Positions 1 to 64,000 of a stretch of DNA of 64,000 nucleotides are shown piece after piece; within the stretch, counting starts at the first letter, position 1, and every line of letters begins with the position of its first letter. The notes under the pieces are model-generated. The model was not told the origin of the DNA, did not search any database, and worked only from the letters and a program-made list of their open reading frames with translations. The position numbers were made by a program, and so were the translations under genes. Source of the stretch: Rickettsiales bacterium (GTDB taxonomy: Bacteria; Pseudomonadota; Alphaproteobacteria; Rickettsiales; UBA8987); contig JAHDCD010000001.1 of assembly GCA_020630095.1 (NCBI GenBank), positions 5,698 through 69,697 of the forward strand. Direction: 5' to 3'.

Positions 1-11
1 GTGCGCGTTTA

Positions 12-986
12 TTGTTCCGCTTGTTTGAAGCTGGGTATACTATTTACAATGGTAATGGCGACCAAGTTGTTAACTTAAAAAATATCCATGAAAAGATAGT
101 TGAGTCGGAAGGTTTTGTATTTACACCTGAAGTTACTACGGAGGCTTTGTTTCAATTATCATCGGTAATTGTTGGTAAGCAAACGTGCGATAAGTACTTG
201 GATAATAAGGCGGTAATTTTAGTTAATAACGAGAATATATGGGCTGATTTTATTGAGTTGTATAATCATTTGCATAAAATGGGTACGATTCGTAAGGAAG
301 TTTTAAATTATTTTTCGGTAGTTGATAGAAATAAAGATGCGATTAGCATTTTAAATGAGGAACGTGAAACTTATACGCTAGATGAAGGTGATATTGCCAC
401 TGCAGAGGATGGTAGTTATGAGCCTGAGATAACGAATCCGAAGCCTGAACCTGATTATAATATTTGTGTGTTTTGTTCGGCTTCTATTAAAGACCCTGAA
501 TATTTAGATATGGGTTATGAGCTTGGTAAACGCATTGCGGATAATGGTATGGGTTGCGTTTCTGGGGCTGGTAAAACTGGTATTATGGGCAAGGTTGTTG
601 CAGGTTCGGTTGAGAATAATGGTTGGGCTGGTGGCTCGAACATTCCGAATATTATTGAGCTTGAAGGTTTACCGCCTGGGTTAAATGAATTTTGGGCAAG
701 GGAAGATATCTATACTAGAATGGAAGTGATGATTGAGCATTCGAATGCGTTTTTCATTATGCCGGGTGGTATGGGTACAGTGCAGGAATTTTTAGCATTA
801 ATTTTGTTGAAGAAACAAAACAATGCGTTAGCAAAGGATAAGCCAGTAATTGTAATTAATTATAAAGGATTCTGGGATCCATTAATTGAAATGGCTGGTA
901 AGCATTCAGATAAATTTGAAGTGGTTGATAATTTGGACGATGCGTTCGACATGATTAAAGATGATCAATCTAAAGCAAATAAGTAA
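12..986 (+). CDS. LOG-family (TIGR00730 / lysine-decarboxylase-like) protein with a ~150-aa N-terminal extension; the 5' end may lie outside the window
   Basis: The C-terminal half carries the LOG motifs GAGKTGIMG and PGGMGTVQE. The frame stays open from nt 3 to the TTG at nt 12. Confidence 0.65.
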   Translation: MFRLFEAGYTIYNGNGDQVVNLKNIHEKIVESEGFVFTPEVTTEALFQLSSVIVGKQTCDKYLDNKAVILVNNENIWADFIELYNHLHKMGTIRKEVLNYFSVVDRNKDAISILNEERETYTLDEGDIATAEDGSYEPEITNPKPEPDYNICVFCSASIKDPEYLDMGYELGKRIADNGMGCVSGAGKTGIMGKVVAGSVENNGWAGGSNIPNIIELEGLPPGLNEFWAREDIYTRMEVMIEHSNAFFIMPGGMGTVQEFLALILLKKQNNALAKDKPVIVINYKGFWDPLIEMAGKHSDKFEVVDNLDDAFDMIKDDQSKANK

Positions 987-1608
987 AGTATATAATCAGG
1001 GCAAGAGTAACGAGGTTGTTGTTACAGAAGGTTTTGATTTAGAAATTAAAGCGGGCGAATCTGTTGCGGTAGTTGGTAGAAGTGGTGCAGGTAAGTCGTC
1101 TATATTACATATTGCGGGGTTGTTGGATAAGCCAAATTCTGGCGAGATAATTATTAACGATAATAATGTTATTAAGTTTTCTGAAGGTAAGAAGGCAAAA
1201 ATACGTAACGAGATGATGGGGTTCGTTTATCAGTATCATCATTTATTGCATGAGTTTAGCGCGTTAGAAAATGTTATGATGCCTTTACTTATACAAGGCG
1301 TTTCTAAAGCAAAGGCAAAAGCAAAGGCTGAAGAGTTATTAGAGATTGTAGGCTTGAAGGAGCGTGGTTCGCATAGGCCTAATGAGTTATCTGGTGGTGA
1401 GCGCCAAAGAGTGGCAATTGCGAGGGCTTTAGTTAATGACCCTAAAATAATTATGGCGGATGAACCTACAGGGAATTTGGATGCCGGCACCTCTGACGGG
1501 GTTACTAATTATTTATTTGATTTGGCTAATGAAAAGAATATTTCTATGCTAATTGTTACGCACTCTAAGCAGTTAGCGAATAGATGCGACAGGAAGGTGG
1601 AGTTATGA
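961..1608 (+). CDS. lolD: Lipoprotein-releasing ABC transporter ATP-binding protein LolD
   Basis: Walker A GRSGAGKSS, LolD-type FVYQYHHLLHEFSALENVMMPLLIQG, ABC signature LSGGERQR, Walker B IIMADEPTGNLD. Confidence 0.8.
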   Translation: MINLKQISKVYNQGKSNEVVVTEGFDLEIKAGESVAVVGRSGAGKSSILHIAGLLDKPNSGEIIINDNNVIKFSEGKKAKIRNEMMGFVYQYHHLLHEFSALENVMMPLLIQGVSKAKAKAKAEELLEIVGLKERGSHRPNELSGGERQRVAIARALVNDPKIIMADEPTGNLDAGTSDGVTNYLFDLANEKNISMLIVTHSKQLANRCDRKVEL

Positions 1609-1724
1609 TTGAAATTTGGGGGTATACGATAAAATATGGTTGGAATGCGCCGACTATAATATCGGTAATTATTATATTTTTTATGTTATTCGCTTTAATA
1701 AAGGCGGCATTTAGTGACGAATAA
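1605..1724 (+). CDS. Possible 39-aa hydrophobic membrane peptide, translationally coupled to lolD (ATGA overlap)
   Basis: Read by eye: MIEIWGYTIKYGWNAPTIISVIIIFFMLFALIKAAFSDE. Its ATG overlaps the lolD stop. It has one predicted TM helix and is below the ORF-track length cutoff. Confidence 0.3.
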   Translation: MIEIWGYTIKYGWNAPTIISVIIIFFMLFALIKAAFSDE

Positions 1725-1735
1725 AGGAGTTTATT

Positions 1736-2098
1736 ATGAGAATTGATATTGATGTAAATATTGCAAAAGAAATGTTAGAAGCTGGCGACGCGGTTATATT
1801 AGATACGCGCTCGTTTGATCAGTTTTCTACAGAAACAATACAAGGCACAAAGAATATAGTGGGGCCTTGCGCAGCTAATTTGGATCAGTTCGCGGGTAAG
1901 AAAATTATCTTCCATTGTAATAAAGGTGGTGGTTCAGGTAGGCATGCGAATGCAATTGTTGATAGCTTACCTTACGATATTTATAATCTTGCAGGTGGTA
2001 TTCAAGCTTGGAAAGAAGCTGGATTAGCTACAGTTGCAGGTAGCGCCGATGATGTTATTGCAGGTGCTGATTCAGAAGTTAAATCTTGCTCTATTTAG
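1736..2098 (+). CDS. Single-domain rhodanese-like sulfurtransferase
   Basis: Active-site loop HCNKGGGSGR; about 120 aa, typical of stand-alone rhodanese domains; AGGAG RBS upstream. Confidence 0.75.
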   Translation: MRIDIDVNIAKEMLEAGDAVILDTRSFDQFSTETIQGTKNIVGPCAANLDQFAGKKIIFHCNKGGGSGRHANAIVDSLPYDIYNLAGGIQAWKEAGLATVAGSADDVIAGADSEVKSCSI

Positions 2099-2099
2099 A

Positions 2100-2813
2100 T
2101 TAAGCTACAGTCCAAGCTAGAACGCCTTTTCTATCCATTGCGCCATCCTTAATGATTTCTGCCCACATTTTATTTTCATAATTTGCATTAGCTTCTGGGA
2201 AGCCTTTTGGTTGTTTAATGGCTTCTGAAAATGCCATTGGTGGGCTATGTGCAATTGCATTGCCTATATTGGGGTTGTTGTGTTTTACAGTTACTCCGTG
2301 GAAAGTTGCTTCTGGCCATACTTCCTGTAATGCTCTTATATTTAATCCGCTTCCTACAGTTACCCAAACTTCTTTAGGGGGTTCTGATAATGGTAAGTTG
2401 GATGCTATATCAATTATACTTTGCCTAGTATCAGAATTCTCCATTCCTTCAGGAAGGACATGAGTTGAGCTATCGTTGTGATATTTTAAATTTGCTTCAC
2501 CTACTAGGGTGGTTGCATTCATTTCTGAACCTTTCCAAATTAGTTCAGCGCCTAATTCTTGGCATTCTTCTAAAATTTGAGACATTTTATCAGTTTCTGA
2601 TAGGTAGATTATAGGTTTTTTATCCAAAGCATTGGCTGCTAAAGTTAAGGCTAGTGGACCTCCGCCTAGTGATGTTGTGCAAAAAACTATATTATCTTCT
2701 GGTATTTTTTGTAGGGCGTATTCTAAAGCTATCCTTTTAATACCGCCTTCCACCTCATGTCCCATTACAATGGTAAGTCCCTCTTTTTCTGTGATATTTA
2801 TATTAAACGACAC
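2100..2813 (-). CDS. Divergent, short ACC-deaminase/D-cysteine-desulfhydrase-family (fold-type II PLP) like protein, copy 1
   Basis: EGGIKRIALEY resembles GGNKxRKLE. VTVGSGLNIRAL and HGVTVK resemble the DcyD glycine loop and following strand. The C-terminal YENKMW...VLAWT resembles VYTGKA...ILFIHTGG. It is only 237 aa, so the assignment is tentative. Confidence 0.4.
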   Translation of the reverse strand: MSFNINITEKEGLTIVMGHEVEGGIKRIALEYALQKIPEDNIVFCTTSLGGGPLALTLAANALDKKPIIYLSETDKMSQILEECQELGAELIWKGSEMNATTLVGEANLKYHNDSSTHVLPEGMENSDTRQSIIDIASNLPLSEPPKEVWVTVGSGLNIRALQEVWPEATFHGVTVKHNNPNIGNAIAHSPPMAFSEAIKQPKGFPEANANYENKMWAEIIKDGAMDRKGVLAWTVA

Positions 2814-2892
2814 ATAGTTATTATCTCATTAAAAGATTAACTTTTTGTTAAAAATTAACTTTTAATTTAGTTTTGTGGTCTATTAATAGGCT

Positions 2893-3879
2893 ATGGAAGA
2901 AATTATTTTAGGCCTAAAAGAGTATGTATATTACATTTTTAATAATGTGGTTTCGTGGCTTTTTGCGCTTAATACGTATTATCAGGCAATATTAGCGGTA
3001 GTGGCATTTATTGCGGCTAGGTATATATCTGAATATGTAATTAGAAAGTCTGGTTGGTTTAATAAGCCTAAAACTTCGGATAAGAACTTTAGATTAAAAT
3101 TCTATAAATATAGGGCGAATAAGTTGGTTATGCCATTTTTGCTTATTGTATTCATGTATTTAGCGGTGGTACTTTGTAGGTATTATTTTGGTAGCGATTT
3201 GCTGGTTAACGCGTTGAAGCGCGCGGCGATTGTTTATGCTATTTATACATTTGTTAACGCTTACGTTAGAAACCCGATAGTTAGAGCGGTTGGTTACTGG
3301 GTGGTAGTGCCAGCGATGGTATTACATACTTTTAATTATTTCTTTACCGCGGCGGAATATCTTGATGAAGTTGGATTTCAGATCGGTGAGGTAACAATTT
3401 CGATATATCGCTTATTATTAATTATTGTGGCTGCGGTTATAACTATTTGGTTATTATCTATTGCGTTTACACAATCGGAAAGAATTGCAAAACGAGAGGA
3501 GCTGAAGAACAGGCAAAGTACTGTGCTATTGGTTAAGCTGTTAGAGTTTATAGTGTTTATGATAGTGCTACTTGTGGTGCTACAGGTTATTGGTTTTAGC
3601 ATGCAGACTATTTATATTATGGCTGGCGTTATGGGAGCGGGGTTTGCATTGTCTTCCTTTAGTGTGTTTGAGAATATAATGGGCAGTATTGCGTTGTTAT
3701 TTACGCGCTCTGTGCGTGTGGGTGATTTTATTGAAATTAGTGGTTCGCGTGGGGTAGTTAGAAGAAGGACTCCGCAGGCGATTGTAATTGAAAATGAAGG
3801 GCATCAAGAAGAGCATATTCCGAATAAAATATTCTCGCGTGAAAAGGTTAAGAATTACTCTAGATACGCGCTCGTTTGA
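2893..3879 (+). pseudogene. 3'-truncated MscS-family channel gene created by the duplication junction (328 aa vs 412 aa in the intact copy)
   Basis: Identical to 4954..6192 through ...KNYS. It then reads into rhodanese-derived DNA out of frame (RYALV*). Confidence 0.7.
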
Positions 3880-4159
3880 TCAGTTTTCTACAGAAACAAT
3901 ACAAGGCACAAAGAATATAGTGGGGCCTTGCGCAGCTAATTTGGATCAGTTCGCGGGTAAGAAAATTATCTTCCATTGTAATAAAGGTGGTGGTTCAGGT
4001 AGGCATGCGAATGCAATTGTTGATAGCTTACCTTACGATATTTATAATCTTGCAGGTGGTATTCAAGCTTGGAAAGAAGCTGGATTAGCTACAGTTGCAG
4101 GTAGCGCCGATGATGTTATTGCAGGTGCTGATTCAGAAGTTAAATCTTGCTCTATTTAG
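3863..4159 (+). pseudogene. 5'-truncated second copy of the rhodanese gene (lacks the first 22 codons and its own RBS and start)
   Basis: Identical to 1802..2098. The track ORF 3788..4159 reaches it only through an out-of-frame stretch of mscS. Confidence 0.6.
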
Positions 4160-4160
4160 A

Positions 4161-4874
4161 TTAAGCTACAGTCCAAGCTAGAACGCCTTTTCTATCCATT
4201 GCGCCATCCTTAATGATTTCTGCCCACATTTTATTTTCATAATTTGCATTAGCTTCTGGGAAGCCTTTTGGTTGTTTAATGGCTTCTGAAAATGCCATTG
4301 GTGGGCTATGTGCAATTGCATTGCCTATATTGGGGTTGTTGTGTTTTACAGTTACTCCGTGGAAAGTTGCTTCTGGCCATACTTCCTGTAATGCTCTTAT
4401 ATTTAATCCGCTTCCTACAGTTACCCAAACTTCTTTAGGGGGTTCTGATAATGGTAAGTTGGATGCTATATCAATTATACTTTGCCTAGTATCAGAATTC
4501 TCCATTCCTTCAGGAAGGACATGAGTTGAGCTATCGTTGTGATATTTTAAATTTGCTTCACCTACTAGGGTGGTTGCATTCATTTCTGAACCTTTCCAAA
4601 TTAGTTCAGCGCCTAATTCTTGGCATTCTTCTAAAATTTGAGACATTTTATCAGTTTCTGATAGGTAGATTATAGGTTTTTTATCCAAAGCATTGGCTGC
4701 TAAAGTTAAGGCTAGTGGACCTCCGCCTAGTGATGTTGTGCAAAAAACTATATTATCTTCTGGTATTTTTTGTAGGGCGTATTCTAAAGCTATCCTTTTA
4801 ATACCGCCTTCCACCTCATGTCCCATTACAATGGTAAGTCCCTCTTTTTCTGTGATATTTATATTAAACGACAC
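4161..4874 (-). CDS. ACC-deaminase/DcyD-family-like protein, copy 2 (identical to 2100..2813)
   Basis: Translation identical to copy 1. Confidence 0.4.
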   Translation of the reverse strand: MSFNINITEKEGLTIVMGHEVEGGIKRIALEYALQKIPEDNIVFCTTSLGGGPLALTLAANALDKKPIIYLSETDKMSQILEECQELGAELIWKGSEMNATTLVGEANLKYHNDSSTHVLPEGMENSDTRQSIIDIASNLPLSEPPKEVWVTVGSGLNIRALQEVWPEATFHGVTVKHNNPNIGNAIAHSPPMAFSEAIKQPKGFPEANANYENKMWAEIIKDGAMDRKGVLAWTVA

Positions 4875-4953
4875 ATAGTTATTATCTCATTAAAAGATTA
4901 ACTTTTTGTTAAAAATTAACTTTTAATTTAGTTTTGTGGTCTATTAATAGGCT

Positions 4954-6192
4954 ATGGAAGAAATTATTTTAGGCCTAAAAGAGTATGTATATTACATTTT
5001 TAATAATGTGGTTTCGTGGCTTTTTGCGCTTAATACGTATTATCAGGCAATATTAGCGGTAGTGGCATTTATTGCGGCTAGGTATATATCTGAATATGTA
5101 ATTAGAAAGTCTGGTTGGTTTAATAAGCCTAAAACTTCGGATAAGAACTTTAGATTAAAATTCTATAAATATAGGGCGAATAAGTTGGTTATGCCATTTT
5201 TGCTTATTGTATTCATGTATTTAGCGGTGGTACTTTGTAGGTATTATTTTGGTAGCGATTTGCTGGTTAACGCGTTGAAGCGCGCGGCGATTGTTTATGC
5301 TATTTATACATTTGTTAACGCTTACGTTAGAAACCCGATAGTTAGAGCGGTTGGTTACTGGGTGGTAGTGCCAGCGATGGTATTACATACTTTTAATTAT
5401 TTCTTTACCGCGGCGGAATATCTTGATGAAGTTGGATTTCAGATCGGTGAGGTAACAATTTCGATATATCGCTTATTATTAATTATTGTGGCTGCGGTTA
5501 TAACTATTTGGTTATTATCTATTGCGTTTACACAATCGGAAAGAATTGCAAAACGAGAGGAGCTGAAGAACAGGCAAAGTACTGTGCTATTGGTTAAGCT
5601 GTTAGAGTTTATAGTGTTTATGATAGTGCTACTTGTGGTGCTACAGGTTATTGGTTTTAGCATGCAGACTATTTATATTATGGCTGGCGTTATGGGAGCG
5701 GGGTTTGCATTGTCTTCCTTTAGTGTGTTTGAGAATATAATGGGCAGTATTGCGTTGTTATTTACGCGCTCTGTGCGTGTGGGTGATTTTATTGAAATTA
5801 GTGGTTCGCGTGGGGTAGTTAGAAGAAGGACTCCGCAGGCGATTGTAATTGAAAATGAAGGGCATCAAGAAGAGCATATTCCGAATAAAATATTCTCGCG
5901 TGAAAAGGTTAAGAATTACTCACGCCCAAGTGATGTTAATATGTACTCGTTCGATATAGATGTTGATGTGAAGATGAAAGATATTCAATATTTACCTAAA
6001 AAAATTGAAGAGAGGTTAGAAAAAAACACCTCTATTATGCATAAGCCTTACAAGCCATATTGTTACTTAAAAGAGATAACGGGCGATAGAGCATTCTTTG
6101 TGATTGAGTATTATGCTTCTGGCGTTGAAGGGATTCATGGTCAGCGTTTTAAGAATGATGTGATGTTTGATGTATTGTCGCTAGTTCGTTAA
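4954..6192 (+). CDS. Small-conductance mechanosensitive channel (MscS family), intact copy
   Basis: Multi-TM N-terminus followed by the MscS core LLFTRSVRVGDFIEISGSRGVVRRRTPQAIVIENEGHQEEHIPNKIFSREKVKNYS. Confidence 0.85.
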   Translation: MEEIILGLKEYVYYIFNNVVSWLFALNTYYQAILAVVAFIAARYISEYVIRKSGWFNKPKTSDKNFRLKFYKYRANKLVMPFLLIVFMYLAVVLCRYYFGSDLLVNALKRAAIVYAIYTFVNAYVRNPIVRAVGYWVVVPAMVLHTFNYFFTAAEYLDEVGFQIGEVTISIYRLLLIIVAAVITIWLLSIAFTQSERIAKREELKNRQSTVLLVKLLEFIVFMIVLLVVLQVIGFSMQTIYIMAGVMGAGFALSSFSVFENIMGSIALLFTRSVRVGDFIEISGSRGVVRRRTPQAIVIENEGHQEEHIPNKIFSREKVKNYSRPSDVNMYSFDIDVDVKMKDIQYLPKKIEERLEKNTSIMHKPYKPYCYLKEITGDRAFFVIEYYASGVEGIHGQRFKNDVMFDVLSLVR

Positions 6193-6468
6193 ATCTATAG
6201 ATAGCTCAAACATTCTTATAATTCGTTTGTCGGATATTGAATAGGTAACGAATTGCTTTTCTTTTTTAATTTTTAAAAAACCATAAACTTGCATTTTTCT
6301 TAAGTGGAAAGAAGCTAGGCCATGGTCTGCCTTTAATTTTCCTGCGATCTCTTCTACTGTATGAGGTTTTTCAATTAGTAGTTTGATTATTATTAACCTA
6401 TTTGGATTTGAGAGTATTTTATGAAATTTTGAGATTTCTTCTATGTGTTTGAAATTGGTATTTTTCAT
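6181..6468 (-). CDS. ArsR/SmtB-family winged-helix transcriptional regulator (paralogue 1), no metal-sensing Cys motif
   Basis: LSNPNRLIIIKLLIEKPHTVEEIAGKLKADHGLASFHLRKMQVYGFL fits the ArsR HTH pattern (NRLxILxxL...sV.EL...l..sq..vS.HL..L...G). Confidence 0.75.
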   Translation of the reverse strand: MKNTNFKHIEEISKFHKILSNPNRLIIIKLLIEKPHTVEEIAGKLKADHGLASFHLRKMQVYGFLKIKKEKQFVTYSISDKRIIRMFELSIDLTN

Positions 6469-6498
6469 GTTTTTTGCCTAGGTGTAGGTTGTTATAAT

Positions 6499-6550
6499 AT
6501 ACGAGTATTCTTATTTATACTTATATAAGCATAAATAAGAATACTCGTAT
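6499..6550. promoter_or_regulatory. 52-bp palindrome (25 of 26 pairs) in the divergent arsR-like / fadL-like intergenic region; candidate operator
   Basis: ATACGAGTATTCTTATTTATACTTAT|ATAAGCATAAATAAGAATACTCGTAT. The only mismatch is the 6519/6530 pair. It lies 31 bp from the regulator start. Confidence 0.55.
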
Positions 6551-6689
6551 AGATGTGTAATGTTTAATTGTTAATATTTAAAGGTTTTATTTTGTTTTAG
6601 AGGCTGTCTTGTATAAAAATATCTTGCATTAGTAGTTAAGAGTATTAGCAATTAGTAATTACATTTTACTAATTCAACTTTACTCATTT

Positions 6690-7880
6690 ATGAAAAATTT
6701 CACTAAACTATCATATGTAATGGCCGGTGTAAGTGCTCTAGCTATAACATCTATTTCAAGTGACGCTAATGCTGCTGCATTCCAATTAAAGGAGCAATCG
6801 GCTGCGGGTCAAGGTAACTCATTTGCAGGTGCAACCGCTAGTCCAGAGGGGTTATCTGGTATATTTTTTAACCCTGCGGCAATTGCGGATATTGAAGGCA
6901 GAAAGGCTGAGATTGGCTTAAGCTTTATCGCTCCAGATTCTAAATGGACTGAGGCTGGTGGTACTTCAGGTAATGCGGGTGATGACGCCTTTGTACCATA
7001 TGGTTATGGTGTTATGGATTTATCGCCTAGCACTAAGCTTGGTATTGGTGTTAATGCGCCATTTGGTCTTAAAACAGAATATGGTGTTACAGAAACACCT
7101 GCGCCATTAGCTACAGTTTCTGAGCTTACTACTGTTGCTTTATCAATTGTTGCTTCAACTAGAGTTAATGAAAAGTTAGCTATTGGTGGTGGTATTATTT
7201 TACAACATGCGGAAGCTGAACTTTCTACCAACGCTTTAGTTAATGAAGGTGATGATGATCTAGGTTTAGGTTTTGTATTGGGTTTCCAGTATGAAGCTAC
7301 GGATGCTTTAACTTTAGGTTTTAACTATCGTTCACAAATTAATCATAACTTAGAAGGTGATGCAACATTGGCGGGAACATTTTTTTCTGATTTAGCGGTG
7401 GATGCATCTTTACCGGATATTGTTAGCTTTGGTGCGGCTTACCAAGTTTCAGATACTGTTGAATTAGTTGCGGATGCAACATGGACTAACTGGTCTGATT
7501 TTGAATCAATTGATTTAGAATTTGGTACTCCTGGCTTTCCATTAGGTACTGGTTTAAGTATTCCTCAGAACTATGAAAACTCATGGTTTGTAGGTCTGGG
7601 TGCTAATGTGGATGTATCTGATAACTTAACTGTTAGAACTGGTTTTGCTTATGACCAAACTCCAACTACAGATGCAGACAGAACTTTCCGTGTGCCAGAT
7701 GAGGACAGAACTTGGGCTTCTTTAGGTGCTACTTATGTTCTTGATAATGGTATCGAGATTTCTGGTGGTTATTCTCATATCTTCGTGCCAGATAATGCTG
7801 TTGTTAACGAAGGTGGTTTATCCGCTGAATTTGAAGCTGATGTTGATATTTTATCTTTATCAGTTGGCTTTAACTTCTAA
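6690..7880 (+). CDS. FadL/OmpP1/TodX-family outer-membrane transport protein
   Basis: Signal peptide ending ANA; N-terminal AAFQLKEQSAAGQGNSFAGATA...FFNPAAIA; C-terminal beta-strand ending in F (LSLSVGFNF). Confidence 0.8.
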   Translation: MKNFTKLSYVMAGVSALAITSISSDANAAAFQLKEQSAAGQGNSFAGATASPEGLSGIFFNPAAIADIEGRKAEIGLSFIAPDSKWTEAGGTSGNAGDDAFVPYGYGVMDLSPSTKLGIGVNAPFGLKTEYGVTETPAPLATVSELTTVALSIVASTRVNEKLAIGGGIILQHAEAELSTNALVNEGDDDLGLGFVLGFQYEATDALTLGFNYRSQINHNLEGDATLAGTFFSDLAVDASLPDIVSFGAAYQVSDTVELVADATWTNWSDFESIDLEFGTPGFPLGTGLSIPQNYENSWFVGLGANVDVSDNLTVRTGFAYDQTPTTDADRTFRVPDEDRTWASLGATYVLDNGIEISGGYSHIFVPDNAVVNEGGLSAEFEADVDILSLSVGFNF

Positions 7881-7889
7881 TTTAAACAA

Positions 7890-7917
7890 GGGGCGTGAAA
7901 TTATTACGCCCCTTTTC
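7890..7917 (+). terminator. Rho-independent terminator after the fadL-like gene
   Basis: GGGGCGT gaaattatt ACGCCCC followed by TTTT. Confidence 0.65.
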
Positions 7918-7937
7918 CGTTTAACGCACTGTAGCTA

Positions 7938-9929
7938 ATGAAAGGTCATGAATTTAGAAATGGTTCCATTCTAGCAATATTTTTAATTATTGCTGTAGCT
8001 ATCTTTGCGTATTTTGGTGCTTTAGGCACAATGGTTTGGACTTATGTTCCAGAGCATACTGACAAATTAAAATTCAATCCTCCTGCGACATTTAAAACTT
8101 ATGGTCATATAGTTAATACTAGAGCCAATGCTGTTAAACAGCGTGAAAAGTATTTAAACTATCTTGCTGAAAATAATGAAAAATTTAGGCGTGTAATTGC
8201 AGCAGTAAAGAAAGATAAAAGATATAAGCAGAAATATGGGAGTATCCTAAAAACGTATCAACAGGTGCGAGGTAAAATATCTAGCTATGATAAGTTAATT
8301 CAGAAGATTAATTTACGCCTTTTTATTCCCCCAGTAGCGGTACTTTTTATATTTCTAATGTTCTTGTGGATGGTGCGAGCTCCGCTTAAGGATTTCCGTC
8401 CGTTTAAAGCTAAAGAGAAACTGCATGGTGATGCAAAATGGGCTAAGAAAAAAGATGTTAAAAAGGCAGGTTTATTTGATAAACATGGGGTTCTTTTAGG
8501 AAAATGGGGAACGCAATATTTATGTGTTGGTGGTTATCAGCATTCGTTATTATTTGCACCTACTGGTTCTGGTAAAGGTGTTGGTTTTGTAATACCTAAC
8601 CTTCTGTTTTGGAAGGAAAGTGCTATAGTGCATGACATTAAATTAGAGAACTATGAGCTTACATCTGGCTACAGAAAGAAAAAGATGAAGCAAAAAGTTT
8701 TCTTGTGGAATCCGGCGTCTCCTAAGGGCTTTTCGCATTGTTATAACCCACTTGATTGGGTTGCGCGTGAATTAGGGCAGATGGTAGATGATGTGCAGAA
8801 AATTGCCAGTTTACTATTGCCGGAGCAGGAGTTTTGGCAGAATGAGGCGCGTTCATTATTCTTAGGGGTAACTTTATATTTATTATCTGTTCCGGAGAAA
8901 ACGAAAACATTTGGCGAGGTTGTGCGTACCTTACGCTCGGATGATTTTGTATATAATATGGCGGTAGTGCTTGATACATTGGGTGAGCAAATTCACCCCG
9001 TAGCGTATATGAATATTGCGGCGTTTTTACAAAAAGCAGATAAAGAACGTTCGGGTGTAGTTTCTACGCTTAACTCGTCGTTAGAACTTTGGGCTAACCC
9101 ATTAATTGATGCTACTACAGCTTCATCTGACTTTGACTTTAATCAATTTAAACATACTCCAAATACTGTTTATGTAGGCTTAACGCCTGATAACATTGAA
9201 CGTTTACAGCCATTAATGCAGATTTTCTATCAGCAGGCTGCGCAGATAATGACAGCGCATATGCCAACAGATGAAGAGAAAATTGGTGTATTGATGATGC
9301 TCGATGAGTTTCCAACACTTGGTGAAATGGCGATATTCAAACAGGGTATCGCGTATTTCCGTGGTTATAAGGTTAGATTGTTCTTAATTATTCAGGATAC
9401 GGAGCAGTTGAAGGATATTTATGAAGAGGCTGGTATGAATTCGTTTATTGCCAACGCCTCGTTCCGTATTACGTTTGCGGCGAATACTATTGAAACGGCG
9501 AAGATGATATCTGAGATGATTGGTAATAAGACCGTTAAGCAATATTCGCGTAATACACCGGTATTCCTTGACCTTAACCCTGCATCTCGTTCGAAGCATA
9601 TATCTGAAGGGCAGAGAGCATTGTTATTACCGCAGGAAGTTATTGGTTTACCGCGTGATGAGCAGATTATTTTAATTGAGTCTCAACCGCCGATAAAGTC
9701 TAAAAAGATTTTCTACTATAAGGATAAGTTCTTCTTAAAGAAGCTGATTGATCCTTCATTTGTTCCAAATCAAGAGCCTTACGATCCGAAGAAAAAGAAG
9801 AAAAAAGAAGAGGAGGCTAAGAAAGCCGCCGAAGAAGCTGAAAAAGCCAAGGCAGAAGAAGCTAAAGCTGAGATGGCTAAAAAAGAAGAGGTAAAAGAAG
9901 CTCCAGAAGAGAAAAAAGAAGAGGTCTAA
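7938..9929 (+). CDS. virD4: Type IV secretion coupling protein VirD4/TraG, with a Lys/Glu-rich C-terminal tail
   Basis: N-terminal TM helices; Walker A FAPTGSGKGVGFVIPN; Walker B MMLDEFPTLG; IIQDTEQL motif; last ~55 aa are K/E/A-rich. Confidence 0.9.
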   Translation: MKGHEFRNGSILAIFLIIAVAIFAYFGALGTMVWTYVPEHTDKLKFNPPATFKTYGHIVNTRANAVKQREKYLNYLAENNEKFRRVIAAVKKDKRYKQKYGSILKTYQQVRGKISSYDKLIQKINLRLFIPPVAVLFIFLMFLWMVRAPLKDFRPFKAKEKLHGDAKWAKKKDVKKAGLFDKHGVLLGKWGTQYLCVGGYQHSLLFAPTGSGKGVGFVIPNLLFWKESAIVHDIKLENYELTSGYRKKKMKQKVFLWNPASPKGFSHCYNPLDWVARELGQMVDDVQKIASLLLPEQEFWQNEARSLFLGVTLYLLSVPEKTKTFGEVVRTLRSDDFVYNMAVVLDTLGEQIHPVAYMNIAAFLQKADKERSGVVSTLNSSLELWANPLIDATTASSDFDFNQFKHTPNTVYVGLTPDNIERLQPLMQIFYQQAAQIMTAHMPTDEEKIGVLMMLDEFPTLGEMAIFKQGIAYFRGYKVRLFLIIQDTEQLKDIYEEAGMNSFIANASFRITFAANTIETAKMISEMIGNKTVKQYSRNTPVFLDLNPASRSKHISEGQRALLLPQEVIGLPRDEQIILIESQPPIKSKKIFYYKDKFFLKKLIDPSFVPNQEPYDPKKKKKKEEEAKKAAEEAEKAKAEEAKAEMAKKEEVKEAPEEKKEEV

Positions 9930-9983
9930 AAAAGAGTTTTAAAGATTAACTTTATATTAATTATCTCGCTGTAACATAGAAAT

Positions 9984-11252
9984 GTGCAAATTATTTTACA
10001 TTCCGATATTGAAGGCTCTGAAGAGAATTGCAAAAAATGGATGCAATGGCTTGAGCAGAAAGGAGCTGATGAAATAATTAAACATATGAATCCAGCTTTT
10101 GAGGAGAGGTTTCAATTAATTGATCAAATAGTGGCTGAACAGCGTAGCGAGTCTGAAATAGATGTTGAATCTAGCCTTACGGAAGGTTCATTAGCTCTTG
10201 TAGGAGATGAAGTGGAGTCTCACCTCAAAGAAATGGAAGTTTATGAAAAAAGAGTGAGGTCTCTTAAAAGTTCTGGTATTACAATAATTGGTAAATCCCA
10301 TTCCTCTAGGATGTATGATATAATGAGTGATCAACATGAAGCTAATGCTAAATTTCGATTAGGTGAAGCGTATTTTAGTAGAAATGACCCTGATGGGCCA
10401 ACGAAACTTTCTGCAGAAGAGGCTTTTCTTAGAAGAGCTTATGTTGGTGGTATGCATTTTTCACCTATGCCAATTTTCATTAATCAGAAAGCTGTAGATG
10501 AGCTTGAGTGTGATTGGTTTGAAACAGATTTTCCAGAAGTTAATTCTTTTTATGATTATGGTTTTCTTGATAAGAAGGTTGGCTCATTAGAAAAAGAGAG
10601 TGGATTAGAAAGGGTTTATTTTGGAGTTATAAAAATATCTGATGAAGGTGCATTAGAATTGTACGAAGAAGATTTGTTAGAAGAAGCTTCAACAATATTA
10701 ACAAGTTTAATGGAAAACTTTGGTCATGATTTTTTTCATACGTTAACTATTGCAGAAGGGATTGATGGACCAGATATTATATATGATTTAGAAGTTACAT
10801 CTTTTAGAGATGCTAATAAAACCAATGGGTTAGAAGAGTTTAGTTTACAACTAAACCAAACATTGTTTCTAATGGCTAGAGAGGATGAAAGTGATTGGTA
10901 TAAAGGTTTATTAGAGCTAGTGGATGAAACTGCATCTTTTTTAAGTAAGGTAAAAAATACTTGTTCTAAAGAGTTATATGAAGCTACAGAAGAAATGGCA
11001 TTTGAGTTAATAGCTAACTTTGTAGATAAAGATAAATTACGAGAATCTAAGCCTGAAAGTTGGTCGAAAATACTAGCAGAATCTAGCGTTATATCTAGCG
11101 ATGCTTTTATATATCACGGAGATGCGGTTGGTGTAACAGGTGTTCTGAAGAAGTTAATGGGAGCGATAGAAAAGGATTATGGCTATATTCAGTCTCAACC
11201 ACCTAGTAGAGATATATTGCCAAATAGGTATGATCCAGACTTGAGAATTTAG
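9984..11252 (+). CDS. Hypothetical acidic protein (422 aa) immediately downstream of virD4; no signal peptide
   Basis: Long ORF with a GTG start. No motif recognised. Confidence 0.5.
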   Translation: MQIILHSDIEGSEENCKKWMQWLEQKGADEIIKHMNPAFEERFQLIDQIVAEQRSESEIDVESSLTEGSLALVGDEVESHLKEMEVYEKRVRSLKSSGITIIGKSHSSRMYDIMSDQHEANAKFRLGEAYFSRNDPDGPTKLSAEEAFLRRAYVGGMHFSPMPIFINQKAVDELECDWFETDFPEVNSFYDYGFLDKKVGSLEKESGLERVYFGVIKISDEGALELYEEDLLEEASTILTSLMENFGHDFFHTLTIAEGIDGPDIIYDLEVTSFRDANKTNGLEEFSLQLNQTLFLMAREDESDWYKGLLELVDETASFLSKVKNTCSKELYEATEEMAFELIANFVDKDKLRESKPESWSKILAESSVISSDAFIYHGDAVGVTGVLKKLMGAIEKDYGYIQSQPPSRDILPNRYDPDLRI

Positions 11253-11291
11253 GTACTTCCGCGCTGGTTTTATGTCAGTAATAAGAAGGCT

Positions 11292-11903
11292 ATGTTTATT
11301 GATACTAGATTTCCTGAAGACGTTGCATATGAGGCGGTAAGCTCTACCGCGTTTTCTACAAATGTTACTGAACTTAATAATGGCTACGAGCAACGTAACA
11401 TGAATTGGATTATGGCAAGGAGAGAGTTTGAGGTTACGTCTGCTAGGCAATGTGAGGCGCGTAAAGATGAGATTTTAAATCTATATAATAATGCAAAAGG
11501 TAGGGCGAATAGTTTCCGCTTTAAGGATTGGAGTGATTATAAGGTGCAGAATCAAGAAATTGCGATTGCTGATGGTGTTAGGGATAGTTTTCAATTAATT
11601 AAAAATTATAAAATAGCTTCAGAAACTCATATTCGTAATATAACTAAGCCTGTTAGTGGTTCGGTTGTTGTGTATATGGATGGAAATCAGGCTATAGAGG
11701 GTGTGGATTATAGTTTAGACTACTCTACGGGCATGGTTTTATTTATAAATATTCCAGCTTTAGCAGAGGTAATTACTGCAGATTTTGAATTTGATAATGA
11801 GGTGCGTTTTAATAATGATAGTCTTGATATTAAGCTGTTAGATGAAAAATCTTATAAAATTAGCAAAGTAAAACTTATTGAAATAAAAGCTAAGAGTGCC
11901 TGA
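11292..11903 (+). CDS. GTA/phage distal-tail protein homologue (RcGTA g12-like, DUF2460 / TIGR02217)
   Basis: The N-terminus FIDTRFPEDVAYEAVSS...TNVTELNNGYEQRNMNW...GRANSFRFKDWSDYKV matches the TIGR02217 pattern. Confidence 0.75.
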   Translation: MFIDTRFPEDVAYEAVSSTAFSTNVTELNNGYEQRNMNWIMARREFEVTSARQCEARKDEILNLYNNAKGRANSFRFKDWSDYKVQNQEIAIADGVRDSFQLIKNYKIASETHIRNITKPVSGSVVVYMDGNQAIEGVDYSLDYSTGMVLFINIPALAEVITADFEFDNEVRFNNDSLDIKLLDEKSYKISKVKLIEIKAKSA

Positions 11904-11949
11904 ATAAGGTGTTTTTTTAATTTCTTACCTTAGTTGGTTTAATTTATTC

Positions 11950-11978
11950 TTGAGATAGAATTCTATTAAGGTTATAAC
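11950..11978 (+). promoter_or_regulatory. Sigma70-like promoter candidate for the tRNA-Pro/tRNA-Tyr unit
   Basis: TTGAGA, a 17-nt spacer, then TATAAC, about 80 nt upstream of tRNA-Pro. Confidence 0.35.
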
Positions 11979-12059
11979 TTCGCTACTTTATGGCGGAGTG
12001 TAGCACCCGTTGCGAGCAGCAACAATTTAATAGGGCAAGCTACATGAAGCCATGTATGG

Positions 12060-12136
12060 CGGAGTGTAGCGCAGCCCGGTAGCGCACCTGGTTTGGGACC
12101 AGGGGGTCGTAGGTTCGAATCCTATCACTCCGACCA
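12060..12136 (+). tRNA. tRNA-Pro (anticodon TGG), CCA encoded
   Basis: Cloverleaf folded by hand: acceptor CGGAGTG/CACTCCG, D stem GCGC/GCGC, anticodon stem CCTGG/CCAGG with loop TTTGGGA, T arm GTAGG-TTCGAAT-CCTAT, 3' ACCA. Confidence 0.9.
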
Positions 12137-12164
12137 TTATTAATATAGCCCATTGAGGCAGTAT

Positions 12165-12250
12165 GGTGAGATGGCCGAGTGGTTAAAGGCAGCAGACTGT
12201 AAATCTGCCCGCGTATGCGTACATAGGTTCGAATCCTATTCTCACCACCA
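12165..12250 (+). tRNA. tRNA-Tyr (anticodon GTA) with long variable arm, CCA encoded
   Basis: Acceptor GGTGAGA/TCTCACC, anticodon loop CTGTAAA, long variable arm, T loop TTCGAATC, 3' ACCA. Confidence 0.9.
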
Positions 12251-12252
12251 TC

Positions 12253-12283
12253 AAAAAAAGGTAGCTTTAGCTGCCTTTTTTTT
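12253..12283 (+). terminator. Rho-independent terminator after tRNA-Tyr
   Basis: A-run, GGTAGC ttta GCTGCC stem (one G-U pair), then T8. Confidence 0.5.
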
Positions 12284-12396
12284 GTGGTTTGATTATTATG
12301 GTTTTGATTCTAGTAATGCGTTAGCATTGCGAGTTCGACAAAAAGCTTAGCGAACGTAGTGAGGTTAGTGTTTGCAGCGCAGGCGAAGCCGAGCAC

Positions 12397-12454
12397 ATCC
12401 TATTCTCACCACCATCAAAAAAAGGTAGCTTTAGCTGCTTTTTTTTTGTGATTT
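12397..12454 (+). repeat. Direct repeat of the tRNA-Tyr 3' end plus its terminator (second copy of 12233-12290; about 3 mismatches)
   Basis: ATCCTATTCTCACCACCATCAAAAAAAGGTAGCTTTAGCTGC... occurs at both positions, 164 bp apart. Confidence 0.85.
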
Positions 12455-12462
12455 GATAAAAA

Positions 12463-13779
12463 TTATTTAATTTCAGTATTATTTGTTTTTTGAATGCTAG
12501 GAGAATTGGGTTTATTTAGTTTTCCGATTGAATCCATTAAACTTTGTTCATCCCATGAAGGTTCAGAGGTAGTTTTCTTGCTCATTGGTTCAGCTAAACG
12601 TATCATTTCTGCTTTTAATTCTGGCTCAAGGTCAGCGAAAGGTTCGCTAGCTAAGCTTTGTGAATTAGATGGGTGCAAGCTAGCAACTTTGATTGGTTGT
12701 GCCTTAACGAGGTTATTGTCGTTAGTGGCAGAAGCAACAATTGTTGTGTTGGCTTTTGTATAGTCAAATGCGTATGAACCATTGCTAGAAGGATTAAATG
12801 TCATAACCATTTGTGAGGAATCAATACCAAGATATTCATCTATGGCTCTATCTACAGCTTGTTTTTTCTTTTCATAATGTGGAACTATAGCTTGTATATC
12901 ATCGGAGATACTACTTATTCCATAGAAATTAGTTTCGTAATTTCTACCTTCACTTATGGCGTTTTCCATTTCTATGTAATTCATAACAAATTCCATAGCT
13001 CGTAGTTTTCCATCAACTTCTAAGTCACGCTCGGCATTAGCATTCGTATTGGGTGAGTTTACTATATGCCCTTGGGTTAAGTAGCCATCAAGGCTTACGG
13101 CGTTATGAACTCTATCCATAGCCAGATTAAAATCATCTCTGCCTTTATTGGAATATACTATGTTTACTTGATTATCTTTATCTGTAAGTCCTAAAGGACT
13201 GTCTTCAGGGTTGGCCGTAGCATATGTTATACCATGAGTTGTGCCTTTTGCATTTCCAGCTCTAACTGCATGTGCATGATTAAACTCTTCATCTAAGACT
13301 AAGAAGTTTAAATGTTTTTGAGTTATTTCTCTACCGCTTATGTCATGTCCAGCTTGTAACATTGATACGTTATCTTCTGTGGCTACAGATTGTGAAACGT
13401 TTTGAATATAAATTACATCGGGAACTGTGTTGCCGAATTTATTTGTATGTTCGCGTGAATAAAAACCTTGAGCTCCAGATTTACCGCCACCCATTGTTGT
13501 TACTTGAATAGGGGCAGTGTTAGCATTTGTATATACTATAACGCCACCTTCGGGATGACCTTTGTCAATTGATGCCCTAGCGCGTGGATTAAGTGAGATA
13601 TATTCCAGCATTTCTTCGGCCATCTTTTTAGCTTCATCGGTGCCGAAGTTCATAATTTCATCGTATGTATATGTTTGAACAGACTGGTCTACTAAGCCGT
13701 TATTTGTGCCATTAGGATAAGGATTATCCATCACAAATTTAAAGGCTTGCATATAGTCTTTAAAATCTTCTTTTTTCAT
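12463..13779 (-). CDS. Hypothetical protein (438 aa), co-oriented with and 77 bp downstream of the giant autotransporter; no signal peptide
   Basis: Long ORF with an AAGGG-type RBS. No family recognised. Confidence 0.55.
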   Translation of the reverse strand: MKKEDFKDYMQAFKFVMDNPYPNGTNNGLVDQSVQTYTYDEIMNFGTDEAKKMAEEMLEYISLNPRARASIDKGHPEGGVIVYTNANTAPIQVTTMGGGKSGAQGFYSREHTNKFGNTVPDVIYIQNVSQSVATEDNVSMLQAGHDISGREITQKHLNFLVLDEEFNHAHAVRAGNAKGTTHGITYATANPEDSPLGLTDKDNQVNIVYSNKGRDDFNLAMDRVHNAVSLDGYLTQGHIVNSPNTNANAERDLEVDGKLRAMEFVMNYIEMENAISEGRNYETNFYGISSISDDIQAIVPHYEKKKQAVDRAIDEYLGIDSSQMVMTFNPSSNGSYAFDYTKANTTIVASATNDNNLVKAQPIKVASLHPSNSQSLASEPFADLEPELKAEMIRLAEPMSKKTTSEPSWDEQSLMDSIGKLNKPNSPSIQKTNNTEIK

Positions 13780-13856
13780 AACACCCTTTCTTTCCCTCTG
13801 ATAGTGGAGCGCTGAATTTCAACACTCCACCGAAGAGGGGTTATTCTAATTGAAGG

Positions 13857-16800
13857 TTAGAAGTTATACTTATAACCTAATTTAAGCACTGAATCTGATT
13901 CTTCACCACCTAAGCCTTGTTCATACTTAAAGTGACCAAATAAATTATGCTTGTTAATTTCGTTATCGTTAAACATTGAGCCATCAACACCAACACCAAG
14001 TCTTAAGCGACTGCTTGTTTCATTTTCTTTATAAGAAGTGAATGATGTACCAAGTATTTCAGCTTCAATATTTTCTTCCATTTTTATAATGTCAGCTACA
14101 ATTTCAGTTTCAATATAAGGTGAAACTAACATGTTATTTAAGATGCCGATTCTTTTATCCATTATTGCTCTAGCACCTAAGTTTGCAGATGCATAGCTAG
14201 TTGAATAATGGCTTACGTCTAAGTCTGAGATGTTATCACCAGTTTCTAGTGCTTCACCTGAGCGGATATATTGATATTCTAAGCCACCATATGGTCTGAA
14301 TAATACAGAACCTGCATGAAGATCATAACCTGCTTCGCCTTTAAAACCTAAAACATAAGTGGCAAAGTCTGAAACGCTTGTTGATGATGCTGAACCTGCA
14401 TTTGTTGTTCTTGTTACATCAGTTTTTGCTGCGTTTAAACTTGCGATACCACTTAGCTTAATGCCGTTATCTAATGCATATGAACCATAACCACCAACAG
14501 ACACAATACGAGAGCTTGAATCAAAGCCTGAATCTTCATCAATATCTTTAGTTACATAAGATACCATTGCACCTAGTTTGTAATTATCTTGTAAGCAATC
14601 ACCTGCTACAAATACACCATCAGATGATGTTGTATATTTATGGGCATTTTCACCGCCTGAACCATTACCATTAATGTAACCGCCGTAAGCTGAACATTCA
14701 TAGTTTTTAACTTTCTTATCTTTACCGAACTCGCCTACGTTATTGTAGTCGCCGGATTTACGATTTGCTTTATCTGAGGCAAATATTCTGTCATGTGCGA
14801 TATTTAAGAAGTTTGATACCGCTCTTGAGATTGAGTTGTTAGCTGAAATATAACCTTCAGCACTCATAGACTCTAACGCTGCTGTACGCTTTGTTAAATC
14901 ACTGTCATTTATATTAGCAAGTAGCGCTTGAACATCAGGAATAATGAATGTGTCATTTTCTTGAGCGGCTTTTGAGATTGAATTACAGATAGACTTAGCT
15001 TCATCAGATAAAGATTCTACATTAGCACAATCAGCTTTTGCGTAACCTAATACGGCATTTAATTCACCAGTCTCTTGATCTACTTCTTTTGTCCAAGCGT
15101 ATAGGTCGTCTTTTACAGGAGCTTCAATAACAACACCATTGTCAATAATTGCACCATTTGATCGTACTACAGTAACTTTATCACCTGGTTTTAATGAAAG
15201 TAGTTCTTCTTTATTTCTTACATTGATTTCAATAACGCCATCTAAAATTGCATTACCAGCAACTTTTAATGGTTCAATAACTGTATCTACATCATCAAGT
15301 TTTTCTTCTTCAGTAGTTTGAGTTACAATAATTTTACCATCTTCAGTTTGAACGATATCACCAACTATCATCACATTATCGCCACTTATTTCGCCTTCGT
15401 TAACTATTCTGTCAGATAAAATTACGTTTTTACCGCCACCTAGGTTAACAACACCGCCTTGAGCTATTCTTGAATTTTTTGCATCAATTGCATCATTACC
15501 TGCACCAAGATTAACTTCTGTATCTATTACTTCAGATGCTACTACAAGGTCGCTGTTTTCAGTGCCTTCAATATCTTCCTCAGTACCTTCGGATACATCA
15601 ATATTTACGCCACCTTCTTCATTACCAGCTATTTCAGCATCTTTTAATGCAGTTACAACGCATTCCCATTTACCGTTTTTACGTTGAGCAACTTCATCGT
15701 TTTCTTTATCACATAAAGGTTTTTCATCATCAATATTTGCGATTTGAGAATTGTTCCCACCGCTATTGCCATCTTCATCGCCGCCGCCACCAAGTGCATT
15801 TTGTGCTAGGCCAAGTAAACCCATGATAGCTTGAAGTGGATTAAATGCTCCGCTACCACCTAATAAAGATGATGCAGCACCTAATGGGCCATTTGAACCT
15901 GAGCCACCATAGTTGCTAGAACCACCATTACAATCTGCACAATATGATCCACCATTATATGAACCCGCTCCATCAGAAACTTTGGTTGGTTGAGGACCTT
16001 GATAGATAGGAGTGCCATCAGGTGCTGTTCCAACAATTACACCAGTTTCTTGACCAGGAATTTGAGAGATATTATTTGGAACATCAGCTTCAGCTAGGCT
16101 AAATGGATCATCAGTAGTATAAGTGATATTACCTTGAGCATCTACTATACCTGTAATTTTCTTACCATTAAGCGTACCTTCAACTACTTTTGTAACATCC
16201 TCATTAAATACAGGGTTACCTTTAGAATCTTTTACTATGCTACCATCAGCATTTGTTTTGTAGCGTGGTAATTCTTCTTTTGTAACTTTAAAGCCTGAGT
16301 ATGTAGGATCTGAACCATCAGGGTTAAGTGTTACAGTTTTTGTTTCTGTGCCACCTGCCTTATTACCACCAGATTTTAAGAATTCTGGGCTTAATTTAGA
16401 CAAATCTTGTTCTGAAGTTTGTACAGAAGCAGGTTGTGTTCCGTTTATTGTATCAACAACTTCTTGATTAGTTTTGCCTTGTCCTTTTAAATCGGTGATT
16501 TGTTCTCTAGTAGCGTTACTGAAATTACCATTAACGAATTCAACGTCACCATTTTTACCTATATCAACAATTTTATCTTTTTGAGCTATTGTAGAAGGTT
16601 GGTTAGTTTCTACAGTTTCTTTTCTGATTCTAAATTCATCATTTACAGATTTCACAGCATCTTCAACAGAAGCGCCATTTGCTCTGGCATTTCTGTATGC
16701 TTCATTAACATTTTCTGTACCAACAAGACGACCAGTATTTGTCATATGTGCGGCGCCATCTTCATTTACTCTTAATACATTATTACCTTCATGGTGTATT

Positions 16801-19800
16801 GCATGTTCAGGAAGATTTGAACCTGCATTATTAGTAATTATTTCTTTAGTTGTAGGTTGGGTTGTTGTACCTCTTGTTTTAGGAGCTGCTTCGCCACCTA
16901 ATTTTTTACCAATATTGTTTACGCCACCTAATGCCTCAACATCTGAAGCACTAATTTTTGTACCATCAGCAAATGTAGCAAAACCATCATCACCTACTGG
17001 TGAAGCTTCAAATACGCCATCTTTAGTACGAGAAATGAAATTTTTACCAGTACCAGTTTGGCCATCTACACTGCCTTCAAATGCCTCAAACTCTGCATTT
17101 GCATTAGTTGTACTTAACTTAGGTGCGGTTTTTACAGTTTTTGTAATAGTTCTAGGCTTTGCAGCTGATGCGTTTATACCACCGCCACCAAAACCTTTTG
17201 TATCGCCTAGACTTAATAGTTGGTCTGGGTCTGTAAAAGTTTCAGTACCACTAAGAATACTGCTTATTTTTTGATCAGATGCACCTAAATCTCTATAAGA
17301 TTCAACTAGGTCACGTACTTCTTTGGGAGCATTATCAGCTAATACTAAATCACCACTGGTTGAAGTAGAAAATACATTATTACCACCGCCGTTTGCTTTC
17401 CATGCTGCTTCTGCTGCCTTAGCTGCATTGTTTGCAGGTGGAAAGCGGTGAGTGAACATACCTCTAAACTTTTTACGAGATGCTCTACCGCGATCAACAT
17501 CTTCCCACTCATGAGCAACGCGTGCTTTGTTAAATCTATCTAAGGCATCTGGCATAGCATCTAATTTTCTTATTAATGCCGCTCTATCATTTGTAGAGAA
17601 ATCACCAGTTGCTCTTTGTAATACATTAAGCAAGCCGCCATATTGTTGTTTATAGCCATGACCTCCTTTAGGAATACCTGCTCCGCGGTGATGTACAGTA
17701 TCAGCTATTTGAAGTTGTAAACCTGGGTTAGTGGCATGTTTTGTGTAAGGTTCAGATAGTTCACGGAAATATTCTTTCGCATATCTTTTTGCAGCGGCAT
17801 GTTGTCCGTTCTGAACTAATGATCTTAAATGTTTTGCTTCATTTGGTTGATATCTTGCAGTAATACCGGCAACTTCGTATGCACCACCACCATCACCTGC
17901 AGGTGGATAGTAAACTTTAACATTGCCGTTTTTATCTAATCTAGCTTCTCTGCCGAAAGTAAATTCAGAAGGATCAAAGCCTGCTATTGAATTAGAAGTG
18001 GATTTTTTAATAACACCACTTTCTCTTAATTTTGATGCTTGGCTATTTAAATCAGAAAGTTTTTTTGTTTTTTCAGCTTTCTCAATTTTTTCACGTTCAA
18101 TTCTTTCTTGTTCTAATTTTGCTCTTTCATTTGCTCTAAACTCATCTGGTGTTTGAGTGGTAAGCGCATTGTGAGTCTCGTTTAGTTTACCTTCAATTTT
18201 ATCCCAATCTGCACCATTTATTACTAAATCATTATATTCTTGAGCAATTCTTCCTCTTATTTCTTTAGGAACGCTTTCATCAATTTCTAAGGCGCCATCT
18301 TGTAGTACTCTTACTGGGTTAGGTGCACTTGATGTAGTAGACGAAGTTGTTGTTCTAGGTATACTTGTAGAAATACCACCACTTGTTTCAGTAGGTGAAG
18401 AATTTGGAGTAGTAGCTGGCTCTATCGGTTGGAATTCAGGATCAAATACTGCATTGTTTGCAATTGCTTGACTTTGTTCTTCTGTAAATGGCTTTGAAGT
18501 TACATTTTCTTGTGGAGCTGTTTGGTTATTATTAGAAGTAACATTTCTGTTAGTTTGACCATTAGTCATATATGAAGTGCCATCATATTTTAGTACTAAA
18601 GTATCATTACCTTTTTGTACTTCAGCTCTCATATCAGCTATAAATTGATCATATACTTGCTGACGAGAAAGACCGCTATTATTACCATTAATACATTCAG
18701 GAGCTATACAGCCACTTGTACCAGGGTAGCCATTTCTACTAATGTGAGAAATTATACCAGTACGTAAACGATTTAGTTTTGGATCCCACATTTCTTCGAA
18801 TCTAACAACTTGTCCACCAGACCAAGATCGACTATCTCCTTCAATTTTTGTAACATCCCATTCACCTTCTGGTGCTGGGCCACTACCTCTGGCGCCTGAA
18901 ACAACGGTATAAGCTGTACCATTTAAAACTAAAGTTGAAGTACGTGCAGGATTACCAAGGTTATCAGTGTGCCCATTATTTTGTAATTGTGTGCCACTAA
19001 CCCTTCTTTCATCTCTAAGGTCTCTAGTGATTTCTGGAGGGCCAGAAGATTGTGTGCTTTGACTTGGAGCACTTGGTTGCTCTTGAGCTACTTCTTCTAA
19101 TTTAGGTTGCTCTGGTTGAGGGTAAGAAGGGCTAGTAGTAGGTCTGTTATTATTACTTATTTGACTACCTAAGCCACTAAGGCCACTCAAGATATCTGAT
19201 AATGATGAGTTGTTATCAGAATTGAAATCTACATTAGAATTGGGATTTCTTTGTACTGGAGATGAACCTGGAGTATAATTTTCTCTGTATGTATCAGCTC
19301 TAGAAGTGTTTGAACTTATAGCAGTAGGTGTGCTAGTTGGAGTTGAGCTAGCTCTGGGTGGAGTTACACTAGCATTAATACCACCAGAGTTTGACGTATT
19401 AGTAGTAGGAGAGTTTCTTTGCGTTAATGTTGGAGGTGTATAATTTGTATTATTAGATGTATTTTGCGAATTAGGGCTACCACCAATATTTCTAACATTA
19501 GCTAAAGGATTTGAAGTATTCGAAGTACTATTAGATACAGCGCCTGTAGGTGTATTTGATACAGGAGTTGTAGGTGGAACATAAGTTCCAGTTGATGGCG
19601 CACCTATATTCTTTTCAGATTGTGATACACCAGGTCTTCCATTAACTGGTGGGATATAAGCAGTATTAGGTTGGCTGTAAGAGTCACCTCTTCCTGGAAT
19701 GGTAGAATTAGGAGATGTATCACCACCTAAACCTTCGCCATTATTTGTTATAGGAAGTTCACTTCTTTCAGGGTTGTCGTATGTAGGTTGTGCATGCGGT

Positions 19801-21920
19801 GAGTTCGAAGCAAAGCCTTCACCTGTGCCTCTGTTATTTGATGTATTAGGAGCATTACCTTGATGAGAAGGAGGTGTGTATTGTGGGTTATTTCTAGGGG
19901 CCGCACCTGATAAGTCTGGGTTGTTAACTTGAGCAATATTAGAGCTTGTATTTCCCAGGCTACCATTTTCTAGTGGTTCACCGATACCAAATCTGTTTAA
20001 GCTATCAGAAATGTTTTGAGAATTTGTGATGTCGCTTATAGAGGTGTTATTTGTAGGTAAGTTTGGAGTATTTGTCTCAAAGCTTCTTTGTAAGCCATCA
20101 CCAACGGTTTCGCCACCTGTATAAGGGTTATTATTAACAACTCTTAGAGGTTGTGGGGCCTCAGTTATTCTTTGGTACTCTTCCCAAGAAATTTCACGAG
20201 GTTCATTAGCTGCACTTAAGTTACCATCTAAAGGATCAAATGGCGTTGCAGATTCGCGGTCTAAGCTGATACCATTTCTAAGAGTATCATTTACTTGACC
20301 AACTCTATCGCTGATACCATTACCAATATCTTTTACTTTGTCAGTGATTGGGCTAACTATTTTATCTGTAATAAACTCATTAGCGGTATTTATACCTTCT
20401 TTAAAATTATTTACGCCTTCACCAATAGCTTCACGAGTATTTGTAACGGCATCGCTTAAGAAATCTCTTGTTGAATCAAGGAATGAGCCATTTGAACCAT
20501 TACCAACAGCTTCACCATTAAGTGATACTTCACCAACACCTTCAAAACCGCCTTGCTCTAAATATCTAGAAACATCAGCATTTGAGATATCACCATTTAA
20601 GCTTAACGACGATGTGCCATCACCACGAACAGATATTTCGTTTAATTGATTAATATCATTTAAGCCGTTAACTGAAATGTTAGAACCATTCTCAGCAAAT
20701 ATATCACCAACTGATGAATTTGATGCGTTTACAGATAAATCTGAATTATCTAAGTTAAACTGTCCTAAGTCTGAACCATTTACGCTAATTTCACTACCAG
20801 TTGCAAATGTAGGAGTTTCAAGAGTTCTTGCATTTACGCCATCATAGCCAATCTTTGCGTTTTCAAGGTTAAAGTTATTTACAGAGATAGGTGCGCCATC
20901 AGATGTAATTGATAATTCACTATCTGTGATATTGAATTCATCACCGCCACCGATTGTAAAGGCACCTTCATCGCCAAATATTTCGTCAGTAAGGGTAATA
21001 TCCTTACCTGTAATGTTTTCTAAATTAAATGTATCATTATCAGAGATAGAACCAATTCTACCGAATTCAGTACCATCTAATGTAGCATTGTTCTCCAAAG
21101 CACTTTCTAGTGAGCCATCTTCAATTGAACCACCTTCAAATTTGATATCAGTAATTTCACCTTCAGCGGTAAGTTCACCTACGTCAGTATCTTTGGCGTC
21201 AAAAAGTACATCAGTTTCACTTGTTAATTCAGCTTCACCAATTGTTGTTCCTTCAGCATTAAGATCAATTTCGCCACTTTCAGCAAATAATGAATCAAAA
21301 TCAGTACCAATTGCTTCAAGATCAAAATTATCAGCACCTTGCGCTCTGAAATCACCAATTTCAGATCCATCAAATGTTACGTCCTCTGTACCATCTGCAA
21401 ATATTGAATCACTTGTAAGGTTGTTACCATCTATTTTTAGACCTGTTGTTTCTAGGTCCTGAATTTTAGTGTCAGTTGCATTTACATCACCTGTAACTTC
21501 AGCGTTGATAGCTTCAGAACCTTCAAATGTACCTGCGCCGTCTATTTTTACTTCAGCAGCATTACTTTCAATTAATGTTGTATCGCTACCTGAATCTAAT
21601 TTATTTGTATCTGTACCAGATATTTCACCACCTTGTGCGGCTACTATTTCATTAGCTGTTGAATTTGTAACTGCTTCACCAGAGGTTGTTGTGATATTTT
21701 GTGCATCTACATTATTTGCAGCTTCCACTTCACCATCAACAACTGTTTGGAATTTAATTTTGCCAAAGCCATGGTTGGCGAATAGATTGTCGTATGCGCT
21801 ATATGAATTGTTGTAGAAGTAAGAATCTTGCGCTGATGCGTTGCTTTGAACAGCCGTAATTAATAATGCTGCTAGTGCGCCTATATAGAATTTGAATATT
21901 TTATTACCTAATTTTTGCAT
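13857..21920 (-). CDS. Giant type Va autotransporter (2,687 aa) with a multi-module passenger
   Basis: Sec signal peptide (...AVQSNASA). Acidic G/D/E/T/S/N repeat region. About 400 aa of P/S/T/N-rich low complexity. Internal enzyme-like modules. The C-terminal ~300 aa have alternating beta-strand character and end ...LKLGYKYNF (terminal aromatic, autotransporter-barrel style). Confidence 0.85.
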   Translation of the reverse strand: MQKLGNKIFKFYIGALAALLITAVQSNASAQDSYFYNNSYSAYDNLFANHGFGKIKFQTVVDGEVEAANNVDAQNITTTSGEAVTNSTANEIVAAQGGEISGTDTNKLDSGSDTTLIESNAAEVKIDGAGTFEGSEAINAEVTGDVNATDTKIQDLETTGLKIDGNNLTSDSIFADGTEDVTFDGSEIGDFRAQGADNFDLEAIGTDFDSLFAESGEIDLNAEGTTIGEAELTSETDVLFDAKDTDVGELTAEGEITDIKFEGGSIEDGSLESALENNATLDGTEFGRIGSISDNDTFNLENITGKDITLTDEIFGDEGAFTIGGGDEFNITDSELSITSDGAPISVNNFNLENAKIGYDGVNARTLETPTFATGSEISVNGSDLGQFNLDNSDLSVNASNSSVGDIFAENGSNISVNGLNDINQLNEISVRGDGTSSLSLNGDISNADVSRYLEQGGFEGVGEVSLNGEAVGNGSNGSFLDSTRDFLSDAVTNTREAIGEGVNNFKEGINTANEFITDKIVSPITDKVKDIGNGISDRVGQVNDTLRNGISLDRESATPFDPLDGNLSAANEPREISWEEYQRITEAPQPLRVVNNNPYTGGETVGDGLQRSFETNTPNLPTNNTSISDITNSQNISDSLNRFGIGEPLENGSLGNTSSNIAQVNNPDLSGAAPRNNPQYTPPSHQGNAPNTSNNRGTGEGFASNSPHAQPTYDNPERSELPITNNGEGLGGDTSPNSTIPGRGDSYSQPNTAYIPPVNGRPGVSQSEKNIGAPSTGTYVPPTTPVSNTPTGAVSNSTSNTSNPLANVRNIGGSPNSQNTSNNTNYTPPTLTQRNSPTTNTSNSGGINASVTPPRASSTPTSTPTAISSNTSRADTYRENYTPGSSPVQRNPNSNVDFNSDNNSSLSDILSGLSGLGSQISNNNRPTTSPSYPQPEQPKLEEVAQEQPSAPSQSTQSSGPPEITRDLRDERRVSGTQLQNNGHTDNLGNPARTSTLVLNGTAYTVVSGARGSGPAPEGEWDVTKIEGDSRSWSGGQVVRFEEMWDPKLNRLRTGIISHISRNGYPGTSGCIAPECINGNNSGLSRQQVYDQFIADMRAEVQKGNDTLVLKYDGTSYMTNGQTNRNVTSNNNQTAPQENVTSKPFTEEQSQAIANNAVFDPEFQPIEPATTPNSSPTETSGGISTSIPRTTTSSTTSSAPNPVRVLQDGALEIDESVPKEIRGRIAQEYNDLVINGADWDKIEGKLNETHNALTTQTPDEFRANERAKLEQERIEREKIEKAEKTKKLSDLNSQASKLRESGVIKKSTSNSIAGFDPSEFTFGREARLDKNGNVKVYYPPAGDGGGAYEVAGITARYQPNEAKHLRSLVQNGQHAAAKRYAKEYFRELSEPYTKHATNPGLQLQIADTVHHRGAGIPKGGHGYKQQYGGLLNVLQRATGDFSTNDRAALIRKLDAMPDALDRFNKARVAHEWEDVDRGRASRKKFRGMFTHRFPPANNAAKAAEAAWKANGGGNNVFSTSTSGDLVLADNAPKEVRDLVESYRDLGASDQKISSILSGTETFTDPDQLLSLGDTKGFGGGGINASAAKPRTITKTVKTAPKLSTTNANAEFEAFEGSVDGQTGTGKNFISRTKDGVFEASPVGDDGFATFADGTKISASDVEALGGVNNIGKKLGGEAAPKTRGTTTQPTTKEIITNNAGSNLPEHAIHHEGNNVLRVNEDGAAHMTNTGRLVGTENVNEAYRNARANGASVEDAVKSVNDEFRIRKETVETNQPSTIAQKDKIVDIGKNGDVEFVNGNFSNATREQITDLKGQGKTNQEVVDTINGTQPASVQTSEQDLSKLSPEFLKSGGNKAGGTETKTVTLNPDGSDPTYSGFKVTKEELPRYKTNADGSIVKDSKGNPVFNEDVTKVVEGTLNGKKITGIVDAQGNITYTTDDPFSLAEADVPNNISQIPGQETGVIVGTAPDGTPIYQGPQPTKVSDGAGSYNGGSYCADCNGGSSNYGGSGSNGPLGAASSLLGGSGAFNPLQAIMGLLGLAQNALGGGGDEDGNSGGNNSQIANIDDEKPLCDKENDEVAQRKNGKWECVVTALKDAEIAGNEEGGVNIDVSEGTEEDIEGTENSDLVVASEVIDTEVNLGAGNDAIDAKNSRIAQGGVVNLGGGKNVILSDRIVNEGEISGDNVMIVGDIVQTEDGKIIVTQTTEEEKLDDVDTVIEPLKVAGNAILDGVIEINVRNKEELLSLKPGDKVTVVRSNGAIIDNGVVIEAPVKDDLYAWTKEVDQETGELNAVLGYAKADCANVESLSDEAKSICNSISKAAQENDTFIIPDVQALLANINDSDLTKRTAALESMSAEGYISANNSISRAVSNFLNIAHDRIFASDKANRKSGDYNNVGEFGKDKKVKNYECSAYGGYINGNGSGGENAHKYTTSSDGVFVAGDCLQDNYKLGAMVSYVTKDIDEDSGFDSSSRIVSVGGYGSYALDNGIKLSGIASLNAAKTDVTRTTNAGSASSTSVSDFATYVLGFKGEAGYDLHAGSVLFRPYGGLEYQYIRSGEALETGDNISDLDVSHYSTSYASANLGARAIMDKRIGILNNMLVSPYIETEIVADIIKMEENIEAEILGTSFTSYKENETSSRLRLGVGVDGSMFNDNEINKHNLFGHFKYEQGLGGEESDSVLKLGYKYNF
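13860..14750 (-). other. Autotransporter beta-barrel translocator domain (aa ~2390-2687; approximate)
   Basis: Amphipathic beta-strand pattern, Gly/aromatic-rich, C-terminal YKYNF. Confidence 0.7.
17421..17993 (-). other. Possible GH108-lysozyme / PG_binding_3-like module inside the autotransporter passenger (aa ~1310-1500; approximate)
   Basis: GDGGGAYEVAGITARY and LQLQIADTVHHRGAG...LLNVLQRA loosely resemble GH108 (DpGGxTxxGIT) and its helical partner domain. The EGG catalytic motif was not found. Confidence 0.3.
18576..18938 (-). other. Tlde1/DUF2778-like (YkuD-type L,D-transpeptidase fold) module inside the autotransporter passenger (aa ~995-1115; coordinates approximate)
   Basis: VSGARGSGPAPEGEWDV ... 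RLRTGIISHISRNGYPGTSGCIAPE fits the pattern SG...GPiPxGxY ... R.gf.iH......SxGCI. Confidence 0.55.
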
Positions 21921-22120
21921 AAAAAGTTTCCGTAAACCTTAATTTTGCAAGAAGAGATAATATGTAAGAGTTAAAAAAACGTTCTTATTGCTATTGTGAG
22001 CGTGCCTTACGCCTTAATATGCATAATAGTACGAGTGCAGTTAAATACTGGTTAACAACCATTAAGATTTGCTGTGGAATTGGTTGAAAATTTTCTATAT
22101 TTGAGAAAATGCACCTAAAA

Positions 22121-23602
22121 CTAGCTGTGAGACTCAATTACAGGATCTAAGAATTTAGTGGTATTTTTATCAAATTCTAGGTTTACAGAGCCAATTGGAC
22201 CATGGCGATTCTTAGAAATTAAGATTTCAGAGAGTCTATCAACCTCTTCCATTTTCTCTTGCCAAGCGGCGAAAGCGGCTTCATCGGTTTCATTAGGTTT
22301 TTTGCGTTCTTCGTAGTAAGAGTCACGATATATGAATAAAACCATATCTGCATCCTGCTCGATTGAGCCTGATTCACGAAGGTCTGAAAGTTGAGGTTTT
22401 TTATCGGTACGTTGTTCAACGGCACGTGAAAGCTGTGAAAGAGCGATAACTGGAATATTTAATTCTTTAGCTATAGATTTTAGGCCCATTGAAATTTCAG
22501 AAATCTCTTGTACACGGCTGTCCGTGCCTTGTTTAGTAACACCTTTCATTAGCTGTAAGTAATCGATTACAAGCATTGAAAGATTATGCTTCCGTTTTAA
22601 ACGGCGCGCTCTTGTGCGCAGTGCAGCAATTGAAAGGGCAGGGGTGTCATCAATAAATAAAGGTAATTGATTAAGCTGGTTACTTGCATCGGCTAGCGCT
22701 CTAATATCATTTTTAAATTCGTTATTTTGTAGTTTACCACGGCGGATATCTGAAGCGTTAACGCCAGATTCCATTGCAAGCATACGCGTTGCTAGCTGGT
22801 CGGAACTCATCTCTAGCGAGCATACGCCGATTGAGCCAATTTTACCTTCAGGCTTATTATTATATTCACGCAACATGTGTTGCGCGGCATTTACTGCGAA
22901 GTTAATAGCTAAAGCCGTTTTACCCATTGATGGACGAGCCGCTAGGATTATAAGGTCTGAGTTGTGGAAGCCACCATATGGGCCATCGAACGAGCGAAAG
23001 CCAGTTGGTACGCCGTTTAATATGCCATCACGCTTTTGTGCGGCTTCAGCATATTCCATAGCTGTGCCAACGGCAGAGCTTAGCGTGCCGAAGTTACTTT
23101 CAGATTTACCTTGTGAGGCTAAATTGAAGAGTTTGCTTTCTGCACCTTCAATTTGTTCGGATGATTTCTTTTCACCGGTTTCATCGAAAGAGTCATTTAC
23201 GATGTCCTCACCGATTTTTATTAATTCGCGTGAGGTAGCTAGCGAGTAAACTATGTTGGCATAGTCGCGTACGTTAACAATACCTGAAATAAAGGCGCTT
23301 AAGCGTTTAATGTAATCTATTCCGCCAAGTTCTTGTAATTCCTCATCTTTTTCAAACTCTAATTTTAATGAAACTTCAGATGCTACTAGTCCGCGGTTGT
23401 TTAAGCGCAGTATGGCATCGTAAATTCTGCCGTGTAAAGGAACGTAGAAATGGTCTGGTATAAGGTCTACTTCAATGCGGTTAAGTGATTCATTATTAGT
23501 TAAAATAGCGCCTAGAATGGCTTGCTCAGCTTCTATGTTGTAAGGAACTTCACGAGATTCAGTGAAATCAACAGTAGGATTTATTGGCGTTACATTGCTC
23601 AT
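22121..23602 (-). CDS. dnaB: Replicative DNA helicase DnaB
   Basis: PYNIEAEQAILGAIL N-terminal motif, Walker A ARPSMGKTALAINFA, LVIDYLQLM, SQLSRAVEQR, RESGSIEQDAD. Confidence 0.95.
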   Translation of the reverse strand: MSNVTPINPTVDFTESREVPYNIEAEQAILGAILTNNESLNRIEVDLIPDHFYVPLHGRIYDAILRLNNRGLVASEVSLKLEFEKDEELQELGGIDYIKRLSAFISGIVNVRDYANIVYSLATSRELIKIGEDIVNDSFDETGEKKSSEQIEGAESKLFNLASQGKSESNFGTLSSAVGTAMEYAEAAQKRDGILNGVPTGFRSFDGPYGGFHNSDLIILAARPSMGKTALAINFAVNAAQHMLREYNNKPEGKIGSIGVCSLEMSSDQLATRMLAMESGVNASDIRRGKLQNNEFKNDIRALADASNQLNQLPLFIDDTPALSIAALRTRARRLKRKHNLSMLVIDYLQLMKGVTKQGTDSRVQEISEISMGLKSIAKELNIPVIALSQLSRAVEQRTDKKPQLSDLRESGSIEQDADMVLFIYRDSYYEERKKPNETDEAAFAAWQEKMEEVDRLSEILISKNRHGPIGSVNLEFDKNTTKFLDPVIESHS

Positions 23603-23670
23603 AATTTAAGTACTTCCGCAGGTAGGGAATATGATATTATAATTTTAGACGGATCAATTCAACCGTCATT

Positions 23671-24498
23671 ATGAAAAATATATCTAACGCATTGAAAAAC
23701 CATATTTCACAAGAAGTTACTACGCTGGCTTCATGTATTTTATTAAAGTTGCGGGATGGAGCTTTAATTGGCTTCACTTCTTTAGATCAAGATATTGAAT
23801 TTGAAGGAGTTTTGTATGAATCTTGTATGGGGGTAGACATTTTAGGGGCGAATACTCAGAATGATTTAAGTAATGATGATTTAGATTTTACCAGCGTGAT
23901 AGATTCGCCGTTAATGGACGAGAAAGAGTTGCGCGCGGGAAGGTTTGACCATGCCGAAGTTAGTGCGTTTTTAGTTAATTATGAAGATTTAACGCAAGGT
24001 AGGTTAATGCTTCGTTTTGGTTATTTAGGTGAGATAAAACATTCTAATGGTCGCTTTGAGGGGAAAGTTCATGGTTTAGGTAAAAAGCTTGATAAAGTTC
24101 AGGGTGATTTATATTCTAAAATTTGTCGTGCGAAGTTTGGCGATAGTAAATGCGGTTTTGATACTTCTAGCGTTACATTTACTGGTGTAGTAAGCGCGGT
24201 GGAATCAAATAAAGAGTTTACCGATAGCACACGTGCGGAGGATTCAGGGCATTTTGATAATGGTGTGATTAAGTTTATATCCGGCGCTAATGCAGGGCAA
24301 AGTATTGAAATTAAAAAGAGTTTTGCTGAGCGTGTTACGTTAATGATGGCTTTGCCGTATGATATTGCGGTAGGAGATAGTTACGAGATTACGCAAGGTT
24401 GCGATAGAGTATTTAGTACTTGCGTTGAGCGTTATAATAATGCGATTAATTTTCGTGCGGAACCGCATATTCCTGGAACATCTGCTATTGTAGGCTAA
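23671..24498 (+). CDS. GTA/phage tail hub protein homologue (RcGTA g13-like; DUF2163 / TIGR02218 with BR0599 C-terminal domain)
   Basis: TTLASCILLKLRDGALIGFTSLDQDIEFEGVLYES at the N-terminus. The C-terminus GVIKFISGANAGQSIEIK...GDSYEITQGCDRVFSTCVERYNNAINFRAEPHIPG matches the BR0599 pattern. Confidence 0.75.
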   Translation: MKNISNALKNHISQEVTTLASCILLKLRDGALIGFTSLDQDIEFEGVLYESCMGVDILGANTQNDLSNDDLDFTSVIDSPLMDEKELRAGRFDHAEVSAFLVNYEDLTQGRLMLRFGYLGEIKHSNGRFEGKVHGLGKKLDKVQGDLYSKICRAKFGDSKCGFDTSSVTFTGVVSAVESNKEFTDSTRAEDSGHFDNGVIKFISGANAGQSIEIKKSFAERVTLMMALPYDIAVGDSYEITQGCDRVFSTCVERYNNAINFRAEPHIPGTSAIVG

Positions 24499-26359
24499 GT
24501 AGAGTTTCTGCGATTGAGTCTGCATCCAAACCGGCTTCTTGCAATTGTTCTGCTTGAGTTGCGTGGTCTTGGTATTTATCCGGTAATATTAAGCTTCTAA
24601 AGCGTTTATCAAGTAGTGCGTCAGAGTCTGTTAATAATTTCAGTACAGATGAGCCGAAGCCGCCAGATGAACCTTCTTCAATTGTTACTATATTCTTAGC
24701 TTTGCTAATGGATTCTAATATTAGCTCTTCATCGATTGGTTTAGCGAAGCGGGCATCTATAACTGTGCATCTAACACCTTTCCATTTTAAACGTTCAGCG
24801 GCTTCAAGTACTTCACTTAGCATTGTGCCTATAGATATTATAACATTTTCTTCACCCTCTTTGTGGGCAACATATCCTTTGCCAAGTTCAATATTAGGCA
24901 CTTCAGTATCGGTAATAATTGCATTACCACGTGGATAGCGAATGGCTATTGGGCTTTCGTTATATTCAGCTGAAAATTTAACGATTTCCTCTAATTCAAC
25001 CGCGTTGGACGGGCAAGCGATAACCATGTTAGGTAGGCACGAAAGGTACGCAATATCGAAGCTACCTGCATGGGTTGCGCCATCTGCGCCTACTAAGCCG
25101 GCTCTGTCCATTGCGAATCTAACGGGTAGATTTTGGATTGCGCAATCGTGGATTAATTGGTCGTATGCGCGCTGTAGGAATGTGGAATAAATTGTAACGA
25201 ATGGTTTGAGGCCTTCAGTTGCCAAACCTGCGGCGAAGGTTACAGCATGTTGTTCGGCAATTCCTACGTCAAAATATTTATCTGGATAAGATTCTTGGAA
25301 TTTATCTAGCCCTGTTCCGCTTGGCATTGCGGCGGTTATGGCGATAATTTTATCGTCCTTTTCTGCTAGTTCAGTTAATGTTTTGCTGAAAATGGCTGTG
25401 TTGGATGGTGTGCCGCCTTTTGATTTACGTTGTACTTTAGTTTCAACATCGAACCCGCTAGTTGCATGGTATTTTTCAGATGAGAAATCAGGTGAATTAA
25501 AGCCTCTACCTTTTTCAGTAACTATATGAATTAAAACAGGTTTATTATCTATATTATCGCGAACGTTAGAAAGTACTTTAACTAGATGGTCGGTATTATG
25601 ACCATCTAGCACGCCGATATAATGGAATCCCATTCCTTCGAAAAAGTTTGTACGATTGCGCGAAAAGGGCATTAATGATTTCCAAAAACTTTCGGTGCGT
25701 TTTGCGGCGCGGCTGAAATAATCAGGGAATTTATTAAGCACGCGTTTGGTAATATCGCGAAGGCTGTAATATGGTTTTGAGCTTACTAGGTTTGCTAAGT
25801 AACGGCTCATTGCGCCTACTGCGGGCGCGATTGACATATCGTTATCGTTCAGAATAACGATTAATTTTGAATCATATGCACCGGCATTATTAAGCGCCTC
25901 GTATGCCATGCCAGCGGACATTGCGCCATCGCCAATTACGGCGATAACTTCGTTTTTCTTATTTAGCTTATCGCGGGCAATAGCCATGCCGTGCCCTGCT
26001 GAAATAGATGTAGATGAATGACCTGCGCCGAACGGGTCATATTCAGATTCGGAGCGTTTAGTGAAGCCAGATAATCCGCCTTTTTTGCGGATGGTTTGCA
26101 TGTCATCCTTACGGCCAGTTAAAATTTTATGTGGGTATGCTTGGTGGCCAACATCCCAAATTAGTCTGTCTTCTGGAGTGTTGAAAACGTAATGAATAGC
26201 GACAGTAAGTTCAACTACGCCTAAGCCAGCGCCAAGGTGACCACCGGTTTGTGAAACGTTGTTTATCACCTCTTGGCGAAGTTCATCTGAAAATTGAGGT
26301 AGCTGATTAACATCAAGCTTCTTTAAATCAGAAGGGTATTTGATTTTATCTAATAACAC
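24485..26359 (-). CDS. dxs: 1-deoxy-D-xylulose-5-phosphate synthase
   Basis: GGHLGAGLGVVELTVAIHYVF, ThDP motif GDGAMSAGMAYEALNNAG, IAEQHAVTFAAGLA. GTG start. Confidence 0.95.
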   Translation of the reverse strand: MLLDKIKYPSDLKKLDVNQLPQFSDELRQEVINNVSQTGGHLGAGLGVVELTVAIHYVFNTPEDRLIWDVGHQAYPHKILTGRKDDMQTIRKKGGLSGFTKRSESEYDPFGAGHSSTSISAGHGMAIARDKLNKKNEVIAVIGDGAMSAGMAYEALNNAGAYDSKLIVILNDNDMSIAPAVGAMSRYLANLVSSKPYYSLRDITKRVLNKFPDYFSRAAKRTESFWKSLMPFSRNRTNFFEGMGFHYIGVLDGHNTDHLVKVLSNVRDNIDNKPVLIHIVTEKGRGFNSPDFSSEKYHATSGFDVETKVQRKSKGGTPSNTAIFSKTLTELAEKDDKIIAITAAMPSGTGLDKFQESYPDKYFDVGIAEQHAVTFAAGLATEGLKPFVTIYSTFLQRAYDQLIHDCAIQNLPVRFAMDRAGLVGADGATHAGSFDIAYLSCLPNMVIACPSNAVELEEIVKFSAEYNESPIAIRYPRGNAIITDTEVPNIELGKGYVAHKEGEENVIISIGTMLSEVLEAAERLKWKGVRCTVIDARFAKPIDEELILESISKAKNIVTIEEGSSGGFGSSVLKLLTDSDALLDKRFRSLILPDKYQDHATQAEQLQEAGLDADSIAETLLSLQ

Positions 26360-26432
26360 TTTGATAAGTTCTTATCGAATAAACTAATTAATTCAATTCT
26401 TTACAGATAAATTAATGTTGATTTCTGTTGTG

Positions 26433-26496
26433 GAGTTAATATATCTATATACCTATATACCAATATTGGTATATAGGTATATAGATATATTAACTC
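26433..26496. promoter_or_regulatory. Perfect 64-bp palindrome between dxs and the divergent arsR-like gene; candidate operator
   Basis: GAGTTAATATATCTATATACCTATATACCAAT|ATTGGTATATAGGTATATAGATATATTAACTC, with all 32 pairs complementary. Confidence 0.55.
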
Positions 26497-26537
26497 AGCT
26501 TTTGTTAGTTATAACAATCTGTTAGTGGGTAATTAAA

Positions 26538-26828
26538 ATGAAACCTATAAGTCATAAAGATGTTCTTTACGTAGAAAATAAGTATAAAGCTATTTCTAAT
26601 ATAAATAGGATTAGGATAATTAATTTCCTTCTTGAAGGGGAGAAATATGTTCGAGATATTGAGCGTTATTTAAATACTATAAGCCAACCTGTACTTACGG
26701 AGCATTTGCGTAAGTTAGTGAATTATGGAATTTTAGGTTTTACTAAAAAGAAGAACCATATCTATTATTATATTGAAGATACTGATATAGTAAAAGCTAT
26801 GTCTGTATATGGCGCGGATAAGATGTAA
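26538..26828 (+). CDS. ArsR/SmtB-family winged-helix regulator (paralogue 2)
   Basis: ISNINRIRIINFLLEGEKYVRDIERYLNTISQPVLTEHLRKLVNYGIL. Confidence 0.7.
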   Translation: MKPISHKDVLYVENKYKAISNINRIRIINFLLEGEKYVRDIERYLNTISQPVLTEHLRKLVNYGILGFTKKKNHIYYYIEDTDIVKAMSVYGADKM

Positions 26829-26829
26829 A

Positions 26830-28251
26830 TTAATCCTTAGGAGTTACCATATTTTCAGGAATAACCCATTCATCGAATTGTTCAGATGTTAAAAGTTCTA
26901 GTTCAAGGGCAGCTTCTTTTAAAGTTGAGCCGTCTGCGTGGGCCTTTTTAGCGATCTTAGTTGCGTTATCATAACCGATATGTGGGTTAAGTGCAGTTAC
27001 TAACATTAAAGATTCGTTCTTTAGCTTAGTAATGCGCTCTAAATTTGCTTCAATGCCGTTAACGCATTTTTCAACGAATGAATTCATGCCATCAGTTAAA
27101 AGGGTAATAGATTGAAGTGTGTTGTAAATCATTACCGGTTTAAATACGTTAAGTTCAAAGTGACCTTGAGAACCGGCGATAGAAACTGTGGAGTGATTAC
27201 CCATAACTTGTGTGCATATCATAGTTAAAGCTTCAACCTGAGTTGGGTTAACTTTACCTGGCATTATAGATGAACCAGGCTCATTTGCAGGTAAAGAAAG
27301 TTCGCCTAAACCACAGCGTGGGCCAGAGCCTAAGAAGCGGATATCGTTAGCGATTTTCATTAATGAAACGGCGATAGAGTTTAATGCGCCTGAAAGTTCA
27401 ACGATAGCATCATGTGTAGCTAGCGCTTCGAATTTGTTAGGAGCTGTAATGAATGGAAGGTCAGTCTCGATTGCTACGTTTTTAGCAAATTCTTCAGCGA
27501 AGCCTTTCTTTGAATTAATACCTGTACCAACTGCAGTACCGCCTTGTGCTAGTTCATAAACTGCAGGAAGGGCATTATCAACACGGCGAAGGCTGTTTTT
27601 AATTGCTTGAACGTAGCCTGAAAATTCTTGGCCAAGCGTTAAAGGAGTTGCATCTTGAGTATGTGTTCTACCGATTTTTACGATATCTTTAAATTCTTCC
27701 TGTTTAGCTTCTAAAGCTTCTAAAATATTGTGTAATGCAGGGATAAGCTGATGATTAGTTTCTTCCGCTGCGGCAATATGCATAGCAGTTGGGAAAGTAT
27801 CGTTTGAGCTTTGCCCCATATTGCAATGGTCGTTAGGGTGAACAGGGTCTTTAGTGCCAACAGTTCCACCAAGTGCTTCAATGGCCACGTTAGCAATAAC
27901 CTCGTTAGAGTTCATGTTGCTTTGTGTACCTGAGCCAGTTTGCCATACAGATAGTGGGAAGTTGTCGTATAATTCTAATGAGATAACTCTATCCGCGGCG
28001 TTTTGAATTGCTTCACCTATGTTATTATCAAGAACACCAAGGTTAACATTAGCCTTAGCGGCCGATTTTTTAACGATACCAAGCGCGCGTACTAAGCTTT
28101 CCGGCATTTTTTCAATACCGATAGGGAAGTTAATTAATGAGCGTGCAGTTTGCGCACCCCAGTATTTATTGCTTGGTACTTGTAACTCGCCAAAGCTATC
28201 CGATTCTGTTCTGTATTCTGTGTTCATTTCTTCTTTTAATAAAGCTGACAT
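26830..28251 (-). CDS. fumC: Class II fumarate hydratase
   Basis: Signature [27 protein letters not shown]; 473 aa. Confidence 0.95.
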
Positions 28252-28362
28252 GCTGGAGTTTATAATGATTAATTTTGTCTATATCAAGTATAGGCAACGA
28301 GAGTTTTTATATTAATTTAAAAAATTAACATTTTCTTAAATAATATGAAGTAAAATTACCAA

Positions 28363-30801
28363 GTGACTAAAGACACTATAAAAATATTCTTCGTTGATGA
28401 TCAGCCTCGGGTTCAAAATAATTATATGGAAGAGGTTAAGGATGTATTATCAAGGGAAAATATTAATTTTGAGTATCAGATATTTTCTGGTGCCAGAGCT
28501 TTGTCTCAGGAATTAGAGAAAATTCACTCTGAGGGAGGGGGGTTACCGGATTCCGTTATGATTGATTATATTTTTGGAGGTAACGAAGTGGGTCTTAATG
28601 TTGCCCAAACGATGCTTGATCCAAAGTTTGAGGGAAGTCTGCATGAAGAGTTTTATCAAGATATTGAGTGGTTTATGTGTACCTCTTCGTCAAGGCGTGT
28701 AAATGAATCGCCATTGATACAGAGTTTAAATTGGGGAAGGTATGAAGGTGAAAGATGCATTAATAAGGAGGAGTTTGTAACACTTCTTCGATCTTTCAGT
28801 AAAAAGCCTAAAGAAATGTTTCCTTTGTTATCTTACTTTAACTATGCGCTTGATTTAGGTATTAAACCTAGAGATGCAGAAATTGAAGGGGCTGAAGGTG
28901 ATAAAAATGTTGAAGCTTTAAATAACTTTAAGGTTGGACCTAACATGGGGGATACAGCTATGCAGCTTGATCCTGATAGTCTTAGAGAGAGTTTAACCCC
29001 GAGTTATAAAAATTTAGATAATGATCCTAAATTTTTTAGATTTAGAAAATTTTCAACTGATCCAATAAGGGGTAAGCTTTGTTTTAACTCTGAAGATATA
29101 GAATCAGCTCTTAATTCAGAGGATAAGGCTATTATAGTTCTACAAAGCTTTAATGAATCGGAATTGGATTTAATTAATAATGCGGATGGTGTTGTGGTTA
29201 TTGGCTCAGGTAGTTCTCATGCGCTAGAGATATTAAGGGCATTGAATAAGCCATATGTTACTGATTTACAAGATTATGATTATAAAAAGAAGGATGGCGG
29301 TTTAGGTTTTTACCCATGTGCTAGGGTTGATACTATTGATGGAGAATTGGCCTTAATAAGTATGGATCATAGAGTTAGTAGGGCAATTGGAAATTATATT
29401 TCTGGGAAAGCTGAAGCTATTGATATTGATTATGAGGGAGCTTCGGATGATTATTATTTAACAGCTGGAAATGCAGTTACCTTAGTTAGTGGAGATTTAG
29501 TTTCTACGGAAGTTGAGATAGATAATTCTTATGCAAATGATGAGTTTGTAGAGAGGCTATTAGATTTTACTATTTATACTAAATATTTATGTAAGGGGGT
29601 AAGGGTTTCGGCAGCAGTTGATAGTGCTGATGTATTGCCTGAAGTTTTTGAAAGTACTTTGGATATAGGATTAATAAGATCTGAGCATTTAATTTTGGGA
29701 GATGATACCGTTGGAGTAAAGCAGCTACTTAAAGAAATAATTTTAAGTGAAGAGGGGGTATCTGAGGATCAAGGAAATAGATTAAAAGAAGAGTTATCTA
29801 CCTCTGTGGAAGGTCTGTTTGAGGCTGTTAAGATGGAGTATAATGGAAAATTTAATATAAGGCTTTTTGATTTAACTTTAGATGATTTTTTTACACAGCA
29901 AGAAATTGAGGAGATTCATGCTCGTTATGGTGAGCAAGGAGTTAATGGAACTCAACTAGCTAATCAGATTGAGGGGCTTTATGAGGCACAAATAGATGTG
30001 TTGATGTTAAATTTTATTAAAGCTCATGGACAAAATCTTAGTAGTAATGCCTATGAATCTGAGAATAAGGATTATAATAGGGATGCATTTGATGACTTGC
30101 AGAGGTCTGAAATGAGCGTAATGTTGCCGCATGTTAAAACAGCTGAAGACGTTGTTAGATATAAAGAATATGCTAAGAACTCAATGGAAAAGGCTATGAA
30201 GCAGGAAGAGAATAGCTATGAAGTGAGTTTTATTAAACGTGAAAAGTGTCTTGATAGTATTGAAGGGTATGAGCCTCCGTATAAGTTTGGGGCGATGGTA
30301 GAAACATTGGAGGCTTGTGAAAATATTGAAGATATAGCAAGAGAATGTGATTTTATTAGTATTGGAGCTAATGATTTAACTTCGGCGGTTCTTGGTATTG
30401 CCAGAAACGATATTGAGGCAATTAGAGATTATCAATATGAAAATGATGGCCTTAATCCATTTGAAACTCTTTGTCCTGAGGTGAAGGAGAGAATTAAAGA
30501 TATTTATACTAGAGCTAAAGCGGCTAATCCTGATCTTGAGATTAACTTATGTGGTCGTCAAGGGGCGGATATTGAGGCCATAAAAGTCTTGGATGAAATT
30601 GGTTTTGACTCTGTTTCTGTTGATGCTGAAAAGAGTGTATTTATTCCAGCATGTGTTGAAGCATTGCAGTATCATATTCAAAAAAAGAAGTTGCAAGAAG
30701 AGGGGAAGGGAGGGGGCTTGTCTGAGCAGTCTTCAGCTCCTAATCCTCAGCAATGCTATAAAGGTAATTCTTTTCCTAAAGGGGTGAATCAGAGGCAATA
30801 A
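28363..30801 (+). CDS. Receiver (REC)-like domain fused to a PPDK-like phosphohistidine swivel domain and PEP/pyruvate-binding TIM barrel; no ATP-grasp domain
   Basis: REC pattern: FVDDQ (D12/D13), VMIDYIFGGNEVGL (D68), FMCTSSS, CINKEEF (K135). Swivel: VVVIGSGSSHALEILRALNKPYV (H286). Barrel: IGLIRSEH, NIRLFDLTLDDFF, MLPHVKTAEDV, GAMVETLEA...DFISIGANDLTS...RND, LCGRQGADIEAIKVLDEIGFDSVSV. GTG start. Confidence 0.65.
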   Translation: MTKDTIKIFFVDDQPRVQNNYMEEVKDVLSRENINFEYQIFSGARALSQELEKIHSEGGGLPDSVMIDYIFGGNEVGLNVAQTMLDPKFEGSLHEEFYQDIEWFMCTSSSRRVNESPLIQSLNWGRYEGERCINKEEFVTLLRSFSKKPKEMFPLLSYFNYALDLGIKPRDAEIEGAEGDKNVEALNNFKVGPNMGDTAMQLDPDSLRESLTPSYKNLDNDPKFFRFRKFSTDPIRGKLCFNSEDIESALNSEDKAIIVLQSFNESELDLINNADGVVVIGSGSSHALEILRALNKPYVTDLQDYDYKKKDGGLGFYPCARVDTIDGELALISMDHRVSRAIGNYISGKAEAIDIDYEGASDDYYLTAGNAVTLVSGDLVSTEVEIDNSYANDEFVERLLDFTIYTKYLCKGVRVSAAVDSADVLPEVFESTLDIGLIRSEHLILGDDTVGVKQLLKEIILSEEGVSEDQGNRLKEELSTSVEGLFEAVKMEYNGKFNIRLFDLTLDDFFTQQEIEEIHARYGEQGVNGTQLANQIEGLYEAQIDVLMLNFIKAHGQNLSSNAYESENKDYNRDAFDDLQRSEMSVMLPHVKTAEDVVRYKEYAKNSMEKAMKQEENSYEVSFIKREKCLDSIEGYEPPYKFGAMVETLEACENIEDIARECDFISIGANDLTSAVLGIARNDIEAIRDYQYENDGLNPFETLCPEVKERIKDIYTRAKAANPDLEINLCGRQGADIEAIKVLDEIGFDSVSVDAEKSVFIPACVEALQYHIQKKKLQEEGKGGGLSEQSSAPNPQQCYKGNSFPKGVNQRQ

Positions 30802-30832
30802 AAAAGCCCCGAAATTAGCGAGGCTTTTTAAG

Positions 30833-30858
30833 GAGATTCCCGCCTGCGCGGGAATGAC
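30833..30858. repeat. Single-hairpin copy of the GTCAT/ATGAC palindromic element family
   Basis: GAGATTCCCGC ctgc GCGGGAATGAC, in the convergent intergenic gap. Confidence 0.55.
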
Positions 30859-30871
30859 GTAATATAGTTAA

Positions 30872-31372
30872 TTAGAAACCTTGAACGTTTCTTCTAACGT
30901 TAATTGTACCGCCGCTTCTAGTTCTAACTGAAGTAGACTTGCGAACAACTTCGCCACCTTTTCTAACTACAACTTTCTTTACAACTTTGCCAGTTTTAGG
31001 GCAAAGTTCTTTACCTGTGTGTGGGCATAATAACTTACCAGATTTAGGGCAAATTTTTCCACCTGTTTTTGGACAGATTTTAGCGCCAGTAGTTGGGCAG
31101 ATCTTTGCACCAGTTTTAGGACAGTATTTGTTACCAGTAACTGGACAAATTTTAGCTCCAGTCTTAGGGCAAATTCTACCTTCAGAATGTAAACGCTTAC
31201 CAGTTAAAGGGCAAATTTTACCAGCTTTTTTGTGGTGATGCTTACCAGAGCTGTGTGAATGTCCGTGTGCTTTATGCTCAGAGCATTTGCAATTAGCACA
31301 AGCGTTGGCGTTTAATGAAAAGCCAGCAATTGTTAAAATTGATAAGGCTGTTAATGTCAGTAATTTTTTCAT
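30872..31372 (-). CDS. Secreted basic protein with an N-terminal Cys/His cluster and nine CPx(T/S)G octapeptide repeats
   Basis: Signal peptide ...LNANA; CANCKCSEHKAHGHSHSSGKHHHKK; repeats [IL]CPxTGxK with an 8-aa (24-nt) period across nt ~30986-31216. Confidence 0.6.
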   Translation of the reverse strand: MKKLLTLTALSILTIAGFSLNANACANCKCSEHKAHGHSHSSGKHHHKKAGKICPLTGKRLHSEGRICPKTGAKICPVTGNKYCPKTGAKICPTTGAKICPKTGGKICPKSGKLLCPHTGKELCPKTGKVVKKVVVRKGGEVVRKSTSVRTRSGGTINVRRNVQGF

Positions 31373-31434
31373 GAGATTTTTGGGTTAATTATTTTATGTA
31401 TTCGTTTCGTTATGCAATAACATTACAGTTATTT

Positions 31435-31728
31435 TTATTTTCTGCCGAAGTCATCGCTAGAAATAAAGCCGTCGCCATTTTTATCACGTTGGCTGAATTT
31501 CTTTGCAGCGCCGTTTAAAAACTCATCCATAGAGATACTGCCGTCGCCGTTAGTATCCTGCTTGTAGAAGTTTTTCTCTCTAAATGCGTTAAATTCAGTT
31601 TTAGAGATTTTCTTATCAGCGTTAGTATCCATTCCACTTAAAACGCGCATATGATTTTTTTGCGCTTCGGCTGATGGTGCTAATGCTAGGATAGCGAAAC
31701 TTACTGCTATTGTTAAAACTTTTATCAT
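31435..31728 (-). CDS. Secreted EF-hand calcium-binding protein (three EF loops)
   Basis: Signal peptide ...SAEA; DTNADKKISKTEF, DTNGDGSISMDEF, DKNGDGFISSDDF. Confidence 0.75.
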   Translation of the reverse strand: MIKVLTIAVSFAILALAPSAEAQKNHMRVLSGMDTNADKKISKTEFNAFREKNFYKQDTNGDGSISMDEFLNGAAKKFSQRDKNGDGFISSDDFGRK

Positions 31729-31752
31729 AAATAACTCCTATTACTTACCTGT

Positions 31753-32451
31753 TTATTTTGCAAACTTTTTCGTTAGCTCGCCGTGAATTGATTTACCATT
31801 GCCTATGGTTCTTTTGTGCTTAGGCTTATAGTGGTGGTTGTTACCATATCTATGCCCATAGCCGTATCTACGACCATGATTATAATAATTACCATACCCG
31901 TAATAATGATCATGCCCTATTGGTGAGCGATAATAGTGACCACGTGATGGTACTGTGAAACCCCAAGCCCAACCTCTGTAAGGGTAGCGTGAGTAATGGT
32001 GGCTATCAACGTAACCTTGAGTATAGCCATCGTTATAGTCGTTCCATGTGCCGTAAGATGAATAATCTTTATTATAATAGCTTGAGCGCTTTAATTCGCG
32101 TTGAGTAACTACTTTGTCGCCATTTCTGTCGATACTATGGAATATTTTGGCAGCTTTTAAGCGTACTTCAGCGGGGCGGATGATACCGTTATGGTTTCTA
32201 TCAATCTCATAGAATTTCCATTTTGGGTAGCCTGCGCGCTTTGCTTCGTATTTTGTTAGTACTTTGTTGCGATTTCTGTCAGCTTTATGGAATAGTTTTA
32301 GTTCATTCTCAATAAGCTCGTATTTTGATAAATAACCATCATTGTTATTATCTCTTTTGTCGTTGTTATGATTGTGATTTTCATGTGCCACTGCATTACC
32401 CGCAAGTGCTAGAGTAAGTGCTAATGAAAATGTTTTTATATATTTTTTCAT
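31753..32451 (-). CDS. Secreted protein with four degenerate EF-hand-like loops and a Tyr/Gly/His/Arg/Asn-rich C-terminal tail
   Basis: Signal peptide ...GNAVA; HENHNHNND; DNNNDGYLSKYEL, DRNRNKVLTKYEA, DRNHNGIIRPAEV, DRNGDKVVTQREL; tail ...HYYGYGNYYNHGRRYGYGHRYGNNHHYKPKHK. Confidence 0.6.
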   Translation of the reverse strand: MKKYIKTFSLALTLALAGNAVAHENHNHNNDKRDNNNDGYLSKYELIENELKLFHKADRNRNKVLTKYEAKRAGYPKWKFYEIDRNHNGIIRPAEVRLKAAKIFHSIDRNGDKVVTQRELKRSSYYNKDYSSYGTWNDYNDGYTQGYVDSHHYSRYPYRGWAWGFTVPSRGHYYRSPIGHDHYYGYGNYYNHGRRYGYGHRYGNNHHYKPKHKRTIGNGKSIHGELTKKFAK

Positions 32452-32510
32452 ATCGTTTATGAATCGTTATGTAATTAATACTAATGGATTTTGAATAACC
32501 TTCTAATTAC

Positions 32511-33953
32511 ATGGAAAAACTATCTGCTAAATATAATATAATCTGGTTGCGTAATGACCTTAGAATAGCAGATAATCCTGCGCTTTACCACGCATTTAAG
32601 GATGCTGAGCAAGAAGAATGCGAAGTTTTGCCTATATTTATATTAGATGAGGCTAATGAGCGAGCGCTTGGTGGAGCGTCTAAATGGTTTTTGCATAAGG
32701 CGCTGAAGGCATTGGAGGGTAAGCTTGGTAAGATTCATTATTTTGAGGGTGATGCTATAGATATAATAGAACAGCTTAAGGTAAGCTTGGGCGATGTTAG
32801 TATCTATTATAATAGAAAATATACTGCTGAGGCGATTTCGCGTGATACTGAGATTAAGGAGCGTTTTAATGCGCTATCATTTAATGGTTCGCTATTATTT
32901 GAGCCGTGGGAAATACAGAATAAGCAGGGCAGTTATTATAAGGTGTTTACTGCATTTTGGCGTGCGTGCATGGAGAATGAGGTTAGGCCTTGCTATGATT
33001 CTAATTTTGTCATTCCTGCGCAGGTGGGAATTTCCTTTAAGGAGCTTCCCGAGATTCCCGCTTCCGTGGGGATGACAACCCTTGAAGGTTTGAATCTTTT
33101 ACCAACTTCGCCAGATTGGTCTGGCGGTTTTGATTACGAGGTTTCAGAAGAATATGCCAATGATAGGCTAGAATATTTTTTAGAAGAAAAGGTTGATGAG
33201 TATAAAGAAGGGCGGAATTTTCCTGATAAAGATATTACATCCAAGCTTTCGCCATATTTAGCGTGGGGTGTTATATCACCAAGGCAAGTATATTGGAAAA
33301 CTGTATATAAAACAGCTGGTAAGCCTGAATCTTCAGCTAAAGATATTGAGCAATTTTTGTTTGAAATTGGTTGGCGCGAGTTTTCGTATCATTTGCTTTA
33401 TAATAACCCTGAACTTGCATGGAGAAATTTTAGACCAGATTTTGATAATTTTCCTTGGCAAAAGAATGATGAATTGCTTGAAGTATGGAAACGTGGGCAG
33501 ACGGGATATCCTATAGTGGATGCCGGTATGCGTGAGTTATGGCATACAGGTTGGATGCATAATAGGGTGCGCATGATAGTGGCATCTTTTTTAACGAAAC
33601 ATTTGCTTATTCATTGGAGTGAGGGCGAGAAATGGTTTTGGGATTGCTTAACTGATGCGGATTCTGCGAGTAATTCAGCATCATGGCAGTGGGTTGCGGG
33701 TTGCGGGGCGGATGCTGCACCATATTTCCGAATATTTAATCCTATAACGCAAGGCGAGAAGTTTGATAAAACCCGTGCTTACGTTAGAAAATGGGTGCCA
33801 GAAGTTGCTGATTTACCTGATGATTTAATTTATCGTCCGTGGGAGGCTTCACCAATGTTTAAGCCTAAAGATTACCCAGCGCCGATAGTGGAGCATTCCC
33901 AAGCCCGTGAACGTGCTTTACTTGCTTATGAGGCGATTAAGAAGAAGGATTAA
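32511..33953 (+). CDS. phrB: Deoxyribodipyrimidine photolyase (class I CPD type)
   Basis: IIWLRNDLRIADNPAL; FEIGWREF; TGYPIVDAGMRELWHTGWMHNRVRMIVASFLTKHL; SASWQWVAGCGADAAPYFRIFNP. Confidence 0.9.
   Translation: MEKLSAKYNIIWLRNDLRIADNPALYHAFKDAEQEECEVLPIFILDEANERALGGASKWFLHKALKALEGKLGKIHYFEGDAIDIIEQLKVSLGDVSIYYNRKYTAEAISRDTEIKERFNALSFNGSLLFEPWEIQNKQGSYYKVFTAFWRACMENEVRPCYDSNFVIPAQVGISFKELPEIPASVGMTTLEGLNLLPTSPDWSGGFDYEVSEEYANDRLEYFLEEKVDEYKEGRNFPDKDITSKLSPYLAWGVISPRQVYWKTVYKTAGKPESSAKDIEQFLFEIGWREFSYHLLYNNPELAWRNFRPDFDNFPWQKNDELLEVWKRGQTGYPIVDAGMRELWHTGWMHNRVRMIVASFLTKHLLIHWSEGEKWFWDCLTDADSASNSASWQWVAGCGADAAPYFRIFNPITQGEKFDKTRAYVRKWVPEVADLPDDLIYRPWEASPMFKPKDYPAPIVEHSQARERALLAYEAIKKKD
33009..33076. 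mobile_element. 68-bp double-hairpin palindromic element (GTCATTCC...GGGGATGAC) in-frame within phrB (codons ~167-189)
   Basis: GTCATTCCTGCGCAGGTGGGAATTTCCTTTAAGGAGCTTCCCGAGATTCCCGCTTCCGTGGGGATGAC aligns along its whole length with the intergenic copy at 61811-61880. It encodes VIPAQVGISFKELPEIPASVGMT. Confidence 0.6.
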
Positions 33954-33979
33954 CGGTTTTTTAACCTAAAGCATGTAAA

Positions 33980-34774
33980 ATGCTTTTAGTGTCTAAAAAG
34001 GTTTTAAATACAATGTGGTTGGAAGCCACCTTCCCTAAAGATAGAGATGATAAGGAGGTTGAGATACTTAACTTAAATATGCGAAATGCTCTTGTTAAGG
34101 TGGCAAAAGATTGTGAAGAGCAGAGAGTTAGTGCAGATTGTTTGTTTTGGATGGATTTTGATAGGCATAGTGAATCAGAATTAGAAGATATAGGAAGTTT
34201 TATATCTGAGAATGCTCCAAGTATAAAGATAAGGAATCTTAGAGATATTGAAGAATATCAAGATAATGAACTGTTCCAAAATTCTGATTTAGCAGAGACA
34301 AAAACTTTAAAAAGTAATTTAATATGGCGTCAAGTTGATTTGGCAAAGGTTATAATATTAAGGGACAGCATTGCAGAAGATAAAGGTGGCTATGATTTTG
34401 CGTTGTTTACAGACATTGATATTGGTAATGCTGTAGAGTTGTTTCCTAAATCAGATTCAAAGAAAATAGTTGTTGGTCTAGAAGAAGTTAGGCTGGAAAA
34501 CCAAGTATTTGGTTTTTCGGTTGATAGATCTGATTTACTTCAGAAATTGTATGAAATTACATTGAAAGATACTACTGAAAAAGGACTTAATGGCTGGCAC
34601 TCGCTCAAAGCTTTTTTAAAAGATATAAAAGGAAATATGAGTCCTTATAGAAATGAAATAAAAGAGCTTGCTGTAGAAACTAACAGAGGTGCAATTGCAC
34701 CAAGGGCAACAGTTTTTAAGCCAGAGGAGCCTAAACCTCTAGTTGCTCAATCTACAGAAGCTGAAGTTGATTAA
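33980..34774 (+). CDS. Hypothetical protein with a DXD glycosyltransferase-like motif (GT44 / Gly_transf_sug-like); candidate secreted effector
   Basis: NTMWLEATFP (compare hfIWiG); VDLAKVIILRDSIAEDKGGYDFALFTDIDI (compare sDxxRxxiL...GGxYxDxD). No signal peptide. Confidence 0.35.
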   Translation: MLLVSKKVLNTMWLEATFPKDRDDKEVEILNLNMRNALVKVAKDCEEQRVSADCLFWMDFDRHSESELEDIGSFISENAPSIKIRNLRDIEEYQDNELFQNSDLAETKTLKSNLIWRQVDLAKVIILRDSIAEDKGGYDFALFTDIDIGNAVELFPKSDSKKIVVGLEEVRLENQVFGFSVDRSDLLQKLYEITLKDTTEKGLNGWHSLKAFLKDIKGNMSPYRNEIKELAVETNRGAIAPRATVFKPEEPKPLVAQSTEAEVD

Positions 34775-36342
34775 AGGTCAAATTTTAGGGCTTTGGTTTT
34801 GATAACTGAAGGTAGTGCATCAATTTTTGAGATAATTTCTGCGTTGATTTCAGAATCTACAACAACAATAGCAAGGGCATTGTTTTCGCCAGTTCTACCT
34901 AGGTTGAAGTTGGCAATGTTAATGCCAGACTCGCCTAGAATTGAACCAACAGAGCCGATTAAACCTGGTTTGTCTTGGTTGTGAACGTAAAGTACGTTTT
35001 TACCTAGCGAGCTTTCAACTTTTTTATCGTCCAAGTTTACTACGCGCGGGTGAGAGCCATCAAATACTGTACCAGATACACTAAATTTGCCATCAAGTTT
35101 AACTGTTACTTGGTTTTGATAATCACAAGCGCCATCTAGGTTAGTATCTTTTACTTGCACGTTTCGATCCTTAGCGATAGTTGGAGCGTTTACCATGTTA
35201 ACGCCTTCAGATTGTGCAGAAAGCACACCTTTTAAAATAGCGTTAGTTACAGGTTTTGTGTTAAGTGCAGTTGCGCCACCTTCGTAGATAATTTCAATAG
35301 AATTAATGGCAGTATCATTTAATTGCCCTGCAAGGCCGCCAAGCATATTAGCAAGCTCAATATAAGGGTTTAGCTTTTTAGCGTCATCCGCTGAAACAGA
35401 TGGTACGTTAAGTGCGTTATTAATTGTGCCGTTATTTAGGTAATCAGAAATTTGATCCGCCACTTGTAGGGCTACGTTTTCTTGTGCTTCAGAAGTTGAT
35501 GCGCCTAGATGTGGAGTGCAAATTACTTGCTCCATGCCGAATAGTTGATTTTCTTTTGCAGGTTCTTCTTCAAATACGTCCAGCGCAGCGCTTGCTACAT
35601 GACCGCTTTCAATTGCGGCTTTTAACGCAGTTTCGTCAATTAAGCCGCCACGTGCGCAGTTTACAATGATTACGCCTTTTTTACATTTAGCGATATTCTC
35701 AGCGCCTAAAATGCCACGAGTATGGTCATTTAACGGAGTATGTAGAGTGATAAAGTCTGCTCTTGGGAATAATTCATCTAGCTCAACTTTTTCAACGCCC
35801 ATGTCTGCGGCGCGTTCTTCAGTTAAGAATGGGTCGAATGCGATAACTTTCATGTGTAAGCCTTTTGCGCGGTCCGCTACGATTGAGCCAATATTACCAG
35901 CGCCAATAATACCAAGCGTTTTATTATAAAGCTCAGTCCCCATGAACTTTGATTTTTCCCACAGGCTTTTATGCGTGCTTTCGTTTGCTTGAGGGATTTT
36001 ACGAGCCGCAGCGAACATCATAGCTACAGCGTGTTCCGCAGTAGTAATTGAGTTACCGAACGGCGTGTTCATAACTACAACACCTTTCGCAGATGCTGAG
36101 GCTTTATCAATATTATCCGTACCAATACCAGCACGGCCGATTACTTTTAAATTATCAGCAGATTCTAAAATATCTTCCGTAACGCGCGTTGCAGAGCGGA
36201 TAGCAAGCCCATCATATTCGCCGATGCATGCCTTTAGTTCTTCAGGGGTCATGCCTACTTTAACATCTACCTCGATGCCATTATTTTCGAAAATCTCTTT
36301 CGCGCGGGGTGATAATTTATCTGAAATCAGTACTTTAGCCAT
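34771..36342 (-). CDS. serA: D-3-phosphoglycerate dehydrogenase (long form with ACT domain)
   Basis: NAD fold GIIGAGNIGSIVADRA; CARGGLIDE; TPHLGAST; 523 aa with a C-terminal regulatory region. Confidence 0.9.
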   Translation of the reverse strand: MAKVLISDKLSPRAKEIFENNGIEVDVKVGMTPEELKACIGEYDGLAIRSATRVTEDILESADNLKVIGRAGIGTDNIDKASASAKGVVVMNTPFGNSITTAEHAVAMMFAAARKIPQANESTHKSLWEKSKFMGTELYNKTLGIIGAGNIGSIVADRAKGLHMKVIAFDPFLTEERAADMGVEKVELDELFPRADFITLHTPLNDHTRGILGAENIAKCKKGVIIVNCARGGLIDETALKAAIESGHVASAALDVFEEEPAKENQLFGMEQVICTPHLGASTSEAQENVALQVADQISDYLNNGTINNALNVPSVSADDAKKLNPYIELANMLGGLAGQLNDTAINSIEIIYEGGATALNTKPVTNAILKGVLSAQSEGVNMVNAPTIAKDRNVQVKDTNLDGACDYQNQVTVKLDGKFSVSGTVFDGSHPRVVNLDDKKVESSLGKNVLYVHNQDKPGLIGSVGSILGESGINIANFNLGRTGENNALAIVVVDSEINAEIISKIDALPSVIKTKALKFDL

Positions 36343-36466
36343 TTTAATATTTAGTAAAATTATGTTCGTTTTGTTAACGGAAAATTAACAAATAGCTTGT
36401 AGAGTTTTATATATAAAAAGCAACTGATGAATTAGGGGTTCATTAGTTAGAAAAAGAAGAGGTTAC

Positions 36467-38008
36467 TTGATACAGGTTATAGGAAATATAGAACAGGTAG
36501 TTAAATCTGTTGAATCCAATGCGCAATTAGACGCAGACCTGTCCACGCAATTAGAAAATATGTCACCGCTTGCTTTACACAGATTAAAGCAACAGGCTCA
36601 TCAACAGCTTAAGGATAAAGAAGGTGCAAGGCAACTTGGTTTCTTTAGAAAGATTGATGCTATTGAAACACAAAGAGCGGCGGAAGAAGAAGCGTCATTA
36701 GATACTTATAAAGTTGACAGCATGATATCTGGTTTTGCTGATACACAAGATCCAATTGAAAAATTAGAGCAGGAAATGGCTAAGCAACAAGCCGCAGATT
36801 TTATGAGTACTTATTCAGAGTATCTTTTAGAAGATGCTAAGGAGGTTGAGGCTCAAGCTCAAGGAAATAACCCAGATAAAGTTCTTGGTATTAAACTGGA
36901 TAAGTTAACCGAAGAAGAAAAGAAACTAGTTAACCAAATGGTTGATGAGTGGGATTTACAGGGTAAAGGTGATGCTAAGAAGTTAGCTACTTTATTACTT
37001 GGCGCTTCAGATGAAAGATCTGGAAAAATATTATCCGCGATTGATATAAACGACGTATCTATGGAAGATAGGTTTGAAGTTGCTGTTATGGTTAAGCATC
37101 AAGAGGAGATTAGAGAAGATGCTAAAGATTTATCAGGAGATTTGATTGATAAAATTGAAATTTCTGGTGGATTAGATGCTATTTCATCTGAACTGGCAGA
37201 ATTATCTAAAAATGGAGAGGCTCTTGGTGAGGATAAAGCTAGAGAGCTGATTGAATCTAATGAAGTTTTCCAACAAGAGATTAAAGCTGCAGCAGAATTA
37301 AGAAGTAAGTCGGGTATGTATAACGATATTGTTGAGCATAAAACCTTACTAAGAGAGCAATTTGGTTTAACTGATGATGATAAAATAGCTGAGAATAAAG
37401 ATGAAGTGAATGCTTTATTATCTAGAGATGATGAAGCTGCTAATTTTTTAAAGAAAGCTATTAAGGCGTTAAGCGAGAAAAAAACTATTCGATCTGATGA
37501 GCTTGCTGAGGGTGAGATTCTAGGTGAGAATGAATTATTAGAAAGCGATATTGATGTTTCGGATGTAGATTTTGATTTTACAGTTAATACCTTAAATCGT
37601 GATGAAGAACGAGCTTTAGAAGAGTCTTCATTAAAAGAAGCAATTACAAAAGAAATTGGTGCCAAGAATGCTGTTGGTATGGTGGTTGAACGGGTAAGCA
37701 CAAGGTCTCTTATAGGTTCAAATGAGAACGATATAAAAGAGGTATCAGGACGTAAGTTGATAACTTCTGATCTAGGAAGTTTATCTTTGAAGTTAAAAGG
37801 AGATGATAGCAAGGTTTTACACCATGAGATTCCTGAGCAAAGTAAGCAGAGTCATTCACCTAAAAATAGTGCTCAAGAAGTAATAGCGGATAGAGCAAGG
37901 GGTGAGAATAAAAATAAAGATGTAATATTAGAGCAAGGAAGAACATCTGCTACAGATAGAACTATTAATGATGAAATTAGTAAAGAAAATTTAATTTTAG
38001 GAAGGTAA
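36467..38008 (+). CDS. Hypothetical acidic, coiled-coil-rich protein (513 aa); TTG start
   Basis: Long ORF with an AAGAGG RBS and E/K/D/L-rich heptad-like sequence. No family recognised. Confidence 0.5.
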   Translation: MIQVIGNIEQVVKSVESNAQLDADLSTQLENMSPLALHRLKQQAHQQLKDKEGARQLGFFRKIDAIETQRAAEEEASLDTYKVDSMISGFADTQDPIEKLEQEMAKQQAADFMSTYSEYLLEDAKEVEAQAQGNNPDKVLGIKLDKLTEEEKKLVNQMVDEWDLQGKGDAKKLATLLLGASDERSGKILSAIDINDVSMEDRFEVAVMVKHQEEIREDAKDLSGDLIDKIEISGGLDAISSELAELSKNGEALGEDKARELIESNEVFQQEIKAAAELRSKSGMYNDIVEHKTLLREQFGLTDDDKIAENKDEVNALLSRDDEAANFLKKAIKALSEKKTIRSDELAEGEILGENELLESDIDVSDVDFDFTVNTLNRDEERALEESSLKEAITKEIGAKNAVGMVVERVSTRSLIGSNENDIKEVSGRKLITSDLGSLSLKLKGDDSKVLHHEIPEQSKQSHSPKNSAQEVIADRARGENKNKDVILEQGRTSATDRTINDEISKENLILGR

Positions 38009-38013
38009 TAATT

Positions 38014-38391
38014 ATGACTGATGAAATAAAGAAAGAAGGACCAAGGGTTGTAAGGGTAACAGATGATCAAATGATTGAGTATCTTAACCAAGCAAATTAT
38101 GTGGAGATATTGCTTTCTATATCGACTGCACTTGATATTAGTATTGAGCAAGCGAATGAAGCTATGTTGGATAGTCTTTTTAAAGAAGGGCAGGTTGAAG
38201 AGTATTTGGAATTTCAACCTAATAATCCTGAAAATGGTCACCCTAAAGGAAGAGTTGCAAGGCCATTAGTTAGAGAGTTATTAAAAGCTCATGGAAGGCA
38301 GGCTGACCAGAGTGCAATAAGTAAAGTAGAAGAAATTTTGTCAGGGAAAGGAATTGAGCCTTTACAGGACCCTGATTTTTATCAAAGATAG
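38014..38391 (+). CDS. Hypothetical small protein (125 aa), 5 nt downstream of the previous ORF
   Basis: Tight spacing suggests co-translation with 36467..38008. No motif recognised. Confidence 0.45.
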   Translation: MTDEIKKEGPRVVRVTDDQMIEYLNQANYVEILLSISTALDISIEQANEAMLDSLFKEGQVEEYLEFQPNNPENGHPKGRVARPLVRELLKAHGRQADQSAISKVEEILSGKGIEPLQDPDFYQR

Positions 38392-38507
38392 ATGGTTTTA
38401 TATCTTCCGAGGTTTCTATTTGTTAAGTATCTTAAAGTCCTAATATGGTTTTATAGTAAATTGATATGAAGTTTTTAGTTTTTATGGGAGCTATTCTAAT
38501 CTTCGTT

Positions 38508-38826
38508 GTCATGCGCCGATCAAGTCGGCGAATGACATAAGACTCAAAAACTCATAGCAAACTGCTATATAGTAAATTCTAATTTATATTGATGCTGAAA
38601 TTTTATAAAAACTATCAAAAAACGTTAAAAAACGCTCAAAAATGGGCGTTTTTTGTACTATTTTTTGTACTTTTAAAGAGTGGTATTAAAAAGTGTGTGT
38701 TGAAATATAAGGCTTTTTAGGTGTTTTAGCTCTAAAAAAGGCAAAGATATTTATTTTATAGAGATTTTGAGTTTGTTCAAAAATTCTATATTTGAGAAAA
38801 GTTAGGTTAAGTTATTGAACTATATA
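38508..38826. repeat. Intergenic repeat module, copy A: GTCAT/ATGAC hairpin (38508-38536) followed by ~290 bp related to 61881-62153
   Basis: Hairpin GTCATGCGCCGA tcaag TCGGCGAATGAC. Blocks shared with copy B: GCTCAAAAATG, GTGTGTGTTGAAATATAAGG, ATTTTGAG, TTCTATA. Confidence 0.55.
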
Positions 38827-40146
38827 CTAAACTAACATTAAAGCGGGTTTTTCTAAATATGCTTTAAGTGAGTTTAGGAATTCAGCGCCAACGGCCCCGT
38901 CTACTGTTCTGTGGTCGCAAGAAAGGGTAACTGTCATTACTGTGGCACTTTCTAATTCGCCTTTGCCGTTAACAATGGCGCGTTTTTCGCCAGCACCTAC
39001 AGCAAGAATTGCTGATTGTGGTGGGTTAACGATGGCGTTGAAGCTTTTAATGCCATACATGCCTAGGTTGGAGATTGAGAAGCCGCCGCCAGTATATTCT
39101 TCTGGTGCTAATTCTCCACCTCTTGCGCGTTTTGCTAAGTCTTTCATTTCGTTGGAAATTTGAGGTAAGCTTTTTTGGTCAGCGTTTTGAACTATTGGCG
39201 TTAATAGTCCGCCTTCAATTGCTACGGCAACGGAGATATCTACGTTATTGTACTTAACTGTAGCATCGTCGTACCATGAAGTATTTACAATTGGATTGTC
39301 CTTCATTGCTAAGGCTGATGCTTTGATTATGAAGTCGTTAACTGAGATTTTATAGCCTAGTTCTTGGTTTGCTGCTTTTTCGTTAATTTGAGCGCGAACT
39401 TTAAGAAGGTCATCTAGTTGGATGTCTAGGTTTAAATAAAAGTGTGGGATTTGTTGCTTAGATTCTAGTAATCTTTTTGCAACTACTTTACGCATGCCTG
39501 AATTTTTTTCAGTTTCGAACTCAACAGCATTTCGTGCTACTGAGCCGCCGCTTGCGCCACCATATTGGATGAATTCTTCAACGTCCGACTTTGTGATTCT
39601 GCCTTTAGGGCCTGTGCCACGTACTTTGCTTAAGTTTATGCCAGCTTCGTTAGCTATGCGTTTTGCAACCGGTGATGCGGTTACTTTATCATTAGATGCT
39701 GTAGTTGTTGCACTCGGTGCGGAAGGGGCTTTTGATACTTGTGGTGCAACAGCGGGAGCTGCTGTTGGAGTAGGTGCAGGGCTTGGCGCAGATGCTTTAG
39801 TATCTTCCAGAGGAGTTTCCTCTGCATTATCGTTAGCTTGTTCAGGTTGTTTAATTTCGTATTTATCTGCTGCGGATTTTTCTTCACCCTCTTCAAGTAA
39901 AAGCGCAATGATATTATTTACTGGAACATTCTCTGTACCTTCGGCAATAATTATTTTTCCGATAGTGCCTTCATCCACGGCTTCAACTTCCATTGTGGCT
40001 TTATCGGTTTCTATTTCGGCGATCACGTCACCAGATTCTACGCTGTCACCTTCGTTTTTAACCCATTTGGCAAGTGTACCAAATTCCATGGTTGGTGATA
40101 AAGCAGGCATTAATACTTCTATAGGCATGAAGGAGAATTTAGACAT
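38827..40146 (-). CDS. pdhC: Pyruvate dehydrogenase complex E2, dihydrolipoamide acetyltransferase (one lipoyl domain); the true start is probably the MPIEV Met at 40128
   Basis: [16 protein letters not shown], lipoyl motif [11 protein letters not shown], Ala/Pro linker, PSBD ([15 protein letters not shown]), catalytic [10 protein letters not shown]. Confidence 0.9.
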
Positions 40147-40427
40147 TCTTAACTTGCAGTCAAGAATAGAGATTTAAAAGCAGGAGGGGGAAGCAATCCT
40201 CCTACCCCGTAGCCCACAACTTGAATAGTGGGTTTCGTAGCCCTAACTAAAGTTAAAGCATTTCTTATGGTGCGGATTTTTGTGTTGGTATGATTTTATA
40301 CCAACTTATTTATACATATTTGGACAGGCTCTAAATCCGCTAAACCTGTGTCTTTGCTTCCTTTGTTTTTAATTGTCGCACGGACATGGAAAACCGGTTC
40401 TCACTTTTCCTGTCCTTCGCTCCGATG

Positions 40428-40970
40428 TTATTCGTATTGAACCGTTAGATTGAAGTCTGGTTCGTGGCGTCCTTCTGAAATTCCGGGTTGAATTTCTACT
40501 GTTCCGAATACGCCTAATTCTTTACCTTCCGGACCTGGAGGGCTTAGGTTAGTTAATTGCATGCCATCTACTTCATCAAAGTTATATTTTACGGCTTCGT
40601 AATCATTATATTTTAATGAAGGGTATAAAAAGCGTAAATCCGGGTCTGAACCGCCATTTTCAATGGCAACAGATATAGTTTTAAATGCTGAACCTTGAAT
40701 TAGGTATCTACCTAATTTACTGCCGCCTGCATCTAAAACTTGAACAGTACTTGCGTTGACATTAATTCCGCCTCTGTGGTTTATACGTAATAATGAAACA
40801 ACATCTGGTGAGTCAATTAAGCCCCAGTAAGCTTGCTGTATTTCGGTTACTTTTAAGCCATCTAAAATTTCTAGTGCAGCTGTAAAATTAAAATCATCAG
40901 CACGAGCTAACCCCAGCCCCATAAGTGAGGCTATAAGCATAGATGCTAATATTTTTAAGTTGTTTCCCAT
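40428..40970 (-). CDS. Secreted DUF4402 / spore-coat-U-like beta-sandwich protein (fimbrial-subunit-like), paralogue 1
   Basis: Signal peptide ...GLARA; DDFNFTAALEILDGLKV; C-terminal GRHEPDFNLTVQYE (G.Y..f.vtV.Y pattern). Confidence 0.45.
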   Translation of the reverse strand: MGNNLKILASMLIASLMGLGLARADDFNFTAALEILDGLKVTEIQQAYWGLIDSPDVVSLLRINHRGGINVNASTVQVLDAGGSKLGRYLIQGSAFKTISVAIENGGSDPDLRFLYPSLKYNDYEAVKYNFDEVDGMQLTNLSPPGPEGKELGVFGTVEIQPGISEGRHEPDFNLTVQYE

Positions 40971-41070
40971 TTTGTTTTAATCCTCTAAAGCCCTCATTTG
41001 TTTTGTTCCCCATAAGTTAGTTGTAAGTATTGAAAGCTTTTTATTAGCCTTCAGTAGTTGCAACCTAATG

Positions 41071-41098
41071 AAAGGCGGACAAATTAGTCCGCCTCTTA
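41071..41098 (-). terminator. Hairpin terminator candidate downstream of 41119..41652
   Basis: GGCGGAC aaatta GTCCGCC; on the minus strand it is followed by TTTCATT. Confidence 0.4.
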
Positions 41099-41118
41099 AT
41101 TTTCTAACTATTAATTGT

Positions 41119-41652
41119 CTATTCGTAGTTAACAGTTAGGTTAAAGTCTGGTGCGTAAGTACCTTCTTCAACTGATGGGTCAACTGTTAGGCTACCACCG
41201 ATGTCTAGGTCTTTACCAGCTTGTGTTGGAGCAGAAAGTCCAGATAGGCCAGCGCCAATTAATTCGCCATTAGATTCACCATTGTATGAGCCATCTAAAG
41301 ATGCAAAACCTAAGCCAGGTACAGAACCGCCATCAGAAGCTTGGATTGCGATAGTTTTTAAAGATGAGCCAGATACTTTGTATTTACCTTGTTGTACTGT
41401 AGAAGTATCAATGTGAGCTGCAGTTGTAGCGCCATCTACTGCACCACCGCGAGTAACGATAACAGTTACAGGTGAATTAGGACGTTCGATAACACCGAAA
41501 TCCATTTTTTGAGTTTCAACAACTTTTAATGCTTCTAAAATATCGATAGCAGCAGTGAAGTTGAAATCGTCAGCTTTAGCAACGCCATAGCCAATTACAG
41601 ATGCAGCAACACCAGTTAATAATAGTTTTGTAGTTTTGTTAGTCATAATCAT
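41119..41652 (-). CDS. Secreted DUF4402 / spore-coat-U-like protein, paralogue 2
   Basis: Signal peptide ...GVAKA; DDFNFTAAIDILEALKVVETQKMDFGVI; C-terminal GTYAPDFNLTVNYE. Confidence 0.45.
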   Translation of the reverse strand: MIMTNKTTKLLLTGVAASVIGYGVAKADDFNFTAAIDILEALKVVETQKMDFGVIERPNSPVTVIVTRGGAVDGATTAAHIDTSTVQQGKYKVSGSSLKTIAIQASDGGSVPGLGFASLDGSYNGESNGELIGAGLSGLSAPTQAGKDLDIGGSLTVDPSVEEGTYAPDFNLTVNYE

Positions 41653-42037
41653 ATCCTCCTTGCGGAATAAAAAACTTTCGTTTTTAGTTTGTTAAAAAAA
41701 ATTAAAATCGAGATTAGAAAGATATTATAGAAATCCATCAGCCTGTTTGATTTGCGTTTGAATTTTAAGTATCTTTTTTCTTCCCTGTTACTAACCACAT
41801 TACTGCATTTGCCGTGCCAGTATTACTCGCTGAAAGGATATTCATAAAAATCAAAAGGATAGGTTTTATACTTTAGGATAGGTACATAAAGGTTAGGTTC
41901 TTGTTTTTACTAAAGATTTTGATTTATAGAGGCTTTTTTATATTTTATGGACAGGTTAGGTTGGATCATATTTATTAGCGTAAATCATGCGTTAATTATT
42001 AATAGACACTGGCTTGGAGTGAGATTATATAGTCATC

Positions 42038-43138
42038 ATGTCTTTTAAGTGTGGAATAGTTGGATTGCCAAATGTTGGTAAATCTACTTTGTTTAATGCG
42101 TTAACTGCGACTTCAAATGCGGATGCGGGTAATTTTCCGTTTTGCACTATTGAGCCTAATACCGGTAAAGTTGCGGTACCAGATGAGCGCTTATATAAAT
42201 TGGCGGATATTGCTACTTCAAAAGAAATCATTCCTAATCAATTAGAGTTTGTTGATATTGCGGGTTTAGTTGCAGGTGCATCTAAAGGTGAAGGTTTAGG
42301 TAATAAATTCTTAAGTCATATTCGGGAAGTGGATATTATTGCCCATGTATTACGTTGTTTTGAGAATGATGATATTACTCATGTTGAAGGACGAGTTAAT
42401 CCGTTAGACGATTTTGAGATTATTCAAACCGAACTTATATTATCTGATTTAGAATCGCTTGAGCGTAGATTGCCAGCATTACAAAAGCGTGCGGTGCAAG
42501 ATAAAGAACTTAAAGCGCAAGCGGAAGTTATGGAAAAGGCGTTGGCTGTTTTACAAGAAGGCAAGCCGTTAACAACATTAGAATTAGATTCAGATGATGA
42601 GCGTAAACTACTGAAGCAGATGCATACTTTAACATCTAAGCCGTTCATGTTTATATGTAATGTTGGCGAAGATGAGGTAGTTGATGGTAATGAGCATGTT
42701 GAGGCTGTTAAGAAATATGCGACTTCAGTTGGTGCGGCGGTATCGTTAATATCTGCACAGATAGAAGAAGAGATAGCTAACTTAGGCGATGAAGGGGAGA
42801 AGGCTGAATTTCTAGAGTCATTAGGCTTGGAAGAAACTGGTTTAGCTAAGATTATTAAGGCAGGTTATGAGCTACTTGGTTTAACTACATTCTATACCGT
42901 TGGCCCTAAGGAGGCGAGAGCATGGATTGTTAGAACGGGTGGTACTGCGCCAAATGCGGCTGGTGCTATTCATACAGATTTTGAGCGTGGCTTTATTAAG
43001 GCAGAAACTATTGCGTTTGCAGATTACGTTGAATTTAAAGGTGAGCAGGGTGCTAAAGAAAATGGTAAGTTTCGTATGGAAGGTAAGGATTATACTGTAC
43101 AAGATGGTGACGTTTTCCACTTTAAATTTAATGTCTAA
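42038..43138 (+). CDS. ychF: Ribosome-binding ATPase YchF
   Basis: GIVGLPNVGKSTLFNALT; DIAGLVAGASKGEGLGN; C-terminal TGS-like ...GKDYTVQDGDVFHFKFNV. Confidence 0.95.
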   Translation: MSFKCGIVGLPNVGKSTLFNALTATSNADAGNFPFCTIEPNTGKVAVPDERLYKLADIATSKEIIPNQLEFVDIAGLVAGASKGEGLGNKFLSHIREVDIIAHVLRCFENDDITHVEGRVNPLDDFEIIQTELILSDLESLERRLPALQKRAVQDKELKAQAEVMEKALAVLQEGKPLTTLELDSDDERKLLKQMHTLTSKPFMFICNVGEDEVVDGNEHVEAVKKYATSVGAAVSLISAQIEEEIANLGDEGEKAEFLESLGLEETGLAKIIKAGYELLGLTTFYTVGPKEARAWIVRTGGTAPNAAGAIHTDFERGFIKAETIAFADYVEFKGEQGAKENGKFRMEGKDYTVQDGDVFHFKFNV

Positions 43139-44184
43139 GCACTTTTTCTAATAATATTATCTAACTCTATTAAGTCTTCTATTGAGTTGGCCTTGTGGTT
43201 TAGGTGCTTTTCTAGGGATTTTTCAACGAAAGTAAAAATTTGGGTGAAGGTTAGTTCATCGTTTAAGTATTTTTCAACGGCGATTTCATTTGCAGCATTC
43301 AAAACGGCGCAAGCGGAACTTCCTGCTTCTATAGCATCGTAAGCCATTTGAATTGATGGGAATTTGTTTAAATCTGGCTCGTAGAAGTTTAGTGATTTTT
43401 GAAAGGCAAGGTCAAGGCTTGGCATAGGATAATTATTAACGCCTAGAACGTTGGCAATCGGAATGCGCATATCTGGTGCGTATAAGCCACTTATGGACAT
43501 GCCGTCAGCATATTCAACAATGGAATGGATAACAGATTCAGGGTGAATAAGAACTTTAGGTGTAATGCCAAATAGATAATGCGTTTCGATTATCTCTAGC
43601 GCCTTATTAAAGCAAGTTGCGCTATCTACAGAGATTTTAGCGCCCATGTGCCAGTTAGGGTGTTTTATGGCGCGCTCTTTAGGGAAGTCTATTAATTTAG
43701 GTTCATTAAAGAATGGGCCGCCGGAAGCGGTGATAGTTAAGTTTTTTACTTCGCGGGTAGTATCTAGTGTTTGATAGATTGAGTTATGTTCGGAATCTAT
43801 TGGTAGGATTTCGCAATTATGTTTTTTAGCTTCATTTAAGAAATAATTACCTGCAACTACTATACTTTCCTTGTTGGCTAGGCCTAATTGTTTTGATGTT
43901 TTTAGTGCTTGTAAAGCTGGCTTTAAACCTGCAATTCCTGTTATGGCGCAGATGGTTATATCTATTTCTTGATTAAGAAGTTCGGTTAAGGCTTGCTCGC
44001 CATCTTCAGAAATTAGAACAGTATTTTTACAATTAAGTTCTTCTGCTTGGCTTTGTAACTTGGTTTTATTTTTATTGGCAACTAAGCCAATAACTTCGAA
44101 AGCTTTGGACTGAGATTTAATTACTTTTATTGTATTCTCTCCAATTGTGCCCGTAGAGCCTAATATTACAACTTTCTTTACCAC
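43135..44184 (-). CDS. dxr: 1-deoxy-D-xylulose-5-phosphate reductoisomerase (shorter than typical, 349 aa)
   Basis: ILGSTGTIGENTIKVI; LANKESIVVAG; PIDSEHNSIYQ; HPNWHMGAKISVDSAT. Confidence 0.88.
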   Translation of the reverse strand: MVKKVVILGSTGTIGENTIKVIKSQSKAFEVIGLVANKNKTKLQSQAEELNCKNTVLISEDGEQALTELLNQEIDITICAITGIAGLKPALQALKTSKQLGLANKESIVVAGNYFLNEAKKHNCEILPIDSEHNSIYQTLDTTREVKNLTITASGGPFFNEPKLIDFPKERAIKHPNWHMGAKISVDSATCFNKALEIIETHYLFGITPKVLIHPESVIHSIVEYADGMSISGLYAPDMRIPIANVLGVNNYPMPSLDLAFQKSLNFYEPDLNKFPSIQMAYDAIEAGSSACAVLNAANEIAVEKYLNDELTFTQIFTFVEKSLEKHLNHKANSIEDLIELDNIIRKSA

Positions 44185-44253
44185 GAGTGTATTACTAACA
44201 ATTAGTGAATCTAAAGCAAGATTTATAGGTTATAAAGAGAGGTGTTTATATTG

Positions 44254-44301
44254 GTAGTAAATCTGGATATCTGGAAATTTCCAGATATCCAGATTTACTA
44301 C
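44254..44301. promoter_or_regulatory. Perfect 48-bp palindrome between dxr and the divergent arsR-like gene; it abuts a TTGACA box; candidate operator
   Basis: GTAGTAAATCTGGATATCTGGAAA|TTTCCAGATATCCAGATTTACTAC, followed immediately by TTGACA (44302-44307). Confidence 0.55.
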
Positions 44302-44332
44302 TTGACATGGTATGCTTTTGGAAGGTATCTGA

Positions 44333-44623
44333 ATGAATATGAATAAGATAGTTAGCAATGTTGATGAGCTGGACTTTTTGGAACAGAAATTTAAAGGGCT
44401 TGCTTCTAGGCATAGAGTTAAAATATTGATATATCTTAGTTCTGGTGAAAAATCATTGCCAGAAATTATTGAGCATCTAAAGCCTTTGAATTCAAAAACA
44501 ATATTTGAGCATGTTTCTAAGTTAAAGAAATATGGCATTATTAAAAATAGGCGAACTTCTATAAATACAATATATAAGATAAGTGATGATACCGCCTTAT
44601 CTTTCTTGGAAGGGTATAAATAG
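44333..44623 (+). CDS. ArsR/SmtB-family winged-helix regulator (paralogue 3)
   Basis: LASRHRVKILIYLSSGEKSLPEIIEHLKPLNSKTIFEHVSKLKKYGII; its stop directly abuts the bioD start. Confidence 0.65.
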   Translation: MNMNKIVSNVDELDFLEQKFKGLASRHRVKILIYLSSGEKSLPEIIEHLKPLNSKTIFEHVSKLKKYGIIKNRRTSINTIYKISDDTALSFLEGYK

Positions 44624-45265
44624 ATGCAAAAGAGAATTTTTATAACTTCAGTGGGTACAGAGATTGGTAAAACGTATGTTACCTGCTTAGAGGTTGCGCA
44701 TTTGTTGGAGCAAGGAATTGATGCTATTGCGGTTAAGCCGGTTATATCTGGATATGAAGAATATGAACACACTGATTTAACTGAACTTTTAAAATCCCAA
44801 AATCCCAAAATCCCAAAATCTCAAGGTTTGAAGTATGTTGATGATATAAGTTTATTCAAATTTAAAGAGCCTGTTTCGCCAGATATTGCTGCAAAAATGG
44901 AAAATGCGGAAGCTGCGAATGTAAAAGATATTAAGCGATATATTGATGATTTGGATAATGATGTAGTTTTAATTGAAGGTGTTGGTGGTTTATGTGTACC
45001 TTTGAATGATGATGAAACTACTCTTGATTTGATTAAGGCGTTAAATTGTGATGAAATTTGGCTAGTTAGTTCAAATTATTTGGGTGCGCTAAGTCATACT
45101 ATTTCTGCGGTTAAGAATCTGCCTGAAATTAGTAAAATTATAATTTCACAGAATGTGAGTGATATATCTGTAGATTTAGGAAGCTTCGTAGATTCGCTTA
45201 AAAATCATATAAATAAGCCTGTTTTTACCGTTAAAAGAGGCGGTTATTCTATTGACAAAGCATAA
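44624..45265 (+). CDS. bioD: Dethiobiotin synthetase
   Basis: P-loop ITSVGTEIGKTYVT; VKPVISG; IEGVGGLCVPL. Confidence 0.8.
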   Translation: MQKRIFITSVGTEIGKTYVTCLEVAHLLEQGIDAIAVKPVISGYEEYEHTDLTELLKSQNPKIPKSQGLKYVDDISLFKFKEPVSPDIAAKMENAEAANVKDIKRYIDDLDNDVVLIEGVGGLCVPLNDDETTLDLIKALNCDEIWLVSSNYLGALSHTISAVKNLPEISKIIISQNVSDISVDLGSFVDSLKNHINKPVFTVKRGGYSIDKA

Positions 45266-45305
45266 GCTAGCTGTAGTTTGTATAGGTAATTCAAGTAGAA
45301 TTAAC

Positions 45306-45785
45306 ATGTTAAAAAACTTATGTAGAGCATCACTTCTTTCAGCGATTTTATTCACTGCGCAATTATCAAATGCGCGACAGCTTACAATTGAACAATTAAA
45401 AGCTCCAGACTTTGGCACACTTGTAATACCTATGAAAGGTAGTGAGTATGTTATACTTACGCCATCTTCGGATATTGGTGGTACAGGTACGGTTTTATCT
45501 CAGCCTCAGGCGGGTATTTATAATATAGTTTCTAATAAAGCGATTGTTGCGAATATTGATGTTCAAAACCCTTCTTCGGGTGTTGAAAGTGCATCACTTC
45601 GTGACTTTAAAGGTATTTTTATTGCTGAGGATGGTGAAGAGCGTAAGCTTAGTTTTCCGAATGTAATTGAGATTCCAGAAGGTGTTAGCCAGTTGAAATT
45701 AGGTTTTACGCTTGATTATAGCTACAAAATTAAGGGTGAGATTCAGAATGTTGAGCCTGTTTTTGACATTGTAATCGAAGAATAG
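45306..45785 (+). CDS. Secreted DUF4402-like protein, distant paralogue 3 (start moved to the internal Met that gives a signal peptide)
   Basis: MLKNLCRASLLSAILFTAQLSNA signal peptide; APDFGTLVIP (compare l.FG.i); size and beta-rich pattern similar to 40428 and 41119. Confidence 0.4.
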   Translation: MLKNLCRASLLSAILFTAQLSNARQLTIEQLKAPDFGTLVIPMKGSEYVILTPSSDIGGTGTVLSQPQAGIYNIVSNKAIVANIDVQNPSSGVESASLRDFKGIFIAEDGEERKLSFPNVIEIPEGVSQLKLGFTLDYSYKIKGEIQNVEPVFDIVIEE

Positions 45786-45799
45786 TACAACGATAGCCG

Positions 45800-47305
45800 A
45801 TGAGGATTGAATTCGGTAAATCTACAAACTCAAAGAATATTAATGAGAATGTTAAGTTTTTGGTTGAGCAAGCTAGGACTTGCGATGCGGATATTTTAGT
45901 ATTTCCAGAATGTTATATAAATGGATATCCGATTGATGATTTAGCGATTCATGAAGGATATGTTAAGCAATCTGAAGAGGCTGTTGAGCGCGTAGTTGAA
46001 GCTTCTACGAAGTTTGATGTTGCGGTAGTATTTGGTGCGATAACTGAATTTGATGCCAAGGTTAAGAAGTCTAGAAATTCGTTAATTTTTGTACAAGGTG
46101 GAAAGTTAATCCATAAGCAAAGCAAATATGCGCTGGCGGATTATGGTGTTTTTTATGAACAAAGAACATTTATACCTGCGCGTAAGAAGCCTGAGCCTAT
46201 TGAATATAAAGGTAAGAAGTTGGGCTTTTTAATTTGTGAGTCTTTATGGTTTGAAGAGTCGTATGAGAATTTAAAAGGGGCGGATGTTATAATATCTATA
46301 AATGCTTCGCCGTTTACGGTTAATAAAACTGAGCAACGTTTGGAGGTTGCTAAAAAGGTTGGTGTTCCGGTTATATATTGTAATCAATTTGGTGCATCGG
46401 ACGGTCTAGTATTTGATGGCGAGAATTTTGAGATAGACGCTAAAGGTAATTATGTTCGTTATGAAAATCAGCTTTTAATGGATTATACGGATAAGTATGG
46501 TTCGATTTTAGAAGCGGTAATATTTGCTACGGCGCAATATTTTGAGCGTTGTGGGGTAAGCAAGGCATTACTGGGTTTATCTGGCGGTATAGATTCCGCA
46601 CTTGTTATGTATATTGCGGTTAAGGCTCTGGGTGCTAAGAATGTATCAACTTATATGTTATCAACTCAATATACATCGCAAACTAGCTTTGATGATGCGA
46701 AAGATTTGGCGGATAATTTAAATTGTACGCATGAGATTATAAATATTGAGCCTATGGTTGAAAGTTATCATGATTCGCTGGGTAGTTTTGGTGAGATTGG
46801 TGATCAGAATATTCAAAGCCGCGTGCGTGGTGTTATTCTTATGGCGCTATCTAATAAGAGTGGTGCATTTTTGCTATCTACTGGTAATAAGTCTGAAATG
46901 GCGGTTGGCTATGCTACGCTTTATGGTGATATGAATGGCGCATTTAACCCCTTGAAAGATATATATAAAACAGATGTTTATGAGCTCTGTAGGTATATAA
47001 ATAAGAAAGAGGGTAATGAAGTTATTCCTGTATCTATAATTAATAAAGAGCCATCGGCAGAATTGAAGGATGACCAGAAAGATTCGGATAATTTACCTGG
47101 ATATGATGTGCTGGATGCTATACTTAAGGAGTTAATTGATAATCGTAAAATGCCGAGTGAATTATACCCTGAATTTACAGATAAAACTGTGGATAGGGTT
47201 TATAAGATGTTGAAAAACTCTGAGTTTAAACGTTATCAAGCAACTAAAGGTACAATAATATCGGATACGCCACTAGATAGGGCTTGGATGTATCAGGTTA
47301 ATTAA
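45800..47305 (+). CDS. nadE: Glutamine-dependent NAD+ synthetase (CN-hydrolase domain plus NAD synthase domain)
   Basis: ADILVFPECYINGYP; FLICESLW; PP-loop GLSGGIDSALV; NKSEMAVGYATLYGD. Confidence 0.85.
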   Translation: MRIEFGKSTNSKNINENVKFLVEQARTCDADILVFPECYINGYPIDDLAIHEGYVKQSEEAVERVVEASTKFDVAVVFGAITEFDAKVKKSRNSLIFVQGGKLIHKQSKYALADYGVFYEQRTFIPARKKPEPIEYKGKKLGFLICESLWFEESYENLKGADVIISINASPFTVNKTEQRLEVAKKVGVPVIYCNQFGASDGLVFDGENFEIDAKGNYVRYENQLLMDYTDKYGSILEAVIFATAQYFERCGVSKALLGLSGGIDSALVMYIAVKALGAKNVSTYMLSTQYTSQTSFDDAKDLADNLNCTHEIINIEPMVESYHDSLGSFGEIGDQNIQSRVRGVILMALSNKSGAFLLSTGNKSEMAVGYATLYGDMNGAFNPLKDIYKTDVYELCRYINKKEGNEVIPVSIINKEPSAELKDDQKDSDNLPGYDVLDAILKELIDNRKMPSELYPEFTDKTVDRVYKMLKNSEFKRYQATKGTIISDTPLDRAWMYQVN

Positions 47306-49061
47306 CTTGGATTTGCTTTAGTTCTTCAAGTTTAGCTTCCCAGCCAGTTTCTTTTTTATCTTTAACCGCTTCAATTGCTTTTTCTAGCTCGTATGCGGCT
47401 TCTTTCAGTCTGCCAACTTCTTTATAGGCAAGCGCTAAATGCTCAGTAATTGTAGGGTCGTAAGGCATAATGCGAGCGGCTTCTTCTAGGTACTTAACTG
47501 CGTTTTTAAATTCGCCAGTTTTGTATAATGCCCAGCCGAAACTATCTAATATATGAGGGCTGTTAGGGCGCATAGCAACAGCCTTAACTAGCATTTCTTT
47601 TGCGCGGTCGAATTCTTTACCACGAACAATCCATGAATATGCAAGGTAGTTTAGAATAAATGCGTTATCGCCGCCTAGCTCAAGAGCTTTTAAAAGGTCA
47701 GCTTCTGCGTTGTCCCAATCATCCTTTTTCTCGTAGGCTATGCCGCGCGAGTAGTAATATTTCCATACGTCAAAAACATCTTTATCGATGAATTTTGAGT
47801 ATATTTTTATCGCTTTATCATAATGTTTAGTGCCTAAATATTTATCGGCCAAAATGCCGTAAGCGGATTTATGTTTAAAGCCATCAATATTGCTTTCTAA
47901 GAATTTAGCAGCCTCTTCCATGCCATCTAACTCTTGGATGTTGGTTGCTTTTAGAATAAGAGAATTTTCGTATCTATCTGAACTTTTGGATACTTTTGAC
48001 AAATAGTCACTAGAGCGTTCATAATCTTTTATTTTTGCATATACTTGACCTAGTAAGAATAAAGATGGGTTATATTTAGGCTCTAGATATAGGGCAATAT
48101 TTAGAAAGTTAATTGAAGTTTCTAAGTAATCGTAAGAGTAAAATAGAAGTGCTTGGTATTGTAGGAATTCAACTAAGGCCAGCCTTGATCTGTCAGTTTC
48201 ATTTAACTCTAGCAGGGTTTTTTGATCTTTCTGAGTTAAAGAAATATCGGGAAAGCGCTGGTTAAAAGTATCAATTGTTGCATCAATTCTATGTTGATTA
48301 TCAGTTAGTTCATAGAATTTAAGGGCTGTATTTAATAAGCGAATATGAGATGCAGAGATAGGGATTGCATTGAAATTCATTTCCGCAGTGTCGTAATCTT
48401 TAGCGAAGTAGTTAATGATACCTTTTTGATAATTAAAGAAGTCTTCGTTAGCTTTGAAGGATATCTCTTGTAGTAGGGCAACTGCGCCGGCTTTGTCGCC
48501 ATCTAGCTGTTCATTAAGTGATGCTATGAAAATTGCGATATCAGTGTAAAGGTTGGCATTTTCAACGCCACCATAAATAAAGTTTTCTTTTGATGCTTCG
48601 CGTTTTAGTGCATCTGTGTTGTTACGTTTTAAAGCATCTACAGTGATTAGGATTTTAGCTAGCTGTTTTAGTTCAATAAATTCTTCTTGCTCAAAATCTT
48701 TATTCTCATTTCTAGTTAGGAATACGCGGGAATCGTCAATTGCTTGTTCAATGTTTCCACTAGATATGTTTGAAAGTAGAAGTTTTAGTGCGTAGCTAGA
48801 ATTTTGTGTGTAGGTTTCTTCATTTACGTTTGAAAGTTTTGTTAAGCTTATATCTTTGCGGTAGTTTTTATCTGCGTATAAAGAGCTTAAATAATTTCCA
48901 GAGAATGAATTTGTGCCGTCATCTGTTTGGCTTGTAGAATTGCTGTTTTGAGCGTGAGATATATTGGCTCTATCAGTTTCGTTAGTTGATGGTTTGAAGG
49001 TAAGGTAAAGACTTACGCCAACTAGCCAAATTATTGCTAATATTAATATTAGTTTTTTCAT
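47298..49061 (-). CDS. Membrane-anchored or secreted tetratricopeptide-repeat protein
   Basis: N-terminal hydrophobic helix. Multiple TPR units in the C-terminal half (e.g. WDNAEADLLKALELGGDNAFILNYLAYSW, FKNAVKYLEEAARIMPYDP). Confidence 0.7.
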   Translation of the reverse strand: MKKLILILAIIWLVGVSLYLTFKPSTNETDRANISHAQNSNSTSQTDDGTNSFSGNYLSSLYADKNYRKDISLTKLSNVNEETYTQNSSYALKLLLSNISSGNIEQAIDDSRVFLTRNENKDFEQEEFIELKQLAKILITVDALKRNNTDALKREASKENFIYGGVENANLYTDIAIFIASLNEQLDGDKAGAVALLQEISFKANEDFFNYQKGIINYFAKDYDTAEMNFNAIPISASHIRLLNTALKFYELTDNQHRIDATIDTFNQRFPDISLTQKDQKTLLELNETDRSRLALVEFLQYQALLFYSYDYLETSINFLNIALYLEPKYNPSLFLLGQVYAKIKDYERSSDYLSKVSKSSDRYENSLILKATNIQELDGMEEAAKFLESNIDGFKHKSAYGILADKYLGTKHYDKAIKIYSKFIDKDVFDVWKYYYSRGIAYEKKDDWDNAEADLLKALELGGDNAFILNYLAYSWIVRGKEFDRAKEMLVKAVAMRPNSPHILDSFGWALYKTGEFKNAVKYLEEAARIMPYDPTITEHLALAYKEVGRLKEAAYELEKAIEAVKDKKETGWEAKLEELKQIQVN

Positions 49062-49100
49062 GATAACTAAAACCTATAAACAGTTTTAGTTATAGCAATA

Positions 49101-50312
49101 CTAAACAGCACTGCGCTTTCTAATATATGAGGCGATTCCGTTTAAAATCACTAAAAATACAATTAGAACTATGATTGCTGCAGAGGTTTTCTCTTGGAAG
49201 CCCATCTCCGGAGCGTCCGCCCATAGGTAGATTTGAACTGGAAGGCTTGTTGTGGCTTCATTTATGCCGGAGGCTATTGATGGTACAAACGCAACCATGC
49301 CAACCATTAGTAATGGTGCAGTTTCACCTAGTGCGCGGGCGATTGCTAGAATGGCACCGGTCATGATGCCGGAAAAGCTTATTGGTAGCGTATGGTGTAG
49401 TAGCACTTGCATTTTTGATGCGCCAAGGCCGATTGCGGCTTGTTTAATTGATGGCTGAACAGATTTTAATGCTGAGCGCGCTGAAATTATAATTGTGGGC
49501 ATAACAAGTATTGCCAAGGTTAAGCCGCCCACTAGCGCGCTTGAGCGTGTTAGGCCGAGTACGTTACCGGTTTCGCCAAGGAATATGTATAGTCCAAGTA
49601 AGCCGTAAACTATAGATGGTACGGCGGCGAGGTTGTTAATTATAACCTCTAAGAAGTCTGTGAAGCGGTTCTTTTTTGCAATTTCTTCTAGGTATATTGC
49701 TGCACCAACTGCAATAGGAAATGCTGCTAACATGCAGATAAATATAGAGAAAAGCGTTCCAACTAGTGCACCTAATATACCGGCCTTTTCTGGCTTTCTA
49801 GATGTTGCATTTTTAAAGAATGACCAGTTAAATACGGCTTTTAAGCGTTTATCGTCTTTTAGTTGTTTTATTTTGTCTTTAACTTCTTGGGTAATGCGGG
49901 TGCTATTTTTGGGTAGTTTACCTTTTAAATACATATCAACATCGGAAGATGCTGAAACCCATGCAAGATGTTGTGGTTTGTTAAGTTCAATTTCATTTTT
50001 TGAATTTCGGCTAACAAGTTTGAAGAAGGTTTTTGCCTTTTCTATTTTGAAATATTCTTTGTAGGCATCTTTAACGGGTGTGGTTGAGCCTTTTTCTAGG
50101 CCGATTGTGTTAACTTCAAATGCTATGATTGTTTTGTTAAATGCGCTTAGGCCGCCAGATAAGATTCTGAAGAAAAGAATAGTTAAGAAAAACAAGGCAA
50201 CTAGTAGAGAGAGTTTTCCCATTAGTTTGAATCTAGATTCTGAATTGCTGCGTTTTTTCTTTAGCGGTGTAAGTTCAGATAGATTGGTTGTTCTTTGTAG
50301 TTTTTTACTCAT
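49101..50312 (-). CDS. pstA: Phosphate ABC transporter permease PstA
   Basis: EAA-type loop AAIGLGASKMQVLLHHTLPISFSGIMTGAILAIARALGETAPLL; 8-nt overlap with pstC. Confidence 0.85.
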   Translation of the reverse strand: MSKKLQRTTNLSELTPLKKKRSNSESRFKLMGKLSLLVALFFLTILFFRILSGGLSAFNKTIIAFEVNTIGLEKGSTTPVKDAYKEYFKIEKAKTFFKLVSRNSKNEIELNKPQHLAWVSASSDVDMYLKGKLPKNSTRITQEVKDKIKQLKDDKRLKAVFNWSFFKNATSRKPEKAGILGALVGTLFSIFICMLAAFPIAVGAAIYLEEIAKKNRFTDFLEVIINNLAAVPSIVYGLLGLYIFLGETGNVLGLTRSSALVGGLTLAILVMPTIIISARSALKSVQPSIKQAAIGLGASKMQVLLHHTLPISFSGIMTGAILAIARALGETAPLLMVGMVAFVPSIASGINEATTSLPVQIYLWADAPEMGFQEKTSAAIIVLIVFLVILNGIASYIRKRSAV

Positions 50313-51276
50313 AAGCCTCTCTGTATTTTTTAACTATAGAAATTGCTACAAAGTTTATAATTAAGGTTATGAAAAATAATGATAATGCCAATGCGAAGGC
50401 AGAGAGCGTTTTTGCGTTATCAAATTCAGTGTCGCCGGTTAAAAGTGTTACAATTTGAACTGTCATTGTAGTTACTGCTTCAAACGGGTTAAGCGTTAGA
50501 TTTGCAGCTGTGCCGGCGGCCATTACTACAATCATTGTTTCGCCGATTGCGCGTGAAATGGCAAGTAGTACAGAGCCCATAATTCCGGGAAGGGCGGCAG
50601 GAATAACTACTTTCTTAATGCTTTCAGATTTTGTTGAGCCTAAGCCAATTGATGCTTCACGTAAGTTATGCGGAACTGCTTGGATGATGTCTTCAGAAAG
50701 ACTCATCACTAGTGGGATAATCATTATGCCCATTACTATACCGGCAGTTAATGCAGACTCCAGCGCGATGGAGAATCCGAAATATTCGGCAAGGTCTTTT
50801 AAGAATGGTGCGAATGCGGTGGCGGCGAAGAAGCCGTATACTACAGTTGGTACACCAGCTAGAATTTCAAGTATTGGTTTAACTATATTTTTGAAGCGCT
50901 TAGTTGAGTATTCGGATAAGTAAATTGCGCTCATTAACCCGAGTGGTACAGCTATTAACATGGCAATTAATGTTATAAGCAATGTGCCGGTTAATACTGG
51001 TAGTAGCGCGAAATGCTCCATTGATTGTGGAGACCATTTTGTGCCGAATAGGAAATTTGTGAACGGAATTTTTTGAAAAAAGCGTAGGCTTTCGGAGAGT
51101 AATGAGATTATAATCAAGCCTGCGATGGCGATGGCAAAAAATCCACAAATTACAAATAGATATTTTAGAATTTTGTCTAAAACTTTAAGCTGAGACTTAT
51201 TAGCACGCGAATATATATGGTTGAAGATGGTTACTAAAACTACAAGTGAAAATAGTATGAGCGTTAGTGTTAGCAT
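50305..51276 (-). CDS. pstC: Phosphate ABC transporter permease PstC
   Basis: EASIGLGSTKSESIKKVVIPAALPGIMGSVLLAISRAIGETMIV; six or more TM helices. Confidence 0.85.
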   Translation of the reverse strand: MLTLTLILFSLVVLVTIFNHIYSRANKSQLKVLDKILKYLFVICGFFAIAIAGLIIISLLSESLRFFQKIPFTNFLFGTKWSPQSMEHFALLPVLTGTLLITLIAMLIAVPLGLMSAIYLSEYSTKRFKNIVKPILEILAGVPTVVYGFFAATAFAPFLKDLAEYFGFSIALESALTAGIVMGIMIIPLVMSLSEDIIQAVPHNLREASIGLGSTKSESIKKVVIPAALPGIMGSVLLAISRAIGETMIVVMAAGTAANLTLNPFEAVTTMTVQIVTLLTGDTEFDNAKTLSAFALALSLFFITLIINFVAISIVKKYREAYE

Positions 51277-51363
51277 TGTTTTTTAATAACCGACTGAAAA
51301 AGCTTGATTTTTCAAGTTTTATGGTTATGTTAATATCTGTATAGTAACTGATTTCAAGTAGAT

Positions 51364-51576
51364 ATGTTATATTTATCAAGAAAAGTTGGTGAGTCCATTA
51401 TTATTAATGATGATATCACCCTTACCCTTGTTGAGGTAAAAGGCAAGACCGCTAAATTGGGTTTTGAGTTCCCCCCTTCTGCAAAAATTCTTCGTGAAGA
51501 ATTGTATGAAAAAATGCAAGCGGAAGAGAGTACTGGCTCTAGTGATTCAACTTCAGAAACAGATAAGCCTGCTTAA
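51364..51576 (+). CDS. csrA: Carbon storage regulator CsrA (RNA-binding translational regulator)
   Basis: MLYLSRKVGESIIINDDITLTLVEVKGKTAKLGFEFPPSAKILREELY matches the CsrA consensus (MLiLtRkvgEsi.Igddi...v..v.g..vrlGi.AP..v.i.ReE). Confidence 0.85.
   Translation: MLYLSRKVGESIIINDDITLTLVEVKGKTAKLGFEFPPSAKILREELYEKMQAEESTGSSDSTSETDKPA

Positions 51577-64000: not shown

Follow-up and report, generated by a model that had tools for sequence, protein, structure and literature searches.

The passenger of a large autotransporter encoded in the window, the whole 64,000-nucleotide stretch of Rickettsiales DNA analysed here, contains a divergent domain of the Tlde1/YkuD/MEROPS C82 superfamily, located at 18576..18938 on the minus strand and corresponding to aa 995-1115 of the 2,687-aa protein. 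This domain keeps the residues that align with the active site of the Salmonella effector Tlde1a and is, on balance, likely to be displayed on the surface as a Cys/His L,D-peptidase that attacks the stem peptides of peptidoglycan outside the producing cell.

Autotransporter architecture and gene neighbourhood

The gene that carries the module (13857..21920, minus strand) is a single intact open reading frame with an ATG start. Its N-terminus, read by eye from the translation, resembles a Sec signal peptide (MQKLGNKIFKFYIGALAALLITAVQSNA/SA); the predicted signal spans approximately aa 1-30 (21831..21920, minus strand) and comprises a Lys-rich n-region, the hydrophobic stretch FYIGALAALLITAV and an SNA/SA cleavage-like site. 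At the other end of the protein, aa 2414-2648 (13977..14681, minus strand) match the Autotransporter beta-domain PF03797 (E = 2.4e-29, 103.3 bits against a cut-off of 26), which identifies the beta-barrel translocator. With a predicted signal peptide, a single-chain passenger and a C-terminal barrel, the host protein is, judged from its sequence, a classical type Va autotransporter. The GC content of the gene varies between 0.34 and 0.42 along its length, and the module shows no compositional break.

The plus strand of 18576..18938 is riddled with stop codons when translated, whereas the minus strand is in frame with the autotransporter gene. Upstream of the module, a low-complexity linker rich in P/S/T/N extends over approximately aa 600-990 (18951..20123, minus strand), with a combined P, S, T, N, G and Q fraction of 0.58-0.80 per 50-aa block across aa 601-1000. 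Downstream, an N/T/S/P-rich linker follows at approximately aa 1116-1200 (18321..18575, minus strand), the same fraction being 0.60-0.66 in aa 1101-1200. The initial annotation had placed the module inside an autotransporter passenger between P/S/T/N linkers, and both the PF03797 match and the composition bear this out. The distance from the module to the barrel is about 1,300 residues.

A second globular module lies further along the passenger, at approximately aa 1306-1500 (17421..18005, minus strand). It has 63 homologues with 41-59% identity, including phage-encoded ones, eight of which are found in IMG/VR viral contigs. Searches of Pfam, PDB and PHROG gave no assignment for this module, leaving a GH108-like identity guessed by eye unsupported. 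In tblastn searches the match for the second module covers aa 1306-1493, and the rest of the passenger outside these residues has no match to phage loci or elsewhere in the window.

The autotransporter gene is neighboured by genes for DnaB and for a 438-aa protein without a Pfam match. Elsewhere the window (GC 37%) encodes VirD4, a giant VirB6 and GTA-like genes, as well as a fusion of VirB6/TrbL with a CHAP peptidoglycan hydrolase domain. No T6SS genes were recognised among the window open reading frames that were read or scanned, amounting to about half of those of at least 150 aa, and no immunity gene was seen at the autotransporter locus.

Predicted catalytic motifs and family relationships

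The module contains two motif blocks, which the initial annotation had already singled out as signatures of the Tlde1 domain; both align in register with Tlde1a, the first with IPEGNY and the second with R115, H121 and C131. Scripted placement puts VSGARGSGPAPEGEW at aa 1007-1021 and TSGCIAPE at aa 1068-1075, confirming the earlier numbering of the cysteine as Cys1071. The first block, G1014-P-A-P-E-G-E-W1021 (18858..18881, minus strand), matches the GP(I/L)PxGxY block of Tlde1 proteins and aligns with A42-IPEGNY of Tlde1a. In the second, His1059 (18744..18746, minus strand), the predicted catalytic base, aligns with Tlde1a H121, and Cys1071 (18708..18710, minus strand), the predicted nucleophile within T-S-G-C, aligns with C131. 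The two are spaced by 12 residues, and R1053, six residues N-terminal of His1059, aligns with Tlde1a R115. Roles for H121 and R115 and the identity of C131 as an active-site residue have been described for Tlde1a (PMC9638812).

These positions are also conserved in the unnamed family to which the module belongs. In the family alignment (A2), R73, H79, T88, G90 and C91 are invariant and correspond to R1053, His1059 and the T-x-G-C motif; P1017 and G1019 are likewise invariant, and the module retains every family-invariant column (Y, G, P-x-G, D, R, H and T-x-G-C). In a further alignment (A4) the invariant Tlde1 columns are P44, R115, H121, S128, G130 and C131, with Thr in place of S128 in the window sequence. 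Other positions have changed: Ser stands where the (S/T)HGC motif has its second His, and the module has not kept the Asp found next to the catalytic His in most relatives. Its only cysteines are Cys1071 and Cys1076, the latter five residues past the former and inside an insertion found in the window sequence alone; Cys1076 could form a disulfide bond with the nucleophile.

A phmmer search of the module against 1.84 billion representative sequences recovered two true relatives, P0003 and P0004 (E = 7e-5 and 2e-4). A match to a eukaryotic fibronectin-III repeat protein (P0002), which hit a short S/T-rich stretch 12 times, was judged spurious, and a word-indexed homologue search with the single module returned no matches. 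Searching with a profile extended the set to 149 relatives, which, clustered at 90% identity, makes a family of about 150 clusters; the module is 26-36% identical to its relatives. A family HMM made with the window sequence left out matched the six-frame translation of the window at a single site, aa ~994-1110 of the autotransporter (E = 5.7e-11), indicating that the module is single-copy there, and hhalign of the window sequence against the family gave a probability of 98.1%. Together, phmmer, the profile search, the family HMM and hhalign define a homology envelope of approximately aa 993-1116. With significant similarity over the whole domain of about 115 aa, the module is, at the sequence level, a member of this unnamed family, which Pfam does not cover.

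Most members of the family are from Myxococcota, with a few from Planctomycetota, and most of the proteins have an N-terminal peptidoglycan-binding domain. The relatives carry PG_binding_1 with or without PG_binding_3, or, in one case, two SH3b domains, and 121 of 122 relatives have the shared domain at the C-terminus. Among the few close relatives of the module is the phage protein P0003, in which the domain ends a 607-aa chain; its gene lies in the internal virion block of a T7-like, 41-kb podovirus, between a tail tubular B-like gene and a gene for a 1,292-aa protein. This is the slot in which podoviruses encode wall-piercing enzymes (compare T7 gp16 and phiKMV gp36). The called-gene contexts of three relatives contained no T6SS, immunity-like pair or conserved neighbour; one of the three adjoins a lone Phage_T4_gp19 gene.

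Comparison of alignments places the family, and the module with it, in the wider superfamily. Against the published Tlde1 superfamily alignment, hhalign gave a probability of 97.3% (P = 2.3e-11, 107 columns) for the family and 94.4% (P = 9.2e-8) for the window sequence alone, and an independent MAFFT re-alignment gave 96.7% (E = 3.8e-10). The alignments between the family and Tlde1 span 98-108 columns, extending beyond the motifs. In 21 controls with the family alignment as query (one reversed, 20 column-shuffled), the probability did not exceed 0.9% and P was at least 0.065. These profile comparisons indicate that the module is a genuine homologue within the Tlde1/YkuD/MEROPS C82 superfamily.

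Matches to existing Pfam families remain below threshold. Pfam and NCBIfam searches with the whole protein and with excised segments returned nothing for the module even at E <= 10. Among 23 family members, sub-threshold Pfam matches, covering both motif blocks, were to DUF5675 in 19, Tlde1_dom in 15 and YkuD in eight. For PF10908 (DUF2778), with its gathering threshold of 30.1 bits, the scores of relatives and of the family consensus are 13.4-17.2; for YkuD (PF03734, cut-off 23.4 bits) the best relative has E = 5e-4, and four looked at singly reach 13-16.7 bits; and for DUF5675 (PF18925, cut-off 26.7 bits) the family consensus reaches 20.7 bits (E = 3.8e-4), the window module itself having no match. 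The domain therefore appears roughly equidistant, at sub-threshold level, from DUF5675, Tlde1_dom and YkuD. DUF5675 has been reported as C82-like in phage lysins, an assignment that is a structural prediction without experimentally defined activity (bioRxiv 10.64898/2026.04.11.717860). The initial annotation had proposed a Tlde1/DUF2778-like L,D-transpeptidase fold, to be checked by an HMM search. That check failed, with no PF10908 or YkuD match to the module at E <= 10 and relatives at 13-21 bits against cut-offs of 23-30; homology at superfamily level holds (profile-profile probability 97%), but membership of PF10908 does not. Because the PF10908 and YkuD scores fall below their cut-offs, the family is better described as a sister family than as part of DUF2778.

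Structure prediction adds limited detail. An AlphaFold2 model from the 23-sequence alignment has a pLDDT of 60.1, with low confidence at the active-site loop, and the single-sequence model has a pLDDT of 40. In the low-confidence model the order of elements (strands, a helix after the Cys, a last strand) is the same as in Tlde1a (PMC9638812). Its top Foldseek match in the PDB is a YkuD L,D-transpeptidase, 5bmq, at a non-significant level (E = 0.69, TM 0.21), and a Foldseek search against BFVD gave nothing significant. Searching PDB sequences with the family profile retrieved Csd6 weakly (E = 0.86). BNR-like matches of the same profile, and phmmer matches of the module to carbonic anhydrase and to an OmpA-like 'GHTDN' motif, were attributed to chance.

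Proposed function and alternative explanations

The architecture and the conserved residues suggest the following mechanism. The Sec signal would direct the autotransporter to the periplasm and the C-terminal barrel would export the passenger, after which the module, flexibly tethered, would fold at or past the cell surface. With Arg1053 holding the substrate, His1059 and Cys1071 would together attack the L,D bond that follows meso-diaminopimelate in peptidoglycan stem peptides, by way of an acyl-enzyme intermediate. The reaction would end in cleavage, of the L,D-carboxypeptidase or endopeptidase type, or in D-amino-acid exchange. Its substrate would lie beyond the producer's outer membrane, in the peptidoglycan walls of other bacteria sharing the niche or in shed muropeptides. 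From outside the outer membrane, however, an enzyme has no access to the sacculus of Gram-negative neighbours unless something else helps it. A broader and more tentative proposal, possible though doubtful, is that the autotransporter has captured two phage-related envelope-attacking modules on flexible tethers and represents an undescribed, T6SS-independent delivery route for Tlde1-type enzymes, with which an intracellular Rickettsiales-like bacterium attacks co-resident bacteria or edits shed muropeptides sensed by its host.

The designation of the module as a toxin in the initial annotation was an assumption: no immunity gene, T6SS or effector-immunity pair is seen here or at the loci of the three relatives. 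The lack of an immunity gene beside the autotransporter would also suit a module that, while being exported or in place of export, acts from the periplasmic side on the wall of its own cell, where it would open the sacculus locally for a 2,687-aa protein or link the protein covalently to peptidoglycan. The VirB6/TrbL-CHAP fusion in the same window agrees with this, as it shows that the organism does fuse wall-cutting modules to envelope machines that have to act in cis, and tethering of beta-barrel outer-membrane proteins by L,D-transpeptidases is established in Alphaproteobacteria. Such a role is nevertheless unlikely. Classical type Va systems export everything N-terminal to the barrel, their passengers are unfolded while crossing the periplasm, and the module is held far from the barrel, flanked by linkers of the kind usual in surface-extended stalks; its relatives, moreover, resemble exported or ejected lytic proteins more than housekeeping enzymes.

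It is quite unlikely that the module is a non-catalytic remnant, or a peptidoglycan-binding, ligand-binding or spacer domain in a Sca-like, adhesin-type autotransporter. The low identity to relatives, the lost SHGC histidine, the insertion directly after the catalytic Cys and the low model confidence at the active-site loop are all compatible with decay; however, the module has kept R1053, H1059, T1068, G1070 and C1071 as well as the P-x-G block. Most other Tlde1 subfamilies of the published alignment have SEGC, SNGC or SAGC, and because they too are without the SHGC histidine, its loss in the module is not a sign of decay.

More doubtful again is an active Cys/His enzyme of the C82 fold that an intracellular bacterium has repurposed to act on something other than peptidoglycan, for instance a protein or peptide of a host or symbiont. 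The Rickettsiales-like gene set (VirD4, giant VirB6, GTA-like genes, GC 37%) is in keeping with such a lifestyle, and the passenger would face a host cytosol or vacuole that is poor in peptidoglycan. Against this, all characterised superfamily members act on mDAP-linked bonds of peptidoglycan or of the Lpp-peptidoglycan link (PMC9638812, together with general background), and the nearest relatives are fused to peptidoglycan-binding domains. The last alternative, that two short motifs co-occur by chance in a low-complexity protein, could draw on the absence of a direct Pfam match and the non-significant Foldseek result, but is effectively refuted by the family HMM built without the window sequence, which matches this site alone (E = 5.7e-11), and by the profile-profile comparison (P = 2e-11 against P >= 0.065 in the 21 controls, over 98-108 aligned columns).

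If the module is active as the surface-displayed L,D-peptidase favoured here, Tlde1-type L,D-peptidase/transpeptidase chemistry would extend beyond T6SS effectors and periplasmic housekeeping enzymes to a type V surface protein, and a peptidoglycan-active class would join the known functions of autotransporter passengers. A wall-peptide enzyme on the exterior of a cell from an obligate-intracellular-like lineage could serve interbacterial antagonism inside the host or alter the muropeptides sensed by host receptors. The practical value of the finding is modest pending the activity and target of the module. The family itself, absent from Pfam and mostly found in predatory Myxococcota, connects Tlde1 with DUF5675 and YkuD, and annotation would benefit from a profile of it.

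Comparison with known systems

Tlde1a of S. Typhimurium (PDB 7UMA) shares with the module a small domain, a GP-x-P-x-G-x-aromatic block, an Arg six residues before the His, an (S/T)-x-G-C nucleophile motif and a short His-to-Cys spacing (10 residues in Tlde1a, 12 in the module); in the model, a helix and a terminal strand would follow the Cys as they do in Tlde1a. The module differs in lacking the Tlde1a capping subdomain, as its inter-block region of about 30 aa, compared with about 65, aligns to gaps in the Tlde1a insertion. It also has no cysteines at the positions of the Tlde1a disulfides C37-C111 and C66-C86 (PMC9638812), and Tlde1a H129 is replaced by Ser. Tlde1 is delivered by the T6SS, whereas the module is carried by a type Va autotransporter with no Tldi1-like immunity gene seen.

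The YkuD enzymes (PF03734), such as LdtMt2, E. coli LdtD and H. pylori Csd6 (4XZZ), belong to the same superfamily and have the His/Cys dyad in common with the module. However, the YkuD motif HXX14-17(S/T)HGCh (PMC9638812) does not fit the module, where His and Cys stand closer together and there is no second His. The module is also much smaller than these enzymes, in a context unlike that of a periplasmic housekeeping enzyme. DUF5675 (PF18925), the C82-like phage-lysin domain, is the commonest weak Pfam match of the family, and an association with phages is common to both.

In podoviruses, peptidoglycan hydrolases are built into the virion, as in the N-terminus of T7 gp16 and the C-terminus of phiKMV gp36, and the relative P0003 is encoded in the equivalent virion gene block. 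The window domain, in contrast, sits in a cellular secretion protein. The known podovirus virion enzymes are, to our knowledge, glycosidases or transglycosylases and not peptidases of the C82 fold.

The module turned up in no other autotransporter in exhaustive and profile searches of proteins, and full-text searches of the literature brought up no account of an architecture like this one; the domain has been known so far from injected toxins, phage particles and cell-wall-binding proteins and not from autotransporter export. Large Sca-type autotransporters are usual in Rickettsiales genomes. A review of autotransporters lists serine proteases, GDSL lipases, adhesins and VacA-type toxins, and a peptidoglycan-active passenger class was not found in it (PMC9289746). 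The window protein has a predicted signal peptide, a very long passenger and a 12-strand-type beta-domain in common with type Va autotransporters such as SPATE proteases, the EstA lipase and rickettsial Sca proteins. In the window passenger the globular modules are threaded along extended disordered linkers instead of sitting on a beta-helix.

Position and boundaries of the module

The 2,687-codon reading frame of the autotransporter is unbroken (13857..21920, minus strand), and the minus-strand frame of 18576-18938 is part of it, coding for residues 995-1115; the plus strand of the same interval translates with many stop codons. The Autotransporter beta-domain at residues 2414-2648 (E=2.4e-29; 103 bits, cut-off 26) is the sole significant Pfam domain of the entire protein, and the N-terminus reads, from its sequence, as a Sec signal peptide. 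This arrangement agrees with the placement of the module inside an autotransporter passenger. The P/S/T/N linkers that the initial annotation described on both sides were likewise recovered, with P, S, T, N, G and Q accounting for 58-80% of residues 601-1000 and 60-66% of residues 1101-1200 in 50-residue blocks. A scripted position check reproduced both sequence blocks and their numbering: residue 1007 is the first of VSGARGSGPAPEGEW, TSGCIAPE begins at residue 1068, making the motif cysteine Cys1071, and His1059 lies 12 residues before it. GC content is even along the gene and the module is therefore no compositional island.

The module family and its relation to Tlde1

The module, searched within the whole protein or excised, had no Pfam match at E<=10, including to PF10908 (Tlde1_dom, formerly DUF2778), and no NCBIfam match at the same threshold. 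A phmmer search against PDB sequences returned chance matches only, and a word-indexed homologue search found none. When 1.84 billion representative proteins were searched exhaustively with phmmer, the matches were the autotransporter itself, no further autotransporter bearing the module, and two true relatives: P0003 (607 aa, E=7e-5) and P0004 (378 aa, E=2e-4), the latter having a signal peptide and pairing a C-terminal module with two bacterial SH3 domains. A fibronectin-repeat protein from this search was spurious and was dropped.

A profile built from these three modules identified 149 proteins at E<=0.01, most of them about 220 aa long, and the genome loci recovered belong to Myxococcota MAGs and a few Planctomycetota. 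Among the matches listed, PG_binding_1 (PF01471) occupies the N-terminus in most of 120 relatives, frequently together with PG_binding_3 (PF09374); the module-homologous stretch has no Pfam annotation and forms the C-terminal end in 121 of 122 proteins. Most Myxococcota relatives whose sequence was read (P0005-P0124; loci L001-L022, L028-L033) have PG_binding_1 right at the start and no obvious Sec signal peptide. Three relatives on long contigs were inspected for gene neighbours and shared no conserved ones; one adjoins a lone Phage_T4_gp19 tail-tube gene. The invariant columns of the family alignment (Y, G, P-x-G, D, R, H and T-x-G-C) are all kept by the autotransporter module, and a family HMM built without the autotransporter sequence gave a single match in the six-frame translated window, the module (E=5.7e-11). 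On these sequence comparisons, the module is part of a real, unannotated protein family.

Scanned one by one against Pfam, 23 family members gave weak matches to DUF5675 (19), Tlde1_dom (15) and YkuD (8); these matches extend from P-x-G-x-Y through G-C and score 13-21 bits, where the Pfam cut-offs are 23-30 bits. DUF5675 of phage lysins is described as structurally similar to C82, the MEROPS family of L,D-transpeptidases (2026 preprint, bioRxiv 10.64898/2026.04.11.717860). The family was compared by hhalign with Tlde1 superfamily members taken from Lorente Cobo et al. 2022 (PMC9638812, Alignment S1), in which the transcribed numbering of the Salmonella effector Tlde1a agrees with that paper (C37, C66, C86, W93, R99, C111, R115, Y119, H121, H129, C131). 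The family aligned to Tlde1 at 97.3% (P=2.3e-11, 107 columns), the family without the autotransporter sequence at 97.1% (P=4.9e-11, 106 columns), and the autotransporter module alone at 94.4% (P=9.2e-8, 108 columns); against a MAFFT re-alignment of the Tlde1 set the score was 96.7% (E=3.8e-10, 98 columns). A reversed template and 20 column shuffles reached at most 0.9% (P>=0.065). GPAPEGEW of the module pairs with AIPEGNY of Tlde1a, R1053 with R115, each six residues ahead of the histidine, H1059 with H121, and C1071 with C131. Given these scores and residue equivalences, homology of the module to the Tlde1 superfamily is well supported at the sequence level; the proposed Tlde1/DUF2778 identity thus stands as superfamily membership (hhalign 97.3%) and not as a match to PF10908.

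A single-sequence AlphaFold model of the module reached a pLDDT of 40, and one using a 23-sequence alignment reached 60. In the latter, the predicted order of strands, post-Cys helix and final strand is the same as in Tlde1a (PMC9638812). Foldseek with this model gave no significant PDB match, the best being the L,D-transpeptidase 5bmq (E=0.69, TM 0.21), and nothing significant in BFVD.

Genomic context and phage-borne relatives

The window has a GC content of 37% and includes genes for VirD4, DnaB, Dxs, fumarase and a PPDK-like protein. The VirD4 coupling-protein gene lies at 7938-9929; a DUF2460 (GTA-type) gene (11292-11903, E=3.7e-59) and a second GTA/phage-tail-like gene (23671-24498, judged from translation only) flank a tRNA-Pro/tRNA-Tyr pair, a 438-aa gene, the autotransporter and dnaB. 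The gene upstream of the autotransporter is dnaB, and the 438-aa product encoded downstream has no Pfam match and no evident signal peptide. All five neighbour proteins examined are singleton clusters, and no immunity-like or T6SS gene was recognised in the inspected parts of the window. A VirB6/TrbL-type T4SS protein of 1,843 aa (55775-61306, plus strand; PF04610, E=7.6e-14) has a peptidoglycan-hydrolase domain of the CHAP type in its N-terminal part (PF05257, E=4e-6; 27.6 bits, cut-off 26), the second wall-cutting module of the window joined to an envelope machine. Taken with the GC content and the VirD4, DnaB, Dxs, fumarase, PPDK-like and GTA-like genes, this VirB6/TrbL protein suggests that the window comes from a Rickettsiales-like alphaproteobacterium. 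Elsewhere, 1800-3860 and 3861-5921 form a 100% identical tandem duplication of 2,061 bp, either a very recent event or an assembly artefact, giving 328-aa and 412-aa MscS-like ORFs and two 237-aa PALP-like antisense ORF copies. Translation of 30872-31372 (minus strand) reads as a 166-aa secreted-looking protein with about ten tandem CP(K/V/T)TG(A/K/G)KI repeats and a His-rich stretch.

The relative P0003 comes from an IMG/VR viral contig of 41,029 bp (IMGVR_UViG_3300045141_000064, locus L024; gene at 10001-11824) and bears the Tlde1-like module at its C-terminus. The gene order is portal, capsid, 195-aa, 822-aa and 173-aa genes, P0003, then 467-aa and 1,292-aa genes; by comparison with the T7 gene order, we take this position to be the internal virion (ejection) protein block of a T7-like podovirus. 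This block is the site of wall-piercing enzymes in podoviruses.

A second globular module of the same passenger (residues ~1306-1500; 17421-18005, minus strand) is 41-59% identical to stand-alone proteins of ~290 aa (63 matches), with conserved motifs E-A-R-x-D and DGGG-x-x-E-V-AGIT. IMG/VR viral contigs (38-74 kb) encode eight of its relatives, and at the single locus inspected for neighbours the gene adjoins one of 2,914 aa. Both mid-passenger globular modules therefore have phage-encoded relatives; the rest of the passenger has no match to the phage loci of the second module. Pfam, PDB and PHROG searches gave the second module no assignment and did not support a GH108-like identity suggested by eye.

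Proposed role and comparison with known systems

We favour, with slightly better than even confidence, the reading that the module is exported to the surface as an L,D-peptidase or transpeptidase of the YkuD/C82 superfamily with a Cys/His active site, and that it would act on peptidoglycan outside the producer. In the mechanism we infer, the type Va autotransporter would carry the module on flexible tethers, exposing it at the cell surface, where the active enzyme would attack the mDAP-linked L,D bond in the stem peptides of peptidoglycan. The CHAP-VirB6 fusion, also encoded in the window, raises the possibility of action in cis on the wall of the producer itself, which is unlikely but the strongest of the alternatives. 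The module retains its catalytic residues, and a non-catalytic role is somewhat less probable again. The partners of its relatives are linked to peptidoglycan, and a different substrate is improbable. Chance resemblance is hardly credible.

The module differs from Tlde1a in several respects. Its two blocks are separated by ~30 aa rather than the ~65 aa of Tlde1a, and the capping subdomain of Tlde1a is therefore absent; counterparts of the cysteines forming the two conserved disulfides of Tlde1a are also lacking. H129 of the Tlde1a SHGC motif is replaced by Ser; other Tlde1 subfamilies also lack this histidine, having SEGC, SNGC or SAGC (alignment of PMC9638812). The His-to-Cys spacing is 12 residues, compared to 10 in Tlde1a, 11 in Myxococcota relatives, and 14-17 from His to (S/T)HGC in the canonical YkuD motif. 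An insertion private to the module directly follows the catalytic-position cysteine and contains a second one (GC1071-IAPE-C1076).

Full-text literature searches returned nothing combining an autotransporter with YkuD or LD-transpeptidase, and in a term search of a 2022 review that classifies autotransporter passengers by function (PMC9289746), "peptidoglycan" occurred once and no peptidoglycan-active class appeared. We rate the enzyme superfamily as known and the sister family and its carrier as new. Among phages, the P0003 module would place a C82-fold enzyme in a podovirus slot that in known examples, T7 gp16 and phiKMV gp36, holds glycosidases or transglycosylases.

What the first reader, a model, noticed from the sequence alone, without database searches (positions are those of the whole stretch)
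26360..26537. Perfect 64-bp palindrome between dxs and a divergent ArsR-like regulator
Positions 26433-26496 form a perfect 64-bp palindrome (32 of 32 pairs), built from TATA(G/C)-rich submotifs. It lies 74 bp from the dxs start and 42 bp from the regulator ATG. dxs encodes the first, flux-controlling enzyme of the MEP isoprenoid pathway. The second pathway enzyme, dxr, has the same arrangement at 44185-44332, with a different palindrome and a paralogous regulator. Dedicated transcription factors for the MEP entry steps are not part of the textbook picture. This could be a previously undescribed paired control module for isoprenoid precursor synthesis. A palindrome this long could also extrude as a cruciform.
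Basis: partly seen in the sequence, partly recalled or inferred. Interest (0 to 1): 0.65.

Follow-up and report, generated by a model that had tools for sequence, protein, structure and literature searches.

The report
Giant palindromic operators of mini-ArsR repressors
The perfect 64-bp palindrome next to dxs is real and is most likely the oversized DNA-binding site of the small ArsR-type repressor encoded beside it. It is one of at least three such repressor-plus-palindrome units in this stretch of genome, so it is probably a general local-repressor design, not a dedicated isoprenoid-pathway switch.

Summary
Positions 26433-26496 form a perfect, spacer-less 64-bp palindrome between dxs and a divergent 96-aa ArsR/SmtB-fold gene. 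A perfect 48-bp palindrome sits in the same way between dxr and a paralog.

- A fourth member, from the same sequencing run, sits beside bolA and tyrS.
- The three longest palindromes in the 64 kb map one-to-one to the three paralogs. Each lies 29-41 bp from the regulator ATG, beside a candidate -10 box found in equivalent position in all four modules.
- Two ArsR proteins from another metagenome, next to murD or carA-like genes, also carry perfect 38-44-bp palindromes. One shares a 14-mer with the dxs palindrome.

So the palindrome follows the regulator, not the MEP genes. The two MEP-linked regulators are not sister paralogs and their operators are unrelated, which argues against a paired module. 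The proteins have no Cys and no alpha-5 His sensor site.

The best reading is autorepressor operators, expanded by 8-bp arm repeats, that may also gate the divergent neighbour. Control of dxs and dxr stays plausible but untested. This is a new variant of a known kind, of moderate interest.

The parts
26433..26496 (.). Perfect spacer-less 64-bp palindrome, the putative operator of the adjacent mini-ArsR (P0001). It contains four overlapping ATTGGTATATAG-type half-sites at 8-bp offsets.
   Evidence: 32/32 pairs. Expected about 1.8e-14 by chance. Half-sites at 26445-56(-), 26453-64(-), 26465-76(+) and 26473-84(+). Shares a 14-mer with the operator of an unrelated organism's ArsR.
26538..26828 (+). 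96-aa Cys-free ArsR/SmtB-fold protein (P0001). It is monocistronic and convergent with fumC.
   Evidence: HTH_5 at 37 bits. AF2 pLDDT 93.9 with a1-a2-a3-aR-b1-b2-a5 topology. Foldseek TM 0.75-0.83 to SmtB, CzrA, NolR and HlyU. No close homologue among 15 billion proteins.
26510..26515 (+). Candidate -10 box (TATAAC) of the regulator promoter. It lies 13 nt after the palindrome and ends 22 nt before the ATG.
   Evidence: The 11-mer TTATAACAAYC occurs only twice in the window (0.16 expected), both times at the same distance from a paralog ATG. This is an inference; no TSS data exist.
24485..26359 (-). [quoted passage not shown] It is monocistronic.
   Evidence: TIGR00204, 799.6 bits. Convergent with the phage/GTA-type baseplate-hub-like gene at 23671-24498 (PF09931, PF09356).
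44254..44301 (.). Perfect spacer-less 48-bp palindrome, the putative operator of P0003. Each arm holds two 8-bp units, ATCTGGAT and ATCTGGAA.
   Evidence: 24/24 pairs. The motif occurs nowhere else in the window beyond chance.
44333..44623 (+). 96-aa Cys-free ArsR-fold paralog (P0003). The likely true start is the second ATG at 44339. Its stop codon abuts the start of a bioD-like gene.
   Evidence: HTH_5 at 25.1 bits. The alignment favours the second ATG. TAGATG junction at 44621-44626.
44311..44316 (+). Candidate extended -10 box (TGgTATGCT), ending 22 nt before ATG 44339.
   Evidence: Sequence reading. Inference.
43135..44184 (-). dxr (DXP reductoisomerase), the divergent neighbour. It is monocistronic and convergent with ychF.
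   Evidence: TIGR00243, 342.6 bits..
44624..45265 (+). bioD-like (dethiobiotin synthetase fold) gene, probably co-transcribed with P0003.
   Evidence: PF13500 at 77.5 bits. Its start codon directly follows the regulator stop.
6498..6551 (.). Third palindrome, 54 bp and 26/27 pairs, the putative operator of P0002.
   Evidence: Reproduced exactly in independent Logan contig L084.
6181..6468 (-). 95-aa Cys-free ArsR-fold paralog (P0002). It is monocistronic.
   Evidence: HTH_5 at 32.4 bits. 29% identical to P0001.
6491..6496 (-). Candidate -10 box (TATAAC). It lies 1 nt after the palindrome and ends 22 nt before the ATG.
   Evidence: Inference.
6690..7880 (+). FadL/TodX-type outer-membrane transporter gene, the divergent neighbour of the third module. 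It is not an isoprenoid gene.
   Evidence: PF03349 at 248 bits.

Best explanation
Each long palindrome is the operator of the small ArsR/SmtB-fold repressor encoded next to it. The protein, presumably a homodimer, binds repeated half-sites in the palindrome. The palindrome abuts or overlaps the core promoter of the regulator gene, so the regulator represses its own transcription.

The operator fills most of a short divergent intergenic region of 148-221 bp. The bound complex therefore probably also influences the promoter of the divergent neighbour: dxs, dxr or fadL in the window, and bolA on L082.

The unusual length comes from tandem 8-bp (in one case about 10-bp) duplications inside each arm, which multiply the half-sites. 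That would allow two or three dimers to bind cooperatively.

The perfect symmetry is most simply a mutational by-product. Template switching at quasi-palindromes drives inverted repeats towards perfection.

The proteins lack every known ArsR sensor site. They may be ligand-independent homeostatic autorepressors, or they may sense something unknown.

What is shown: the fold and family of the protein, the palindromes, the 1:1 pairing with the paralogs, the positions, and recurrence of the design in other organisms. What is inferred: DNA binding, autorepression, stoichiometry, and any effect on dxs or dxr.
For: 1. There are exactly three ArsR-like paralogs and exactly three long palindromes in 64 kb, and each palindrome is immediately 5' of one paralog. 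No other perfect palindrome has arms of 11 nt or more.
2. The palindrome-to-regulator-ATG gaps are 41, 31 and 29 nt. The gaps to the neighbour are 73, 69 and 138 nt.
3. A -10-like hexamer ends 22-23 nt before the ATG in all four modules: TATAAC, TATAAC, TGgTATGCT and AATAAC. Only 1 of 40 other ORFs has one there. The 11-mer TTATAACAAYC is unique to two modules.
4. The proteins belong to ArsR/SmtB by sequence (Pfam; PDB profile E about 5e-13 to CzrA) and by fold.
5. The family's known behaviour is autorepression through inverted repeats at or near the promoter, including divergently transcribed cases (PMC8790569; Rv2034 in PMC3338718).
6. A fourth module (L082) has a 52-bp near-palindrome 35 nt before P0007, next to bolA and tyrS.
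7. P0028 and P0055, ArsR proteins from another metagenome with different neighbours, have perfect 44- and 38-bp palindromes 21 and 20 nt before their ATGs. P0055 has a second, imperfect copy downstream of its gene.
8. The L093 operator shares a 14-nt substring (ATATTGGTATATAG) with the core of the dxs palindrome. Only 0.16-1.4% of composition-matched shuffled palindrome pairs share 12 nt or more. P0001, P0028 and P0055 also share a similar recognition-helix start that the other paralogs lack.
9. Four generic ArsR relatives sampled as a baseline have either no notable palindrome or the classical 30-bp 12-2-12-like repeat.
10. Template switching is documented to make quasi-palindromes perfect (PMC7202029).
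Against: - There is no experimental or transcript evidence. The sigma-70 consensus scans found nothing above chance in any of the three intergenic regions, so the promoter positions are inferred.
- In L085 and L093 the best promoter reading puts the -35 upstream of the palindrome and the -10 inside its left arm. That differs from the arrangement I infer in the window, so the exact promoter-operator geometry is uncertain.
- Half-sites at 8-bp offsets overlap and are out of helical phase. That fits awkwardly with simple side-by-side dimer binding.
- Perfect symmetry through the very centre is not needed for protein binding and could instead reflect selection for hairpin or cruciform formation.
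- The shared 14-mer was found post hoc among about six pairwise comparisons.
- Two of the four known neighbours being the first two MEP enzymes is unlikely if placement were random. I estimate roughly 0.003 for the window alone before correcting for post-hoc choice. A functional link to the MEP pathway is therefore not dismissed.
Confidence: 0.65

Rival explanations
1. The dxs- and dxr-linked regulators are dedicated transcription factors for the MEP entry steps and form a paired control module for isoprenoid precursor supply, perhaps responding to MEP intermediates or oxidative stress.
For: - Two of the three modules in the window are divergent from dxs and dxr, which are consecutive pathway steps and both monocistronic here.
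- The palindromes lie 69-73 nt from the dxs and dxr starts, close enough to touch their -35 regions.
- Divergent local regulators commonly control their neighbour (family knowledge; the ziaR/ziaA example in PMC8790569).
- No published dedicated bacterial dxs/dxr regulator was found.
Against: - The same design occurs at fadL, bolA, murD and carA-like neighbours.
- The two regulators are not sister paralogs and their operators are unrelated, so nothing couples them.
- They have no Cys, no His cluster and no other recognisable sensor site.
- No other isoprenoid gene was found among the window ORFs scanned with Pfam, and no extra operator copy was found anywhere in the window.
- None of 80 alphaproteobacterial dxs loci has this arrangement.
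- The operator motif recurs with a related regulator in an organism where the neighbour is not dxs.
Confidence: 0.2
2. The palindromes act mainly as DNA structures. Cruciforms extruded under negative supercoiling, which divergent transcription generates, switch the two promoters. The ArsR-like protein is secondary, or recognises the extruded form.
For: - Symmetry is perfect through the centre, there is no spacer, and the centres are AT-rich.
- Predicted hairpins are very stable: -27, -22.5 and -18.9 kcal/mol, with z of -10 to -12.
- All lie between divergent genes.
Against: - The L082 palindrome has two mismatches and a 6-nt asymmetric centre, and the fadL one has a mismatch, so perfection is not required.
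- Perfection has a neutral explanation in template switching (PMC7202029).
- The strict 1:1 association with a DNA-binding paralog, and the sequence-specific divergence of each palindrome, point to protein recognition.
Confidence: 0.08
3. The palindrome is transcribed and works as an RNA hairpin in a 5' UTR of the regulator or the neighbour, for example as an RNase III site or attenuator.
For: - A terminator-like call on the minus strand at 6547-6502, upstream of P0002.
- In L085 and L093 a good -35 lies upstream of the palindrome, so part of it would be transcribed.
Against: - No Rfam family matches.
- There is no T-tract after the dxs or dxr palindromes.
- If the -10 lies inside the left arm, only a truncated hairpin would be transcribed.
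- The sequences are unrelated between modules.
Confidence: 0.04
4. The modules are selfish or mobile cassettes (repeat elements, toxin-antitoxin, phage or defence regulators), or they are assembly artefacts.
For: - Long palindromes are typical of some mobile repeats.
- The window comes from a Rickettsiales-like genome, a group known for palindromic elements (own knowledge).
- PADLOC gives weak Csa3/CasR hits.
Against: - Each palindrome sequence is unique in the window.
- The genes are tightly packed, with a 1-nt gap to fumC, a 12-nt overlap with the mscS-like gene and a stop abutting bioD. Base composition is uniform.
- No toxin partner is present.
- The PADLOC hits cover only the wHTH part. 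PHROGs and the viral contigs are essentially empty.
- Independent assemblies reproduce the sequence.
Confidence: 0.03

Closest known systems
ArsR/SmtB-family autorepressors with 12-2-12 operators (SmtB, CzrA, ZiaR, AzuR)
   Same: - Same fold and family, with a PDB profile E of about 5e-13 and TM of about 0.8.
- Small proteins of about 100 aa.
- An inverted-repeat operator at or near the promoter, often with a divergent target gene (PMC8790569).
   Different: - The operators here are 48-64 bp, perfect and spacer-less, against about 26 bp and imperfect.
- There is no alpha-3N Cys and no alpha-5 His/Asp/Glu metal site.
- They score below the NCBIfam metalloregulator cut-off.
- The neighbours are housekeeping biosynthetic genes, not metal-efflux or sequestration genes.
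Sensor-less or non-metal ArsR members (NolR, PagR, Rv2034, Rv0081, SdpR)
   Same: - ArsR fold without canonical metal sites.
- Autorepression through a palindrome overlapping the promoter. Rv2034 has an 8-4-8 repeat and a footprint from -30 to +3 (PMC3338718).
- Weak NCBIfam similarity to SdpR and PagR models.
   Different: - All NCBIfam scores are far below the equivalog cut-offs.
- Known operators are about 20-26 bp.
- No lineage-specific multi-paralog expansion with private giant operators has been described in what I could search.
Uncharacterised metagenomic ArsR proteins P0028 and P0055 (L085, L093)
   Same: - Small ArsR proteins with perfect spacer-less 44- and 38-bp palindromes 20-21 nt before the ATG.
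- GGTATAT/ATATACC cores. L093 shares a 14-mer with the dxs palindrome.
   Different: - Only 27-28% identical to P0001.
- P0028 passes the NCBIfam ArsR cut-off.
- The neighbours are mraY/murD-ftsW-murG and a carA-like gene.
- The -35 lies upstream of the palindrome.
Quasi-palindrome template-switch hotspots
   Same: This mutational process explains how inverted repeats become perfect, centre included (PMC7202029).
   Different: It is a mutational mechanism, not a functional class. It does not explain the association with the regulators.

Membership tests
ArsR/SmtB family transcription factors | Winged-helix HTH_5 domain above the Pfam gathering score | tested here: met
   37.0, 25.1 and 32.4 bits against a cut-off of 22 for the three window paralogs. 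P0007 scores 23.0.
ArsR/SmtB family transcription factors | a1-a2-a3-aR-b1-b2-a5 fold | tested here: met
   AF2 model of P0001 with pLDDT 93.9: helices 6-19, 22-31, 38-45, 50-62, strands 66-71 and 74-79, helix 82-90. Top Foldseek PDB hits are SmtB, CzrA, NolR, HlyU, SqrR, BigR and CadC, TM 0.75-0.83.
ArsR/SmtB family transcription factors | Inverted-repeat operator at or near its own promoter | tested here: met
   Palindromes lie 29-41 nt before each regulator ATG. Their length of 48-64 bp is about twice the canonical 26 bp (PMC8790569).
ArsR/SmtB family transcription factors | Homodimer that binds the operator and represses transcription | not testable with these tools
   Needs EMSA or footprinting, SEC-MALS and reporter assays.
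ArsR/SmtB metalloregulator subfamily (NCBIfam NF033788) | Score at or above the curated cut-off of 55 bits | tested here: not met
   44.9, 38.8 and 50.5 bits for P0001, P0003 and P0002. P0007 scores 40.2 and P0053 scores 33.1.
ArsR/SmtB metal or persulfide sensors | Sensor residues: alpha-3N Cys, alpha-5 Asp/His/Glu cluster, or a Cys pair | tested here: not met
   There is no Cys in P0001, P0002, P0003, P0007 or P0053. No His follows the conserved Asp in alpha-5, and the helix ends 10-15 residues later.
   No close relative of the organism was retrievable. The best dxs matches are 55-60% identical, and none of those 80 loci has the arrangement. P0007, 51% identical to the dxr-linked protein, is next to bolA and tyrS. 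The context of P0006, 61% identical, could not be fetched.
   The proteins are 25-28% identical and not each other's nearest paralogs. The palindromes share at most 6 nt.
Dispersed palindromic repeat elements (RPE/REP-like) | Multi-copy family with a conserved sequence | tested here: not met
   Each palindrome motif is confined to its own locus in 64 kb. The three sequences are unrelated.
CRISPR-associated Csa3/CasR regulators | CARF sensor domain plus wHTH | tested here: not met
   PADLOC matches cover only the wHTH portion of the models, and the proteins are 93-96 aa.

The most novel reading that the evidence does not exclude
A lineage-specific clade of sensor-less mini-ArsR repressors, each with a private, exceptionally long and perfectly symmetric operator, has been recruited in a Rickettsiales-like bacterium as local governors of essential single-gene units. 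These include dxs, dxr, a bioD-led operon, bolA and fadL, and elsewhere the murD-ftsW-murG cluster.

Under this reading the palindromes act as bidirectional switches, possibly coupled to supercoiling or cruciform formation. That would give the first known transcription-factor layer on the bacterial MEP entry steps.
Probability: 0.15. Interest if true: 0.7.

Novelty: new variant of a known kind. Interest (0 to 1): 0.4.

Why it matters
If the model holds, these modules are an unusually clean natural set of orthogonal repressor-operator pairs. They are tiny proteins of about 95 aa with no known ligand site, and each is matched to a private 48-64-bp perfect palindrome. That makes them useful for studying how operator specificity and operator length co-evolve after duplication, and possibly as insulated parts for synthetic circuits.

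It would also show local transcriptional control of dxs and dxr in a bacterium whose ancestral operons appear to have been broken up. That would interest people working on isoprenoid flux and on gene regulation in reduced, host-associated genomes. Without binding or expression data it remains a well-defined hypothesis, not a discovery.

Tried and rejected
- **Word-index homologue searches.** Searches with P0001, the three-paralog profile and the P0003/P0006/P0007 profile found only the family itself and two distant ArsR proteins.
- **Genome-contig scan with dxs.** The source genome and the 118,628- and 192,021-bp contigs could not be fetched.
- **Metagenome scans.** One found nothing and the other found one unrelated high-GC ArsR protein.
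- **Viral scan.** Nothing found.
- **Sigma-70 and terminator scans.** Nothing above chance, apart from a terminator-like call that is simply the third palindrome.
- **Extra operator copies or a regulon in the window.** None found.
- **Alignment of P0003 and P0007 upstream regions.** No similarity.
- **Rfam.** Only two tRNAs.
- **Paper search for the sample accession.** Nothing.
- **Literature searches.** No precedent for an ArsR regulator of dxs, for ArsR in Rickettsiales, or for giant perfect ArsR operators.
- **Rejected explanations.** Dispersed palindromic repeat element, toxin-antitoxin system, CRISPR-associated regulator, phage repressor and assembly artefact. Reasons are given under the rival explanations.

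Full report
**Observation**

Positions 26433-26464 and 26465-26496 are 32/32 complementary with no spacer. At the window's composition about 1.8e-14 such palindromes are expected in 64 kb, and the longest perfect arm in 20 shuffles was 12 nt.

Each arm is built from three 8-bp units (ATATATCT, ATATACCT, ATATACCA). The flanking genes are:
- dxs at 24485-26359 on the minus strand (TIGR00204, 799.6 bits);
- a 96-aa ORF at 26538-26828 on the plus strand that passes Pfam HTH_5, the arsR family.

The dxr locus repeats the design. It has dxr at 43135-44184 (minus), a perfect 48-bp palindrome at 44254-44301, and a 96-aa paralog at 44333-44623.

Independent Logan assemblies of run SRR14415275 agree with the window. 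One contig starts two bases past the centre of the 64-bp palindrome, which is where an assembler would be expected to break.

A window-wide scan finds exactly three very long palindromes. A profile of the paralogs finds exactly three such genes.

The third pair is a 54-bp palindrome at 6498-6551 (26/27 pairs), 29 nt upstream of a 95-aa paralog at 6181-6468 (minus). It is divergent from a FadL/TodX-type outer-membrane transporter gene.

In all three modules the palindrome is closer to the regulator ATG (41, 31 and 29 nt) than to the neighbour (73, 69 and 138 nt). No sub-motif of any palindrome recurs elsewhere in the window beyond chance.

**The proteins**

The three paralogs are 23-32% identical to one another and contain no cysteine.

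A profile search of the PDB gives CzrA, SqrR, HlyU, SmtB, NolR and CadC at E of 5e-13 to 2e-8 over nearly the full length. An AlphaFold2 model of the dxs-linked protein is confident (pLDDT 93.9) and has the canonical a1-a2-a3-aR-b1-b2-a5 topology. Its best structural matches are the same ArsR/SmtB proteins, with TM 0.75-0.83.

They score below NCBIfam's metalloregulator cut-off. They also lack both the alpha-3N cysteines and the alpha-5 His/Asp/Glu cluster. By fold they are therefore ArsR-family members, but not recognisable metal or persulfide sensors.

**Relatives**

The family is nearly orphan. An exhaustive HMM search of 1.84 billion cluster representatives merges into the generic ArsR superfamily, with 12,634 hits. 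Only P0006 and P0007 stand above it, at 61% and 51% identity to the dxr-linked paralog.

P0007 could be retrieved on a Logan contig from the same run. It has a 52-bp near-palindrome (21/23 pairs, 6-nt centre) 35 nt before its ATG, and its neighbours are bolA and tyrS, not dxr.

P0053, a further Cys-free member, lies on a contig of the same length as P0006, so another contig holds at least two members. Their contexts could not be fetched.

The nearest dxs sequences among GTDB species genomes are only 55-60% identical. None of those 80 loci has an ArsR-like gene or long palindrome directly upstream of dxs.

**A shared promoter layout**

The 11-mer TTATAACAAYC occurs twice in the window (0.16 expected). 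In both cases its TATAAC ends exactly 22 nt before the ATG of a paralog, the dxs-linked and the fadL-linked ones.

The dxr-linked gene has TGgTATGCT ending 22 nt before its second ATG, which is the start the alignment favours. P0007 has AATAAC at 23 nt. Only 1 of 40 other ORFs has such a hexamer at that position.

I read this as a common -10 box just downstream of each palindrome, which would place the operator over the -35 and spacer of the regulator's own promoter. This is an inference. The consensus promoter scans were uninformative, and an alternative layout, with the -35 upstream and the -10 inside the left arm, fits the relatives described next.

**The same design in another metagenome**

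I sampled the contexts of the nearest generic ArsR hits as a baseline.
- Three have no notable upstream palindrome (5-7 pairs).
- One has the classical 30-bp, 12-2-12-like imperfect repeat.
- Two related proteins from another metagenome sample are different.

P0028 is wedged between mraY and murD-ftsW-murG and has a perfect 44-bp palindrome 21 nt before its ATG. P0055 follows a carA-like gene and has a perfect 38-bp palindrome 20 nt before its ATG, plus a second, imperfect copy just after its stop codon.

The P0055 operator shares a 14-nt substring (ATATTGGTATATAG) with the core of the dxs palindrome. The 12-mer within it occurs nowhere else in the window or in the other 94 loci. Only 0.16-1.4% of composition-matched shuffled palindrome pairs share 12 nt or more.

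P0001, P0028 and P0055 also share a recognition-helix start (I-S/N-Q-P/G-x-L-T/S-x-H-L) that the other paralogs lack. This comparison was made post hoc, so I treat it as suggestive. It does point to the motif following the regulator type, not dxs.

**Mechanism**

ArsR/SmtB proteins are known to bind inverted repeats at or near promoters, often repressing their own gene and a divergent neighbour. The usual operator is an imperfect 12-2-12 repeat of about 26 bp (PMC8790569). Rv2034, an ArsR-like autorepressor, uses an 8-4-8 repeat with a footprint from -30 to +3 (PMC3338718).

The palindromes here look like such operators enlarged by tandem duplication of an 8-bp unit within each arm. There are four overlapping ATTGGTATATAG-type half-sites in the dxs operator.

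Their perfection is most economically explained by template switching at quasi-palindromes, which drives inverted repeats to perfection (PMC7202029). Selection for cruciform or hairpin formation cannot be excluded, since the single-strand hairpins are very stable.

**The MEP question**

In favour of a link: two of the four known neighbours are the first two MEP enzymes. If three modules were placed at random among the roughly 45 genes of the window, the chance that both dxs and dxr are hit is about 0.003, before correcting for the post-hoc choice of a 'notable pair'. Both genes are monocistronic here, with the palindrome 69-73 nt from their starts.

Against a dedicated, paired module:
- the design is generic, with fadL, bolA, murD and carA-like neighbours;
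- the two regulators are not sister paralogs;
- their operators are unrelated, so nothing couples them;
- they have no sensor site;
- the dxr-linked regulator heads its own operon with a bioD-like gene.

The number of modules in the whole genome decides how surprising the adjacency is, and I could not obtain it.

**Setting**

The window encodes VirB4, a giant VirB6-like protein, VirD4 and a 2,687-aa autotransporter. It is 37% GC with uniform composition. This suggests a Rickettsiales-like intracellular alphaproteobacterium, which is my inference from the gene content.

**Verdict**

The best reading is a set of autorepressor operators of a small, sensor-less ArsR clade, unusually long and perfect, that may also gate the divergent neighbours (confidence about 0.65). 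This is a new variant of a known kind, of moderate interest.

Noticed in passing
window 1793-5926: A near-identical tandem duplication with a 2,061-bp period (8 mismatches over 2,073 compared positions). It yields two identical 237-aa PALP-fold ORFs (2100-2813 and 4161-4874) and two MscS-like ORFs, one truncated (2893-3879, 328 aa) and one full-length (4954-6192, 412 aa). It could be a recent duplication or an assembly collapse or expansion.
   Followed up: partly
window 26467 (start of Logan contig L001): An independent short-read assembly of run SRR14415275 breaks two bases past the centre of the 64-bp perfect palindrome. The imperfect 54-bp palindrome is instead spanned by a single contig (L084). 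Perfect palindromes longer than the k-mer fragment de Bruijn assemblies, so such operators may be systematically under-represented in metagenome contigs.
   Followed up: partly
window 7938-9929, 53532-55727, 55775-61306, 13857-21920: Scattered type IV secretion genes: VirD4/TraG, VirB4, and a 1,843-aa VirB6/TrbL-like protein with a weak, sub-threshold CHAP-domain match (no passing stretch). There is also a 2,687-aa autotransporter. The pattern resembles the Rickettsiales vir homologue system with Sca-like surface proteins.
   Followed up: partly
window 11292-11903 and 23671-24498: Phage-tail-related genes stand alone among housekeeping genes: a DUF2460 gene at 11292-11903 and a gene with the baseplate-hub N-terminal domain and the BR0599 domain at 23671-24498. 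From my own knowledge these domains are typical of gene-transfer-agent clusters. No complete cluster is present in the window.
   Followed up: no
window 44333-44341: The dxr-linked regulator has two in-frame ATGs, at 44333 and 44339. Alignment with the paralogs and the 22-nt spacing from a TGgTATGCT box favour 44339. A perfect TTGACA also lies at 44302-44307, directly after the palindrome.
   Followed up: partly
window 28363-30801: An 812-aa ORF has a PEP-utilising-enzyme C-terminal domain (residues 413-757) and a roughly 400-aa N-terminal region with no Pfam match.
   Followed up: no
L085 2-1806: In an unrelated metagenomic organism, a 93-aa ArsR-like gene with a perfect 44-bp palindrome is inserted between mraY and murD in the otherwise highly conserved dcw cell-wall cluster. 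Its stop codon overlaps the murD start.
   Followed up: partly
L093 598-635 and about 955-990: The P0055 gene is flanked by two copies of the same operator: a perfect 38-bp palindrome upstream and an imperfect copy, with an indel in the left arm, just after its stop codon. The second copy is presumably in front of the next gene, but the contig ends there.
   Followed up: partly
L082 about 200-245: A GC-rich inverted repeat (AAGCGA...CACGAGGCTTGCCCCGTG...TCGCTT) lies between the P0007 palindrome and the bolA start, in an otherwise AT-rich spacer.
   Followed up: no
P0006 (not in window): The 114-aa call for P0006 has a 23-residue hydrophobic or odd N-terminal extension before an internal Met that aligns with the starts of its relatives. 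This is probably a miscalled start that reads through the upstream operator region.
   Followed up: no

What the first reader, a model, noticed from the sequence alone, without database searches (positions are those of the whole stretch)
28363..30801. Receiver domain fused to a PPDK-like phosphohistidine swivel and PEP-binding barrel, lacking the ATP-grasp module
The C-terminal ~570 aa align block by block with the central and C-terminal domains of pyruvate phosphate dikinase / PEP-utilising enzymes. The swivel is GSGSSH(286)ALEILRALNKPYV. The barrel blocks are IGLIRSEH, RLFDLTLDDFF, GAMVETLEA...FISIGANDLTS...RND and LCGRQGAD...GFDSVSV. The N-terminal nucleotide-binding ATP-grasp domain is replaced by a ~145-aa segment with the CheY-like residue pattern: DD at 12/13, D68 in VMIDYIFGG, T/S at 107/108, K135. 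Without an ATP-grasp domain the protein cannot carry out the full PPDK reaction. One simple hypothesis is a PEP-driven phosphorelay, PEP to His286 to Asp68 or the reverse. This would link the PEP/pyruvate ratio to a response-regulator-type output, analogous to but architecturally distinct from EI-Ntr (GAF-EI). I do not know of a characterised REC-swivel-barrel protein.
Basis: partly seen in the sequence, partly recalled or inferred. Interest (0 to 1): 0.7.

Follow-up and report, generated by a model that had tools for sequence, protein, structure and literature searches.

The report
Receiver-like domain replacing PPDK's ATP-grasp
This gene encodes a pyruvate-phosphate-dikinase relative whose ATP-binding domain has been replaced by a divergent two-component receiver domain. 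It belongs to an unnamed family of at least 72 sequence clusters, and it may pass phosphate from PEP through a histidine to an aspartate without any histidine kinase.

Summary
Residues ~150-776 are homologous to PPDK from the end of its nucleotide-binding domain to its C-terminus (hhalign E 5e-87; Foldseek top hits are all PPDK). There is no ATP-grasp domain. Pfam does not call residues 1-147 a receiver. A family profile does match CheY and other response regulators (PDB E ~1e-6; hhalign 95.8%), and an AF2 model (pLDDT 85) gives a (beta-alpha)5 fold.

The gene is neither an orphan nor a decaying ppdK. An exhaustive search found at least 72 clusters (50% identity) with the same architecture, mostly in uncultured Alphaproteobacteria and named 'hypothetical protein'. 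Across these 72, D68, H286 and PEP-site residues R439, R500, E647 and D671 are invariant. The receiver lysine (K135) is not conserved. Variants carry an extra canonical REC domain or up to five tandem family-type receivers.

There is no conserved operon. Three members sit head-to-head with TCA-cycle genes (fumC here), and two follow a histidine kinase.

The best reading is PEP to His286 to Asp68 phosphotransfer. This is inferred, not shown. It is a new variant of a known enzyme superfamily.

The parts
28252..28362 (.). AT-rich 111-bp divergent intergenic region shared with fumC (26830-28251, minus strand); presumed promoter region
   Evidence: Two sigma-70-like matches at 28316-28344 are no more than the shuffled sequence gives. 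No obvious Shine-Dalgarno sequence lies before the GTG.
28363..30801 (+). Whole gene: 812-aa REC-like / swivel / PEP-barrel protein (P0001)
28363..28803 (+). Residues 1-147: divergent receiver (REC-like) domain with a (beta-alpha)5 fold. D12/D13 = nt 28396-28401; D68 = 28564-28566; T107 = 28681-28683; K135 = 28765-28767
   Evidence: AF2 topology, pLDDT 71-94. Family profile against PDB hits CheY and response regulators at E 1e-6 to 1e-2. hhalign against canonical REC gives 95.8%, E 7e-9. Conservation over 72 members: D68 72/72, D13 66/72, S/T107 71/72. No Pfam hit on the single sequence.
28804..29001 (+). Residues 148-213: helical linker, homologous to the last part of the PPDK nucleotide-binding domain and the first PPDK linker. 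Carries the family motif LRxxLNxxxGxxxP (here LLSYFNYALDLGIKP)
   Evidence: hhalign family columns 150 onward match PPDK columns 319 onward. MAFFT with PPDKs. Consensus.
29002..29532 (+). Residues 214-390: phosphohistidine swivel (central) domain. Catalytic His286 = nt 29218-29220. A lineage-variable beta-rich insertion at about residues 303-352 (nt 29269-29418) is absent from PPDK
   Evidence: PF00391 at 20.7-22.9 bits. H286 is 72/72. Insertion seen. AF2.
29533..29592 (+). Residues 391-410: second linker helix between swivel and barrel
   Evidence: AF2 helix 393-409; aligned to the PPDK linker
29593..30702 (+). Residues 411-780: PEP/pyruvate-binding TIM barrel with a complete PPDK-type active site (R439, E441, R500, E647, N670, D671, R681, C730)
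   Evidence: PF02896 at 5.2e-24. PDB PPDK hits. Foldseek. Residue conservation 68-72 of 72.
30703..30798 (+). Residues 781-812: low-confidence, probably disordered Gly/Gln/Lys-rich tail
   Evidence: pLDDT below 50 for residues 787-812; not conserved in relatives
30806..30829 (.). Terminator-like hairpin (GCCCCG...CGAGGC) flanked by A6 and T5. It probably acts in both directions, for this gene and for the convergent gene 30872-31372
   Evidence: Read directly from the sequence. The pattern scan missed it because of one stem mismatch.
26830..28251 (-). fumC (class II fumarate hydratase), head-to-head neighbour; possible co-regulated partner
   Evidence: translation. Other family members show the same head-to-head arrangement with acnA (L090) and sdhB (L095).

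Best explanation
The gene encodes a member of an unnamed family derived from pyruvate phosphate dikinase. The ATP-grasp core of PPDK (residues 1 to about 310) has been replaced by a divergent receiver domain. The two linkers, the swivelling phosphohistidine domain and the PEP/pyruvate TIM barrel are kept with a complete active site. Proposed mechanism: PEP binds the barrel and phosphorylates His286, releasing pyruvate, as in the PPDK and Enzyme I partial reaction. The swivel domain then carries the phosphoryl group to the N-terminal station. That station is now the Mg2+-binding acidic pocket of the receiver (D12/D13, T107), and Asp68 is phosphorylated. The fraction of Asp68 in the phosphorylated state would follow the PEP/pyruvate ratio. 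Asp68~P could serve as the output (a conformational or partner-binding switch), could be passed on to a two-component partner, or could be hydrolysed. What is shown: the domain architecture, the homologies and the residue conservation. What is inferred: both phosphotransfer steps and the fate of Asp~P.
For: PPDK homology covers residues 152-776 (hhalign E 5.2e-87; Foldseek 1vbg 3.6e-30 over about 630 columns). No ATP-grasp is found by Pfam or phmmer. The receiver identity of residues 1-147 rests. One relative (P0019) carries, besides the family-type receiver, an extra N-terminal REC that Pfam calls above threshold (40.4 against 30.2 bits). In 72 family representatives, D68 and H286 are both 72/72, as are R439, R500, E647 and D671; C730 and E441 are 71/72. 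The presumed phospho-acceptor Asp is therefore under the same constraint as the catalytic His and the PEP site. Both PPDK linkers, which allow the swivel motion between two stations, are retained. The receiver occupies the position of PPDK's second catalytic station. From established knowledge, receiver domains catalyse their own phosphorylation from phospho-His donors, and CheY K109 mutants can still be phosphorylated.
Against: There is no biochemical evidence. The receiver Lys (K135 here) is not conserved: 12 K and 5 R of 72. Pfam does not recognise the domain. I could not obtain model coordinates, so the reach of His286 to Asp68 is unchecked. By rmsd to the maize and Flaveria PPDK structures, the AF2 model appears to be in the PEP-facing state. 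Two of about 14 loci have a histidine kinase immediately upstream on the same strand (L081; L096), which fits phosphorylation of D68 from outside. Members with two to five tandem receivers do not fit a simple model with a single second station.
Confidence: 0.45

Rival explanations
1. Regulated Enzyme-I-like phosphotransferase. The receiver is an input domain phosphorylated at D68 by a cognate histidine kinase. It switches PEP-dependent autophosphorylation of His286 on or off. His286~P is then passed to an unidentified external acceptor protein, by analogy with GAF-EI (EI-Ntr).
For: A hybrid PAS-HisKA-HATPase-REC kinase lies 70 bp upstream on the same strand in L081. An OmpR-type response regulator and a HAMP histidine kinase pair lie directly upstream of the member in L096. 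P0019 adds a canonical REC at the N-terminus. One MAG (GCA_016125135.1) has two paralogues, P0010 and P0057, as signalling families often do. A beta-rich insertion in the swivel domain could be a partner-docking site.
Against: Most loci, this window included, have no kinase, Hpt or HPr-like gene nearby. There is no HPr-binding subdomain (PF05524). No conserved candidate acceptor was found.
Confidence: 0.25
2. Catalytic rather than signalling use of the receiver fold. The protein is a PEP-dependent phosphotransferase or PEP phosphatase. Asp68~P is a HAD-like covalent intermediate that is hydrolysed or transferred to a small molecule, giving net PEP to pyruvate turnover tied to central carbon metabolism.
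For: The active-site Asp, the acidic pair and Ser/Thr are conserved, while the signalling Lys is lost. Three members sit head-to-head with TCA-cycle genes: fumC here, acnA in L090 and sdhB in L095. Citrate synthase and PrpD lie 3-5 kb away in L083. Other swivel enzymes, such as PEP synthase and rifampin phosphotransferase (PMC4844700), deliver His~P to a substrate-binding domain.
Against: No substrate pocket has been identified. Tandem receiver arrays and genomes with several paralogues are unusual for a metabolic enzyme. A futile PEP phosphatase would be costly. The TCA-neighbour count is small (3 of about 14) and was noticed after the fact.
Confidence: 0.15
3. Degenerate pseudo-receiver or decaying ppdK. 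The N-terminus is a structural or dimerisation remnant with no phosphochemistry, or the gene is a 5'-rearranged pseudogene.
For: There is no Pfam REC hit. K135 is not conserved. The protein is a singleton at 90% identity.
Against: The reading frame of 812 codons is intact, with its own terminator. At least 72 diverged relatives share the architecture, and D68 is 72/72. No ATP-grasp remnants lie upstream here or in relatives. The AF2 model is confident.
Confidence: 0.05

Closest known systems
Pyruvate phosphate dikinase (PPDK, EC 2.7.9.1; TIGR01828; PDB 1vbg, 5jvj, 1kbl)
   Same: The linker, the swivel domain with the catalytic His, the second linker and the PEP/pyruvate TIM barrel are collinear and homologous (hhalign E 5e-87; Foldseek). 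The Arg/Arg/Glu/Asn-Asp/Cys active-site set is intact.
   Different: The ATP-grasp nucleotide-binding core is absent and replaced by a receiver-like domain, so ATP/AMP/PPi chemistry is impossible. The regulatory Thr two residues before the His is not conserved (S/A/T). The swivel domain has an extra insertion of about 50 aa. The TIGR01828 score is 109 against a cut-off of 843.
PTS Enzyme I and EI-Ntr (PtsI / PtsP, GAF-EI)
   Same: It has a His domain and a PEP barrel without an ATP-grasp. In EI-Ntr an N-terminal sensory domain is fused to a PEP-driven autophosphorylating core. It may likewise link PEP status to signalling.
   Different: Sequence and structure place the core in the PPDK clade, not the EI clade (TIGR01417 44 bits against a cut-off of 342; EI hits are weaker). 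There is no HPr-binding helical subdomain. The N-terminal domain is a receiver, not a GAF domain.
Two-component His-Asp phosphorelay (CheY, Spo0F, Hpt-to-REC steps)
   Same: The N-terminal domain has the receiver fold, with the acidic pair, the phospho-acceptor Asp and the Ser/Thr in the canonical positions. The proposed step is His~P to Asp transfer.
   Different: The proposed donor is a PPDK-type swivel His charged by PEP, not an ATP-dependent histidine kinase or an Hpt four-helix bundle. The conserved Lys is mostly lost in the family. The domain falls below Pfam's REC threshold.
'REC-PPDK' response regulators listed in the census of Galperin et al. 2018 (PMC5847659)
   Same: [quoted passage not shown]
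   Different: It is a census entry only, with no function described. Which PPDK domains those proteins contain could not be checked here. They were found through a canonical, database-recognisable REC, whereas this family's receiver escapes Pfam.
Other swivel-His modular phosphotransferases (PEP synthase, rifampin phosphotransferase; PMC4844700)
   Same: The design principle is the same: a mobile phospho-His domain shuttling between two catalytic stations, one of which is exchangeable.
   Different: Those enzymes keep the ATP-grasp and exchange the other station. Here the ATP-grasp is the one exchanged and the PEP barrel is kept.

Membership tests
Pyruvate phosphate dikinase (TIGR01828 / EC 2.7.9.1) | N-terminal ATP-grasp nucleotide-binding domain (PF01326 PPDK_N) | tested here: not met
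   No PF01326 hit in this protein or in 19 relatives scanned. phmmer with a PPDK N-terminus (residues 1-340) hits none of the 72 family members. hhalign homology starts at PPDK column 319.
Pyruvate phosphate dikinase (TIGR01828 / EC 2.7.9.1) | Central swivel domain with catalytic His | tested here: met
   PF00391 at 20.7-22.9 bits, marginally below the 23.1 cut-off. Aligned to PPDK GGMTSH. H286 is 72/72.
Pyruvate phosphate dikinase (TIGR01828 / EC 2.7.9.1) | PEP/pyruvate TIM barrel with Arg, Arg, Glu, Asn-Asp and Cys catalytic residues | tested here: met
   PF02896 at 5.2e-24. R439, R500, E647, N670/D671 and C730 align to the PPDK equivalents and are 68-72 of 72 conserved.
Pyruvate phosphate dikinase (TIGR01828 / EC 2.7.9.1) | Score above the curated equivalog cut-off | tested here: not met
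   109.2 bits against a cut-off of 843.45
PTS Enzyme I (TIGR01417) | HPr-binding N-terminal subdomain (PF05524) and curated cut-off | tested here: not met
   No PF05524 hit. 44.4 bits against 341.7.
Response-regulator receiver domain (PF00072 / CheY-like superfamily) | (beta-alpha)5 flavodoxin-like fold | tested here: met
   AF2 with the family alignment, pLDDT 85.3. Strands 5-11, 35-41, 64-68, 102-107 and 132-134 alternate with helices. This is a topology-level test only. Foldseek on the full-length model lists only PPDK and EI hits, so there was no domain-level structural match.
Response-regulator receiver domain (PF00072 / CheY-like superfamily) | Sequence-profile membership | tested here: inconclusive
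   No PF00072 hit for this protein, and only 1 of 32 family N-termini hits it, at E 0.18. In contrast, the family profile hits dozens of CheY and response-regulator chains in the PDB (best 2.4e-6), and hhalign to canonical REC gives 95.8%. It is a remote member of the superfamily, below Pfam's family threshold.
Response-regulator receiver domain (PF00072 / CheY-like superfamily) | Active-site quintet: acidic pair, phospho-acceptor Asp, Thr/Ser, Lys | tested here: inconclusive
   This protein has all five (D12, D13, D68, T107, K135). In the family, D68 is 72/72, D13 66/72, S/T107 71/72 and D12 49/72, but Lys or Arg at position 135 occurs in only 17 of 72.
Response-regulator receiver domain (PF00072 / CheY-like superfamily) | Phosphorylation of the conserved Asp | not testable with these tools
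   Needs a 32P-PEP, acetyl-phosphate or histidine-kinase labelling experiment
Unnamed family 'REC-like / PPDK swivel / PEP barrel' | Collinear full-length homology, including the N-terminal domain, to other members | tested here: met
   P0005 aligns 4-780 to 4-779 at E 1.3e-95. The family REC HMM hits 72 of the 158 fetched proteins, 40 of which were not used to build it. Further members lie in metagenome loci L093-L096.

The most novel reading that the evidence does not exclude
This would be a histidine-kinase-independent, PEP-fuelled His-to-Asp phosphorelay within one polypeptide. A PPDK-type swivel histidine, charged directly by PEP, takes the role of a histidine kinase or Hpt domain and phosphorylates a built-in receiver. 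The PEP/pyruvate ratio would then be read out as a response-regulator phosphorylation state. That state may feed two-component pathways or control central carbon (TCA-cycle) genes in host-associated Alphaproteobacteria.
Probability: 0.4. Interest if true: 0.85.

Novelty: new variant of a known kind. Interest (0 to 1): 0.68.

Why it matters
Bacteria have two major phosphotransfer systems. One is the PEP-driven phospho-His chemistry of PPDK, PEP synthase and PTS Enzyme I. The other is the ATP-driven His-Asp chemistry of two-component signalling. They are known to interact only indirectly. This family fuses the PEP-charged swivel histidine directly to a receiver aspartate, and both residues are invariant across at least 72 diverged clusters.

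If the relay works as the architecture suggests, it would be a new way to charge a receiver domain, from PEP and without a kinase. It would also be a one-protein sensor of the PEP/pyruvate node. The prediction can be tested directly with one purified protein and two point mutants.

The family is named 'hypothetical protein' in GenBank, and no Pfam or NCBIfam model captures its N-terminal domain. Defining it would therefore improve annotation of many alphaproteobacterial MAGs.

Tried and rejected
- **Word-indexed homologue searches.** With the protein, the full family alignment and the N-terminal alignment, these returned only the query itself and canonical PPDK/EI, or nothing. Only the exhaustive representative search revealed the family.
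- **The genome-contig scan.** It chose the generic FxSFGTNDLT motif and filled up with canonical PPDKs. Only the truncated L001 (an Alphaproteobacteria MAG) may be a member. The window's own genome was not recovered, so I could not check for a canonical ppdK or pts genes elsewhere in the genome. tblastn finds none in the 64-kb window.
- **Single-sequence AF2.** It was unusable (pLDDT 36).
- **Foldseek on the full-length model.** It lists only PPDK, EI and pyruvate kinase, so I have no domain-level structural match for the receiver. No model coordinates were available to measure the His286-Asp68 distance.
- **Designer PPR proteins as top PDB hits (E 1e-30).** I rejected these as an artefact. 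A single 23-residue motif (EEALxxLxxWxxxGxxPDiV, helix 2 to strand 3) matches every PPR repeat at a per-repeat E of about 5.
- **Organism identification.** Exact look-up of the window's FumC, SerA, DnaB and photolyase gave only unnamed singletons.
- **Plasmid tblastn with residues 1-302.** No match.
- **Metagenome scan with the N-terminal alignment.** A barrel-segment alignment recovered four full-length members in loci L093-L096, one of which (L094) appears to be the P0156/L083 locus again.
- **Literature searches.** They found no description of this architecture beyond one census mention (PMC5847659).
- **Pseudogene or decaying-ppdK idea.** Rejected (see rivals).
- **Secreted-effector idea.** The window has a T4SS, and some members have C-terminal extensions. 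I considered this reading, but no evidence for it was found.
Full report
**1. The observation**

The window has an 812-codon ORF at 28363-30801 on the plus strand, starting with GTG. Pfam finds the PEP-binding barrel PF02896 at 5.2e-24 (residues 413-757). It finds the mobile domain PF00391 just under its cut-off, at 20.7 bits on the whole protein and 22.9 on the fragment, against 23.1. It finds no PPDK_N ATP-grasp. NCBIfam's best model is PPDK TIGR01828, at 109 bits against a cut-off of 843. Enzyme I and PEP synthase models score far lower. The PDB sequence search finds plant and bacterial PPDKs first.

The gene has its own AT-rich upstream region of 111 bp, shared head-to-head with fumC. A hairpin and T-run terminator lies at 30806-30829. 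It therefore looks monocistronic. The GTG start is supported by homologues whose N-termini align from the first residues.

**2. Not an orphan**

The word-indexed protein search found only the query itself and distant PPDKs. The exhaustive representative search gave a different picture:
- One full-length relative, P0005, at E 1.3e-95, aligned 4-780.
- Dozens of 700-800-aa proteins that score better than any canonical PPDK.

Pfam sees only the barrel, and sometimes the swivel, in these proteins, and never PPDK_N. An HMM of the family's N-terminal region hits 72 of the 158 proteins fetched. Each of the 72 represents a separate 50%-identity cluster. A PPDK ATP-grasp query hits none of those 72. 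Four further full-length members turned up in metagenome loci L093-L096; L094 appears to be the P0156/L083 locus again.

The named members are GenBank 'hypothetical protein' entries from Alphaproteobacteria or Proteobacteria MAGs (MBI1326893.1, NBX66578.1). One MAG, GCA_016125135.1, carries two paralogues.

**3. The C-terminal two-thirds**

Profile-profile comparison of the family with canonical PPDKs gives E 5.2e-87. Family columns 150-721 align to PPDK columns 319-884. This covers the end of the nucleotide-binding domain, the first linker, the swivel domain, the second linker and the barrel.

An AF2 model built with the 56-sequence family alignment is confident (pLDDT 85.3, pTM 0.84). Its Foldseek hits are all PPDK (best 3.6e-30 over about 630 columns), followed by Enzyme I. 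The rmsd is lower to the maize and Flaveria conformers than to the Clostridium symbiosum ones. This suggests the model has the swivel facing the PEP site.

Every residue that PPDK uses for the PEP/pyruvate partial reaction is present. Across the 72 members the counts are:

| Residue | Conserved in |
|---|---|
| H286, R439, R500, E647, D671 | 72/72 |
| E441, C730 | 71/72 |
| N670 | 68/72 |

The Thr that plant PPDK regulatory protein targets, two residues before the His, is not conserved. A beta-rich insertion of about 50 residues follows the His helix in this protein and in some relatives.

**4. The N-terminal domain**

Neither Pfam nor a PDB sequence search recognises residues 1-171 on their own. 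At family level the evidence is consistent:
- A profile of 32 N-termini hits CheY, Rcp1, PhoP, YycF and dozens of other receivers in the PDB, at E from 2.4e-6 to 1e-2. The higher-ranked designer-PPR hits are repeat-amplified matches to one short motif and are spurious.
- hhalign against four canonical receivers gives 95.8% probability and E 7e-9 over strands 1 to 4. The alignment pairs D12/D13 with CheY D12/D13 and D68 with D57.
- The AF2 model has five strands alternating with five helices. D12/D13, D68, T107 and K135 lie at the C-terminal ends of strands 1, 3, 4 and 5.
- One relative, P0019, has an additional N-terminal REC that Pfam calls above threshold (40.4 against 30.2 bits).

Over the 72 members, D68 is invariant, D13 is 66/72, Ser/Thr107 is 71/72 and D12 is 49/72 (otherwise Gln or Asn). 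The receiver Lys is not conserved, with 12 K and 5 R. The domain is a remote, atypical member of the receiver superfamily. Its phospho-acceptor pocket is under strong constraint.

**5. Variants and context**

Some members have two tandem family-type receivers (P0055, P0138). P0064 has five, each with the DD and D motifs. P0019 has a canonical REC in front of the family receiver. Others have uncharacterised N- or C-terminal extensions.

About 14 independent loci were examined, and no operon is conserved. Two patterns recur:
- A head-to-head TCA-cycle gene: fumC here, acnA in L090 and sdhB in L095. Citrate synthase and PrpD lie a few kb away in L083.
- A histidine kinase immediately upstream on the same strand: a hybrid kinase in L081, and an OmpR-type regulator with a HAMP kinase in L096.

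Both patterns rest on small numbers and were noticed after the fact. I treat them as leads only.

**6. Mechanism**

The architecture keeps everything PPDK needs to charge His286 from PEP and to swing it away from the barrel. The station it would swing to is now a receiver with an invariant Asp. I give this 0.45.

The main rival, at 0.25, is that D68 is phosphorylated by an external kinase and regulates an Enzyme-I-like transfer from His286 to an unknown partner. A catalytic reading, with a HAD-like Asp~P intermediate and PEP-dependent phosphotransfer or hydrolysis tied to central carbon metabolism, gets 0.15. These readings are not fully exclusive. A pseudo-receiver or pseudogene reading is essentially excluded by the conservation data.

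**7. Comparison with the known**

The protein fails two defining tests for PPDK membership, the ATP-grasp and the equivalog score. It also fails the tests for Enzyme I. Its core clearly descends from PPDK, and its N-terminus belongs to the receiver superfamily below Pfam's threshold.

A 2018 census of archaeal two-component systems lists 'REC-PPDK' proteins, described as Bacteroides-like and seen in Heimdallarchaeota, without functional study (PMC5847659). I could not determine whether those share this exact architecture. No other paper in the searchable library describes it.

**8. Verdict**

The protein belongs to a sizeable unannotated family. I class it as a new variant of the PEP-utilising enzyme superfamily. 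The mechanistic hypothesis is plausible and directly testable, but unproven. Interest: 0.68.

Noticed in passing
window 53532-61306 (+): A VirB4/TrbE ATPase (731 aa) is followed by a giant 1843-aa protein with an N-terminal CHAP peptidoglycan-hydrolase domain and a TrbL/VirB6 domain. This is a type IV secretion module reminiscent of those in Rickettsiales, and it suggests a host-associated alphaproteobacterium.
   Followed up: partly
window 13857-21920 (-): A 2687-aa protein whose only Pfam hit is a C-terminal autotransporter beta-domain. The passenger region of about 2400 aa has no recognised domain.
   Followed up: partly
window 1800-5921: A perfect (100% identical) tandem duplication of a 2061-bp unit: 1800-3860 equals 3861-5921. 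It duplicates an MscS-like channel gene. The first copy is truncated to 328 aa and the second is 412 aa. It could be a very recent duplication or an assembly artefact.
   Followed up: partly
window 30872-31372 (-): A convergent downstream gene encodes a 166-aa probable secreted protein. It has a His-rich stretch and about ten degenerate 'KICP(K/T)TG' Cys-Pro-Lys repeats (24/48-nt tandem repeat). It has no Pfam hit and could be a metal-binding protein.
   Followed up: partly
window 31435-32451 (-): Two adjacent signal-peptide-bearing EF-hand proteins of 97 and 232 aa. The larger has a His/Tyr/Gly/Asn-rich low-complexity C-terminal half. Such eukaryote-like calcium-binding proteins are unusual in bacteria.
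   Followed up: partly
window 23671-24498 (+): An isolated gene-transfer-agent / phage baseplate-hub gene (Phage_phiJL001_Gp84_N + Phage_BR0599) lies between dnaB and dxs, away from any visible GTA cluster. Another family member (L091) sits next to GTA genes. Both fit an alphaproteobacterial origin.
   Followed up: no
window 26830-28362; L090 2966-6000; L095 3372-4293: Three family members are arranged head-to-head with three different TCA-cycle genes: fumC (111-bp spacer), acnA (365 bp) and sdhB (124 bp). Citrate synthase and PrpD are 3-5 kb from the member in L083. This may mean co-regulation with central carbon metabolism, but the sample is small.
   Followed up: partly
P0064 (1444 aa, JGI metagenome), P0019, P0055, P0138: Family variants with arrays of receivers. 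P0064 has five tandem family-type REC-like domains before the swivel and barrel. P0055 and P0138 have two. P0019 has a canonical Pfam REC plus the family REC.
   Followed up: partly
L081 and L099 (assembly GCA_016125135.1): One Alphaproteobacteria MAG encodes two paralogues that fall in different 50%-identity clusters (P0010 and P0057) on different contigs. P0010 lies 70 bp downstream of a hybrid PAS-HisKA-HATPase-REC kinase and next to flagellar export genes.
   Followed up: partly
family residues ~44-68 (helix 2 to strand 3): The family motif EEALxxLxxWxxxGxxPD(I/V)V resembles the pentatricopeptide-repeat consensus. As a result, designer PPR proteins top a profile search of the PDB at E 1e-30 purely through repeat summation. 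This is a trap for automated annotation.
   Followed up: yes
window 12463-13779 (-), 33980-34774 (+), 36467-38008 (+): Three sizeable ORFs (438, 264 and 513 aa) have no Pfam match. Every window protein looked up is a singleton among about 15 billion sequences. The source lineage is therefore poorly sampled.
   Followed up: no

What the first reader, a model, noticed from the sequence alone, without database searches (positions are those of the whole stretch)
33009..33076. Palindromic double-hairpin element inserted in-frame in the photolyase gene (RPE-like behaviour)
A 68-bp segment of phrB aligns end to end with the intergenic 70-bp element at 61811-61880. The shared layout is GTCATTCC, hairpin 1, GGGAAT, spacer, GAGATYCCCG, hairpin 2, GGGGATGAC. 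It encodes ~23 extra residues (VIPAQVGISFKELPEIPASVGMT) without breaking the frame. The position corresponds to the long inter-domain loop of class I photolyases, between the alpha/beta and helical domains in the E. coli PhrB structure, where an insertion is likely to be tolerated. In-frame colonisation of protein genes by selfish palindromic repeats is established for Rickettsia palindromic elements. This appears to be an analogous but sequence-distinct family.
Basis: partly seen in the sequence, partly recalled or inferred. Interest (0 to 1): 0.6.

Follow-up and report, generated by a model that had tools for sequence, protein, structure and literature searches.

The report
REP hairpin pair inside photolyase gene
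A 68-bp selfish double-hairpin DNA repeat sits in frame in a flexible loop of a photolyase gene of an uncultured alphaproteobacterium; the repeat belongs to a known, cosmopolitan family (the unit of Neisseria dRS3/NTS and Rickettsia RPE-6), so the event is real but of an already documented kind.

Summary
Window 33009-33076 is a true copy of a dispersed repeat. A profile built without it or its twin scores it E = 5e-14. The genome (1.6 Mb, 37% GC) has 70 loci of the family, 58 of them full length. Twenty lie inside real genes, 19 of which have Pfam support (FolP, Era, MnmE, UvrC, Acs, TrmD and others).

The family is not new and is not distinct from the Rickettsia elements. Each arm is a (C/T)GTC tag, an 8-bp stem beginning AT, a 4-5 nt loop and a short tail. 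That is the CGTC-1/-2 REP type of Di Nocera 2013, equated there with neisserial dRS3 and R. conorii RPE-6, whose in-gene copies encode the same peptides. It is also the NTS/SRM motif cut as ssDNA by Ssn GIY-YIG nucleases (Chenal 2025). This genome has three hairpin-bracketed ssn-like genes and no RAYT, IS110 or TnpB.

In PhrB, a class III-like photolyase, the 23 element-coded residues fall in the inter-domain loop. This is the only low-confidence stretch of a pLDDT 94.7 model. The loop is only about 10 residues longer than in 119 homologues, so about 13 native residues were lost. The copy is among the most decayed.

Verdict: new member of a known kind, modest interest.

The parts
32511..33953 (+). 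Host gene: CPD photolyase (480 aa; PF00875 + PF03441), closest to class III PhrA of A. tumefaciens
   Evidence: ORF; Pfam domains and homologues; PDB 4u63 at E = 5e-118; Foldseek TM 0.88. It has the consensus residue in all 53 columns that are invariant across the 120 aligned sequences (itself included).
33009..33076 (+). REP/SRM dimer core (68 bp; 70 bp with the flanking T33008 and A33077 that complete the TGTC tags). Translated in frame as residues 167-189, VIPAQVGISFKELPEIPASVGMT.
   Evidence: independent profile E = 5e-14; T at -1 and A at +1 in 47 of 50 full copies.
33009..33035 (+). Left unit: tag (T)GTC, stem 33012-33019 ATTCCTGC, loop 33020-33023 GCAG, stem 33024-33031 GTGGGAAT, tail TTCC. 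It carries three C-to-T changes against the family consensus, including the C that follows the palindrome.
   Evidence: Sequence; family copies; pair counts; importance of that C for SsnA binding in PMC11893778.
33032..33053 (+). Spacer between the two hairpins (subtype TTCCTTTAAGGAGCTTCCCGAG), shared with the commonest in-gene copies.
33051..33076 (-). Right unit, read on the minus strand: GTC tag 33076-33074, stem 33073-33066, loop 33065-33062, stem 33061-33054, tail CTC. It is the ATCCCCGC-type unit with two stem changes plus one in the loop.
   Evidence: match 33054-33076 on the minus strand.
61811..61880 (+). Intergenic twin: an intact dimer (ATTCCCGC-GAAA unit plus ATCCCCGA-CTTGA unit) with a different spacer subtype.
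   Evidence: 68.7 bits; DNA fold -17.7 kcal/mol, z = -5.0, as two separate hairpins.
61778..61923 (.). Larger palindromic shell around the twin (36-nt outer arms, 81% complementary). About 141 bp is present in three 99-100% identical copies in the genome.
30820..30858 (-). Solo left-type unit (GTCATTCCCGCGCAGGCGGGAATCTCC...) in the spacer after the gene that ends near 30801.
   Evidence: (32.6 bits, E = 4e-9, profile positions 1-40).

Best explanation
The segment is an inverted dimer of two (C/T)GTC-tagged REP hairpins, of the CGTC-1 type. This is the same unit as neisserial dRS3/NTS and Rickettsia RPE-6, and it is the class of 'Ssn-related motifs' recognised as single-stranded DNA by small GIY-YIG Ssn nucleases. 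It is a non-coding, selfish repeat that spread to about 70 places in this 1.6-Mb genome.

One copy landed in the DNA that encodes the variable inter-domain loop of a class III-like photolyase. It survived there for three reasons: in that reading frame the element has no stop codon, the net length change is a multiple of three, and the loop tolerates foreign residues. The gene now makes a photolyase in which about 13 native loop residues are replaced by 23 repeat-encoded ones.

Shown: family membership, copy number, in-frame position in real genes, loop location, decay of this copy, and the presence of three hairpin-bracketed ssn-like genes.

Inferred: that the protein is functional; that the insertion was followed or accompanied by a deletion; and that spread depends on Ssn-type cleavage of hairpins in ssDNA. 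The last is hypothesised in the literature and not demonstrated. No function of the insert for the cell is needed to explain it.
For: Family membership:
- Independent nhmmer profile gives E = 5e-14.
- The genome has 70 loci, 58 full length.
- The exact heterodimer pattern is found in more than 119 stretches of genomes from many phyla.
- The unit is patchy among relatives, present in 15 of 41 genomes at 0-57 copies, with a reversed-pattern control of 0.

Anatomy against the published definitions (PMC3733652):
- TGTC tag: T at -1 in 47 of 50 copies.
- 8-bp stems beginning AT, and 4- or 5-nt loops.
- Tags outward, as in the R. conorii dimers SFLRKQES...LDSRFRGND.
- The left arm matches NTS CGTCATTCCCGCGMAVGCGGGAATCYRG.

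In-gene behaviour:
- 20 internal copies; 19 hosts have Pfam domains.
- Full in-gene copies are nearly all 68 bp (15 of 17), while the others range from 67 to 77 bp, as expected from a frame filter.

PhrB:
- The loop is 46 aa against a mode of 36.
- The AF2 model has pLDDT 94.7, with its only weak stretch at residues 161-180.
- The insert maps into the loop region of 1dnp and 4u63.

Decay of this copy:
- 12 of 16 Watson-Crick stem pairs against a mean of 15.1.
- DNA fold of -13.6 (+) and -9.2 (-) kcal/mol against -17.7 and -19.2 for intact copies.

Enzyme context:
- No Y1_Tnp, IS110 or TnpB.
- Three GIY-YIG ORFs of about 95 aa, each bracketed by inverted (C/G/T)GTCAT hairpins.
- In relatives the same architecture recurs, and one gene is flanked by the exact ATCCCCGC-GAAG unit.
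- Genomes with the unit have an ssn-like gene in 14 of 15 cases, against 13 of 26 without it (Fisher p = 0.006, not corrected for phylogeny).
Against: - No empty site is available. The best PhrB relative is only 51-55% identical, so the insertion boundaries, any target duplication and the supposed deletion of about 13 residues are all inferred from a variable loop.
- No ssn-like gene in this genome is flanked by the exact ATTCCCGC or ATCCCCGC units. The flanks are ATTGCGAG type (two genes) and ATTCGCCGA-CTTGA type (one gene).
- Ssn nucleases have been shown to cut, not to transpose, and in Neisseria only 2% of NTS lie in genes.
- The tail is CTC here, not the CCA or CYRG of the published consensus.
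- Expression and activity of this PhrB were not tested.
Confidence: 0.88

Rival explanations
1. The element is a classical MITE: a deletion derivative of an insertion sequence whose transposase recognises the GTCAT...ATGAC terminal inverted repeats. It has no connection with Ssn nucleases.
For: It has terminal inverted repeats, a size of about 70 bp and a dispersed distribution. Three identical copies of a larger 141-bp palindromic shell suggest recent movement.
Against: There is no target-site duplication in the flanks; only the T...A that complete the tags. No Y1, IS110 or TnpB gene is present. The arms are self-folding hairpins identical to published REP/NTS units, not plain TIRs. Other transposase families (DDE types) were not searched.
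Confidence: 0.07
2. The in-gene copies are kept because they do something for the cell. For example, they might serve as Ssn cleavage sites that limit recombination or transformation of housekeeping and repair genes. Alternatively the mRNA hairpin or the peptide might modulate PhrB.
For: In-gene copies are as intact as intergenic ones (15.1 of 16 pairs in both classes). In Neisseria, NTS/SsnA modulates transformation (PMC11893778). All four stem changes of the phr copy leave G-T/G-U wobble pairs on the sense strand.
Against: The phr copy itself is among the most decayed, and its left arm has lost the C that is most important for SsnA binding in Neisseria. Transitions are the commonest mutations in any case. 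Elements have no more open frames than random genomic 68-mers (1.88 against 1.88). Insert positions are variable loops or domain borders, as expected for mere tolerance.
Confidence: 0.04
3. The similarity is fortuitous, and the 23 residues are the native loop of this lineage's photolyase.
For: The loop is variable in sequence and length among photolyases.
Against: The independent profile gives E = 5e-14. Both hairpins, tags and spacer are collinear with the family. No homologue among 119 has such peptides. The same peptides recur in 19 other proteins here.
Confidence: 0.01

Closest known systems
CGTC-tagged REPs, families CGTC-1 and CGTC-2 (Di Nocera, De Gregorio and Rocco 2013, BMC Genomics 14:522, PMC3733652)
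   Same: A CGTC tag (TGTC variant here), 8-bp stems beginning AT, 4-nt (CGTC-1) or 5-nt (CGTC-2) loops and a 3-nt tail. Units are mostly organised as inverted dimers with 20-100 bp spacers. The families predominate in Alphaproteobacteria. Some copies lie in frame inside genes, often DNA-repair genes, and encode 20-30 aa. No flanked transposase is known.
   Different: The tail is CTC instead of the usual CCA. Most dimers here are heterodimers of an ATTCCCGC unit with an ATCCCCGA-CTTGA or ATCCCCGC unit. This lineage was not in that survey. I could not read the paper's Figure 2 consensus or its definition of HH and TT dimers.
NTS / Ssn-related motifs and SsnA GIY-YIG ssDNA nucleases (Chenal et al. 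2025, Nat Commun 16:2388, PMC11893778)
   Same: The family consensus left arm matches the NTS consensus at 25 of 28 positions. The genome carries small single-domain GIY-YIG genes bracketed by inverted hairpins (the SRM-ssn-SRM layout). The paper names Rickettsia, Wolbachia and Devosia as SRM-rich.
   Different: In N. meningitidis only 2% of NTS lie in genes, against 29% of loci here. No ssn gene here is flanked by exactly these two units. Cleavage was not tested. That paper does not treat in-frame insertions.
Rickettsia palindromic elements (Ogata et al. 2000, 2002): RPE-6 and RPE-1
   Same: In-frame insertion into housekeeping genes of a small-genome alphaproteobacterium. RPE-6 is the same hairpin unit according to PMC3733652, with identical encoded peptides. 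UvrC and phosphomannomutase are hosts in both organisms.
   Different: The classic RPE-1 is 100-150 bp and unrelated in sequence. The copies here are 68-bp heterodimers. R. conorii sequences were not aligned here; only the published peptides were compared.
REPINs and BIMEs with RAYT transposases (GTAG-tagged REPs)
   Same: Inverted doublets of tagged hairpins, dispersed in tens to hundreds of copies and thought to move as ssDNA hairpins.
   Different: The tag is (C/T)GTC, not GTAG. No RAYT (PF01797) is present in the genome.

Membership tests
CGTC-1 REP (PMC3733652) | Terminal tetranucleotide CGTC (TGTC or CCTC variants allowed) at one end of each unit | tested here: met
   GTC is invariant in the units. 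The base before it is T in 47 of 50 full copies, and on the other end A follows GAC in 47 of 50. The phr copy reads T33008-GTC and GAC-A33077.
CGTC-1 REP (PMC3733652) | 8-bp stem with A and T in the first two positions; 4-nt loop (5-nt in CGTC-2) | tested here: met
   ATTCCCGC-GAAA/GAAG/GCAG-GCGGGAAT, ATCCCCGC-GAAA-GCGGGGAT and ATCCCCGA-CTTGA-TCGGGGAT. DNA folding gives two separate 8-bp hairpins in intact copies.
CGTC-1 REP (PMC3733652) | Short unpaired 3-nt tail, mostly CCA | tested here: inconclusive
   A conserved tail exists but reads CTC. The hairpins that flank ssn-like genes here and in relatives do end in CCA.
CGTC-1 REP (PMC3733652) | Mostly inverted dimers; no dedicated flanked transposase | tested here: met
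   58 of 70 loci are full dimers. No Y1_Tnp, IS110 or TnpB is present.
NTS / SRM of Ssn nucleases (PMC11893778) | Match to CGTCATTCCCGCGMAVGCGGGAATCYRG, including the oriented flanks | tested here: met
   The family consensus left arm TGTCATTCCCGCGAAAGCGGGAATCTCC matches 25 of 28 positions. The phr copy matches 22 of 28 and has lost the C after the palindrome. (My count.)
NTS / SRM of Ssn nucleases (PMC11893778) | An Ssn homologue (single-domain GIY-YIG of about 95 aa, cd10448) in the genome, itself flanked by SRMs | tested here: met
   Three ORFs match PF01541 at E = 3e-15 to 4e-12. Each is bracketed by inverted tagged hairpins. Assignment to cd10448 could not be made because no CDD is available. 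NCBIfam gave no informative match: one sub-threshold hit for one of the three proteins and none for the other two.
NTS / SRM of Ssn nucleases (PMC11893778) | Binding and cleavage of the motif as ssDNA by the cognate Ssn | not testable with these tools
   This needs purified protein and oligonucleotides.
Rickettsia RPE-6 | Same repeat unit as the R. conorii element | tested here: inconclusive
   The equivalence CGTC-1 = RPE-6 is stated in PMC3733652. The published R. conorii in-gene peptides VIPAKAGI, CHSRESGDP and DSRFRGND equal those here. No R. conorii DNA was aligned.
REPIN / RAYT system | GTAG tag and a RAYT (Y1 HUH transposase) gene | tested here: not met
   The tag is TGTC. PF01797 is absent from the genome, while the control genomes score.

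The most novel reading that the evidence does not exclude
Ssn-type GIY-YIG nucleases may be the enzymes that actually spread CGTC-tagged REP dimers, including the RPE-6 type in-frame insertions of Rickettsia-like bacteria. This small genome would then be a natural system where that spread is recent or ongoing. It has three hairpin-bracketed ssn genes, five hairpin sub-families, 20 in-gene copies as intact as the intergenic ones, and a 141-bp composite present in three identical copies. The literature only hypothesises mobility for SRM-ssn-SRM and does not connect it with protein-coding insertions.
Probability: 0.3. Interest if true: 0.6.

Novelty: new member of a known kind. Interest (0 to 1): 0.27.

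Why it matters
In itself this adds one more gene, and one more uncultured alphaproteobacterial lineage, to the list of proteins decorated by palindromic repeats. Annotation pipelines should recognise the VIPAxxGI / IPAxxGMT / CHSRExGN / DSRxRGND peptides as repeat-derived.

Its wider value is as a data point that links two literatures. The 'orphan' CGTC REPs and RPE-6 elements that insert in frame into genes are the same hairpins now known to be targets of Ssn ssDNA nucleases. If Ssn enzymes move them, this would explain how Rickettsia-type protein-coding palindromes arise.

The PhrB case also shows loop-length compensation: 23 residues in, about 13 out. That bears on how proteins absorb such insertions.

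Tried and rejected
- RAYT (PF01797), IS110 (PF01548) and TnpB (PF07282) searches of the whole genome were all negative.
- I looked for an empty site in three ways. No same-genus genome exists in the reference set of one genome per species. No protein above 55% identity was found, either among 5.8 billion proteins (best 51%) or in 41 related genomes (best 55%). No copy of the outer 141-bp palindrome lacks the nested dimer.
- I tested whether the element is specially 'coding-compatible'. Mean open frames per copy equal those of random genomic 68-mers, so this idea was rejected.
- I tested whether in-gene copies are systematically weakened or wobble-biased. They are as intact as intergenic copies, so the decay of the phr copy is a property of that copy only.
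- I searched the 119 loci from other genomes for ssn genes next to exact dimers and found only one hit, without flanking units. This was uninformative.
- Net insertion sizes from PDB alignments of MnmE, TrmD and Cmk range from about +6 to +30 aa. The sites are too variable to define a fixed insertion length.
- The first AF2 run, with 17 sequences, was poor (pLDDT 67). It was replaced by a run with 120 sequences.
- The definition of HH and TT dimers could not be found in the text of PMC3733652, so I describe the orientation only as 'tags outward'.
Full report
**Observation.** Window 33009-33076 reads GTCATTCCTGCGCAGGTGGGAATTTCCTTTAAGGAGCTTCCCGAGATTCCCGCTTCCGTGGGGATGAC. It lies inside a 480-aa ORF (32511-33953, +) that is a photolyase (PF00875 + PF03441). 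It aligns end to end with the intergenic 70-mer at 61811-61880, with 52 identical positions in 71 columns. The half-site pattern occurs five times in the window against 0.01 expected. A profile built from 30 other genomic copies, leaving out this copy, the twin and the twin's two duplicates, scores the phr copy at 48.3 bits, E = 5e-14. The translation of the segment is VIPAQVGISFKELPEIPASVGMT, residues 167-189.

**The family in this genome.** The window is C13:5698-69697 of a 1.60-Mb, 37% GC, 13-contig genome. A strict pattern finds 34 full double-hairpin copies of 67-75 bp. nhmmer finds 70 distinct loci, 58 of them full length.
- The consensus is T-GTC-ATTCCCGC-GAAA-GCGGGAAT-CTC, then about 15 nt, then GAG-ATCCCCGA-TCAAG-TCGGGGAT-GAC-A. 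In a minority of copies the right arm is ATCCCCGC-TTTC-GCGGGGAT.
- The base before GTC is T in 47 of 50 copies, and the base after GAC is A in 47 of 50. No direct repeat is visible in the flanks.
- Intact copies fold, as single-stranded DNA, into two separate 8-bp hairpins at -17.7 to -19.2 kcal/mol, z about -5.

**In-gene copies.** Thirty loci lie in open frames of 90 aa or more. Twenty are internal to ORFs of 190 aa or more. Nineteen of the 20 hosts have Pfam domains:
- folate, riboflavin, thiamine and isoprenoid synthesis: FolP, RibBA, ThiL, polyprenyl synthase;
- GTPases and tRNA/rRNA modification: Era, RsmG, MnmE, TsaB, MiaA, TrmD;
- DNA repair: UvrC, PhrB;
- other metabolism: Cmk, acetyl-CoA synthetase, phosphomannomutase;
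- transport: an HlyD-type adaptor, an ABC-F protein, an ABC ATPase;
- a prohead protease.

The twentieth host, a 1045-aa ORF, was not scanned. All three frames of both strands are used. The recurrent peptides are VIPAKAGIS...EIPAFAGMT, CHSRESGNL...EIPDQVGDD, CHPRLDRGSRE...GDSRLRGND and SFPRRRES. Full in-gene copies are almost all 68 bp (15 of 17), while other copies range from 67 to 77 bp with a mode of 70. This is what a reading-frame filter on survivors would give. Stem integrity is the same in and outside genes, at 15.1 of 16 pairs. The elements have no more open frames than random genomic 68-mers.

**What it is.** Di Nocera, De Gregorio and Rocco (2013, PMC3733652) defined CGTC-tagged REPs.
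- Organisation and distribution: mostly arranged as inverted dimers, and predominant in Alphaproteobacteria.
- Equivalences: CGTC-1 is equated with neisserial dRS3 and with R. conorii RPE-6.
- Enzyme: the authors state that these repeats 'apparently lack a dedicated transposase'.
- In-gene copies: their supplementary list for R. conorii gives VIPAKAGI, CHSRESGDP, DSRFRGND, SFPRKRES and WIPAFTGMT, plus dimers of the form SFLRKQES...LDSRFRGND. The hosts include UvrC and phosphomannomutase. These are the peptides, and two of the host genes, seen here.

The family is therefore not 'sequence-distinct' from Rickettsia palindromic elements. It is the RPE-6/dRS3 unit. It differs only from the long RPE-1.

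Chenal et al. (2025, PMC11893778) then showed three things. The oriented motif CGTCATTCCCGCGMAVGCGGGAATCYRG (NTS) is bound as single-stranded DNA and cut a few nucleotides upstream by SsnA, a 94-aa single-domain GIY-YIG nuclease. ssn genes are typically bracketed by such motifs. Rickettsia, Wolbachia and Devosia are rich in them. The consensus left arm here matches NTS at 25 of 28 positions.

**Distribution.** They came from Inquilinus, Devosia, gammaproteobacterial MAGs, Patescibacteria, Planctomycetia, Nitrospirales and others, with GC from 34 to 73%. Among 41 relatives of the same family and order, the ATTCCCGC unit is patchy: 15 genomes have it, at 1-57 copies, and the reversed control pattern scores 0 everywhere. 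This is the pattern of a mobile, horizontally spreading repeat.

**Enzyme context in this genome.** No RAYT, IS110 or TnpB gene is present, while the control genomes score. Apart from UvrC there are three GIY-YIG ORFs of about 95 aa. Each is bracketed by inverted tagged hairpins:
- two by ATTGCGAG-type units, of which the genome has 97;
- one by GTCATTCGCCGA-CTTGA-TCGGCGAAT-CCA, of which the genome has 11. This unit shares tag, loop and layout with the right arm of the element.

In relatives, ssn-like genes are found in 27 of 41 genomes. At least 11 of the 30 fetched loci show (C/T)GTCAT-hairpin-CCA units beside the gene, and one has the exact ATCCCCGC-GAAG unit. Genomes with the ATTCCCGC unit carry an ssn-like gene in 14 of 15 cases, against 13 of 26 without it (Fisher p = 0.006; Spearman rho 0.56; not corrected for shared ancestry). 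I take this as an independent, partial confirmation of the published association. Earlier notes of this scan had also raised it. Whether Ssn enzymes move the repeats remains a hypothesis.

**The photolyase.**
- Closest structure. The closest solved structure is the class III CPD photolyase PhrA of A. tumefaciens (4u63: E = 5e-118 by sequence; TM 0.88 and 43% identity by fold). E. coli PhrB (1dnp) is more distant.
- Location of the insert. In both alignments the element-coded residues fall in the poorly conserved linker between the alpha/beta domain and the helical domain. From my own knowledge of the 1dnp structure, this linker spans roughly residues 132-203 in E. coli.
- Structure model. An AlphaFold2 model made with 120 homologues has mean pLDDT 94.7 and pTM 0.93. 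Its only weak region is residues 161-180 (block means 70 and 55; 171-175 below 50), and residues 156-183 are coil.
- Conservation. The protein has the consensus residue in all 53 columns that are invariant across the 120 aligned sequences, itself included, so it is probably functional. This is an inference.
- Loop length. The stretch W149-L196 is 46 aa here, the longest of 120 sequences. The range is otherwise 32-43 with a mode of 36, and family- and order-level relatives agree. So 23 repeat-coded residues stand where relatives have about 13 unrelated ones, a net gain of about 10. Either a deletion accompanied or followed the insertion, or the ancestor had an unprecedentedly short linker. The first option is more likely. 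Similar non-clean net changes are seen in Cmk (about +6), TrmD (about +30) and MnmE (about +24 to +27).

**Age of the phr copy.** It is one of the two most decayed full copies, with 12 of 16 Watson-Crick stem pairs. All four stem changes are transitions that leave G-T wobbles on the sense strand. It folds at -13.6 kcal/mol (z = -2.7) on the sense strand and at -9.2 kcal/mol (z = -0.7) on the other. The C after the left palindrome is T here. In N. meningitidis that C is the base most important for SsnA binding. The simplest reading is an old insertion eroding under AT-biased mutation. I see no evidence that it has been recruited for a function.

**Limits.**
Insertion boundaries and mechanism are therefore inferred.
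- R. conorii DNA was not aligned.
- Membership of the GIY-YIG genes in cd10448 could not be tested.
- DDE-type transposases were not searched.

**Verdict.** This is a new member of a known kind, and interest is modest.

Noticed in passing
window 61778-61923: The intergenic twin is nested in a larger palindrome (36-nt outer arms, 81% complementary). About 141 bp of this composite occurs in three 99-100% identical copies (C13:67478, C8:101578, C1:49860), which suggests recent movement or conversion of a composite element. No copy of the shell without the nested dimer was found.
   Followed up: partly
window 30820-30858 (minus strand): A solo left-type unit (GTCATTCCCGCGCAGGCGGGAATCTCC...) lies just after the stop of the gene ending near 30801. 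This is the typical REP position at a gene's 3' end.
   Followed up: no
G000 C13:128492-128827, C1:3149-3505, C2:117072-117386 (outside the window): Three GIY-YIG (ssn-like) genes of about 95 aa are each bracketed by inverted (C/G/T)GTCAT hairpins. The flanking hairpin types are themselves dispersed in the genome: 97 ATTGCGAG-type units and 11 ATTCGCCGA-CTTGA units.
   Followed up: partly
G000 C13:75030-75096 and C5:48869-48937 (outside the window): Phosphomannomutase (repeat at aa 135-157 of 473) and UvrC (aa 500-523 of 621) carry the element. R. conorii phosphomannomutase RC0657 (aa 146-153 of 462) and UvrC RC0864 (aa 438-446 of 639) carry the same repeat type according to PMC3733652. The phosphomannomutase sites may coincide.
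   Followed up: no
G000 C4:41899-44914 (outside the window): Four full copies are spaced about 1 kb apart (41899, 42972, 43921, 44847), the last inside an HlyD-type gene. This is a local cluster of elements.
   Followed up: no
window 32511-33953: The photolyase is closest to the class III CPD photolyase of A. tumefaciens (4u63), not to class I E. coli PhrB. Its best homologue in public data is only 51-55% identical, in keeping with a genome that is the only species of its genus in the reference set.
   Followed up: yes
relatives G006 and G022: G006 has 56 ATTCCCGC units and 11 ssn-like genes. G022 has 57 units, mostly as homodimers of about 106 bp, but only 2 ssn-like genes. Dimer architecture and enzyme copy number therefore vary strongly between related genera.
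   Followed up: no

What the first reader, a model, noticed from the sequence alone, without database searches (positions are those of the whole stretch)
44185..44332. Perfect 48-bp palindrome between dxr and a third ArsR-like regulator (followed directly by bioD)
Positions 44254-44301 form a perfect 48-bp palindrome that directly abuts a TTGACA hexamer facing the regulator gene. It is 70 bp from the dxr start on the other strand. The regulator's stop abuts the bioD start, so the two are probably co-transcribed. Together with the dxs locus, both MEP entry enzymes in this window are paired with paralogous wHTH proteins and private long palindromes. That is unlikely to happen by chance if the family has few members.
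Basis: partly seen in the sequence, partly recalled or inferred. Interest (0 to 1): 0.6.

Follow-up and report, generated by a model that had tools for sequence, protein, structure and literature searches.

The report
Giant palindromic operator of mini-ArsR repressor
The perfect 48-bp palindrome between dxr and a small ArsR-type gene is most likely that protein's own oversized DNA-binding site; it is one of about nine such regulator-plus-palindrome units in this small genome, and near-identical copies of this site also sit in front of dapA/hemJ and lpxC.

Summary
Positions 44254-44301 are a perfect 48-bp palindrome; the longest arm in 100 shuffles was 12, against 24 here. It abuts a TTGACA hexamer, 70 bp from the dxr start and 31 bp from a 96-aa ORF whose stop touches the bioD start.

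The ORF is an ArsR/SmtB-fold protein (Pfam HTH_5; AF2 model matches CzrA, TM 0.81). It has no cysteines and lacks the alpha5 metal ligands.

The genome (1.6 Mb) holds 10 ArsR-like genes, against 1-5 in relatives of the same family. Nine have their own long palindrome upstream. The palindromes are not private: this one recurs between dapA and hemJ, upstream of a bPH-lpxC operon, and in frame inside a GTA tail gene.

I read it as the operator of the adjacent autorepressor. It is built from two overlapping TGGAWA-N8-TWTCCA dyads offset by 8 bp.

The MEP-specific reading is only partly supported. The regulators sit next to many unrelated genes, and ispDF, ispG and ispH have no palindrome. However, dxs/dxr, dapA/dapB and lpxC/lpxB all carry such sites, which hints at control of the entry steps of envelope-precursor pathways.

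This is a new variant of a known kind. No binding or expression data exist.

The parts
44254..44301 (.). Perfect 48-bp palindrome, the proposed operator of the adjacent mini-ArsR. Layout: GTAGTAA, then two 8-bp units ATCTGGA(T/A), a centre A|T, then the mirror image.
44264..44283 (.). Dyad A, TGGATA-N8-TTTCCA (6-8-6 half-site pair). The single-dyad operators of paralogues C9_111467 and C10_41474 use the same geometry.
   Evidence: 2 matches in the window against 0.04 expected
44272..44291 (.). Dyad B, TGGAAA-N8-TATCCA. It overlaps dyad A with an 8-bp offset.
44302..44307 (+). TTGACA, candidate -35 of the regulator-bioD promoter, abutting the palindrome. Paralogue C9_111467 has the same palindrome-then-CTTGAC layout.
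   Evidence: inferred, since the strict sigma-70 scan found no full promoter
44326..44331 (+). TATCTG, weak candidate -10, 18 bp after TTGACA. It would put the transcript start near the second ATG (44339), giving a leaderless mRNA. The alternative is the GGAAGG Shine-Dalgarno-like box at 44320-44325 serving the ATG at 44333.
   Evidence: read from the sequence; inference only
44333..44623 (+). 96-aa mini-ArsR/SmtB-fold regulator ('P3'). It has no Cys and no alpha5 metal ligands. Alternative start at 44339.
44624..45265 (+). bioD (dethiobiotin synthase). Its start codon directly follows the regulator's stop, so the two are probably co-transcribed.
43135..44184 (-). dxr (DXP reductoisomerase, 349 aa), divergent from the regulator. 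Here it is monocistronic, whereas relatives have cdsA-dxr-rseP.
44191..44219 (-). Candidate dxr promoter on the minus strand: TTGCTT (44219-44214), 16-nt spacer, TGt-TAGTAAT (44197-44191), then 6 nt to the GTG. This places the palindrome at about -69 to -116 relative to dxr.
   Evidence: read from the sequence; inference, and the strict scan found none
26433..26496 (.). Sister unit: perfect 64-bp palindrome between dxs (24485-26359, minus) and paralogue P2 (26538-26828, plus). A second copy lies at C9:128363, between an LbH gene and an MMPL transporter gene.
6498..6551 (.). Sister unit: 54-bp palindrome (26 of 27 pairs) between paralogue P1 (6181-6468, minus) and fadL (6690-7880, plus). A second copy lies at C9:121100, after ruvB and before a 2Fe-2S ferredoxin gene.

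Best explanation
The 48-bp palindrome is the operator of the 96-aa ArsR/SmtB-fold protein encoded 31 bp downstream of it.

Proposed binding mode. The protein, presumably a homodimer, binds TGGAWA-N8-TWTCCA dyads. The palindrome holds two such dyads, overlapping with an 8-bp offset, plus outer GTAGTAAA/TTTACTAC arms. It could therefore hold two dimers.

Proposed effect. The site abuts the -35-like TTGACA of the regulator-bioD transcription unit, so occupancy should repress that unit (negative autoregulation). The same intergenic region carries the dxr promoter, so dxr is probably modulated too, but the sign and strength are unknown.

Wider picture. The protein has none of the known ArsR-family sensor sites, so it is either a constitutive or homeostatic repressor or it senses something new. 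Near-identical copies of the site between dapA and hemJ and upstream of bPH-lpxC make this a small regulon. The unit is one of about nine paralogous regulator-plus-palindrome units that expanded in this lineage.

Shown: the sequence features, the fold, the census and the site copies. Inferred: binding, stoichiometry, repression and the effect on dxr.
For: 1. Fold and family. PF01022 scores above its cut-off. The PDB profile search hits HlyU, CzrA, SqrR and NolR at E about 1e-16. The AF2 model has pLDDT 88 and its best Foldseek matches are CzrA, SmtB, SqrR and NolR, with TM up to 0.81.

2. Gene-palindrome linkage across the genome. Nine of 10 ArsR-like genes have their own long palindrome just upstream. 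Six of the 55 palindromes with arms of at least 15 nt lie within 150 bp of these 10 genes, against 0.21 expected (P = 7e-8).

3. Protein and site co-vary. The four members of the P3 subfamily (51-64% identical) all have TGGAAA/TGTAAA-type half-sites, and three of them show the 6-8-6 spacing. The P1 subfamily has unrelated sites.

4. Position. The palindrome abuts TTGACA here, and the same arrangement occurs upstream of paralogue C9_111467.

5. Extra copies lie in divergent promoter regions: dapA<>hemJ, bPH-lpxC, and this locus.

6. Precedent. ArsR/SmtB repressors bind inverted repeats at or near the -35 or the transcription start, sometimes two repeats, and are sometimes divergently transcribed from their target (PMC8790569).
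Against: - There is no experimental binding or expression data.
- The strict sigma-70 scan finds no complete promoter in the spacer.
- If dxr is leaderless, the palindrome lies at -69 to -116. That is not a classical repressor position.
- A perfect 48-bp symmetry is more than a dimer needs. The same is true of the copy-specific symmetric flanks and the compensatory changes between copies.
- Four paralogues share the TGGAAA half-site, so which of them binds this site is not established.
- One copy lies inside a coding region.
- NCBIfam's ArsR/SmtB subfamily model scores below its cut-off (38.8 against 55).
Confidence: 0.7

Rival explanations
1. The palindrome is mainly a structure-forming or self-propagating DNA element: a cruciform or hairpin module of the REP/MITE type, or a template-switch 'self-symmetrising' palindrome. 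It is copied between loci, and the ArsR-like genes are merely associated with it or have adopted it secondarily. Its effect on neighbouring genes would come through DNA structure or supercoiling, not sequence-specific repression.
For: - Copies at distant loci are homologous over 40-56 bp, including non-contact positions. They differ by gain or loss of an 8-bp unit and an 11-bp duplication, which looks like copy-and-slip, not convergent site evolution.
- Differences between copies are partly compensatory: TCTGGA/TCCAGA becomes TCTAGA/TCTAGA at the lpxC copy, and there are two symmetric pairs in the C9_57550 family.
- Individual copies carry their own symmetric flanks: AATGA..TCATT at dapA/hemJ, and GT/AC, CA/TG and TA/TA in the C10_109880 family.
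- The hairpin potential is strong.
- The genome has other REP-like palindrome families.
Against: - There are only 2-5 copies per family, not tens or hundreds.
- Each family is tied to one particular paralogue's own promoter region, and related proteins have related half-sites.
- The in-gene copy adds no length compared with seven orthologues, so it is not an RPE-type insertion.
- No transposase or nuclease is linked to the copies.
Confidence: 0.12
2. This is a dedicated MEP-pathway switch. The dxs-linked and dxr-linked paralogues would sense isoprenoid intermediates and co-ordinate the two entry enzymes.
For: - Both dxs and dxr are divergently paired with paralogous regulators and palindromes.
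- Another family's operator lies between serB and miaA, and MiaA uses DMAPP.
- dxr has been moved out of the cdsA-dxr-rseP cluster found in relatives, to sit beside the regulator.
Against: - The two regulators are only 31% identical and have unrelated operators.
- The dxr-linked operator also sits at dapA/hemJ and bPH-lpxC, and the dxs-linked one at an MMPL transporter gene.
- ispDF, ispG and ispH have no palindrome.
- Seven more units flank unrelated genes.
- No ligand site is recognisable.
Confidence: 0.1
3. The element works at the RNA level, as a 24-bp perfect hairpin in a long dxr 5' leader. Transcription would start to the right of the palindrome, and the hairpin would act as a processing, stability or attenuation signal.
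For: - The predicted stem is very stable.
- A weak TACCAT -10-like box exists on the minus strand at 44309-44314 (read).
- Compensatory changes between copies fit selection on a stem.
Against: - No Rfam family matches beyond spurious sub-threshold miRNA hits, and there is no terminator-like T-run.
- Genes diverge from the site at three loci, so no single transcript orientation is shared.
- The link to ArsR paralogues would be left unexplained.
Confidence: 0.05

Closest known systems
Autoregulated ArsR/SmtB-family repressors with 12-2-12 inverted-repeat operators (SmtB, CzrA, ZiaR, AzuR)
   Same: - Same winged-helix fold and family.
- The inverted-repeat site lies at or against the -35 of the regulated promoter.
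- The regulator may be divergent from its target, and one or two repeats may be bound cooperatively (PMC8790569).
   Different: - The operator is a perfect 24-0-24 palindrome of 48 bp, built from 8-bp tandem units, not an imperfect 12-2-12 repeat.
- The protein has no Cys and no alpha5 His/Asp ligand set. CzrA H86 aligns to T87, and the protein ends before the H97/H100 equivalents.
- The targets are biosynthetic genes, not metal efflux or sequestration genes.
Non-metal ArsR-family members HlyU, NolR, PagR and SqrR/BigR
   Same: - They are the best sequence and fold matches.
- They are small proteins of about 100 aa. NolR and PagR have no known metal site.
- They have multi-site regulons outside metal homeostasis, and NolR uses spaced short half-sites (from my own knowledge).
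   Different: - The Cys pairs of SqrR, BigR and HlyU are absent.
- No orthologue exists. The best non-self match among 1.84 billion representatives has 30-38% identity.
- The operators are far longer and perfectly symmetric.
Fur, DtxR and IdeR-type operators with overlapping dyads bound by two dimers
   Same: Two overlapping dyads, offset by less than one helical turn, lie within one longer palindrome. This suggests two dimers on different faces of the DNA. The comparison comes from my own knowledge and is an analogy only.
   Different: The protein family is unrelated. The stoichiometry here is untested.
REP elements, REPtrons and Rickettsia palindromic elements
   Same: - Dispersed near-identical palindromes occur in the genome.
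- Two paralogues (C1_71829 and C10_109880) are bracketed by copies of their palindrome, as a RAYT gene is by REPs.
- One copy lies in frame inside a gene.
   Different: - Copy number is only 2-5, and no Y1 transposase is present.
- The in-gene copy adds no length.
- Each family is tied to one DNA-binding paralogue.

Membership tests
ArsR/SmtB family (Pfam HTH_5, PF01022) | Sequence match above the curated threshold | tested here: met
   PF01022 scores 25.1 bits against a cut-off of 22. However, the NCBIfam subfamily model NF033788 scores 38.8 against 55, below its cut-off.
ArsR/SmtB family (Pfam HTH_5, PF01022) | alpha1-alpha2-alpha3-alphaR-beta1-beta2-alpha5 winged-helix fold | tested here: met
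   AF2 model with pLDDT 88.3: helices at 3-23, 26-35, 42-48 and 54-66, strands at 70-74 and 79-83, helix at 86-95. Foldseek matches CzrA 1r1u with TM 0.81 and rmsd 1.4 A.
ArsR/SmtB family (Pfam HTH_5, PF01022) | Homodimer through alpha1 and alpha5 | not tested
   Only a monomer was modelled.
ArsR/SmtB family (Pfam HTH_5, PF01022) | Inverted-repeat operator (typically an imperfect 12-2-12) at or overlapping the regulated promoter | tested here: inconclusive
   An inverted repeat abuts a -35-like hexamer. Its form is 24-0-24 and perfect, readable as two overlapping 6-8-6 dyads. Binding was not tested.
ArsR/SmtB metal or persulfide sensors (alpha3, alpha3N, alpha5 sites; SqrR/BigR Cys pair) | Ligand residues: the CXC motif in alpha3, N-terminal Cys, the alpha5 D/H-x-H...H-x-x-H set, or a Cys pair | tested here: not met
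   The protein has no Cys. In the alignment to CzrA, H86 aligns to T87, and the chain ends at residue 96, before the H97/H100 equivalents. The SqrR Cys position is Ile.
REP / MITE / RPE-type mobile palindromic elements | High copy number dispersed in the genome | tested here: not met
   There are 4 copies of this element and 2-5 copies for the sister families.
REP / MITE / RPE-type mobile palindromic elements | In-frame insertion that adds residues compared with orthologues | tested here: not met
   The copy in the GTA tail gene lies in a variable loop that is shorter than, not longer than, the loop in 7 orthologues.
Intrinsic (bidirectional) terminator | G+C-rich stem followed by a T-run, between convergent genes | tested here: not met
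   The scan found no terminator-like sites, and the flanking genes diverge.

The most novel reading that the evidence does not exclude
A lineage-specific family of sensor-less mini-ArsR proteins, with their copy-pasted and self-symmetrising giant palindromes, forms a distributed control layer on the entry steps of cell-envelope precursor pathways: dxs and dxr for isoprenoid carrier lipid, dapA and dapB for meso-DAP, lpxC and lpxB for lipid A, plus mrdA, fadL, an MMPL transporter gene and bioD. The input would not be a small ligand. It would be DNA topology, through cruciform extrusion of the perfect AT-centred palindromes between divergent promoters, or growth-rate dilution of the autorepressors. 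New targets would be recruited by copying the operator module to a new promoter.
Probability: 0.12. Interest if true: 0.75.

Novelty: new variant of a known kind. Interest (0 to 1): 0.45.

Why it matters
Transcriptional control of the MEP pathway entry enzymes in bacteria is poorly understood. I found no paper that links ArsR-type regulators to dxs or dxr: the search returned only incidental co-mentions.

This reduced genome, probably of a host-associated alphaproteobacterium, seems to have expanded one minimal repressor scaffold to about nine specificities. It has placed their unusually long, perfect operators in front of committed steps of envelope-precursor synthesis.

If confirmed, three things would follow:
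- a compact set of orthogonal repressor/operator pairs, useful for specificity studies and synthetic biology;
- a natural example of regulon growth by copying whole operator modules;
- a testable handle on how a small genome co-ordinates isoprenoid, DAP and lipid A supply.

If only the conservative reading holds, this is an ordinary autorepressor with an oversized site.

Tried and rejected
1. Phylogenetic footprinting was not possible.
- The regulator has no homologue other than its own-genome paralogues, either in the 5.8-billion-protein word search or at E <= 1e-10 in an exhaustive HMMER scan of 1.84 billion representatives.
- A genome-contig scan with the subfamily alignment found nothing.
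- Exact-pattern scans for the operator core gave only chance hits in unrelated contexts.

2. Relatives in the same family carry 1-5 ArsR-like genes, but none of the 11 loci I inspected has a comparably long perfect palindrome.

3. The strict promoter and terminator scan of the spacer found nothing. All promoter assignments here are my own weak-consensus readings.

4. Rfam gave only sub-threshold miRNA-hairpin artefacts at the palindromes.

5. The idea of an RPE-like in-frame insertion in the GTA tail gene was rejected after alignment with 7 orthologues.

7. Literature searches found no described ArsR control of dxs or dxr and no description of this operator design.

Full report
**Observation**

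Positions 44254-44301 are a perfect spacer-less palindrome of 48 bp: GTAGTAAATCTGGATATCTGGAAA|TTTCCAGATATCCAGATTTACTAC.
- It is followed at once by TTGACA (44302-44307).
- It lies 70 bp from the GTG start of dxr (44184, minus strand).
- It lies 31 bp from the ATG of a 96-aa ORF (44333-44623). The TAG stop of that ORF is directly followed by the ATG of bioD (44624).
- In 100 dinucleotide-preserving shuffles of the window, the longest perfect arm averaged 8.2 nt and never exceeded 12, against 24 here.
- As single-stranded DNA the element folds at -22.5 kcal/mol, z = -10.9.
- The window holds three palindromes of this class (6498-6551, 26433-26496 and 44254-44301). Each lies beside a 95-96-aa ORF.

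**The genes**

- Dxr passes TIGR00243 and BioD passes TIGR00347. The dxs gene at 24485-26359 passes TIGR00204.
- The 96-aa protein ('P3') passes Pfam HTH_5 (25.1 against 22 bits). It is below NCBIfam's ArsR/SmtB subfamily cut-off (38.8 against 55).
- A profile of the ten paralogues hits HlyU, CzrA, SqrR, CadC, NolR, PagR and SmtB in the PDB at E from 1e-17 to 1e-12.
- An AlphaFold2 model (pLDDT 88, pTM 0.78) shows the alpha1-alpha2-alpha3-alphaR-beta-beta-alpha5 layout. Its best Foldseek matches are CzrA, SmtB, SqrR, SrnR and NolR, with TM up to 0.81.
- P3 has no cysteine. In the alignment to CzrA, the alpha5 ligand H86 is T87, and the chain ends before H97 and H100. The SqrR cysteine position is isoleucine. 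By every known ArsR-family sensing motif, it has no sensor.

**Census**

- An HMM of the three window proteins finds 10 ArsR-like ORFs in the 1.6-Mb genome. A Pfam-based six-frame search finds 9, against 1-5 (typically 1-2) in 17 genomes of the same family.
- Nine of the ten have their own long palindrome immediately upstream. The tenth (C9:62471) looks like a conventional ArsR and has none.
- Of the 55 palindromes in the genome with arms of at least 15 nt, six lie within 150 bp of these ten genes, against 0.21 expected (P = 7e-8).
- P3 belongs to a four-member subfamily (51-64% identity). This subfamily exists nowhere else in 1.84 billion representative proteins at E <= 1e-10, and the next best hits are 30-38% identical.
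- The expansion is therefore specific to this lineage.

**The palindromes are not private**

Each family has further copies. The P3 element recurs at three places.
- (i) C10:33369-33408, between dapA and a UPF0093 (HemJ-type) gene. This copy keeps the same GTAGTAAA...TTTACTAC ends and the CCAAT flank, has one 8-bp unit fewer on one arm, and carries an 11-bp duplication.
- (ii) C10:99475-99522, upstream of a bPH-domain gene whose stop overlaps the lpxC start. This copy has 5 mismatches in 38.
- (iii) C7:138125-138172, in frame inside a GTA-type tail gene.

Copies of the sister families:
- The dxs-linked palindrome recurs between an LbH gene and an MMPL/sterol-sensing transporter gene.
- The fadL-linked palindrome recurs after ruvB, before a 2Fe-2S ferredoxin gene.
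- Other families sit at serB<>miaA, at dapB<>CCA-adding enzyme, after lpxB, before grpE and after mrdA.
- Two paralogues are bracketed by their own palindrome on both sides.

**Operator architecture**

Two P3-subfamily paralogues have single dyads of the 6-8-6 form:
- C9_111467: TGGAAA-TATCGATA-TTTCCA
- C10_41474: TGGAAA-TATGGGTT-TTTCCG

The fourth member, C5_144794, uses TGTAAA-type half-sites in a 19-6-19 palindrome and does not match the exact 6-8-6 pattern.

The P3 palindrome contains exactly two 6-8-6 dyads, TGGATA-N8-TTTCCA (44264-44283) and TGGAAA-N8-TATCCA (44272-44291).
- They overlap with an 8-bp offset.
- The pattern occurs twice in the window against 0.04 expected, and four times in the genome against 0.7 expected. 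All four are at ArsR-linked sites.
- The dapA/hemJ copy keeps only one dyad.

I infer that one dimer binds each dyad, so the full site would hold two dimers. This is a model, not a result.

**Promoter geometry (inferred)**

TTGACA abuts the palindrome. Paralogue C9_111467 has the same palindrome-then-CTTGAC layout, followed by TATAGT and 8 nt to its ATG, with no Shine-Dalgarno sequence.

By analogy, P3 may be transcribed from TTGACA-N18-TATCTG as a leaderless mRNA starting at the second ATG (44339). Alternatively, GGAAGG (44320-44325) may serve as a Shine-Dalgarno box for the ATG at 44333. Either way, the site lies on or against the -35, which is the classical position for ArsR-family autorepression (PMC8790569).

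For dxr, the best minus-strand candidate is TTGCTT-N16-(TGt)TAGTAAT-N6-GTG. This puts the palindrome at about -69 to -116. Control of dxr is therefore plausible from the shared divergent spacer, but its sign is open. The strict scan calls no promoter here.

**More symmetry than a repressor needs**

- Copies at distant loci are homologous over 40-56 bp and differ by slippage of the 8-bp unit. They look copied, not convergently evolved.
- Some differences are symmetric. The outer TCTGGA/TCCAGA becomes TCTAGA/TCTAGA at the lpxC copy. Two paired changes occur in the C9_57550 family.
- Individual copies have their own symmetric flanks: AATGA...TCATT at dapA/hemJ, and GT/AC, CA/TG and TA/TA in the C10_109880 family.

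This keeps alive a structural or self-propagating reading (cruciform or template-switch symmetrisation), which I rate as the main rival. Against it:
- copy numbers are 2-5;
- each family is tied to one paralogue;
- the in-gene copy adds no length compared with seven orthologues.

**Is the dxs/dxr pairing meaningful?**

It is not a MEP-specific switch.
- P2 and P3 are about 31% identical and have unrelated operators.
- ispDF, ispG, ispH and also bioB have no palindrome upstream.
- Other units flank obg, tyrS, a bolA-like gene, mutL, rph, a peptide-binding protein gene and a kinase/regulator pair.

It is probably not random either.
- The roughly 35 genes flanking the roughly 22 sites include dxs and dxr, dapA and dapB, lpxC and lpxB, mrdA, fadL, an MMPL transporter gene, bioD and miaA.
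- With about 1500 genes and, by my rough guess, about 300 consecutive-enzyme pairs, I expect about 0.16 such pairs among 35 genes. Two are seen. This is a post-hoc estimate of mine, not a tool result.
- In relatives, dxr sits in the usual cdsA-dxr-rseP string without an ArsR gene. Here dxr has been detached and now stands alone beside the regulator.

**Verdict**

The element is most likely the operator of the adjacent sensor-less mini-ArsR (confidence 0.7), which autoregulates the regulator-bioD unit and probably touches dxr. It also marks dapA/hemJ and bPH-lpxC.

It is a new variant of a known kind. An earlier agent reached the same general view for the dxs unit. The genome-wide census, the extra operator copies and the overlapping-dyad model are new here.

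Nothing has been tested experimentally.

Noticed in passing
G000 C10:109889-109918, C10:110221-110250, C5:40259-40288, C9:138508-138537, C9:150446-150475: A 30-bp perfect palindrome, CATTCTAACATTCTTAAGAATGTTAGAATG, occurs five times. Two copies bracket ArsR paralogue C10_109880. The others lie 12-13 bp after the stops of lpxB and mrdA, and just upstream of grpE. The copies have different but individually complementary flanks (GT/AC, CA/TG, TA/TA), which is a stem-like covariation pattern.
   Followed up: partly
G000 C7:138125-138172 (L063): An operator-like stretch, AAATCTGGAAATTTCCAGATATACAGATATCCAGA, lies in frame (GNLEISRYTDIQ) in a variable loop of a 1199-aa GTA-type tail protein. It adds no length compared with 7 orthologues.
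   Followed up: yes
G000 C9:21904-21939, C7:10379-10414, C7:154249-154284, C5:55746-55781: A different double palindrome, TTTCGTTTTCCGGAAAACGTTTTCCGGAAAACGAAA, occurs four times. The copies lie next to mscL, an M48 (HtpX-like) protease gene, a second large membrane transporter gene and a hexapeptide acetyltransferase gene. No ArsR gene is adjacent, so this is a candidate envelope-stress regulon of an unidentified regulator.
   Followed up: partly
window 44791-44824: An 8-nt tandem repeat (AAAATCCC x 4.2) lies inside bioD. Gain or loss of one unit would shift the frame. The operator just upstream is also built from 8-bp units.
   Followed up: partly
window 43135-44184: Dxr here is 349 aa, and its first ~60 residues fail to align in 11 of the 17 relatives' matches, whose open frames are 383-454 aa. 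The gene stands alone between ychF and the ArsR gene, instead of in the cdsA-dxr-rseP string seen in relatives.
   Followed up: partly
window 2100-2813 and 4161-4874: Two 237-aa ORFs, 2061 bp apart on the minus strand, are 100% identical in protein sequence. This is a recent tandem duplication or an assembly repeat.
   Followed up: partly
G000 C13:4385-4438 (just upstream of the window), C7:147756-147808, C2:144854-144894, C11:61820-61858: This palindrome family has the form TATAGTAAATTCTAATTT...AAATTAGAATTTACTATA. It shares the TAGTAAAT motif with the outer arms of the dxr-linked operator. The relationship is unknown.
   Followed up: no
G000 C10:99523-100206 (L061 1624-2307): About 690 bp with no convincing ORF and no Rfam match lies between the lpxC-side operator copy and a DHHA1-like gene that starts with GTG. 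It may be a decayed gene or an unannotated RNA.
   Followed up: partly
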